Source of the DNA: Christensenellaceae bacterium
GTDB taxonomy: Bacteria; Bacillota; Clostridia; Christensenellales; Borkfalkiaceae
NCBI GenBank assembly: GCA_045651185.1
Contig: JAZRRZ010000021.1
Coordinates: 57,464-81,463, forward strand
DNA length: 24,000 nucleotides
Direction of reading: 5' to 3'
In this document: positions 1 to 24,000 of the stretch, piece by piece
Layout of the letters: every line of letters begins with the position of its first letter
Position numbering within the stretch: position 1 is the stretch's first letter
Program-made: the position numbers and the translations under genes
Notes under the pieces: model-generated
Database searches by the model: none
What the model saw: only the letters and a program-made list of their open reading frames with translations
Told to the model about the DNA's origin: nothing

Positions 1-421
1 CCATTATAACTTCTTCAACATTACCACTTGAAATACGGCTAAGCAAACCTTTTATATTAATGTCATTTGGTCCAATTCCATCAATTGGCGAAATAGTGCC
101 ATGTAAAACGTGATACACGCCATTAAACTCATTAAGTTTTTCAATTGCAACAACGTCTTTTGGGTCTTTTACAACGCAAATGGTTTTATCCGAGCGACTC
201 TTGCAAATATCGCAAATTTCGCCTTCAGAAAAATTACCACAAATTGTGCAATAACGCACATTTTTCTTTACGTTCAAAATCGCTTCAGCAAATTCCTTTG
301 CTTGTTCGTTTGTCATATTAACAACCTTATATGCAAAACGTTGCGCTGTTTTTGCGCCTACACCTGGCAATTTAGAAAATTCGTTTATAAGCCTACCTAT
401 AGGCTCTATATAAACTTTCAT
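1..421 (-). CDS. recR: Recombination protein RecR (3-prime end cut by window edge)
   Basis: Absent from the ORF track because it runs off the window. Reverse complement from ATG at 421-419 reads MKVYIEPIGRLINEFSKLPGVGAKTAQRFAYKVVNMTNEQ..., with the RecR HhH (LPGVGxKTAxR) and zinc finger YCTICGNFSEGEICDIC. Canonical dnaX-ybaB-recR order. Confidence 0.85.
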   Translation of the reverse strand, partial: MKVYIEPIGRLINEFSKLPGVGAKTAQRFAYKVVNMTNEQAKEFAEAILNVKKNVRYCTICGNFSEGEICDICKSRSDKTICVVKDPKDVVAIEKLNEFNGVYHVLHGTISPIDGIGPNDINIKGLLSRISSGNVEEVIM

Positions 422-422
422 C

Positions 423-752
423 TTATAGACCTAAGCCCCCAAACGCACCCATTTTTTCAGAATATACTTCATCAGCCTTGTCATATGCATCATTTAGGGC
501 TGCCACGATAAGGTCTTCAAGCATTGTCAAGTCATCCATATCAACAGCATCAGGTTTGATTGTTATACCTGTCACAACCTTTTTTGCTGTCATTGTCACA
601 CTAACTAATCCACCACCAGCGCTACCATCAACTTCTAATTCTTCAAGTTCGGCTTGGGCTTTTTGCATTTCTTCTTGCATTTTTTGTGCTTGACGCATTA
701 AGTTTTGCATTTGATTGCCTCCACCAAATCCTCCAAATCCACCTCTATACAT
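423..752 (-). CDS. ybaB: YbaB/EbfC family nucleoid-associated protein
   Basis: 109 aa with a Gly-rich N-terminus then a helical QKMQEEMQKAQAELEE segment and a ...VEVDGSAGGGLVSVTMTAKKVVTGITIKPD... core typical of YbaB/EbfC. Sits between dnaX and recR. Confidence 0.85.
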   Translation of the reverse strand: MYRGGFGGFGGGNQMQNLMRQAQKMQEEMQKAQAELEELEVDGSAGGGLVSVTMTAKKVVTGITIKPDAVDMDDLTMLEDLIVAALNDAYDKADEVYSEKMGAFGGLGL

Positions 753-766
753 TTTAGTTCTCCTTT

Positions 767-2338
767 TTATTTAATAATTACTATATCTTCGCCAAAAATA
801 TCTTTTAGCCTTTTTGCTTCTTCATCAACAGCATCAAGAGTTTTTTCTTTTTCATCAAGTGCAACTTGAATTTCAAATGCAGAAAACTCTTTTAATGCTT
901 GTTCAATTGTTTCTTTTGTAGTTGTTCTATCCAAAAGTTCGTGGTCACCATCATTAAACGCTGTTATAGTTAAGATGTTCCCTTTCACTTTAACGTCCAC
1001 GCCTTGAATCAAGTTCCAAAGCATTTCACTGCCAATTTTTCTTAAATTAAGTAGCAGCTTGCCTTTCACATCACTATCACTAAGTGAACTAAGTCTTATT
1101 TTTTCTTGCAGAGGACTTTCAACCTGATTTATTTTAAGTGTTTTAGAAACTTTGTCTATTTCTTCTTGTTTAACATCTGTAAATGCTTTATTTTTAATAT
1201 CATTTTCTAATTTAGTAATTCTTGCAAGTAAAGCATCTATATTATAATCACTCTCAGGTTTAGTTGCTTTAATTGAAGCCGTTTCAAAAACAATTCTTGC
1301 ATGGTTTGAATATCTAAGAGAATTTTCACTTTCAGCAAAAATTTCTAAAATTCTGAGAAATCTTTGTTCACTTGCTTTTTGTGAAAGATTAGATAATGTT
1401 TCAAATTTTTCTATAGGTAGAGCCAACATATCATTTGCATTATTGCATGTTTTTACTACAATTATGTCTCTAATAATAGATGTAATATCTTTAATTAATA
1501 CACCTATGCTTTTACCGAGCGAGTAAAGCAAATCTATGGTCTTTAAAACATTACCAGCATTTCCAGTAATAATATCATCTATAAACTCATATAGAATTTG
1601 AGAATTAGAAGAACCTAATATATTCATCACATCATCATACATTAAAGTTTTATCATTATATGAAAGCGCAATATCGGCAATAGACAAAGCGTCACGAATA
1701 CTACCTTCACCAGCCTTGGCAATAGCCATTACTGCTTCTTTTTGATATTTTTTGCCTTGTTCATCATATATTTTTTCAATTAGCGGCACAATTTGATGGT
1801 CTGAAATCAACTTAAAATCAAAACGCATACAACGAGAAAGTATTGTCGCAGGAATTTTATGAACTTCAGTTGTTGCCAAAATGAACACGGCGTGCTTTGG
1901 TGGTTCTTCAAGAGTTTTCAAAAGTGCATTAAACGCAGGACCTGTAAGCATATGCACTTCATCAATTATATATACCTTATACTTACAAGAAACGGGTGGA
2001 AATTGCACGTTTTCACGCAATTCTCTAATTTCATTTACACCATTATTTGATGCAGCATCAATTTCAATAATATCTATATTAGATGGGTCTGCAATTGCTT
2101 TACAACTAGCACACTCACCACAAGGTGAACCATTTTTATTATCCAAACAGTTTATTGCCTTAGCAAAAATTTTGGCAGCAGAAGTTTTACCCGTTCCACG
2201 AGTGCCTGTAAATAAATATGCGTGACCAAGTCTACCACTTGTAATTTGATTAACAAGTGTTTTAACAACGTGTTCTTGACCTATTAAGCCTTCAAAAGTA
2301 TTTGGTCTATACTTTCTATATAGCGCTAAATATCCCAT
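767..2338 (-). CDS. dnaX: DNA polymerase III subunit gamma/tau
   Basis: Walker A GTRGTGKTS, zinc module CGECASCK, Walker B IIDEVHML, sensor ILSRCMRF; 523 aa; SD AGGATAAG upstream of the ATG. Confidence 0.92.
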   Translation of the reverse strand: MGYLALYRKYRPNTFEGLIGQEHVVKTLVNQITSGRLGHAYLFTGTRGTGKTSAAKIFAKAINCLDNKNGSPCGECASCKAIADPSNIDIIEIDAASNNGVNEIRELRENVQFPPVSCKYKVYIIDEVHMLTGPAFNALLKTLEEPPKHAVFILATTEVHKIPATILSRCMRFDFKLISDHQIVPLIEKIYDEQGKKYQKEAVMAIAKAGEGSIRDALSIADIALSYNDKTLMYDDVMNILGSSNSQILYEFIDDIITGNAGNVLKTIDLLYSLGKSIGVLIKDITSIIRDIIVVKTCNNANDMLALPIEKFETLSNLSQKASEQRFLRILEIFAESENSLRYSNHARIVFETASIKATKPESDYNIDALLARITKLENDIKNKAFTDVKQEEIDKVSKTLKINQVESPLQEKIRLSSLSDSDVKGKLLLNLRKIGSEMLWNLIQGVDVKVKGNILTITAFNDGDHELLDRTTTKETIEQALKEFSAFEIQVALDEKEKTLDAVDEEAKRLKDIFGEDIVIIK

Positions 2339-2346
2339 ATCTTATC

Positions 2347-2955
2347 CTAACCTTTGCTATTTAATGCCAAAATAATTTTTTTTCTTATTCGCTGAATTGC
2401 GTTATCAATAGCCTTTTCTTTTTTGCCTACTTTTTCACTAATCTCTCTATATGAATAGCCTTTTAAATAGTAAACTAATATATCATATTCAAACTTACTA
2501 AGCACTTTATTAATTGTGCTTTTTAGTTCATTTTCTGCTTCTGCATTAATATAAATTTCTTCTGGCCCAAAATGTTTATCAACTATAATTTCAGTCTTAT
2601 CGGCATCATTTTCATTATCGATACTTCCTGATAAAGATAAGTAATTATTTAATGGAAGATTTTTATATCTATTTGAACTTTTAATTACGTTAAAAATCCT
2701 GTTCTTTACGCAAGTATAAACATAGGTTTTAAAACTCGATTTAGCATTAAAAGAAGTTATTGCCTTAAACACAGCAAATAAACCTTCTTGCAACAAATCT
2801 TCAGAATCGCCACCATTTAGAAAATACGAGTGAGCAACTGCTGATGCGATATATTTATATCTTTCAAAAAGTTCGTCAATTGCATTTTCATCTTTTAACT
2901 GCGCAAGGTCAACAAGCCTTTCATCACTTAACTGTTTGATTTCTAACTTATTCAT
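2347..2955 (-). CDS. sigH: RNA polymerase sporulation sigma factor SigH
   Basis: Colinear with B. subtilis SigH as I remember it: SYFLxGxDxEDxxQEG, ...KNLPLNNYLSL..., PEE..IN, C-terminal YYLKGYSYREIS...KAIDNAIQRIRKK. Follows mrnC-rlmB as in Bacillus. Confidence 0.82.
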   Translation of the reverse strand: MNKLEIKQLSDERLVDLAQLKDENAIDELFERYKYIASAVAHSYFLNGGDSEDLLQEGLFAVFKAITSFNAKSSFKTYVYTCVKNRIFNVIKSSNRYKNLPLNNYLSLSGSIDNENDADKTEIIVDKHFGPEEIYINAEAENELKSTINKVLSKFEYDILVYYLKGYSYREISEKVGKKEKAIDNAIQRIRKKIILALNSKG

Positions 2956-3679
2956 TACCCTTTTCCAATCTTTGTCTTATCACTTCATAAACAGAAATGC
3001 CACAGGCAACTGATGCGTTTAAAGAGTTAACTTTACCATACATTGGAATTGAAATAATGCCATCACACTTTTCTTTTGTCAATCTCTTAACACCACTATC
3101 TTCGCCACCGATAACTAAGCAAATTTTACCTGTAAGGTTTGCTTTATAAATACTTTCTCCACCAAGTTCGGCACCATACACCCAAAAGCCATAATCTTTA
3201 AGCGTATCTATTGCAGTATTGATGTTTGTCACCTTAGCCACCATTAAATGATTAAGTGCACCTGCTGATATACGCATAACTGTGTCACTAACAGAGGCAC
3301 TTCTATCCTTGCCAATAATCAAGCCTTGCGCACCTGCACACTCTAACACCCTAATAATGCTACCTAAATTATGTGGGTCGTGAATTTCGTTTAGAATAAC
3401 AACCAAAGCATTTTCTTCTGTTGCGCTGTTAATAATATCGTCAAGGTCAAAATATTTATAGTCTGAAACATACGCTATAAAACCTTGATGGCGCTTGCTT
3501 TCGCTTTCTTTTTCAATAACATATTTGTCCACTAATTGAACTTTAACTTTATGTGAACGGATAATGTTGACAAGTCTTTTACTTGGCTCATCTTTCAAAT
3601 CTTTTTGAACTAAAATTTTATCTATTTCTTTATCTGTTTTTAATAATTCATATACTGAATTTCTTCCTTCAACCTTCAT
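2948..3679 (-). CDS. rlmB: 23S rRNA (guanosine-2'-O)-methyltransferase RlmB (SpoU/TrmH family)
   Basis: SpoU motifs NLGSIIRVLECAG, LVIGGEDSGV, IPMYGKVNSLNASVA. Overlaps mrnC by 11 nt and sigH by 8 nt. Confidence 0.85.
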   Translation of the reverse strand: MKVEGRNSVYELLKTDKEIDKILVQKDLKDEPSKRLVNIIRSHKVKVQLVDKYVIEKESESKRHQGFIAYVSDYKYFDLDDIINSATEENALVVILNEIHDPHNLGSIIRVLECAGAQGLIIGKDRSASVSDTVMRISAGALNHLMVAKVTNINTAIDTLKDYGFWVYGAELGGESIYKANLTGKICLVIGGEDSGVKRLTKEKCDGIISIPMYGKVNSLNASVACGISVYEVIRQRLEKGNE

Positions 3680-4073
3680 TTGTCTTACCTTCGTTTAATA
3701 AAAAATTTAATCTATCATTTTGACCTATCAAATACAAATACCCCAAAACCGCCTCAAATCCTGTTGCAATATTATATTCGCTAACAGTGGCATGTTTTGC
3801 TTTTGTTGGTTTTTTAGCATTTCTTGCTCGTTTAAAAATGGATAATTCATCTTCATCAAATAGTGGCAAAATATTTTTTAAAAACTCTGCCTGTGCAACT
3901 GCATTAACCTCAGCAGTTGCCTTAGCGTTAAGTTCGCCAGTTTTGCAGTCTGATATAAACGTCAGCCTCTCCCTAACAAACAGCGAATACACTGCGTCAC
4001 CCACAAATGCAAGCACTATTGGATTAAGGTTTTTAGCCTTGTTTTTATCCATAATTTCGCCAAGTTTAAACAC
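3669..4073 (-). CDS. mrnC: Mini-ribonuclease 3
   Basis: LAFVGDAVYSLFVRE and GFEAVLGYLYL RNase III-like signatures; ~130 aa; GTG start at 4073 with GGAG 8 nt upstream (ATG at 4052 is an alternative). Confidence 0.8.
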   Translation of the reverse strand: MFKLGEIMDKNKAKNLNPIVLAFVGDAVYSLFVRERLTFISDCKTGELNAKATAEVNAVAQAEFLKNILPLFDEDELSIFKRARNAKKPTKAKHATVSEYNIATGFEAVLGYLYLIGQNDRLNFLLNEGKTNEG

Positions 4074-4130
4074 TTTAATTGCTCCAAATAGTATTTATAA
4101 TCATTATACAATATTTTTGCCAAAAACACA

Positions 4131-4160
4131 ATAAAAAAGCCCGAATTTTTATATTCGAGC
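4131..4160 (-). terminator. Rho-independent terminator after cwlD
   Basis: Minus-strand RNA GCUCGAAU-AUAAAA-AUUCGGGC (8-bp stem with one G-U pair) followed by UUUUUUAUU, 8 nt after the cwlD stop. Confidence 0.7.
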
Positions 4161-4167
4161 AAAATAT

Positions 4168-4890
4168 TTATTGGTTATATATAAATGTTGTCTGTGCAAG
4201 ATACAATGAAATTCCCTTAAATATATTGTACGCTAGACTTTCTTGATATTGTTCACTAATTAAAAGTGCCTCATCATCGGCATTTGAAAGAAAACCACAC
4301 TCTGCTATTATTGATGGATATTTAGTGCAATTAACTATATAATAATCTCCGGCCAGTGCCGAACTTTCTCTAACGGCTTCTGCCATTTCATTAAAACTTT
4401 GTTGAACACACTCTGCAAGCAGTTTACTATTTTCATTGTCTTTGTTATAAAATGCTTGCGCACCACGGCGTGTAGAAAGTGTGTATTGATTCATATGAAT
4501 GCTAACAACAAGTGTAGGTTCAACCTTTTTGATTATATCTCTGCGCTTTTCCATATCCTTGCGTTTTAAACTACTGCTAACAACACCATATAGCCCTGCT
4601 TCAGAATTTCGTGTCAAAAACACTGCCATACCCGCATCTGTTAAGTTTTTTTCTAACTTTTTTACAACTTTTAAGTTTAGTTCACTTTCCTTAATACCTG
4701 TGTTTACACCACAAACTCCACCATCAACTCCACCGTGCCCAGCATCTAAAACTATTTTAATTTTATTTGCATACGCACTCCCAACAGGATTTATTCTTAT
4801 TGCGCCGAAACACAGTATAAAGGTTAAAAATGTTATTAAAAGCACGCACACTATAACTATGTTTTTTCTTTTTAACACAAACATATACAC
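4168..4890 (-). CDS. cwlD: N-acetylmuramoyl-L-alanine amidase, CwlD-like (Amidase_3 with N-terminal membrane anchor)
   Basis: N-terminal TM (IVIVCVLLITFLTFILCF), then LDAGHGGVDGG, SIHMN and ECGFLSN motifs of Amidase_3. Size and layout resemble B. subtilis CwlD. The track start is GTG; the ATG two codons downstream (4884) is possible. Confidence 0.7.
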   Translation of the reverse strand: MYMFVLKRKNIVIVCVLLITFLTFILCFGAIRINPVGSAYANKIKIVLDAGHGGVDGGVCGVNTGIKESELNLKVVKKLEKNLTDAGMAVFLTRNSEAGLYGVVSSSLKRKDMEKRRDIIKKVEPTLVVSIHMNQYTLSTRRGAQAFYNKDNENSKLLAECVQQSFNEMAEAVRESSALAGDYYIVNCTKYPSIIAECGFLSNADDEALLISEQYQESLAYNIFKGISLYLAQTTFIYNQ

Positions 4891-4994
4891 CTAAATCAAA
4901 TTGCTAATATTTTTTAGCCGTTTACCTTTTATAAACATGCTTACATTATTTATACTAGCAAAAAACGACATTTATGTATTGCGAGCATATAATT

Positions 4995-5025
4995 AACAAA
5001 AAATATCCACCAGCACAACTGGTGG
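4995..5025 (-). terminator. Rho-independent terminator after the recombinase gene
   Basis: Perfect 7-bp stem CCACCAG/CUGGUGG (5007-5013 / 5019-5025), 5-nt loop, followed on the minus strand by AUAUUUUUUG. Confidence 0.75.
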
Positions 5026-5070
5026 AATAAATTTTAATTTGATTAATTTTTTTCTAAAACAACTAACGTT

Positions 5071-6828
5071 TCAACGTGTGTTGTCTTCGTCAGAATAGCA
5101 CAATTTCTCAAACTCGCCACTCTTAGAAGAAGACGATATCCCTTTAATTCCCGTTTTTTTATCAACTCTAACCTTTCTCGGACTTCTAAATTTTCGTCCA
5201 TTTAAGTCGTCCTTAAAACCAGTTTTATACACAAACGAGATTTTTTGAGGGTCCTTCGCACCGTTTTCGTCAAAACCACCAATAATAACCCTTTCTACAA
5301 TACTTTCAAAAACGGCTCTATCAAATTTAGTTAAGCCTTTATTCTCTAAAAGAACTTTTTTGAACTCAGCAATACGCTTTTCAATACTCTTTCTTGACGT
5401 ATCAGCTTGTTGTAGTTCTTCAAGCTGGAGTTTCAACTCTTCTATTTTAGCACATAATCCCAAGTTTTTCAACTCATATTCATCCTTTGTAATAGATTCA
5501 TCTAAACGCAAATCTAAAAGTTTATCTTTTCGCGCTAAAACGTCCCTGATTTCACGATTAACTTTTTCTATTTCTTTAACCACGCTATCGTCGGAAAGTT
5601 CGGCAGTAACCTTTGTCAAAAAGTCATTGAGAATTGATTCATTGTCTTGCATCAATCTTTGATAGGATTCAACGAATGCTCTTTCTATCAACTTTTCGTC
5701 TACGCCTTTGCTATCGGGACAAAACTTTCTTCCACCCTTTGTTGCTGTCACGCATTGCCATACTGATTTTTGATGAGGCGTTCCACTATGCCAACTCCTT
5801 CTTGAAAGAGTTTCACCGCAAAAACCACACTTTATCATACAACTGAACGAATATTTTCTTGTAAATGGCTCTCTCTTCGCTCCGTCAGGCGCAAGTCTTG
5901 GTCTTGAACGACGCTTTAATATTTCCTGCGCCATTTCCCAATCTTCTACTGAAATAATGGGTTCATGATGTTCAGACAAATAAAATTTATCCGACTCGCC
6001 CATATTTTCTAATCGCCTTTTGGATATTGGGTCAACTGTAAAGGTTTTTCCCATTAAAATATCACCTTTATACTTTTCGTTGGAAATAATTCCTGTAATA
6101 GTTGACTCTGGCCATGACAATAAACCGCGTTTGCTTTTATGCCCCATTTGGCGCAGTTCTTTAGCGATAATATGTCCACCAGCACCTTCAATATAACGTT
6201 TGAAAATGTATTTAACGATTTTCGCTTCTTCGTGGTTTATATGTATTGTTTTTGTTTCCTTGTCGTAATCATAACCCAAACAACCTTGAAACCCAATAAG
6301 TTCGCCACGTTGCATTTTCATCTTCAAACCTTTTTTAACGTTTGCAGAGATATTTTGCACTTCTTGCTGTGCCACCGAACTCAAAATTGTTAGCATCAAT
6401 TCGCCGTCCATTGTCAAAGTGTTTATATTTTCTTCTTCAAACTTAACGGCAATATTACGCTCTTTTAGCATTCTAACGTATTTTAAGGTATCCAAAGTAT
6501 TTCTTGCAAAACGAGAAATAGATTTAGTAATAATCATATCAATTTTGCCAGCAACACAATCTTGAATCATACGTTGAAAATCTTCACGCTTGTCAACTTG
6601 AGTTCCCGTGATAGCCTTATCTGCATAAATATCCACTAAATGCCAGTTAGGATTGCTTTTTACCATATCGGTATAGTAAAGCACTTGAGAACGATAACTA
6701 TCTAATTGCTCTTCATCATCAGTACTAACTCTACAATATGGCGCAACTCTTAATTTTTCACTAAGACCAACACCTTTGCTTCTATCAACAATTGTTGCTT
6801 TTGCTTTAATAACTTCTACTTGTTTCAT
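5071..6828 (-). CDS. Large serine recombinase (resolvase/invertase N-domain + recombinase domain + zinc ribbon + coiled coil)
   Basis: YCRVSTDDEEQLDSYRSQ (nucleophile Ser), ITKSISRFARN, Cys-rich CGFCGETL...WQC...FCP, coiled coil EELKLQLEELQQ. Start set at ATG 6828, which follows an AAAGGGGG SD; the track start at 6891 lies inside the promoter. Confidence 0.9.
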   Translation of the reverse strand: MKQVEVIKAKATIVDRSKGVGLSEKLRVAPYCRVSTDDEEQLDSYRSQVLYYTDMVKSNPNWHLVDIYADKAITGTQVDKREDFQRMIQDCVAGKIDMIITKSISRFARNTLDTLKYVRMLKERNIAVKFEEENINTLTMDGELMLTILSSVAQQEVQNISANVKKGLKMKMQRGELIGFQGCLGYDYDKETKTIHINHEEAKIVKYIFKRYIEGAGGHIIAKELRQMGHKSKRGLLSWPESTITGIISNEKYKGDILMGKTFTVDPISKRRLENMGESDKFYLSEHHEPIISVEDWEMAQEILKRRSRPRLAPDGAKREPFTRKYSFSCMIKCGFCGETLSRRSWHSGTPHQKSVWQCVTATKGGRKFCPDSKGVDEKLIERAFVESYQRLMQDNESILNDFLTKVTAELSDDSVVKEIEKVNREIRDVLARKDKLLDLRLDESITKDEYELKNLGLCAKIEELKLQLEELQQADTSRKSIEKRIAEFKKVLLENKGLTKFDRAVFESIVERVIIGGFDENGAKDPQKISFVYKTGFKDDLNGRKFRSPRKVRVDKKTGIKGISSSSKSGEFEKLCYSDEDNTR

Positions 6829-6862
6829 TATACCCCCTTTTCCGTATTCCTTATGTAGTGTT

Positions 6863-6891
6863 ATTATACAATAATATAAAAACATTGTCAA
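6863..6891 (-). promoter_or_regulatory. Consensus sigma-A promoter for the recombinase gene
   Basis: Minus strand TTGACA (6891-6886), a 17-nt spacer, then TATAAT (6868-6863). The -35 overlaps the TGA stop of the upstream small ORF. Confidence 0.7.
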
Positions 6892-7064
6892 TTCATAATA
6901 CTGGATATAATATGATATTCTTTCATTAATTTTCTCTTAACTTTGTCATACTCATTTTGCGAAATTAATTCTTTTTGCAAAAGTGTTGTAAGCATAGCAA
7001 GTTGCATACTATATTCCAACAACTTTTTATTGGACACAGTTGTCTTTTCTAATTTAACATCCAT
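6888..7064 (-). CDS. Small helical protein upstream of the recombinase (58 aa; SHOCT-like C-terminal motif; possible recombinase accessory factor)
   Basis: ATG at 7064 preceded by AAAGGAGGTG with 4-nt spacing (the track start at 7112 lacks an SD). Sequence MDVKLEKTT...LISQNEYDKVKRKLMKEY resembles the (L/I)IS/TxxEYexKKxxL short C-terminal motif. Function not established. Confidence 0.6.
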   Translation of the reverse strand: MDVKLEKTTVSNKKLLEYSMQLAMLTTLLQKELISQNEYDKVKRKLMKEYHIISSIMN

Positions 7065-7082
7065 TTTCACCTCCTTTGGACA

Positions 7083-7117
7083 TAAAAAATCCTTCTTGCT
7101 CGTCCTAAACAAGAAGG
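7083..7117 (-). terminator. Terminator-like hairpin in the leader of the small ORF
   Basis: Perfect 8-bp stem CCUUCUUG/CAAGAAGG (7117-7110 / 7098-7091), 11-nt loop, then AUUUUUUAU on the minus strand. Ends ~13 nt before the SD of the 6888-7064 ORF. Confidence 0.6.
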
Positions 7118-7145
7118 CGTTTCAAAATATTATTTAATTGTTTAA

Positions 7146-7182
7146 GTTAAAGAAAATGCCGCCTCGCTTTCGCTCGGCGGCA
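7146..7182 (-). terminator. GC-rich rho-independent terminator
   Basis: UGCCGCC/GGCGGCA 7-bp GC stem (7157-7163 / 7176-7182), extendable by GC after a 2-nt internal loop, followed on the minus strand by AUUUUCUUUAAC. Confidence 0.65.
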
Positions 7183-7385
7183 TAAATTGATACACAAAAA
7201 AAGCACCTAAATTTTTCTTAAACTTATAGCATTATAAAATTAAAGAAAGATAAAGACTGCCCCAAAATGCGCTTATATAATACTGATTTTATTGTTTCTC
7301 ACATTTCCCCATACCGACATCATTGCATCGTTTTACAGCCAAATTAAAGGTTTATAAAACTATTAGAATAACAGTCTTATTATTA

Positions 7386-7496
7386 CTAAATATTTATTAC
7401 CCATCGCCTCTCATCACTCGTTTTCTTGCCCATATAAAACATAAGTATGCTCTTAAGAATCTCTTCAAAAGTGTGTATATGCAAATCTTGTTTCAT
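7386..7496 (-). CDS. Hypothetical 36-codon ORF (MKQDLHIHTFEEILKSILMFYMGKKTSDERRWVINI)
   Basis: Below the ORF-track cutoff. ATG at 7496 lies directly after GAGGTGGC and downstream of a good promoter. No recognisable domain; may be a gene remnant or non-coding. Confidence 0.2.
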   Translation of the reverse strand: MKQDLHIHTFEEILKSILMFYMGKKTSDERRWVINI

Positions 7497-7525
7497 GCCA
7501 CCTCACATTCGTTCGGTGGCAACTC

Positions 7526-7554
7526 ATTATAGCCACTCACGCAATTTGCTGCAA
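7526..7554 (-). promoter_or_regulatory. Sigma-A-type promoter
   Basis: Minus strand TTGCAG (7554-7549), a 17-nt spacer, then TATAAT (7531-7526). Confidence 0.55.
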
Positions 7555-7650
7555 TGATGATTTTCGAATAGCTTTTACTCTCTTCGCCGATTTTTGAAGA
7601 AGTTGAAATCAAAATCATTAGGAAATATAAAGAGTTTTATCACTTCACAT

Positions 7651-7695
7651 GATACCCCAACTTTTTTTGCAAAAATTTCCAATTTTGGGGGTATC
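7651..7695. repeat. Nested inverted repeat
   Basis: Outer arms GATACCCC / GGGGTATC (perfect 8 bp, extendable through AT pairs around one extra G at 7686). Inner perfect 12-bp palindrome TTTTTGCAAAAA (7664-7675). TTGACA 5 nt downstream (7700-7705). Confidence 0.6.
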
Positions 7696-7869
7696 GATTT
7701 TGACAATTTTCCCCGTAAAATTTCCACTTTTTTCACCATTTTTATTTAGCAAAAAACGCCATCAAAATCTTCTTCCTAAAAGCCTATTAAATTTATTATT
7801 CTTTACCACTTCACTTCATTTTTTATCCTCCATTTCGTTAAATATATATTTCTTTTGAAAGTTTAATTT

Positions 7870-7906
7870 AAAAAATAAAAAAGCCCAGATTAAAATTTTC
7901 AGAGCT
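7870..7906 (-). terminator. Rho-independent terminator
   Basis: Minus-strand RNA AGCUCUGA-AAAUUUUAA-UCUGGGCU (8 positions: 7 pairs including one G-U, plus 1 mismatch) followed by UUUUUUAUUUUUU. Confidence 0.6.
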
Positions 7907-8014
7907 TTTATAGATTACCTTTCGGCTGTTCAGTTAAAAATTTTGTTCTATGTCCCGTGCACATATAAATATATAATATTCTACACAACTTCAGCTCCTT
8001 TTGCTTTTTTGCAA

Positions 8015-8058
8015 TAGAAAAACGCCTCCGAGATTTTTTCTCGAAAGCGTTCGTTTTT
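8015..8058. terminator. Bidirectional terminator hairpin
   Basis: AACGC...CGAGA-UUUUU-UCUCG...GCGUU (8021-8051) with a 3x3 internal loop. T5 follows on the plus strand (8054-8058) and UUUCUAUU follows on the minus strand. Confidence 0.55.
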
Positions 8059-8079
8059 GAATTGATTAAAATTTTTCAC
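8015..8079 (-). ncRNA. Candidate ~65-nt small RNA (promoter-to-terminator unit)
   Basis: Predicted start ~7 nt after the -10 at 8086-8091. Sequence GUGAAAAAUUUUAAUCAAUUCAAAAACGAACGCUUUCGAGAAAAAAUCUCGGAGGCGUUUUUCUA ends in the 8021-8051 hairpin plus U-run. No ORF. Confidence 0.3.
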
Positions 8080-8085
8080 AATACT

Positions 8086-8115
8086 ATTATAACATAGGTC
8101 ATACTCTCATTGCAA
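8086..8115 (-). promoter_or_regulatory. Extended -10 sigma-A promoter
   Basis: Minus strand TTGCAA (8115-8110), an 18-nt spacer, then TGTTATAAT (8094-8086). One TGAGAGTA repeat unit lies in the spacer. Confidence 0.6.
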
Positions 8116-8186
8116 TAACATTTTACTTTCATTTTTCTCCCAAATTACTATCAATTTACTTTCTTTTTACTCTCACAATACTCTCA
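8102..8186. repeat. Phased short direct repeats (iteron/operator-like array)
   Basis: Plus-strand heptamer TACT(C/T/A)TC starts at 8102, 8124, 8146, 8157, 8168 and 8179, with a weak copy at 8135. All spacings are multiples of 11 bp. Minus-strand reading is GA(G/A/T)AGTA, three copies extended to TGAGAGTA. Confidence 0.65.
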
Positions 8187-8363
8187 CGCCAAAATCCCTA
8201 GTGTTCATCAATCATTTTTTGACCTGAAAAATATAAAAAATTTCACAAATCCACATAAAACCATGCTAAAATTTAGTAAAAAACAGAAAAATTATAAGTT
8301 TAAACAAAAAACAACGGCCAAACGTCCATGTTTTGGAACATATGACCGCTTTTGTAAAAGTTC

Positions 8364-9506
8364 TTACAAATAAGAATATAAATCATTCTTTAACTCACTA
8401 AGTGACGAATATCTTGCGTCTAAATTAGATGACATGCATCTTTCAATTACAGGATAAATATTGTCAGTTATTTTTGGAGCTTGTCTTCCATATAGGATAA
8501 AAGTTATAATATACGCAATTGCATAAAGTTCATTTTTAAACCCATAATCTTTGAATGACTCCAAAAAAGGATCTCTAAATGTCCCTTTATTTGTACTATC
8601 CGAAGACGTCATTTCTTTTGATGTGTCTTTTACTAGTCCAAAGTCGGAAATTTTAATAAAAGGATTACCATAAAAATCTAGTTTGATTAAAATATTTTTA
8701 TAACTTAAATCTCTATGGAACAATCCTATTTTATGAATATATTCTATTCCGCTAAAAAACTGAGCTAGAAGAGACTTCCTTGTTTCTAATGTCAGTTTAG
8801 TGTTATTAGCAGATATGTATTCAAATAATGTATGGTCGCAATATTCCATATTATATGAAAGTTCCTTGTCAAAAAAGCTATAAACTCTTAACAAGTGAGG
8901 GTGTTGACATTTTTTCATTATGTCGTATTCTTGTTTAAATCTTTCAACTTCTTTATCTATAGCCCCTTTTTTTAATTTTTTATATGCAAATTTCTCATTA
9001 TAGTCTTCATCTTTGTATTTATATACATTTGCATAACTTCCACCACCTACAGGGCTAAGTTCGAATGATTTTTTGTTTTTCTTGCGAATTTTACCATCTT
9101 CTAATAAGAAGAATATAGGGTCGTATTCTTTGATAATAAATTTGGGCAAATTCGATGGCAAATCAGAGCCAAAAGAACTTTTTAAATAAGGTTCGGCAGC
9201 TTTTAAGACTTCTTCATAATTTTTATCGATATAAAAGTCATATTCTGTTCCATTAACCATTTCCTTAAAGCTTTTTAAACTTTGAATCACACGTAAATAG
9301 TCACGGCTATCCCCCGCATTAAATCTAGAACCGATTCGGTTATTGAAATCTTTAGCATAAAAATTAATAACACTATGTATATAGGCAAAAAACAAGCCTA
9401 CATCTTTATTTTTTCTAGATACTTCTTCATATATAATAATGTATTTTTCTTCATATTCTTCCGCAAAATCATTTACAAATAAATATACTTTCTTATTTAA
9501 ATCCAT
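8364..9506 (-). CDS. Ser/Thr protein kinase (Hanks-type) with unknown ~155-aa N-terminal domain
   Basis: Gly-loop GGGSYANVY, VAIK-like FAYKKL, catalytic loop FHRDLSYKNILI, DFG SDFGLVK. SD GAGG 5 nt before the ATG. Only 15 nt after the RES gene stop. Confidence 0.85.
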   Translation of the reverse strand: MDLNKKVYLFVNDFAEEYEEKYIIIYEEVSRKNKDVGLFFAYIHSVINFYAKDFNNRIGSRFNAGDSRDYLRVIQSLKSFKEMVNGTEYDFYIDKNYEEVLKAAEPYLKSSFGSDLPSNLPKFIIKEYDPIFFLLEDGKIRKKNKKSFELSPVGGGSYANVYKYKDEDYNEKFAYKKLKKGAIDKEVERFKQEYDIMKKCQHPHLLRVYSFFDKELSYNMEYCDHTLFEYISANNTKLTLETRKSLLAQFFSGIEYIHKIGLFHRDLSYKNILIKLDFYGNPFIKISDFGLVKDTSKEMTSSDSTNKGTFRDPFLESFKDYGFKNELYAIAYIITFILYGRQAPKITDNIYPVIERCMSSNLDARYSSLSELKNDLYSYL

Positions 9507-9521
9507 TTATACCTCTTAAAA

Positions 9522-10268
9522 TTATAATAAATCTAAACGTGTAATAGGGTTTGATGCAATTGATATTCTTTCTACCTTATGTAATCGAGAATTAATAGCA
9601 ACACAATCATTAGGATGAAAAAACACTAAATTATCCCCCTCAGGATGCAGTGAACTTTTAAAAACAATCCCATCAAACCCCATATTAATAAATTGTCCAG
9701 CGAGATATTGTGTGAACCAATAATTATGCCCTATATAATGTGGTTTTGAAAATTCGTTAGCAATTCGAGTTAATAGAGGATATAAAACATCATCATTATC
9801 ATAGTTCTTGGGACGTTTTCTTCTCAAATCAGCAAAACGTAAATCCTTATTAGAAACAAATTCCGCGATAGATATTGTTTCATTTTTTATAGGTCTTAAT
9901 TCATAAATTACAGTATTTGCATCACTAGAGGTATATAAAAATGATACACCTTTACAGTTAAGTCGACCTTCTACTGCTAATTCGTTAGGTGGAGCTCCTG
10001 ATTTATCTTTGTCATATCCCTGAAAAATAGTTGCTCTTGATTCGAGAAAATCATTTAATTCCTCTTCTGTTGATGCTACATCATTTAAATTAAAAATCCT
10101 CCCTCTAAAAAAAGATTTTCCCTTGGTAATCCAACAAGAAAACATTTCTTGATTATTCTCCAAAATTTTTAACAATGGATGACGCGTATCGAATCTATTA
10201 AAATTACTAACAAGTTTTTTCCATTCATAGAAGTCATGTCGAACCTCTTGTCTTAATTGCCTATTCAT
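9522..10268 (-). CDS. RES domain-containing protein (NAD+-targeting toxin family)
   Basis: RES-domain landmarks in order: FFRGRIF (Arg), EGRLNCKGVSFLYTSSDANTVIYELRP (GRxN...YxS...E), DGIVFKSSLHPEGDNLVFFHP (Ser, then hGxNhhhF). SD AAGGAG upstream. Confidence 0.8.
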   Translation of the reverse strand: MNRQLRQEVRHDFYEWKKLVSNFNRFDTRHPLLKILENNQEMFSCWITKGKSFFRGRIFNLNDVASTEEELNDFLESRATIFQGYDKDKSGAPPNELAVEGRLNCKGVSFLYTSSDANTVIYELRPIKNETISIAEFVSNKDLRFADLRRKRPKNYDNDDVLYPLLTRIANEFSKPHYIGHNYWFTQYLAGQFINMGFDGIVFKSSLHPEGDNLVFFHPNDCVAINSRLHKVERISIASNPITRLDLL

Positions 10269-10309
10269 ATTTCTCCTTTGTTATTTTACTACTTCATCGA
10301 CAAAATCGA

Positions 10310-11008
10310 TTATTCCTCTACTTGTGAATACGCTACACCTTCGTCGATTTTGTACATAAGCATACTTGCAAACATTAGTCGCCTAAACGCTTCATCTTTA
10401 TCCAAGCCTATATTTTCGTGTGACTTAGGATTTCTTAATGCTGACATTGAGCCTGCAAACATTTGCATATAACCCATTTGTGTATTTTGGCCCGTATCAT
10501 TTGTTCTATCGCAGAATTCAATAATCGGCTCATTTGCAGAAAACAAACAAGTCATAACAGAAACGCCGTCAGGAATTTTTTCGCCTGGTCTAACCTTCTT
10601 AAAAATCTTCTTTACTCGGCTATTGATTTCAATAAAAGCATCACACGCAGCATTTGCATAATGTCCATTTATATAGAGTTCTTTAGACGATTTTATTACC
10701 ATCGGATGAATAAGCGCCCAAATATTTTCTTGTGGATTATCGCATTTATTATTAAGATAATTGACAATAGCTAAAAGTTCCCCTAAGACTATAATATTTA
10801 GCTTCGCACCTATAAAAAGAATATCTTTTAAGCGGAACAAATCTTTACTAAAATATGGTTCAACTCTTGCAATGCTTTCAGATAATTTTATAATTCCATT
10901 TTTAATTTCATTAATACCTTGCAAATGAAACACTCGTTGCCCCAAATCGGGTTTGATAGACATTGAGTTTGCCCACTCGTGTAAATCTTTAACTAGTTGT
11001 ATATCCAT
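10310..11008 (-). CDS. TIGR02391 / Hypoth_Ymh family protein with ~95-aa N-terminal extension
   Basis: C-terminal LIHPMVIKSSKELYINGHYANAACDAFIEINSRVKK...MGYMQMFAGSMSALRNPKSHENIGLDKDEAFRRLMFASMLMYKIDE matches the family hallmarks as I recall them (HPxI, GHYxxAxxxA, RNPxxH, helical tail). Confidence 0.75.
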   Translation of the reverse strand: MDIQLVKDLHEWANSMSIKPDLGQRVFHLQGINEIKNGIIKLSESIARVEPYFSKDLFRLKDILFIGAKLNIIVLGELLAIVNYLNNKCDNPQENIWALIHPMVIKSSKELYINGHYANAACDAFIEINSRVKKIFKKVRPGEKIPDGVSVMTCLFSANEPIIEFCDRTNDTGQNTQMGYMQMFAGSMSALRNPKSHENIGLDKDEAFRRLMFASMLMYKIDEGVAYSQVEE

Positions 11009-11052
11009 ACTTTACTCCATAATCTTAATAATTGATACAAGAAAGCGAACTA

Positions 11053-12378
11053 CTAAACAGTTCTAAGTGCATTAAAATATAGTTTATATTTGCCATAAAA
11101 ATCTGTTAACTTCTGATAAAACTCAACGTCATCACTTACTAAAGCCGTATGATTAAATTTGTATCCAAATACTAAGGAAACAACACAAGCTACAATCCCA
11201 TCGCCTTCCAATGAAATGTTTTGATTTATATGTTTCTTAAAATATTCTTTTAGTTTTTCTCCAATATCTGTTTTTGGCAGGTTTCCATTTTCAGGCGAAA
11301 TATTAAAAGTATTACCTTCTTTTTCTGCTATAATCCAAAATGTTTGTATAATAATTTCAGCAAGTATACATTCATAGGGCAATTCAACAGTATCTATACC
11401 AACTAAATCGTGACAAAGAATAGCCCTATCAACAATATTTTCAAACTCTCTTGGAAGTAACGAAGCAATTATCTCATTAACTAATAGCTTCGCCTGCGTT
11501 TCCTTAGTGTTTTTACTAAATTTACTTGCAAAAACTGTTAATTTCTTATAGGCTTCTTCTTCATCTAAATTACCTTCATCCAAAATAATCTTGAAATCAA
11601 TGAACTTCCTTAAATATTGAGATGATGCTTTTTCCCCATAAAGTTTATCTATACTTCTACTTAATTGTTCTTTATGTATAGCGAGAATTGTTACAGAATT
11701 AGGTACGTTATCAAAAATATGATGCAACCTTTCTAATGTCTTAATTGCAAAATTAGGAATACAACGGTCTAATTCGTCAACAATAAAAATTATTGGTGTG
11801 ACCTTAGACAATTCACCTAATATTGAAATTACATTTTTTATATCGTTTTCAATATCATTATTCGGATTTTTCGTTTTAAGGCTTATTTTACTTTTTTCTC
11901 TTAATCTTTTTATCTCTTTAGCAGTATTCTTTGTAAAATCGACAAGATCAAAATGAAGCAATTTTTTGGTAACCGCCGATAAAACTATTTCCAATTGAAC
12001 CAACACCTTTTTACCCAAATCTGAAGCTATAGTTTTTAATACATTGTTAACGCATAGTTGATTATTTAGTTCATTTACAATTGTAGATAAAATAGCTAAA
12101 AGAGGTTCTTCATAATAATCTTTTTCCCATGCATTATAATGAATAATAAAATATTCACTTGAAAAATTTTTGCATTCTTCGTTTGTATAATCTTTAGATA
12201 TATCAAGATTTTTAAGTTTTGCTTCTATTTTATTTATTAACCACGTTTTCCCTTGTCCCCATTTCCCTTCAATAGCAAATGTTGTAGGTTTAGACTTTTT
12301 TGCACAATCCTTTACGATTGAAACCACATTATTTACATAATCTTCTCTACCTAATATATCACCATATATAAAACCCAT
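11053..12378 (-). CDS. KAP family P-loop NTPase (no transmembrane insert seen)
   Basis: Walker A EGKWGQGKTWL (the GxWGxGKT/S form typical of KAP), Walker B IIFIVDELDRC (hhhhDxLDRC); 441 aa. Confidence 0.8.
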   Translation of the reverse strand: MGFIYGDILGREDYVNNVVSIVKDCAKKSKPTTFAIEGKWGQGKTWLINKIEAKLKNLDISKDYTNEECKNFSSEYFIIHYNAWEKDYYEEPLLAILSTIVNELNNQLCVNNVLKTIASDLGKKVLVQLEIVLSAVTKKLLHFDLVDFTKNTAKEIKRLREKSKISLKTKNPNNDIENDIKNVISILGELSKVTPIIFIVDELDRCIPNFAIKTLERLHHIFDNVPNSVTILAIHKEQLSRSIDKLYGEKASSQYLRKFIDFKIILDEGNLDEEEAYKKLTVFASKFSKNTKETQAKLLVNEIIASLLPREFENIVDRAILCHDLVGIDTVELPYECILAEIIIQTFWIIAEKEGNTFNISPENGNLPKTDIGEKLKEYFKKHINQNISLEGDGIVACVVSLVFGYKFNHTALVSDDVEFYQKLTDFYGKYKLYFNALRTV

Positions 12379-12422
12379 ATTTTACTCCACATGTTTATAT
12401 AAAATTCATGAAATTTTAAACC

Positions 12423-13130
12423 TCATTTTTTTGTGCAATTTAGTAAGACAATATCTTCTCCTTTTTTAATCCCTGTCTTTCCTGTGTAAAAATCCACTTC
12501 AAGCAACATTAAATCTTTTTCAACTTGATAGCCTTCTTTCATTTCAAAGAAAATGGTTATATTTGTGGTTTCACCATTTGTAAGAACTGTACCTACCCAA
12601 GAAAAATCCTTAACAGCATTTTTGTTGTCAAAATCAGCAAAACTTTTAACAAAACCATTTTCGTCAGTATCGATATGCACGTCAACAGCATTGATATCAA
12701 ACAAGCTCATAATATCATTTAATGGTAAATATACTCCGCTATGATTTCTTAACTTAAAATCGTTTGTATCTAATTTATGGTCTTTTTCATTACTATCAAT
12801 CCTTTTGGTTATATCAAGATTTACTTCAATATAGTTGCCTGACAATGTGGTTTTTTCTATTGAGTCCTTCTCTTTTTGATAAGAAATTGAATCAACTGTT
12901 TTAGCGTAATAAACTTTTATGTCAAAATTATCGTGAACTTCGACAACCTCATTCATAAAATATTTTGCTTCAACTGTTTCTATGGAATTATTAGATTTAC
13001 AACTTCTAACACCAAATATTACTCCCACAAGTGTGCTTATGGCTGCTATAGCAATAATCACATAAATGCCCCATTGTATTGGTTTTTTGAAATTTTCGTA
13101 TTTCTCTAAAAAATTAAAAAATTTTGACAT
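12423..13130 (-). CDS. Single-pass membrane protein with extracytoplasmic beta-rich domain (DUF4352-like)
   Basis: N-terminal TM WGIYVIIAIAAISTLVGVIFGV followed by ~190 aa with a ...YIEVNLDITKR...NDFKLRNHSGVYLPL...ITIFFEM... pattern reminiscent of DUF4352 Ig-like domains. Assignment is tentative. Confidence 0.55.
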   Translation of the reverse strand: MSKFFNFLEKYENFKKPIQWGIYVIIAIAAISTLVGVIFGVRSCKSNNSIETVEAKYFMNEVVEVHDNFDIKVYYAKTVDSISYQKEKDSIEKTTLSGNYIEVNLDITKRIDSNEKDHKLDTNDFKLRNHSGVYLPLNDIMSLFDINAVDVHIDTDENGFVKSFADFDNKNAVKDFSWVGTVLTNGETTNITIFFEMKEGYQVEKDLMLLEVDFYTGKTGIKKGEDIVLLNCTKK

Positions 13131-13168
13131 TTTTACTCCATAGGTTTAATAATTTTGTATTTTTCCCC

Positions 13169-15379
13169 TTAAAACACAGATTCAATCGGTCGCCAAGCAT
13201 CGTCAGCCATATCTATGGAAAACTCTGTGTTATTGATATACAAACAATTGTCATTATCTCGCACGAAACCCCATTGAACACCTCGCTGTTCGGCGTAGTC
13301 CTTGAATGCATTAAATTTATTTTCAATCTGGTCGTCTATATTCTTATTCTTGCCTTTGCTTTCTCCACCTTTTGTTTCAATAATCCAAATAGTACCGTCT
13401 TTCTTTTTTACGATATAATCGGCATAGAACAACCATTGATGACGGAGTCCGTCAATATAAACGATAGAAAAATACTGCTGACCAGAATCACCATTTTTAT
13501 AAACCCATTCAATATCATCACGTTTTTCGCAATGCTGTTCAAAAAGCATTTCTGAAGTGCTCCGTACAACACTTGTAGCAAAACCCGAAGTATAATCGTG
13601 ATAAGCGTTTGAAAGATAATCAACCTCATTTTTTACGTTCGGATCGTATTTGAAAAAGTCTTGTTCGGGAATATGAAACATGCTAGTCTTGGGCTTTAAA
13701 ACAAAGCTCATTTGCTCTGCCATACCCGTGGTAACAGCGCGGAAATCTTGCTTCAACTTATGCTCGTTGTTGATAACGAAAGCGTAAAACTCTCTCGTTT
13801 CAAGAGCAACAAGATTTTTGGACATATTACCGCCCTTACGGAAAAGGCGTTCCAAAATCGTCTTGACCTTTGCCGTCTGCATACTAATGGCAGTTTTAAT
13901 TGCATCAACACTATGAAGCAAGTAGATACCGTGTTTATGTGTATCTACCGCCTTTTTTGTAGACAGATAGTTATCACTCGTTGCAATGGATGCGGTGCGA
14001 ACAAACATTCCCTCAAGAACTTGTCCACGAATATTCGTACCAAATACGTAGCCTGCATCGGCAAGCAACATTTGATTTTGCTTTTTATCGCTACCAAGCT
14101 TATATTTTGCAACAAGACTATCGTAGAGCTTATTCAAAACCTCGCGCTCGCCAAGACCTCCAAAATCAAGATCACGCATTTGTTTTTCAAGAGTAAAGGT
14201 CTTGCACTTATCCTTCAAGAAAAGACGGCGAGTTTCGTAGGCTTTATCAACGCTGGCAAGCAAACCGGCTTTGTACTTTTCATCGAAAGTATATACATAG
14301 CAAAAATCAAGCAAGTCATCGTCATAATGCTTTGCTTCTGGCATTCTACGAATACGACCAATGGTCTGTATTTCAAAGCTCTCACTCATACCTTCACGGA
14401 GCTTGACAAGAATTTTTGCCCTGGGGCAATCCCAACCCGTACTAATTGCTTGCTTCATCAAAAGGAAAACTGGGGTGGCATCGTTGTCGGTAAGATTTTC
14501 GGGCAAATCCTTTTTATCCTCACTCATCCACTTGGACACCATACCGTTGTCGTATGTATAGCCCATAGACTCCAACTTTTTCTCAACAGCAATTATTGTT
14601 TCGGGCTGTGCGTTCGGAAATTGAATTAAAACAAGGGGACGGATATTTTTACCAATGGCGGTATAATGGCTTGCAATATTCTTGCGTTTTTCATCAGCAA
14701 GATCAAGCAGACAATCGTAATCGTCGCCAACCTCCATACCTTCGGTAATGCCTTCGTTTACATAAAGAGCTTTTGTAATTAGTCCTGCGTTTATGACATC
14801 TACCTCGTCGATTTCAAAATACTCAAAGCGTTTATTCTCAATAGCGGTAGCACTTACACGAATAATGTTCTTTGCGGAAAAGGCATCAATAATGGTTTTC
14901 GCCTTTGCGGTGTTGTTAGAATGCTCCTCGTCTATGATAACAATAAATTCGGTATTATTACGATGAGCTTCGGCAATGCGATCAAACAAATTCTTTTTCT
15001 CGCCGTCACGCAACGAAGTATTATCCTTTTTTGTTACCAATTCCCAGTTAATGAACGTGGTGCTTTCCGCAGGAAAACCGCCTTGCAAAGCATCAAAAAG
15101 ACTTTGCGTATGACGGTGCGGTGCAAATTTACGCATCTTTTTACGGCTTTGCTCCTCAAGGTCGCCCTTGCCCGGGCAGAGCCAAATGAAAGCAGCATTG
15201 CTGTTAATTTTAGTTAGATATTCCTCGACAAAATCAATAAGAATAATCGTTTTACCCGATCCTGTAGGGGATTTTACGGTAATCGTTTGCTTGCTATTGC
15301 TGTCGGCAACAAGGTCTATCAGCTTGAGTACAGCTTTTTCTTGAAAATCAAATAAATTGATTGCAATTCCTCCTACCAT
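13169..15379 (-). CDS. res: Type III restriction enzyme Res subunit (SF2 helicase + PD-(D/E)xK nuclease)
   Basis: Helicase motifs SPTGSGKT (I), IIDEEH (II), VSATA (III), QTIGRIRR (VI). C-terminal ADYIV...IWIIETKGGE nuclease motif. ATG overlaps the mod stop (ATGGTAG) with AAGGAGGTG upstream. Confidence 0.85.
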   Translation of the reverse strand: MVGGIAINLFDFQEKAVLKLIDLVADSNSKQTITVKSPTGSGKTIILIDFVEEYLTKINSNAAFIWLCPGKGDLEEQSRKKMRKFAPHRHTQSLFDALQGGFPAESTTFINWELVTKKDNTSLRDGEKKNLFDRIAEAHRNNTEFIVIIDEEHSNNTAKAKTIIDAFSAKNIIRVSATAIENKRFEYFEIDEVDVINAGLITKALYVNEGITEGMEVGDDYDCLLDLADEKRKNIASHYTAIGKNIRPLVLIQFPNAQPETIIAVEKKLESMGYTYDNGMVSKWMSEDKKDLPENLTDNDATPVFLLMKQAISTGWDCPRAKILVKLREGMSESFEIQTIGRIRRMPEAKHYDDDLLDFCYVYTFDEKYKAGLLASVDKAYETRRLFLKDKCKTFTLEKQMRDLDFGGLGEREVLNKLYDSLVAKYKLGSDKKQNQMLLADAGYVFGTNIRGQVLEGMFVRTASIATSDNYLSTKKAVDTHKHGIYLLHSVDAIKTAISMQTAKVKTILERLFRKGGNMSKNLVALETREFYAFVINNEHKLKQDFRAVTTGMAEQMSFVLKPKTSMFHIPEQDFFKYDPNVKNEVDYLSNAYHDYTSGFATSVVRSTSEMLFEQHCEKRDDIEWVYKNGDSGQQYFSIVYIDGLRHQWLFYADYIVKKKDGTIWIIETKGGESKGKNKNIDDQIENKFNAFKDYAEQRGVQWGFVRDNDNCLYINNTEFSIDMADDAWRPIESVF

Positions 15380-17181
15380 GATTCGCCCACCTCCTTGAGT
15401 TCAAAGTTAAAGTAATAGTCAGGGATAATATAAATATCCGTATTAGCAAACAAGTCGCATTGCTCAGTTGTAAAAAGAACGTTTTTAGAAACGTATAAAG
15501 CTTTAAGATCGGGATAATTCGCCCAATTTACTTGAAGCTCGTCCGCTTCTTCATCACTCATAACCATAATGTAATTGCTGCCGTCAATCTTAACGCCATG
15601 CTCGAGCTGAATCATTTCCGTCATGTGTTCCAAGAGAGCATCAGATAGATATTCCTCATCCCGTGATACAAAGTCGGTTTTATAATACTTAAGGTTGAAC
15701 GGCAACGCATGATATTTCCCATAGCCTTCTGCGACATTTTTTAATCTTGGATATGTTTTTGTATCACAAATATCGTTCTCGTTATTTGTACATAAGATAA
15801 ATCTGCGCGTTCCGCCATCTTCTGCATTCAAAGCAACAACAGCATGTCCTGTGGTTGCACTCCCTGCAAAGAAATCCAATACAGTTATATCGTCTTGGGG
15901 ATATAGGCTTATAATTTGCTTGAGTAAATCTACGGGCTTTTTACCATTTGAAAATTCAACTGCGCCTTCTTTAGTGAGATTTTTTGTCGCACCAGTCATA
16001 TCCCAATATGTGCCTTGCAAATCTTTTTTATATAATTCACCGTTTATAATTTCAGCTGTATCTCTCAACCAAACAAAAAGATTGCACACATCATCTTTGT
16101 AGAATTGTTCGTATATTACACCTTTATTCTTTCCTGTTTTTGGGGTATATTCAATGGATAGAACTTCATCATGAATACCTTTTTCTTGGCGGTATTCAAT
16201 AATTCTTGTTCTGATAGAAGATTGTGAGTTAGTAGTTCTAAAAGCATTTATTCCATATTTTTGATATGCTTCTTTGACCGTAATTCCATCTCTCTTGGCA
16301 ATTTGATTTATAGACATTGTAACAACATTTTTTCGCCTATAAACTTTGATTTCGTTACCATCTCCATCAACAGTAGATCCAATATATTCTTTTTCGCCTG
16401 GATTAAGCAAAACAGTAGTATATTTCCAACTTTTCCCCTCATCAATATACCTTTGAATTAAATCGGAGATTTCGGTATAAACATACGGCCCATTAAATAA
16501 CGGCATAAAGTCATAAGACTTAGCGTAAACAAGAATGTATTCGCAGTTTTTCTTAAAACGTTTATCTTCACCACCGCCGGAAGCACCTGCAATATTTTTC
16601 ATATTAACACTTATGATATTTAAGAAATTGCTCTCACCAAAAATATCATCGCAAAGGCATTTAAGCTGCGCCACCTCAATATCACTAATTTGAATAAAGA
16701 TAACACCTTTTTCAGAAAGAAGCTCTTTTGCGATTAGCAAACGCTTTTCCATAAAGGAAAGCCATTTAGAGTGACGGAAAGAATCCTCTTCAGCTACATA
16801 GTTATCATCGTAAACAAAATCTTCGTGCCCCGTGTTGTATGGGGGATCGATATAGATTAAGTCGATAGCACCCTTGTGCGTTTTCTCCAAGAGATAAAGA
16901 CTATGCAGATTATCGCCTTCAAGCAAAAAGTTATAGCGATTATCGGGGACGAGAGATATTTCTCTTTCAGGCACTTCCGTGAATACGGGAATGTTTGTTT
17001 GCATAGCAATATCGACCTTTTCCTCGTGCTGTTCCCATACAAGCCCATATTTCTTTGAGATGAGTGCATTTGCAATCTCACCGAGAGCGACGAGCATCTC
17101 ATCATCGGTTTTATGTTCTTCTTTGATTTTATCTAAAAACGCAAGCATGCGCTGACGCTTTAACTGTGAAAGGTTGGGCAT
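15373..17181 (-). CDS. mod: Type III R-M Mod subunit (beta-class N6-adenine/N4-cytosine DNA methyltransferase)
   Basis: Motif IV IYIDPPYNTG precedes motif I VLDFFAGSATTGHAV (beta-class order) with a long variable region between them. 7-nt overlap with res. Confidence 0.88.
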   Translation of the reverse strand: MPNLSQLKRQRMLAFLDKIKEEHKTDDEMLVALGEIANALISKKYGLVWEQHEEKVDIAMQTNIPVFTEVPEREISLVPDNRYNFLLEGDNLHSLYLLEKTHKGAIDLIYIDPPYNTGHEDFVYDDNYVAEEDSFRHSKWLSFMEKRLLIAKELLSEKGVIFIQISDIEVAQLKCLCDDIFGESNFLNIISVNMKNIAGASGGGEDKRFKKNCEYILVYAKSYDFMPLFNGPYVYTEISDLIQRYIDEGKSWKYTTVLLNPGEKEYIGSTVDGDGNEIKVYRRKNVVTMSINQIAKRDGITVKEAYQKYGINAFRTTNSQSSIRTRIIEYRQEKGIHDEVLSIEYTPKTGKNKGVIYEQFYKDDVCNLFVWLRDTAEIINGELYKKDLQGTYWDMTGATKNLTKEGAVEFSNGKKPVDLLKQIISLYPQDDITVLDFFAGSATTGHAVVALNAEDGGTRRFILCTNNENDICDTKTYPRLKNVAEGYGKYHALPFNLKYYKTDFVSRDEEYLSDALLEHMTEMIQLEHGVKIDGSNYIMVMSDEEADELQVNWANYPDLKALYVSKNVLFTTEQCDLFANTDIYIIPDYYFNFELKEVGESW

Positions 17182-17212
17182 GTCATTTCTCCTTCTTGTT
17201 AATTAAATATTC

Positions 17213-17998
17213 TTAGTGTAGTTTCTTATGGGATATCCATTTTGCTTTATTTGGTGTTATTACTAATATGTCAATCGGCCCACCAACAGTTTTATTTACA
17301 TTTGTAAAGCGCATAGTATCTATTGTTGTGTTGATAGCATATCTTACAAAATCTATTGCATCTTGTAAAGTCATTAAAGTCCACAAAATAACATTTTCTC
17401 CGAGAAATATGGTTTGATTTTTAGGTAAGACAAGAGAATCTCCAACATTTACTGGTCCATTAGTTGAATTTAAGGTTAAATTTGAAACCTCTATAGGACT
17501 TTGACACATATAATGAGTTTTAACAATACGAGTTATAGTATCAATTTCTCCATCCCATTTTGCCCCAGTTCCATTAGCGGATATTTGATTGCAAATGTTT
17601 TGTGGCCCTGTGATAACTTGATAAACACTTTGTGTCTTTTGACCATTTATCAAATCATATCCCGCAACAATAAAATGAACTTCTGCGTTAGGGTCTATAC
17701 TTATAATATGGTTTTTTAAATTATTTGCAGTATCATAAGTGGATGTACTTGCAGTTACTTGATTGTCAATGTAATCATATATGTATCCTGTTATATTTTT
17801 ATTTTGTAATGATGCTGCTCCACAAGTTGAAATACCACAATTATTCGGGCAAAGAAATGTTTTTTCTTGTGTATCGAAATAATGTCCCGTTTGTATATTT
17901 ACAGGAATATTAGGAGCAATTTGAGATGAAAAACTAATTCTACTATCACTACCCATTACAATCCCTTCTGTTGTCCATACTGTTACAATTAATGACAT
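17213..17998 (-). CDS. Proteasome beta / HslV-like Ntn hydrolase, orphan (no ATPase partner)
   Basis: N-terminus MSLIVTVWTTEGIVMGSDSR aligns with HslV [20 protein letters not shown] (nucleophile at residue 2, Asp 16 residues later). ANGTGAKW corresponds to the GSGS loop. C-terminal VGGPIDILVITPNKAKWI matches the proteasome-type GGxhxhhhI strand. SD GGAGA 7 nt upstream. Confidence 0.65.
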   Translation of the reverse strand: MSLIVTVWTTEGIVMGSDSRISFSSQIAPNIPVNIQTGHYFDTQEKTFLCPNNCGISTCGAASLQNKNITGYIYDYIDNQVTASTSTYDTANNLKNHIISIDPNAEVHFIVAGYDLINGQKTQSVYQVITGPQNICNQISANGTGAKWDGEIDTITRIVKTHYMCQSPIEVSNLTLNSTNGPVNVGDSLVLPKNQTIFLGENVILWTLMTLQDAIDFVRYAINTTIDTMRFTNVNKTVGGPIDILVITPNKAKWISHKKLH

Positions 17999-18030
17999 AT
18001 AAATTTCTCCTAAGTTTAATTTACTACACT

Positions 18031-18055
18031 AAATATGACATTTAATGTCATATTT
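18031..18055. promoter_or_regulatory. Perfect 11-3-11 palindrome (candidate operator)
   Basis: AAATATGACAT-TTA-ATGTCATATTT lies between the Fic stop (18065) and the Ntn hydrolase start (17998). No U-run follows on either strand. Confidence 0.5.
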
Positions 18056-18064
18056 ATAAAATTT

Positions 18065-18943
18065 TTAGTCGTTTATTTCTTCGTAATAGTAAGAGTAGTC
18101 AACGCCTTTCATGAAGACTTCCCTATCGTTAATCTTGTCCGTCAATGCGTTTGATAAAAGTTCTTTAATCATCGTGCTATCAACTATGCTTTTACGCATT
18201 GCTTCTAAATAATCTTTTTTATCAATTTTAGACCAGTCAACGCATTTGCCTAAATTTTTCTTAAATATCAAGTCAAGCCAAATTCTTGTACTTCTTCCGT
18301 TCCCTTCCATGAAAGGATGTGCTATATTCATTTCAACGTATTTTGCAACAATTTCTTCAAAAGTGTTTTCTGGCATTTTCTCAATACTCTTAAGATTATC
18401 ATCTAAATACATGGCAGGGGCAAAAGCAAAACCACCTTTTGCAATATTTATCGTTCTTATTTGACCGGCAAAGTTATACAGTCCACCAAACAAATAGGAA
18501 TGGATTTGTTGTAAGCCCTTAACAGTCCCCACTTCTATTGAGTCAAGCAACGAGCTATCAAACAGCGAATATGCTTTTTGCTTACTCTTTCCGTCAACGC
18601 TTTCTTCACTTCTTGTAAGCCACGCTATAAACTCTGAACTGATTTTACTTGGAAATTCTGCAAGTAAAGTCATAACACCATCCGAATCAATCGCATCGGA
18701 CTTATATTTCTTACCATCGTTAGCGGTGATTTTCAGTTGGGTAGTGGCGCTAACCAACTGGCTATTTTCTTTCTTTAATTTTGCTTTAAGATACTTCCAG
18801 TAGTTTCTTGACTTTTCATAAGATGGTTCTTTCCTTATTGCCGAAATAATATCTAAAACGCTAAAATACCAAGTATTTTTATCGTCCACCCAAACGGCTC
18901 TTACTGGCGTATCATTAAAAAATCTAATTGAAATTTTTGACAT
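18065..18943 (-). CDS. Bro-N domain / Fic (COG2184-type) fusion protein
   Basis: C-terminal Fic motif [14 protein letters not shown] preceded by [28 protein letters not shown], as in class I FicT/VbhT-type toxins. The N-terminal 110 aa ([29 protein letters not shown]...EFIAWL) resemble Bro-N. Confidence 0.82.
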
Positions 18944-19000
18944 TAAATTTTACCTCGTTAAACGCTACGTTTATCAAATATGTTAGACATAATCAGCAGG

Positions 19001-19192
19001 CTAATCGTCAATTTTAATATTATTCTTTACACAAAATTCGTGAATCGCCTTTTGCCCTTCGTAGTTAGGTTCGTTTAATCCCCTTTCCCAACGATTAATA
19101 GTAGCAAACGAAACACCTATTTCCTTTGCAAACTTTTCTTGACTTAAAAACATCTTTAGTCTTATTGCTTTGATTTTTTCGCCAAAAGTCAT
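19001..19192 (-). CDS. XRE-family helix-turn-helix transcriptional regulator (63 aa)
   Basis: IKAIRLKMFLSQEKFAKEIGVSFATINRWERGLNEP is a classic HTH_3 pattern. Start placed at ATG 19192 (MTFGEK) downstream of the promoter and a GAGGTG SD; the track start at 19243 lies inside the promoter. Confidence 0.85.
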   Translation of the reverse strand: MTFGEKIKAIRLKMFLSQEKFAKEIGVSFATINRWERGLNEPNYEGQKAIHEFCVKNNIKIDD

Positions 19193-19223
19193 ACTACACC
19201 TCAAAATAAAAATGTATAACAAT

Positions 19224-19252
19224 ATTATAACATAATTATTCACTTTTTACAA
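19224..19252 (-). promoter_or_regulatory. Sigma-A promoter of the XRE gene
   Basis: Minus strand TTGTAA (19252-19247), a 17-nt spacer, then TATAAT (19229-19224). Confidence 0.6.
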
Positions 19253-19341
19253 GAGTCTCACAACAACGATTAAAAATATTTTTTACTGATTTTTAATTAT
19301 TTTCTATAATAATCCAAGAAAAATCACTCAAAAATGCTGAT

Positions 19342-19364
19342 TTTACCCCATTTTCAGGGGTAAA
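19342..19364. repeat. Inverted repeat near the right island edge
   Basis: TTTACCCC-attttca-GGGGTAAA (8-bp perfect arms) followed 2 nt later by TTGACA (19367-19372). Confidence 0.6.
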
Positions 19365-19390
19365 GGTTGACAAAACAAAAGGAATATGTG

Positions 19391-19441
19391 TTTTAAAAAA
19401 ATAAAAAATCCTAACGAGGAATACGGTTTTCGTTAGGATTT
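19391..19441 (-). terminator. Strong rho-independent terminator downstream of the rlmD-like gene
   Basis: AAAUCCUAACG / CGUUAGGAUUU stem of 11 bp (extendable), followed on the minus strand by UUUUUUAUUUUUUU. Confidence 0.75.
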
Positions 19442-19611
19442 ATCTAGTGTTTTTCAATTTTTTGTTCTTGTGTTCCCCGTTACAAGGTTAACTACAATAT
19501 GAACTGTGGCGTGCTTTTTTAGCACTTTTTGCTTGTATCCATCCTCGTCTTCAATAAACACAAAATGTGGAAAAACGATAGGAAAATAAAGGATTTCTGT
19601 GTATTTTGGGG

Positions 19612-21033
19612 TTATTTTCGTTGTAGTACTACTAGAGTCTCGACGTGTTTGGTTTGCGCAAACATGTCAAATGGTTTTACAAGTTTAATTTTATATCTTT
19701 CTTGTAAGTTTTCTATCTTTTTGATTTCACCGTCAATAACACCTAAAGTGCCCACAAGAAGTCCTATGTCACGCACCAAGGTTGATGGTTTACAAGAAAC
19801 GTATATTATTTTATCAATATTGCTCTTTATTATAGAATTAATAACCTTAATATCACACCCCTTTCTTGGTGGGTCTAAAACGAGGCAAACGTCGTGATTG
19901 TTCTGTTTTTCACTGGCTATCAATTGTGGCAAAATGTCTTCACACTTACCACAATAATTAGTAATTTTATGGTCAAGTTTATTGATTTTTGCAAGGTCAT
20001 TTGCACATTCTACTGCTTCAGCAATAATTTCAACACCGATTGCCTTTTTGGCATTTTGGGCAAGTATTGCAGTCATTAAACCTGCACCACTATACGCATC
20101 TATAACCACAGTATTTTCATTGGCATTAACAAAAGACTTAACATTAGAATAAAGTTTATTACACACAGAATTGTTTATTTGCATAAAACTCTGCACGCCA
20201 ATTTTATACTTTATGCCAAGCATTTCTCCTGTATAATCTGCGTTTCCATAAATCAACTTAAACTTGTCACCATAGATAACGTTTGTTTGCTTGTTATTAA
20301 TATTAATATAAAGCGAAAATGGTAGTTTAATAAACTCTTTTAATATTTCAACAAGTTTATCAATGCCTCTAATATTTTCCTTACATACAACGGCTGTTAT
20401 TATTAAATTTCCTTTTATTTCTTTAACAGTAATTTCCCTTAAATCGCCTGTATTTGTAAATTCGTTATAACCTCTTATGCAATTATCATTTATGTATTTA
20501 GTAAAAGCAGAAATAATATCTTTTGTCCAAAAAGCATTTATTGGGCAATCGGCTATAGGCACAACCCTGTGCGAATTTTCGGCATAAAAACCGATAACCG
20601 TGCCTTTATCAGTCATACTAACTGGTAATTGAAGTTTGTTGCGATATCTATATTCATTGTCTCCACAAACTGCAGGCAAAACATCTACGCTAAGGTTTGC
20701 AACTTTTTTAAAAGTTTCTTTTATAGATTGTTCTTTGATAGCTAGTTGATTTTGATATTTAATGTGTTGCAATTGGCAACCACCACATTTAGTAAAAACA
20801 GGACATTTTGGTCTTACACGCTCTTCAGCAGGCGTTAAAATTTCAAGTGCCTTAGCATAAACGCATCTAGATGCTACTTTTAGCACTTTATACTTAACTT
20901 TCTCCCCCACAAGCGTGTATGGAACAAAAATTATATTATTGTCTTGTTTAATTATGCCTTCACCATTTGAGCCTATTGCGCAAACAGTACCAATGCACTC
21001 TTGATTTTTCTCCATAAACATCCTATTTAACAA
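19612..21033 (-). CDS. rlmD: 23S rRNA (uracil-C5)-methyltransferase, RlmD/RumA family (TRAM + Fe-S + SAM MTase)
   Basis: N-terminal TRAM-like domain, Fe-S cluster CPVFTKCGGCQLQH, SAM site IDAYSGAGL, DPPRKG, catalytic YVSCKPSTL. True start may be ATG 21021 or 21015. Confidence 0.8.
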   Translation of the reverse strand: MLNRMFMEKNQECIGTVCAIGSNGEGIIKQDNNIIFVPYTLVGEKVKYKVLKVASRCVYAKALEILTPAEERVRPKCPVFTKCGGCQLQHIKYQNQLAIKEQSIKETFKKVANLSVDVLPAVCGDNEYRYRNKLQLPVSMTDKGTVIGFYAENSHRVVPIADCPINAFWTKDIISAFTKYINDNCIRGYNEFTNTGDLREITVKEIKGNLIITAVVCKENIRGIDKLVEILKEFIKLPFSLYININNKQTNVIYGDKFKLIYGNADYTGEMLGIKYKIGVQSFMQINNSVCNKLYSNVKSFVNANENTVVIDAYSGAGLMTAILAQNAKKAIGVEIIAEAVECANDLAKINKLDHKITNYCGKCEDILPQLIASEKQNNHDVCLVLDPPRKGCDIKVINSIIKSNIDKIIYVSCKPSTLVRDIGLLVGTLGVIDGEIKKIENLQERYKIKLVKPFDMFAQTKHVETLVVLQRK

Positions 21034-21553
21034 TTTTAGATAAATATTTATCTAAACTAAATTTTATAGCAACAATAAATCTATCGTAAATAAAGTAAAA
21101 CACAACAGCAATTAGCCCAATAAAGTAAATTAAATATTTTTCCACCCATGTAGGCAAACCTTCAAAAACTCCACCAAGCACAAATATATAGTAATAGTAG
21201 CATACGTATGACACTACTAAAAACCAAATAATGCCAATAACAATATTAAGCGTTTTACTAACTCTTTTTTCAAGCATTTTGATTTTAATTATTGGATAAA
21301 TACCAAAAAAACCAAAATATGCTGGATAAATAAGTGTAAAATTAAAGCCACATATAAGAATCGCTATTACCCCGCCTGCCAAAAAAGCAAGAAAACTACC
21401 CTTGTATGATTTTAAATACAAAGGTAATAAAACAAAAGCTGAGGCAGTGACAAGCATAAACAAGTCTGCTAATTCAAAGTAAGTGCCAATAATTAAGGCA
21501 ACCGCAATAAAGCTTGCTGAAATTGCTGATAAAGAAACTACTTTGCTTTTCAT
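21023..21553 (-). CDS. Polytopic membrane protein, function unknown
   Basis: 176 aa with about five hydrophobic spans. Its ATG shares one nucleotide with the upstream stop (TAATG at 21551-21555). Confidence 0.6.
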   Translation of the reverse strand: MKSKVVSLSAISASFIAVALIIGTYFELADLFMLVTASAFVLLPLYLKSYKGSFLAFLAGGVIAILICGFNFTLIYPAYFGFFGIYPIIKIKMLEKRVSKTLNIVIGIIWFLVVSYVCYYYYIFVLGGVFEGLPTWVEKYLIYFIGLIAVVFYFIYDRFIVAIKFSLDKYLSKIVK

Positions 21554-22155
21554 TATCTACAGTTTAAGCACATGTTGCACATCATATTCATACAACAAAG
21601 TTGCAAACAATAATCAACACAACCATTGCTATCTGTGCCACCCATTTGCTGTGATGTTTGACCTTGATTTGGCGCACCATAATAACCACTATTATATTGA
21701 CGGTTATTAAACTCCATCTTATCTTTAAGTCTTGTATATGCTTGGGCATACTTACTGTTGTGTGGCTCAATACTCATTGCAATTTCAAGTTGTTTCTTGC
21801 TTTCGTTAAGCCAGTTCTTTTTATAGAAGATAACTGATTGAAGATAATGCCACTCTGCATTTCTATCCGAAATATCATCAAGTTTTGTTTGAGCAAGCGA
21901 AATATTACCAGCCTTGATTAACTCTTCAACTTCTACAAACTTAGATAAATCATCAGTTGAATTAAGCTTTCTATTTTCCATAATTTCATGATATGCTGTT
22001 TCAAGTTTGGTTAGTTGTTTTGCCGCTTCATTACCCTTTTCACCTTCTAAAAAACGTTCACTAGAATATTTTTCTTTAAGGGTTTTATAAGCCTTTTCAA
22101 TTTCTTCATCAGTTGCTGATGTTGGCAAGCCTAAAATTTCGAAGTATTTTTGCAT
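21553..22155 (-). CDS. J-domain-like protein lacking HPD, with TPR-like middle and Cys-rich tail
   Basis: KYFEILGLPTSATDEEIEKAYKTLKEKYSSERF aligns with J-domain helices I-II, but HPD is replaced by SSE. TPR-like AEWHYLQSVIFYKKNWLNESKKQLEIAMSIEP. 7 Cys in the last 23 residues. Confidence 0.7.
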   Translation of the reverse strand: MQKYFEILGLPTSATDEEIEKAYKTLKEKYSSERFLEGEKGNEAAKQLTKLETAYHEIMENRKLNSTDDLSKFVEVEELIKAGNISLAQTKLDDISDRNAEWHYLQSVIFYKKNWLNESKKQLEIAMSIEPHNSKYAQAYTRLKDKMEFNNRQYNSGYYGAPNQGQTSQQMGGTDSNGCVDYCLQLCCMNMMCNMCLNCR

Positions 22156-22997
22156 TTTTCTTTCTCCATTATTCTTTTAGTTTGAGCACTAAGCCCCCTA
22201 TATAATACATTGTCTATTAAATCGTGATTAAATTTATAATTTATTTTTGATGTCAACTCACCAATTCTACTAAGCACTGAAGAAAACACCAAAATTAATT
22301 CTTGTTTATTATTGCAAATTAATTCGTCTTGATTTTTAATGTCAGGATAAGCGCAAATAAACACATTATAATTGTTTTTCTTTTTGTCCTTATCAAAATC
22401 GTCAAGCGCATCAATAAGATATATCCACTTTCCTAAATAATATGCAAGTTCGCTTACTTCAGGAGTGATTTTATCTTGCATAATTATTTGAACAATATCT
22501 TGCATGATATTGCCAAATGGGTCTGCAATCATATCTACGCTGTCACAATTAGCCTTTTCTAGTTTTAAAAGTTCGTCATATCTTTGTTTTACAACCCTGT
22601 CCATTTCAGGCTCTTGGGTTTTTGCTTTTTTATAAGCATTTTTGAAAATCGACCTTTTAATTCTACCCTTACCACTATCTATAACGTCATCATTTAACTT
22701 ATGATATGCAAGTATTACATTTAATTTAGCAATTCTTTTTGTTAGTTCATCTGTAAGAGCAATCGGCCTTTTTCTTATTAAATGAACAGCACAATGTTGT
22801 TTTTCTACTTTAACGTCTTCGCCCAAAAGGTTATGCATTAAAACTGACAAAAACGTAAGGTCATAATTAAGCACAAACCTTGCTTTTTGCCCACACGTTT
22901 GACCTATGCCTTTACATAAAGAACAATACATTGCTTGGTAAAGTACAGTGTCTTTAACATACATATTTGGTAAATCGGCTTTGATATAACCAAACAT
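22131..22997 (-). CDS. DUF5685-like protein (Cys-containing N-terminus)
   Basis: MFGYIKADLPNMYVKDTVLYQAMYCSLCKGIGQTCG... matches my recollection of the clostridial DUF5685 family N-terminus. 25-nt overlap with the J-like gene. Confidence 0.55.
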   Translation of the reverse strand: MFGYIKADLPNMYVKDTVLYQAMYCSLCKGIGQTCGQKARFVLNYDLTFLSVLMHNLLGEDVKVEKQHCAVHLIRKRPIALTDELTKRIAKLNVILAYHKLNDDVIDSGKGRIKRSIFKNAYKKAKTQEPEMDRVVKQRYDELLKLEKANCDSVDMIADPFGNIMQDIVQIIMQDKITPEVSELAYYLGKWIYLIDALDDFDKDKKKNNYNVFICAYPDIKNQDELICNNKQELILVFSSVLSRIGELTSKINYKFNHDLIDNVLYRGLSAQTKRIMEKEKCKNTSKF

Positions 22998-22998
22998 T

Positions 22999-24000
22999 TT
23001 AACCCCTTTTTTTTGGCACTAAGCCAACCTTTTTATAAACTTTAGAAAGCGTTCTATAAGCAAGTCTTTCAGCCCTTTCTGCACCATTTTTAAGCACTTC
23101 ATCTAAATATGCTTTATCATTAAGCAACTTATTCTTTTCTTGTCTTATAGGATCTATAACATCACAAACAGCCCTGCCAACTGCAAGTTTAAAGTCGCCA
23201 TAGCCAACGCCTTCAAATTCTCTTTCAGCCTCTTCAATTGTCTTATTAGTAAACGCCGTATAAATAGATAAAAGATTGCTTATACCAGGCTTTTCTGGCG
23301 AATAAATAATTTTATTATCACTATCTGTGACTGCCCTTTTGAATTTTCTAATAATTGTATCAGGGTCATCATCCATAGATATAAACGCATTTAAGTTTGC
23401 ATCAGACTTACTCATCTTTCTTTCAGGCTCAGCCAAACTCATAACCCTTGCGCAAGATTTTCCAATATATCCTTCTGGAACTTTAAACGTTTCTCCAAAT
23501 CTATTGTTAAAACGAATTGCAAGGTCTCTAGCAAGTTCAAGGTGTTGTTTTTGGTCTGCACCAATTGGAACAAGTTCAGTTTGATATAATAAAATATCTG
23601 CAGCCATTAAAACAGGATAATCCATTAGCCCCATATTGATATTATCTTCATGCTTTTGGCTCTTATCCTTAAACTGTGTCATCCTTGAAAGTTCACCAGG
23701 ATAACAAATGGTGTTTAAAATCCAAGCAAGTTCAGCGTGTGCTGACACGTGTGATTGTGCAAATAATATAGATTGGTCAGCCTTGATTCCACATGCTAAA
23801 TATAGCGCAGTCAATTCATATGTATTTTTTCTTAAAACGGCTGGGTCCTGTTTAACTGTTAACGTGTGTAGGTCAGCAATAGAAAACACGCTATTATAAT
23901 CGTCTTGTAATTTTCTAAAATTTCTAAGAGCGCCCAAGTAATTACCTATTGTTAATATCCCACTTGGTTGTATTGCACTAAATAATATTTTCTTATCTTC
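22999..24000 (-). CDS. trpS: Tryptophan--tRNA ligase (5-prime end beyond window)
   Basis: KMSKS loop (RKMSKSD) and a class I fold sequence. The reading frame continues upstream of the track start: 23938-24000 reads ...EDKKILFSAIQPSGILTIGNYLGAL, so the gene runs past the window end. Confidence 0.9.
   Translation of the reverse strand, partial: EDKKILFSAIQPSGILTIGNYLGALRNFRKLQDDYNSVFSIADLHTLTVKQDPAVLRKNTYELTALYLACGIKADQSILFAQSHVSAHAELAWILNTICYPGELSRMTQFKDKSQKHEDNINMGLMDYPVLMAADILLYQTELVPIGADQKQHLELARDLAIRFNNRFGETFKVPEGYIGKSCARVMSLAEPERKMSKSDANLNAFISMDDDPDTIIRKFKRAVTDSDNKIIYSPEKPGISNLLSIYTAFTNKTIEEAEREFEGVGYGDFKLAVGRAVCDVIDPIRQEKNKLLNDKAYLDEVLKNGAERAERLAYRTLSKVYKKVGLVPKKRG

Follow-up and report, generated by a model that had tools for sequence, protein, structure and literature searches.

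Genes following a Type III restriction-modification operon in a mobile island: probable stacking of separate defence cassettes

Introduction

Five consecutive genes lie behind a Type III restriction-modification (R-M) pair in the 24-kb stretch of DNA analyzed here (the window), encoding a membrane protein (TM235), a KAP NTPase (KAP441), a TIGR02391 protein (Ymh232), a RES protein (RES248), and a kinase (Kin380). The locus raises the question of whether these products form one multi-component defence or toxin system, as the initial annotation proposed, or several stacked ones. The evidence set out below suggests that the five genes are probably the rear part of a defence operon, a tail made up of promoter-less autonomous cassettes that each hold one gene or at most two. 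The operon lies in a mobile island, with a serine recombinase at its boundary. The gene families are already known; the remnants at the gene junctions are the sole unusual point.

Architecture of the island and its transcription unit

Table 1. Positions in the window of the genes, junction fossils, and terminator-like hairpin discussed in the text.
Feature	Position	Strand	Description
mod	15373..17181	minus	Type III R-M methyltransferase, 602 aa; Pfam N6_N4_Mtase 1.4e-34; PADLOC MTase_III 4.3e-126
res	13169..15379	minus	Type III restriction subunit, 736 aa; Pfam ResIII 1.4e-15; PADLOC REase_III
res-to-TM spacer fossil	13133..13165	minus	Type IIG (ResIII+Eco57I) gene 3' end, reads ...IIKPME*; includes TM235 SD
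TM235	12423-13130	minus	First of five tail genes, 235 aa
KAP441	11053-12378	minus	ORF call
KAP-to-Ymh spacer fossil	11012..11044	minus	Second copy, same Type IIG 3' end, reads ...IIKIME*
Ymh232	10310-11008	minus	ORF call
Ymh-to-RES spacer fossil	10274..10301	minus	MmeI/Eco57I-type Type IIG gene 3' end, reads ...VDEVVK*; plus RES248 SD
RES248	9522-10268	minus	ORF call
Kin380	8364-9506	minus	Last of five tail genes
Hairpin and U-run	~8349-8306	minus	Intrinsic-terminator-like; directly after Kin380 stop
Large serine recombinase	5071..6891	minus	Island end; Pfam Resolvase, Recombinase, Zn_ribbon_recom

The island extends over roughly 14.5 kb (~5071-19600) and is set between housekeeping genes, its flanks being an rlmD-like methyltransferase and a CwlD-like amidase. 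The serine recombinase at its end is 98% identical in a sister island (L026). The mod gene, which overlaps res by 7 nt, is the probable head of the transcription unit, and res belongs to a 90% cluster of 302 members. As an exact two-gene cassette, mod and res are found again in L042, with 88.7% nucleotide identity across window positions 17197-13169; the next genes there are one of 223 aa and a SEC-C gene of 785 aa. Three different tails follow res in the window, L026, and L042.

ORF coordinates and inspection of the start codons confirmed the regular packing of the five genes, with gaps of 44, 44, 41, and 15 nt from TM235 through KAP441, Ymh232, and RES248 to Kin380, and a Shine–Dalgarno (SD) sequence (GGAG, AGGAG, or GAGG) ahead of each start codon. 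Their co-orientation is uninformative, since the window has all its large ORFs on the minus strand. The reported lack of a terminator in any gap also held: the four gaps and the 38-nt gap between res and TM235 fold no better than shuffled sequence (z -0.3 to +0.7), and a consensus terminator scan of the minus strand across 8364-13169 returned none. A promoter scan found no consensus promoter in any gap and fewer promoter-like sites than in shuffles; weak internal promoters may be conceivable in DNA of 30% GC. The hairpin 8306..8349 has a dG of -20 kcal/mol (z -3.3), with none of 200 shuffles as stable, and in L026 the terminator is kept 3' of a SIR2 gene with a perfect 15-bp stem and U-run; it is probably the end of the transcription unit and the right edge of a variable slot. 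The initial annotation does not mention this hairpin and U-run. From the short, structure-free gaps, in which no consensus promoter lies, and the single conserved terminator at the end, one operon is plausible for the five genes; the unit probably also takes in mod and res, because the gap between res and TM235 is only 38 nt.

The tail genes have a GC content of 28-34% and a GC3 of 18-28%, against 40.3% and 40% for res and 37.1% and 34% for mod, while the flanking housekeeping genes (dnaX, sigma factor, SpoU, tRNA synthetase) have 29-36% and 17-29%. The tail genes are host-like in composition, and the Type III mod and res are the outliers. The contrast between tail and R-M that had been noted earlier is therefore real, but the tail is no distinct block; it is the R-M pair that deviates.

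Predicted activities of the five proteins

Profile searches upheld the initial domain calls (KAP, TIGR02391, RES, kinase, and membrane helix), and all four enzymes retain intact catalytic motifs. A defence role for the five proteins is suggested by their family membership and the island context. TM235 contains one N-terminal TM helix (signal anchor) and a predicted extracytoplasmic beta-sandwich domain, and it has no family match in Pfam, PADLOC, or NCBIfam. The best PDB matches of its AF2 model (pLDDT 64) are YjhA (3cfu), CD630_09570 (5bxg), and MPT63.

KAP441 matches Pfam KAP_NTPase (2.7e-31) and PADLOC PDC-S20 (1.6e-78, residues 7-387), has intact Walker A (GKWGQGKT) and Walker B (IFIVDELD) motifs, and is a soluble KAP-family P-loop NTPase, a PDC-S20 single-gene defence candidate. 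Single-gene KAP NTPases adjacent to serine recombinases give phage protection (Andersen et al. 2025, PMC12632615). KAP441 resembles these proteins in its Walker motifs, its full-length PDC-S20 match, its serine-recombinase-bounded island, and its solitary relatives; however, it has no TM helices and a C-terminal region of ~140 aa, whereas EF_KAP from that study combines an effector region of 322 aa with two TM helices at its N-terminus. Relative to QatA and PifA, it lies far below the family thresholds (58 bits vs a 600-bit cutoff).

Ymh232 (Pfam Hypoth_Ymh 4.2e-24; TIGR02391 1.5e-14) has an invariant Rx4H motif (R192-NPKS-H197) and a family-specific N-terminal domain of ~100 aa, and is a HEPN protein and predicted RNase. 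Ymh has been described as a HEPN family occurring as 'solos... in operon with R-M' (Anantharaman et al. 2013, PMC3710099), and the relatives found here lie inside a Type I R-M operon (L057), in prophages (L035-37), or fused to HsdM/HsdS.

RES248 (Pfam RES 6.7e-13) belongs to a family of 66 members in which the length of ~248 aa is conserved and the R, E, and S residues are invariant. Its AF2 model (pLDDT 85) best matches MbcT (6fkg_B) and the P. putida RES protein (6gw6/9r35), and then PARPs. Analogous to the RES-Xre type II toxin-antitoxin systems (MbcT-MbcA; P. putida RES-Xre), it combines a RES domain and these invariant residues with a predicted ART-like fold. Contrary to them, it carries an extra helical N-terminus of ~90 aa, possibly the 'HEPN/RES-NTD1' of PMC3710099, occupies a characteristic site directly behind R-M genes, and has no Xre/DUF2384 antitoxin gene, none being present in ~25 loci. 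RES248 is predicted to be an antitoxin-less ART-fold NAD+-consuming effector, for which NAD+ degradation would be expected.

Kin380 (Pfam Pkinase 2.3e-34; PADLOC mad6 2.5e-38, Stk2 5.4e-31, and also PD-T4-6) retains the G-loop, HRDLSYKN, and DFG motifs and is a Hanks-type Ser/Thr kinase with a 150-aa N-terminal domain. It shares with Stk2, PD-T4-6, and MADS Mad6 the Hanks-type catalytic motifs and a single-gene, mobile-element-borne organization (PADLOC matches 1e-26 to 1e-38), but has only 380 aa and an unrelated N-terminus, the matches being limited to the kinase domain. PADLOC kinase models also match housekeeping kinases (PMC11514479). Genes for full-length relatives stand alone on plasmids of Campylobacter, Lactococcus, and Sarcina and in a phage of Bacillus.

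Assortment of the five genes across loci

A presence/absence matrix of the five genes was compiled from 59 fetched loci, in which the kinase, Ymh, and TM families are sampled more thinly than RES and KAP because a concatenated-query search gave only four matches. No locus holds more than two of the five genes, and the only pairs are TM+KAP, Ymh+RES, and RES+kinase, in each of which at least one gene is 88% or more identical to that of the window. The sister island L026 keeps res, the membrane protein gene, and KAP (96% nucleotide identity over these three), while window positions 8366-11002, exactly the Ymh, RES, and kinase genes, are replaced by a 97-aa gene and a ThsA-like SIR2 gene; homology stops at 11003 and restarts at 8365. 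The genes assort independently, and, in our judgement, they are likely to be separate, individually swappable anti-phage genes stacked at one site, not a five-part machine.

Immediately upstream of RES relatives (47-96% identity) stand ~15 different genes, most of which belong to R-M systems; downstream, no partner recurs. Those at 87-96% identity adjoin GmrSD, MmeI-type methylases, a paraMORC-like ATPase, Ymh, or kinase, in the arrangements GmrSD, RES, HATPase_c_3 (L025); MazG, RES323, Ymh, RES, HATPase_c_3 (L041); RES, kinase (L040); and MmeI-MTase, RES, 283aa (L019). KAP relatives have varied settings: an 80%-identical KAP stands directly behind a Type IIG gene (L028; same placement in L028-30), a 45%-identical KAP is solitary, and KAP is likewise solitary in L045-50, which are SerRec-Fic-KAP elements.

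Junction fossils

The fossil-bearing spacers (Table 1) preserve remnants of the final codons of Type IIG R-M genes; of the four spacers within the tail, three are long enough to hold such a fossil. The res-to-TM fossil matches the Eco57I-gene/KAP junction of L028 at 22/23 positions (0 matches in 100 shuffles) and, at 25/33, is the best match to L028 7965-7997 on the window's minus strand. The KAP-to-Ymh fossil, second-best at 24/33, forms a 23-nt direct repeat with 13132-13154 (87%) and has a homologous copy directly 3' of KAP in L028 (27/33); the spacer that contains it is the left breakpoint of the cassette swap relative to L026. The Ymh-to-RES fossil agrees at 25/28 positions (0 matches in 100 shuffles) with the sequence that ends an intact gene in L010/L019 (...EIALVEEAVK*). 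The same junction stands ahead of the RES genes in L041, where it forms a 45-nt direct repeat (84%), and in L025 and L012. At the TM-to-KAP junction, similarity to the class-A fossil is at background level only. The fossils show that the cassettes once stood directly behind Type IIG genes and were acquired separately; each cassette has a fossil of its own, which points to piecemeal accretion.

This organization recalls CDI/Rhs orphan toxin/immunity arrays and integron cassettes, in which co-oriented, promoter-less tandem cassettes likewise follow short 3'-end fossils of an anchor gene, with direct repeats flanking the cassettes (here in L028, L001, L041, and the window). However, the cassettes are whole genes rather than C-terminal toxin tips, and the fossils measure only ~25-55 nt; contrary to integrons, the locus lacks both an integron integrase and attC-like palindromes, given that its spacers are unstructured.

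Alternative explanations

A minor possibility is that the tail consists of two or three two-gene modules, the candidates being TM235+KAP441, Ymh232+RES248, as a HEPN/RES toxin or toxin-antitoxin-like pair, or RES248+Kin380, as a kinase controlling an NADase. TM235 and KAP441 are retained together in L026 (98% identity) and are bracketed by the two best class-A fossil copies, yet the 80% KAP has a fossil directly ahead and no TM gene, which is also absent beside KAP relatives at 60% and 45% identity, and a 39% TM235 homolog lacks KAP. For the RES pairs, Ymh+RES recurs in L041, with a second RES gene 2 nt upstream of Ymh, and RES+kinase recurs in L040 with a different downstream flank; moreover, RES toxins usually require a neutralising partner. 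However, RES genes at 92-96% identity are found with no Ymh (L025) and with no kinase (L025, L041), a further 18 RES loci of greater divergence lack both partners, and no RES lies near Ymh at 43-51% or kinase at 32-37% identity. The recurrences are all in close relatives and may represent single inherited junctions.

It is unlikely that the tail genes, tied in function to the R-M system instead of to one another, act as its guards, kept latent by the restriction complex or sensing its inhibition, following the PrrC/EcoprrI paradigm. In most loci, the RES248 relative starts 10-40 nt behind an R-M or DNA-modification gene (ResIII in four, Eco57I in three, and Type_ISP_C in two, with MmeI, D12 MTase, HsdS, Mrr, GmrSD, MTES_1575, and DndB as further upstream neighbours), KAP occurs behind a Type IIG gene and Ymh within a Type I operon, and HEPN-R-M coupling has been proposed earlier (PMC3710099). 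Nevertheless, the partner R-M types are mechanistically unrelated (I, IIG, III, IV, and Dnd-like), which argues against specific physical contact; the same families occur without nearby R-M (L045-50, L035-37, plasmid kinases, L007, and L013); and hitch-hiking on R-M transcription, together with the cassette-junction history, explains the association equally well.

A function outside phage defence, in which addiction or stabilisation modules or element-competition functions would maintain the island, is very unlikely. RES and HEPN count as classic toxin domains, the serine recombinase marks the island as mobile, and kinase relatives reside on conjugative plasmids. However, no antitoxin partners could be detected, genes typical of defence make up the neighbours and replacements (R-M, SIR2/ThsA-like, AbiH, Cas9, GmrSD, AIPR, and Schlafen), and the related single-gene KAPs protect against phage (PMC12632615).

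The single interdependent system of the initial annotation, expressed from one operon with the membrane protein or kinase N-domain as sensor, the NTPase and kinase as switch, and RES as effector, is highly improbable: the tight packing, the single terminator, and a domain set resembling the NTPase-plus-effector conflict systems of the literature speak for it, but no other locus among the 59 carries more than two of the genes, a 96%-identical island dispenses with three of the genes, each family occurs elsewhere alone or with unrelated neighbours, the N-terminal domains of Ymh232, RES248, and Kin380 are mutually unrelated and provide no common adaptor, and the separate junction fossils indicate separate origins.

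Proposed mode of action

If the genes are stacked autonomous cassettes, read-through from the R-M or an island promoter would express all of them jointly behind mod and res, each acting alone. Restriction would come first, followed by independent back-ups of the abortive-infection type, i.e., RNA cleavage by the HEPN RNase, NAD+ depletion by the RES enzyme, protein phosphorylation by the Stk2/PD-T4-6-like kinase, and an NTPase-driven action of KAP, alongside the membrane-anchored beta-sandwich protein. Each back-up would presumably be triggered via its own N-terminal or C-terminal sensor region.

Such an arrangement resembles the known R-M-linked effectors (PrrC-EcoprrI; PMC3710099) in joining an R-M operon to co-oriented toxin-type genes in a mobile island. 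Unlike PrrC or RloC, the window encodes no ABC-ATPase/HEPN fusion; unlike PrrC-EcoprrI, it places several unrelated effectors behind one Type III R-M, adding RES, KAP, and kinase genes to the HEPN-type genes of R-M-linked systems.

Anatomy, transcription and composition of the gene string

Directly downstream of the Type III restriction-modification (R-M) genes mod and res lie five minus-strand genes, which encode a membrane protein (TM235), a KAP NTPase (KAP441), a TIGR02391 HEPN protein (Ymh232), a RES protein (RES248) and a Ser/Thr kinase (Kin380). The initial annotation proposed that these AT-rich genes may form one operon and one multi-component defence or toxin system. Its anatomical description is borne out: the five ORFs and their spacers of 44, 44, 41 and 15 nt are real, the domain assignments (KAP_NTPase, Hypoth_Ymh/TIGR02391, RES and Pkinase) are right, a GGAG-type Shine-Dalgarno sequence (SD) precedes each start codon, and a consensus scan finds no terminator inside the string on the minus strand. 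The four gaps, and likewise the 38 nt from res to TM235, fold no more stably than shuffled sequence. A stable hairpin with a U-run (dG -20 kcal/mol, z -3.3), which had been missed, lies about 15 nt past the kinase stop codon. The short, unstructured gaps on one strand and the conserved terminator at the end are compatible with an operon; judged from the sequence, the five genes would most likely be expressed together with mod and res as one long transcript that stops at the conserved hairpin. Co-orientation carries no weight as evidence, because all large ORFs of the window lie on the minus strand, and a promoter scan (46 sites found against 55 expected) is uninformative in such AT-rich DNA.

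The reported GC contrast is numerically correct, with 28-34% for the five genes and 40% for res, but it does not set the string apart as a block of its own. GC3 of the string (18-28%) falls in the range of the flanking housekeeping genes (17-29%), and it is res (40%), mod (34%) and the Fic gene (34%) that stand out; the R-M pair is therefore the compositional immigrant.

Features of the window and of the comparison loci (L numbers; coordinates are those of the window unless a locus is named)
Feature	Coordinates	Strand	Description
Defence island	~5071-19600		~14.5 kb
ORF-free stretch	7140-8300		~1.2 kb, no ORF >70 aa
Second hairpin	8052-8020		strong, terminator-like, 14 pairs
Conserved terminator	~8349-8306	-	hairpin and U-run
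Kin380	8364-9506	-	Pkinase
RES248	9522-10268	-	RES domain
Ymh-RES spacer fossil	10274-10301	-	class B, 25/28
Ymh232	10310-11008	-	Hypoth_Ymh/TIGR02391
KAP-Ymh spacer fossil	11012-11044	-	class A, 24/33
KAP441	11053-12378	-	KAP_NTPase 2.7e-31; PADLOC PDC-S20 1.6e-78
TM235	12423-13130	-	one N-terminal TM helix, no family match
res-TM spacer fossil	13133-13165	-	class A, 25/33
res	13169-15379	-	REase_III 3.8e-15
mod	15373-17181	-	MTase_III 4.3e-126
Unaligned centre of mod	15645-16520		roughly aa 222-404
261-aa ORF	17213-17998	-	no family
BroN-Fic gene	18065-18943		PDC-S04 6.7e-153
Repeats around KAP	L028 7965-7997 and 9335-9367		33 nt
Repeats around RES	L001 7921-7957 and 9187-9223		37 nt, 78%
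Repeats before RES genes	L041 624-668 and 2345-2389		45 nt, 84%
mod of sister island	L026 3359-5005		548 aa

Independent assortment of the five genes

Independent assortment of the genes had been named in advance as the outcome that would speak against a single system, and it is what the comparison reveals: no more than two of the five occur in any of the 59 fetched loci. Nor do these loci show the five-gene order conserved across divergent lineages. The sole pairs in the matrix are TM+KAP, Ymh+RES and RES+kinase; these occur solely where relatedness is close, and in every pair one gene or both show 88% or higher identity to the window's copy. The kinase, Ymh and TM families are less well sampled, as TM, Ymh and the kinase N-terminus were searched as one concatenated query (four matches). 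No indexed contig carries the exact RES248 or KAP441 protein sequence, and the viral-contig scan returned no kinase or RES relatives.

The five genes are thus probably a stack of autonomous defence cassettes and not a five-component system. Each of the three pairs could instead be a functional unit inside the stack, which we consider improbable; the pairs do recur, albeit among close relatives. A common N-terminal adaptor linking Ymh232, RES248 and Kin380 is ruled out, since their three N-terminal domains are unrelated (hhalign probability <2%); at E<=10, Pfam assigns neither these domains nor the TM235 ectodomain to a family. Tight, terminator-free, same-strand packing in a defence island is accordingly no evidence of a multi-component system, which matters for island mining, and autonomous modules can each be cloned and tested singly.

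KAP441 and TM235

The PDC-S20 match to KAP441 is full-length (residues 7-387 against profile positions 4-380 of 458), with Walker A and Walker B intact, and relatives occur as lone genes (L028-30 and L045-50), as in a single-gene system. KAP441 is not a QatA and differs from the Qat system, as it scores 58 bits against the NCBIfam QatA cutoff of 600 bits and has no QatB/C/D-like neighbours. Single-gene KAP NTPases encoded near serine recombinases confer Walker-B-dependent phage protection (PMC12632615), the proteins tested being other members of the KAP group; by family, KAP441 is a candidate single-gene phage-defence NTPase.

The company of KAP changes from relative to relative. An 88% relative belongs to a sister island (L026/L027), which shares 96% nucleotide identity with the window from within mod through res, TM235 and KAP441 to position 11003. 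Homology restarts at 8365, inside the kinase stop codon, so that the terminator is retained and exactly three ORFs (Ymh232, RES248 and Kin380) are replaced, here by a 97-aa gene and a 986-aa ThsA-like SIR2 gene. An 80% relative starts 4 nt behind a 1341-aa ResIII+Eco57I Type IIG gene, with no membrane gene and with convergent genes downstream; a 60% relative follows an unrelated 286-aa gene, and a 45% relative is the lone KAP gene of small serine recombinase-Fic-KAP elements. A 39% homolog of TM235 has no KAP nearby. Modeling of TM235 (pLDDT 64) suggests, with low confidence, a membrane-anchored beta-sandwich of the YjhA/MPT63 type, the fold matches being a hint. A literature search found nothing on TIGR02391 or PDC-S20.

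RES248

The family of RES248 is tight, with 66 proteins of ~248 aa. The Pfam RES match (6.7e-13), the invariant R, E and S columns and the fold are those of a RES-domain toxin; the predicted structure (pLDDT 85) best matches MbcT, an NAD+ phosphorylase, and the P. putida RES protein, followed by PARPs. A type II RES-Xre toxin-antitoxin pair is rejected on the side of the antitoxin, since no HTH/DUF2384 partner is present in about 25 loci, where the neighbours are R-M or other defence genes. An extra helical N-terminal region of ~90 aa is a candidate for control in cis and may equal the HEPN/RES-NTD1 domain of PMC3710099.

None of 18 RES loci from genomes and metagenomes (47-63% identity) has a relative of KAP, Ymh, TM235 or the kinase nearby; in most of them, an R-M or DNA-modification gene lies 10-40 nt upstream of RES. 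Together with two closer loci (L019 and L025), the upstream neighbours are ResIII (four times), Eco57I (three), Type_ISP_C (two), MmeI/N6_Mtase, a D12 methyltransferase, HsdS, Mrr, GmrSD, an MTES_1575 endonuclease and DndB, with PARG, an S8 peptidase and Fic among the few others. Downstream, no family repeats except HATPase_c_3, which occurs twice. Even the close relatives (87-96%) are mosaic in arrangement: an MmeI-type methylase, RES (87%), a 283-aa gene and a 210-aa gene in L019-24; GmrSD, RES (92%) and HATPase_c_3 in L025; RES (95%), a kinase and an unrelated membrane gene in L040; and a MazG-like gene, a 323-aa RES gene, Ymh, RES (96%) and HATPase_c_3 in L041. An antitoxin-free RES family of this size, usually right behind restriction genes, is a standout candidate for testing.

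Ymh232

Ymh232 has the properties of the Ymh HEPN family: it matches the Pfam family (4.2e-24) and TIGR02391 (54 bits against a 39-bit cutoff), and the Rx4H HEPN motif (R192-x4-H197) is invariant in the family alignment. Members of this HEPN family have been listed as solos in R-M operons (PMC3710099). Relatives at 50% identity are prophage morons or lie beside an Mrr gene and a 492-aa protein with a weak, sub-threshold nucleoside-deoxyribosyltransferase-like match; a 43% relative starts 4 nt after hsdS in a Type I R-M operon. Two database proteins on short contigs join the family to Type I subunits, P0187 and P0190: HsdM with a complete Ymh232-like protein, and HsdS with the Ymh HEPN domain. 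They could be real fusions, or else products of read-through or misassembly.

In L041 (671-2349), the 323-aa RES protein, which shares 35% identity with RES248, stops 2 nt short of Ymh, so that Ymh has RES genes on both sides; this may hint at a HEPN-RES link. When L041 1734-3142 is aligned with window 10919-9517, identity is only 63% for Ymh, yet nearly complete over its final ~45 residues and the RES that follows (96%), which places a recombination breakpoint inside the Ymh gene.

Kin380

Kin380 is a Hanks-type kinase (Pkinase 2.3e-34) with HRDLSYKN, DFG and the G-loop present. PADLOC kinase matches are limited to residues ~144-377, and the N-terminal 150 aa have no family; in its full-length architecture, Kin380 differs from Stk2 (about 500 aa) and PD-T4-6. 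Relatives over the full length, N-terminal domain included (32-37% identity), stand as isolated genes on 62 Campylobacter pTet-type plasmids, on plasmids of Lactococcus, Sarcina, Paenibacillus and Geobacillus, and in Bacillus phage PHBA67-T. This compact family, spread over mobile elements of Clostridia, Campylobacter, Lactococcus and Bacillus, is a further standout candidate for testing.

Type IIG fossils in the spacers

All the families are of known kinds, and the unusual feature is found at their junctions, where the spacers are short fossils of the 3' ends of Type IIG R-M genes. The 9-mer TGGAGTAAA has three copies in the window, each in the SD region of TM235, KAP441 or Ymh232, and also stands ahead of cassette genes in unrelated loci. 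Two tail-helix fossil sequences can be distinguished, one like ATGATTAAACCTATGGAGTAA and one like GTCGAAGAAGCTGTAAAATAA.

In class A, the translated junction equals the last codons of Type IIG genes. The ResIII+Eco57I genes of L028 and L001 end in ...EIAFIE(K/S)MIKPME-stop, and the next gene (KAP or RES) begins 4-5 nt on, with ATG in L028 and an ATT-adjacent TTG in L001. The res-TM spacer reads ...KIIKPME-stop and matches the L028 junction at 22/23 nt (0 in 100 shuffles), and the KAP-Ymh spacer reads ...SIIKIME-stop; these two are the best minus-strand matches to the 33-nt L028 gene end, for which background lies at 20-22. L028 itself holds a third copy directly after KAP (27/33; next best 20/33), so that its KAP cassette is bracketed by direct repeats, and the RES cassette of L001 is likewise flanked by a repeat. 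Class B derives from MmeI/Eco57I genes ending in ...EIALVEEAVK-stop; ahead of RES in L010 and L019, this sequence is the genuine end of a gene. The Ymh-RES spacer of the window is filled by it (no match in shuffles); it also precedes both RES genes of L041 and is recognisable in L025 and partly in L012. In several unrelated loci, individual defence cassettes are bracketed by imperfect direct repeats of these kinds.

The 15-nt RES-kinase gap has no fossil, and the TM-KAP junction shares only ~19-21 nt around the SD; as a full fossil this spacer is rejected, since 19/32 equals background. Long Eco57I C-terminal remnants were likewise rejected for a 121-aa ORF of L001 and a 114-aa ORF of L006: the latter matches only in its last ~19 residues, and the former has no significant protein-level match, its fossil being visible solely as the nucleotide repeat. 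An integron cassette array is excluded, since the spacers fold no better than shuffles (no attC) and the sole recombinase is a large serine recombinase, with no IntI.

The fossils explain the regular 44/44/41 spacing and show that TM/KAP, Ymh and RES each had a Type IIG gene immediately upstream at one time and brought a piece of that gene along. Since res of the window is not Type IIG, the array has either been transplanted or had a Type IIG head exchanged for mod/res. We tentatively propose, as a possibility short of an even chance, that whole defence genes lacking a promoter (KAP, Ymh, RES, Schlafen-like and others) are at home directly 3' of Type IIG R-M genes, with their ribosome-binding site inside the conserved tail-helix codons (...EIAFIExMIKPME-stop and ...EIALVEEAVK-stop), and are swapped and stacked there by recombination; each insertion would leave a direct-repeat fossil of 25-55 nt, and the R-M head would be replaceable, here by Type III mod/res. 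Cassettes could move by Campbell-type insertion of a circle at a short repeat, or by displacement as in orphan toxin arrays. If true, such arrays would be the whole-gene analogue of the orphan toxin arrays in CDI/Rhs loci, and a previously undescribed way of building defence operons. Were the pattern general, it would provide a sequence-level handle on defence-gene accretion behind R-M genes, and the tail-helix fossil a simple search key for new cassettes.

Island setting and the R-M head

The island is flanked by genes for an rlmD-like methyltransferase and a CwlD-like amidase, and its order is HTH_3 gene, BroN-Fic (PDC-S04), 261-aa gene, mod, res, the five genes, terminator, ORF-free stretch, SHOCT gene and large serine recombinase. 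The R-M pair, an N6/N4 methyltransferase and a ResIII helicase-nuclease, is of Type III by both profile matches and by its 7-nt mod/res overlap. L042 carries the same pair (93% and 96% aa identity) with yet another tail, its nucleotide homology to the window running exactly from 16 nt before the mod ATG through the res stop. Between the window (602 aa) and the sister island, mod aligns only over aa 1-221 (71%) and 405-602 (66%), and the 96% nucleotide homology begins only at 15645; the central target-recognition region looks as if it had been swapped.

The sole match of the 261-aa ORF between Fic and mod is a weak proteasome-like N-terminus (E 0.025); its slot holds DUF6680 in L026 and an unrelated 255-aa gene in L042. 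A 61% relative of BroN-Fic stands directly upstream of the 45% KAP in the serine-recombinase elements L045-L050, and Fic and KAP may be an older backbone that received the R-M genes and other cassettes. Rfam and tRNA scans of the window gave no match, including in the ORF-free stretch; its equivalent in the sister island holds a DUF6100 gene and a 388-aa gene.

Follow-up and report, generated by a model that had tools for sequence, protein, structure and literature searches.

A mobile gene for a predicted serine Ntn hydrolase of the proteasome fold, and its possible role as a stand-alone effector in bacterial defence islands

The 24-kb stretch of DNA analyzed here (the window) raises the question of what a gene resembling a proteasome subunit is doing directly before the mod and res genes of a Type III restriction-modification (R-M) system, and whether its product serves that system, another form of immunity, or neither. 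Besides HslV, Anbu and BPH, bacterial and archaeal genomes carry many further proteasome homologues, and for the new ones described in a survey neither genomic context nor co-occurrence pointed to a function (PMC8665760).

The gene and its local layout

The open reading frame lies on the minus strand, which an earlier sequence-only reading of this DNA had not stated. Its 261-aa translation begins MSLIVTVWTTEGIVMGSDSR, and sequence comparison confirmed it as a real gene rather than a chance open reading frame: one search returned 1588 homologues at E<=1e-3, and an exhaustive profile search resolved the family into 2273 clusters at 50% identity, distributed patchily over many bacterial phyla and some archaea. 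The mod gene starts at position 17181, exactly the 31-nt intergenic gap claimed previously, and the Fic gene lies upstream across 66 nt; Pfam, NCBIfam and PADLOC matches agree with the earlier naming of both the Fic and the Type III R-M neighbors (Table 1). No minus-strand terminator was found between Fic, Ntn, mod and res, in a scan that counted fewer promoter-like signals than the shuffle mean and only ~2 sd more terminator-like signals than that mean, and the Ntn gene is probably co-transcribed with mod-res. These genes form part of a 14-kb island, one end of which carries a gene for a serine recombinase; the island also encodes a Ser/Thr kinase, a RES protein, a Hypoth_Ymh protein and a KAP NTPase (PDC-S20), besides the Fic protein (PDC-S04). 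A search for att-like repeats bounding the island gave nothing beyond short AT-rich chance matches, and no RNA families or tRNAs were found within the 24-kb window.

Table 1. Coordinates of the Ntn hydrolase gene, its predicted functional residues and its neighbors in the window
Feature	Position	Strand	Basis
Ntn hydrolase gene, 261 aa, long form with H3/H4 insertion	17213..17998	minus	ORF, homologues, AF2, Foldseek
Strong Shine-Dalgarno AGGAG, 8 nt 5' of the Ntn ATG	18007..18011	minus	read from sequence
Ntn stop codon TAA	17213-17215	minus	read from sequence
Ser2 codon, predicted N-terminal nucleophile after Met1 removal	17993..17995	minus	aligned with beta Thr1
Asp18 codon (Asp17 equivalent)	17945..17947	minus	aligned D17; Arg20 (Arg19 equivalent) two codons on
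Insertion 1, aa 21-45, predicted flexible loop or hairpin that joins Arg20 to Lys46 at the S3/S4 site, next to the active site	17864..17938	minus	
Lys46 codon, putative Lys33 equivalent	17861..17863	minus	conservation, hhalign, spacing
Gly60 codon, putative Gly47 (oxyanion hole) equivalent	17819..17821	minus	conservation, model position
Insertion 2, aa ~160-205, predicted four-strand beta module between H3 and H4	17384..17521	minus	
Type III Mod methyltransferase, downstream of Ntn	15373..17181	minus	N6_N4_Mtase 1e-34, PADLOC MTase_III 4e-126
Type III Res helicase-nuclease, 7-nt overlap with mod	13169..15379	minus	ResIII 1e-15, PADLOC REase_III
Bro-N + Fic adenylyltransferase-like protein	18065..18943	minus	Pfam Fic 1e-12, NCBIfam NmFic 8e-87, PADLOC PDC-S04 7e-153

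Fold, active site and relation to known proteasome homologues

The AF2 model (pLDDT 86.8, pTM 0.82) places the protein in the proteasome-like Ntn hydrolase superfamily, with a predicted alpha-beta-beta-alpha sandwich, and upholds the fold proposed from sequence. A Foldseek search of the PDB with this model gave 162 matches at E<=1e-3, and every one of the best 50 was a chain of either Anbu or a 20S proteasome (prob 1.00, E 3e-7 to 1e-5). The sole Pfam match, to Proteasome PF00227 over residues 4-28 (14.7 bits, E=0.025), falls short of the gathering threshold of 22.4 bits, and the best PDB sequence matches by HMMER were all beta subunits. Alignment by hhalign, which gave probabilities of 1-6% against single sequences and was used only for residue correspondence, found the protein colinear with archaeal beta over its full length. 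A C-terminal block (MTLQDAIDF...VGGPIDILVIT) is conserved across the family and lines up with its counterpart in archaeal beta, as the previously noted proteasome pattern at this end had it, and HMMER alignment to the solved beta subunit 8oix_H likewise sets GTGA at the GSGS loop. The protein shares with 20S beta (PF00227) the predicted fold, the N-terminal nucleophile position, equivalents of Asp17, Arg19 and Lys33, a GxGx loop and a C-terminal MT.(D/Q)(D/E)..D...GG.ID..VIT block. Unlike 20S beta, it scores below the Pfam threshold, carries Ser for Thr, is horizontally mobile and is without a propeptide, an alpha partner or a regulatory ATPase.

The same alignment to 8oix_H agrees with the earlier assignments of Ser2 to the nucleophile position and of Asp18 to the spacing of Asp17. 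Position 2 is Ser in 349 and Thr in 17 of 369 aligned members in a set of 388 sequences, Asp18 is Asp in 370 of 375 (Arg20 is Arg in 368), and Lys46 and Gly60 are retained in 371 of 377 and 371 of 378, respectively. All five residues are invariant in 33 diverse members and at least 95% conserved in the 388-sequence set, rising to at least 98% for Asp18, Lys46 and Gly60. Full-length members all begin M-S or M-T, archaeal sequences being among those with Thr2, and Thr, the only common alternative at this position, is what one would expect of a nucleophile. Lys46 pairs with K33 of archaeal beta in hhalign and with K40 in the HMMER local alignment; from the hhalign pairing, its invariance and a spacing of 14 residues to Gly60, equal to that between K33 and G47, we infer that it is the Lys33 equivalent. 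Gly60 closes a predicted strand (55-60) before helix 1 in the AF2 model. Fold, sequence and active site largely establish the protein as a predicted catalytically competent member of an uncharacterized, proteasome-beta-like subfamily of Ntn hydrolases. The protein has no propeptide; it should mature by losing Met1 to methionine aminopeptidase, which tolerates Ser in second position, and the Ser nucleophile exposed in this way would act with Asp18, Lys46 and Gly60 in the manner of proteasomal Thr1, Asp17, Lys33 and Gly47.

Comparison of lengths across the family showed that both insertions described as atypical in the sequence-only reading are real. The segment between Arg20 and Lys46 is 25-26 aa long in most members, versus 13 in the proteasome, and insertion 1, which it contains, is modelled at a pLDDT of 47-53. 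Insertion 2, with predicted strands at 162-165, 169-178, 181-190 and 196-199 (pLDDT ~90), is absent from archaeal beta according to hhalign and shared by about half of the members; across the family the segment between H3 and H4 is bimodal (~28 or ~53-59 residues), and the window protein represents the long form. The family-wide loop insertion of 12 residues would lie beside the substrate channel, to which the long form would add the beta-hairpin module between H3 and H4; these insertions suggest a substrate-selective, ATPase-free peptidase or amidase rather than a gated bulk degrader.

This architecture resembles that of the 'Proteasome homolog with Multiple Insertions' (PMI), which Fuchs, Alva & Lupas 2021 (PMC8665760) placed in group II, represented by WP_137109689.1 and HDY66466.1 among others. 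As described there, PMI proteins have a Thr/Ser1-Asp17-Lys33-Gly47 core with no propeptide and no AAA+ partner, insertions at the S3/S4 site (unstructured in PMI-5) and, in PMI-2 to PMI-6, at H3/H4, and a scattered distribution in bacteria, archaea and occasionally phage (PMC8665760). Compared by description, the Ntn protein has insertions at the same two sites on a core likewise devoid of a propeptide, though its model lacks the long pore-loop insertion of PMI-3 and PMI-4.

Among solved structures the best match is Anbu (5loy_A, E=3.4e-7, TM 0.51/0.57), which resembles the Ntn protein in being a bacterial proteasome homologue with no known unfoldase and differs from it in sequence (16% identity), in lacking the two insertions and in possessing a long C-terminal H5, in place of which the Ntn model ends in strands 242-247 and 252-256. 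Anbu operons carry genes of the ATP-grasp and transglutaminase type; neither family was found near the homologues among the 25 commonest Pfam families of each flanking set. Connectase, which is confined to methanogens, is without H1 and H2 and has a two-helix lid at the S3/S4 site, whereas the Ntn family is taxonomically broad and its model has both H1 (69-80) and H2 (87-101) and a non-helical S3/S4 insertion.

The protein had been called HslV-like, a label that did not survive structural comparison, as it is nearer to Anbu and 20S beta and HslV is absent from the best 50 Foldseek matches. It might nonetheless be read as a classical, self-compartmentalized protease of the HslV type whose AAA+ unfoldase is encoded elsewhere in the genome: its first 25 residues are colinear with those of HslV, its nucleophile would likewise be exposed by removal of Met, and CodW of B. 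subtilis also uses an N-terminal Ser. Yet the hhalign match to HslV covers those 25 N-terminal residues only, the compact form of ~175 aa contrasts with 261 aa and two insertions, and the distribution across phyla is patchy. HslU is not adjacent and, as claimed before, an ATPase partner is missing: no AAA+ unfoldase gene was found in the window, and no AAA+ or other ATPase recurs beside the homologues in 86 loci. Given also that the H3/H4 insertion has been argued to hinder double-ring assembly and ring stacking (PMC8665760), we regard a classical HslV-type protease as extremely improbable.

A single-gene cassette beside changing restriction systems

The sequence-only reading had suggested that the peptidase might be an accessory of the adjacent R-M system. 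As a dedicated subunit or regulator it would act on Mod or Res, or only together with them. The 31-nt gap, the shared strand and the lack of an intervening terminator speak for such a bond, as does the recurrence of the order Ntn-mod-res at two further loci (L012 and L015). Across these three Type III loci, however, the Ntn proteins are 72-81% identical and the Mod and Res proteins only 30-45% and 20-38%, so that the Type III systems are different ones; between the window and L015 the figures are 81% for Ntn, 30% for Mod and 20% for Res. Homology by blastn to six loci covers the Ntn open reading frame and at most 37 nt of flank, ending at the borders of the gene. Relatives 69-81% identical to the Ntn protein adjoin unrelated Type III systems or a Type IIG enzyme or lie inside BREX, those at Type IIG and BREX being as close as the others. 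More distant relatives are embedded in Type I operons, border a DpnII-type system or Mrr, or belong to a prophage, and Type III genes are present in only 3 of 86 loci. The Ntn gene moves independently, as a cassette of one gene, and a dedicated Type III accessory is largely refuted and, in our judgement, highly improbable.

Clustering of the four neighbors on either side also ruled out a conserved partner gene, the largest cluster reaching at most 9 of 86 loci. Fic was rejected as a partner on the same grounds, not being conserved beside the homologues. A cryptic upstream neighbor of ~250 aa shared among loci was considered and discarded, sensitive comparison having found such proteins unrelated to one another and to Ntn.

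Defence-gene context and a proposed effector

Among 13 members with Pfam-labelled neighborhoods, Ntn genes adjoin Type III systems (the window and P0019), are embedded in Type I operons (P0083 and P0107), stand between PglX and PglZ of BREX (P0023 and P0013) and accompany a Type IIG system (P0009) or, in two different flanks, a DpnII-type Type II system (P0114). Mrr, a helicase with RelB, PycTM with Fic, and a prophage provide further single contexts, and one of the 13 neighborhoods contains no defence gene. Inside Type I and BREX operons the gene has the same orientation as its neighbors, with gaps of a few nt, in several independent gene orders. Its preferred place is at the start or in the interior of restriction operons built around a methyltransferase (Type I, II, IIG, III and BREX), and it occurs also in other defence islands and in the moron position of a prophage.

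A count over 86 non-redundant loci points the same way, homologues of R-M subunits making up 22 of 281 genes at ±1-2 positions versus 2 of 431 at a distance of six genes or more (odds ratio 18, p=9e-8), with queries that came from near neighbors and so favored near matches. The link of the homologues to R-M and other defence genes is statistically clear, and the genes of the island itself support its earlier description as an immunity island; the PADLOC summary of neighbors was dominated by redundant R-M models. The association stands in contrast to the earlier survey, in which no informative context was reported (PMC8665760), and offers the first testable functional lead for this orphan enzyme family. 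An R-M subunit homologue lies within three genes in 12 of the 86 loci, in varied gene orders, and is absent there in the other 74.

Given those 74 loci and the aminotransferases, oxidoreductases and glycoside hydrolases that recur among immediate neighbors, the gene could simply occupy variable regions, as a nonimmune accessory or stress peptidase, or as mobile cargo, that meets defence genes through shared integration hotspots. The locus entirely devoid of defence genes and the uninformative contexts of the new proteasome homologues in the survey (PMC8665760) fit such a role, as does an rlmD-like gene at the locus border in three cases, which suggests a hotspot. We nevertheless consider it rather unlikely, since defence cargo is typically embedded in this way, tightly and in the same orientation as the surrounding Type I or BREX genes, a pattern for which shared hotspots alone hardly account, and R-M genes are enriched 18-fold over distal genes of the same loci.

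A second alternative ties the gene to methylation-based immunity in general, either as a protease for guarding or retaliation, which would sense or destroy the anti-restriction factors of phages (mimics of the Ocr/ArdA type, SAM hydrolases), or as a restriction-alleviation protease, which would restrain the nuclease while the host is being methylated by an incoming system, much as ClpXP restrains Type I HsdR in E. coli. Nine neighboring methyltransferase-plus-restriction systems of five architectures among the 13 labelled members, the frequent placement of Ntn directly 5' of a methyltransferase or between R-M genes, and the tight clade (at least 69% identity) that swaps partner systems and keeps their class are all consistent with this. 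But R-M is commoner than any other kind of defence, so that any defence-island gene would most often neighbor such a system, R-M genes are missing from the vicinity in most loci, and the Pycsar effector, helicase and prophage contexts do not fit. No sequence feature indicates a specific target, and we judge a tie to methylation-based immunity unlikely.

The Ntn protein is most likely, we infer, a stand-alone defence-island effector: a protease that, in the course of infection, would cleave a protein of the phage or of the host and act beside restriction systems, not as their subunit. For the reading as a whole, in which a predicted Ser-Ntn enzyme is carried as a mobile cassette and works as such an effector, we put the chances at about even. 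Two known systems offer analogies, both with folds unrelated to Ntn. PrrC, an anticodon nuclease within EcoprrI, is likewise a small gene inserted in or beside a restriction operon, and Lit of e14, a zinc metalloprotease, is a solitary hydrolase possibly triggered by a phage product, like the putative Ntn effector. More speculatively, and with decidedly less confidence, we suggest that the family may constitute an anti-phage system of a new kind, made up of one gene, and would then be the first immune proteasome homologue from bacteria: an ATP-independent Ser-Ntn protease plugged into Type I/II/III R-M and BREX operons, which would destroy phage anti-restriction proteins or, once restriction is bypassed, set off abortive infection. 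No family of PADLOC-DB v2.0.0 matched the protein at E<=0.1, our literature search found no link between proteasome-like or Ntn proteins and anti-phage defence, and among the listed papers citing PMC8665760 the one that mentions phage deals with ESCRT systems and is unrelated. The proposal, if true, would give a first function to the 'orphan' homologues of the survey (PMC8665760). Should phage challenge give a positive result, prokaryotic immunity would gain a protease with the proteasome fold, and one would have to ask how such an enzyme works together with defence based on methylation.

A phage origin of the family was considered and rejected: tblastn found no homologue in 50,697 GenBank phage records, and one IMG/VR contig matches the family. 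With phage matches this scarce, the family is occasionally borne by phages or prophages but mainly cellular. Fourteen of 33 members weakly match phrog_5990, and one homologue occupies a moron position between portal and TerL in a prophage. The best viral structural match of the Ntn model is a phage protein labelled 'Proteasome beta type-2 subunit' (E=3e-12, TM 0.71/0.83).

Reading frame, fold and active site of the Ntn hydrolase

The 261-aa frame of the proteasome-like Ser-Ntn hydrolase (Ntn) cannot be put down to chance. Word-indexed searching returned 1588 homologues at E<=1e-3 with identity of up to 94%, and an exhaustive profile search gave 2273, 1035 and 231 clusters at 50% identity for E<=1e-3, <=1e-10 and <=1e-30, respectively. 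In sampled listings, these homologues were single-domain proteins of ~215-290 aa (truncated fragments aside) with no Pfam domain and, where they bore any name, all 'hypothetical protein'; the family is without a name in Pfam, NCBIfam and PADLOC. As the sequence-only reading had described, 31 nt separate Ntn from the next gene (start 17181), and Pfam, NCBIfam and PADLOC matches confirm a Fic-like gene and a Type III mod-res pair, encoding a Mod methyltransferase and a Res helicase-nuclease, as its neighbors; 66 nt lie between Ntn and the preceding gene (end at 18065), both gaps being read from the sequence. Because a terminator scan found no minus-strand terminator-like site between Fic, Ntn, mod and res, a single transcript for the four genes is plausible. 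The best promoter-like site on that strand precedes the Fic gene, whose product is a Bro-N domain fused to an NmFic-type adenylyltransferase and matches PDC-S04, a PADLOC single-gene candidate, nearly end to end.

Features of the window, with the evidence for each
Feature	Position	Strand	Remarks
Large serine recombinase	5071-6891		
Stretch adjoining recombinase	7113-8363		~1.25 kb; no ORF >70 aa, no tRNA, no Rfam match
Ser/Thr kinase	8364-9506		
RES-domain protein	9522-10268		
Hypoth_Ymh	10310-11008		
KAP NTPase	11053-12378		PADLOC PDC-S20
235-aa membrane protein	12423-13130		
Type III Res			downstream of Ntn; ResIII 1e-15
Type III Mod			downstream of Ntn; PADLOC MTase_III 4e-126
Ntn stop codon TAA	17213-17215	minus	read from sequence
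Ntn ORF	17213..17998	minus	261 aa, starts MSLIVTVWTTEGIVMGSDSR
Shine-Dalgarno AGGAG	18007-18011	minus	8 nt 5' of ATG; read from sequence
Bro-N+Fic protein	18065-18943		upstream of Ntn; Pfam Fic 1e-12; NCBIfam NmFic equivalog 8e-87; PADLOC candidate PDC-S04 7e-153
HTH_3 small gene	19001-19243		precedes Bro-N+Fic gene
Best promoter-like site	19252-19224	minus	precedes Bro-N+Fic gene
rlmD-like methyltransferase gene	19612-21033		

Sequence methods detect an apparent kinship with the proteasome faintly but concordantly. The only Pfam match of the protein, to Proteasome (PF00227; residues 4-28), scored 14.7 bits where the cut-off is 22.4, neither NCBIfam nor PADLOC gave a match, and the PDB matches, bar two chance ones with the single sequence and one with the profile, were proteasome chains and almost always beta subunits, with 8oix_H the strongest (E=0.025 for the single sequence, 0.0016 for a profile of 33 sequences). 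Structure prediction solidly supports the proteasome-type fold that had been proposed: the AlphaFold2 model built on the family alignment A1 reached a mean pLDDT of 86.8 and a pTM of 0.82, and Foldseek returned 162 PDB matches at E<=1e-3, headed by the designed Anbu 5loy_A (3.4e-7), with 20S proteasome chains making up the other 49 of the best 50 (all at probability 1.00, target-normalised TM 0.5-0.68). The best match among viral models was a Siphoviridae protein named 'Proteasome beta type-2 subunit' in UniProt (E=3.2e-12, TM 0.71/0.83). The narrower label 'HslV-like' did not survive, as no HslV chain is among the best 50 of the 162 matches, only 25 residues align to HslV in hhalign, and the protein is larger and, unlike HslV, has no HslU partner; a classical HslV-type protease served by a trans-encoded ATPase is accordingly the least credible of the alternatives, and we consider it very improbable. 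Anbu and Connectase were also rejected as identities, the former because the H5 helix is missing and no Anbu-type operon genes occur among the frequent neighbor families, the latter because helices H1 and H2 are present in the model.

Ser2, Asp18 and the glycine-rich loop named in the sequence-only reading were recovered by HMMER alignment to a solved beta subunit, in which they face Thr1, Asp17 and, for NGTGA, the NGSGS loop; Arg20 falls opposite Arg19. Across 33 members 38-81% identical to the query, M1, S2, D18, R20, K46, G55, S57, C59, G60, G113, G145, W148 and G150 are invariant. In a family-HMM alignment of 388 members, Ser occupies position 2 in 349 and Thr in 17 (archaeal ones among them, for example in loci L079 and L092), with another residue in only 3; D18 is retained in 370 members, R20 in 368, and K46 and G60 in 371 each. 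An N-terminal nucleophile predicts just such a Ser/Thr exchange right behind the initiator Met. Residue conservation thus solidly indicates a complete proteasome-type active site whose position 2 is Ser or Thr. Lys46 and Gly60 would correspond to Lys33 and Gly47, given their invariance, the same 14-residue spacing and the strands predicted at 47-49 and 55-60. When the protein is aligned by hhalign to the Thermoplasma beta subunit, K46 falls on K33 and colinearity extends through the C-terminal MT(L/V)..(A/G)(I/V)D...GG.ID..VIT block, but a HMMER local alignment places K46 on K40, and we therefore only infer this assignment. The protein has no propeptide. Methionine aminopeptidase removes the initiator Met when the next residue is small, such as Ser, and by this rule Met1 would be cleaved and Ser1 exposed.

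Both of the atypical insertions noted earlier are borne out by family-wide interval lengths and the AlphaFold2 model. The Arg20-Lys46 interval, 13 residues long in the proteasome, has grown to 25-26 in the majority of members and is modelled at low confidence (pLDDT 47-53), and the H3-H4 interval is bimodal in the family (~28 or ~53-59 residues), the window protein having the long form, modelled as four beta strands (pLDDT ~90). In a 2021 survey, Fuchs, Alva and Lupas (PMC8665760) added 22 subfamilies of proteasome homologues, and report 'PMI' variants with insertions in the H3-H4 interval and at the S3/S4 site, which adjoins the active site, without propeptide or AAA+ partner, scattered in bacteria, archaea and some phages; they argue that the H3/H4 insertion may block double-ring stacking, and found no genomic context pointing to function. 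Our family fits the PMI architecture as described in that publication (PMC8665760), and orphan proteasome homologues with insertions are already published as a kind of protein. We propose that the protein acts as an ATP-independent peptidase or amidase, in which the H3/H4 module and the loop inserted alongside the substrate channel would make selectivity more likely, possibly with no stacked double ring.

Two loci from metagenome-assembled genomes carry tandem Ntn paralogues 60 nt apart (L084, 10001-10750 and 10811-11575; L090, 4681-5481 and 5542-6297), with Ser2, Asp18, Lys46 and Gly60 retained in both copies; by analogy with the alpha/beta duplication, such pairs could be hetero-oligomers in the making. 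In L088, the Ntn copy is frameshifted or split (9896-10150 and 10261-10716), so the gene can also decay.

Genomic neighborhoods of the homologues

Scanning a single genome from each species found 80 loci with a homologue, hosted by Bacillota, Bacteroidota, Spirochaetota, Chloroflexota, Acidobacteriota, Nitrospirota, Verrucomicrobiota-type lineages and a deltaproteobacterium, as well as the archaea Methanoregula and Thermoplasmatales, the closest being a Christensenellaceae MAG (81% identity). The absence of an ATPase partner noted for the window extends to any conserved partner: neighbor clustering across 86 loci (duplicates removed) found no family in more than nine, and the many ~250-aa upstream neighbors show no kinship with one another, so Ntn has no obligate partner. 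The commonest neighbors were restriction-modification (R-M) subunits (HsdM-like in 9 loci, HsdS in 7, HsdR in 4), with Ntn co-oriented inside the operon in varied orders (HsdS-Ntn-HsdM, HsdM-Ntn-HsdS, HsdM-HsdS-Ntn-x-HsdR). R-M and BREX genes are strongly enriched close to Ntn; of 281 genes one or two positions away, 22 are R-M homologues, versus 2 of 431 at six or more (odds ratio 18, Fisher p=9e-8, with the caveat that the query proteins were drawn from near neighbors).

Pfam labels were available for the neighborhoods of 13 members, window gene included. Their contexts comprise Type III (the window and homologue P0019), Type I with Ntn embedded (two members), BREX type 1 with Ntn between PglX and PglZ, a DpnII-type Type II system retained across two differing flanks, and, in one member each, a Type IIG enzyme, an Mrr nuclease, a UvrD-like helicase with RelB, and a Pycsar PycTM effector with Fic. 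Another Ntn gene occupies a moron position in a prophage, portal to large terminase, and one locus has no defence genes. That Ntn is a non-immune accessory gene having hotspots in common with defence genes heads the alternatives when ranked by confidence, and we consider it unlikely.

The subclade whose 268-aa Ntn is embedded in Type I operons has a DUF6414 gene directly 5' of Ntn with a gap of 12-13 nt (L011, 7230-7988; L108, 6229-6987; L109, 3700-4458); the pair sits between hsdM and hsdS and may form a two-gene module peculiar to this subclade. The L108 operon also encodes another, separate Bro-N protein (5313-6164). One BREX-embedded Ntn protein is found on >150 recorded contigs. In Ntn-hosting BREX operons, the interval from PglX to PglZ includes 4-6 genes that lack annotation, and PglX is intact (863 aa) in some contigs and split into ~625 + 250 aa in others (L096, 3576-6168, versus L097, 3577-6168; L102/L103, 3585-6181), which could reflect phase variation or a frameshift.

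A proposed Type III partnership and a putative role in defence

The proposal that Ntn is an accessory of Type III R-M was not upheld; it is at least not a specific one. At the three Ntn-mod-res loci (the window, L012 and L015), Ntn proteins are 72-81% identical, whereas Mods share 30-45% and Res proteins 20-38%, the Res of the window and L015 being 20% identical over half of their length, and equally close Ntn relatives adjoin Type IIG or lie inside BREX. A dedicated Type III accessory is hence improbable, ranking just above the HslV-type protease. Type III genes occur in only three of the 86 loci, and Fic is not a conserved neighbor of the homologues. Comparison of the window with six loci by blastn aligned only the ORF and <=37 nt of flank, making Ntn a discrete single-gene cassette that either moves independently or has neighboring systems swapped around it.

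We propose that Ntn would play a role in phage defence, beside restriction systems and not part of them, and regard an immune function of the family as a well-motivated hypothesis that is open to simple experiments. That Ntn serves methylation-based immunity in particular, whether as an anti-anti-restriction guard or by alleviating restriction, ranks second among the alternatives and seems doubtful. In our literature coverage, which was incomplete and leaves absence unproven, we found nothing tying any proteasome-like protein to anti-phage defence. The new element is the genomic context signal, reported as lacking in the 2021 survey (PMC8665760).

The island in the window

Positions 5071-19243 look like a defence island of ~14 kb, integrative in appearance, which holds the Type III system, Ntn and Fic along with the recombinase-to-membrane-protein genes of the table. 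It is set between housekeeping genes: one flank carries dnaX, sigma factor, SpoU, mini-RNase III and amidase genes, the other an rlmD-like methyltransferase, a DnaJ-like gene and trpS; no att-like repeats bounding the island were found. The rlmD-like tRNA/rRNA U5-methyltransferase gene borders three otherwise dissimilar Ntn loci (the window; L012, 1675-3366; L105, 5409-6764), which suggests a recurrent integration hotspot.
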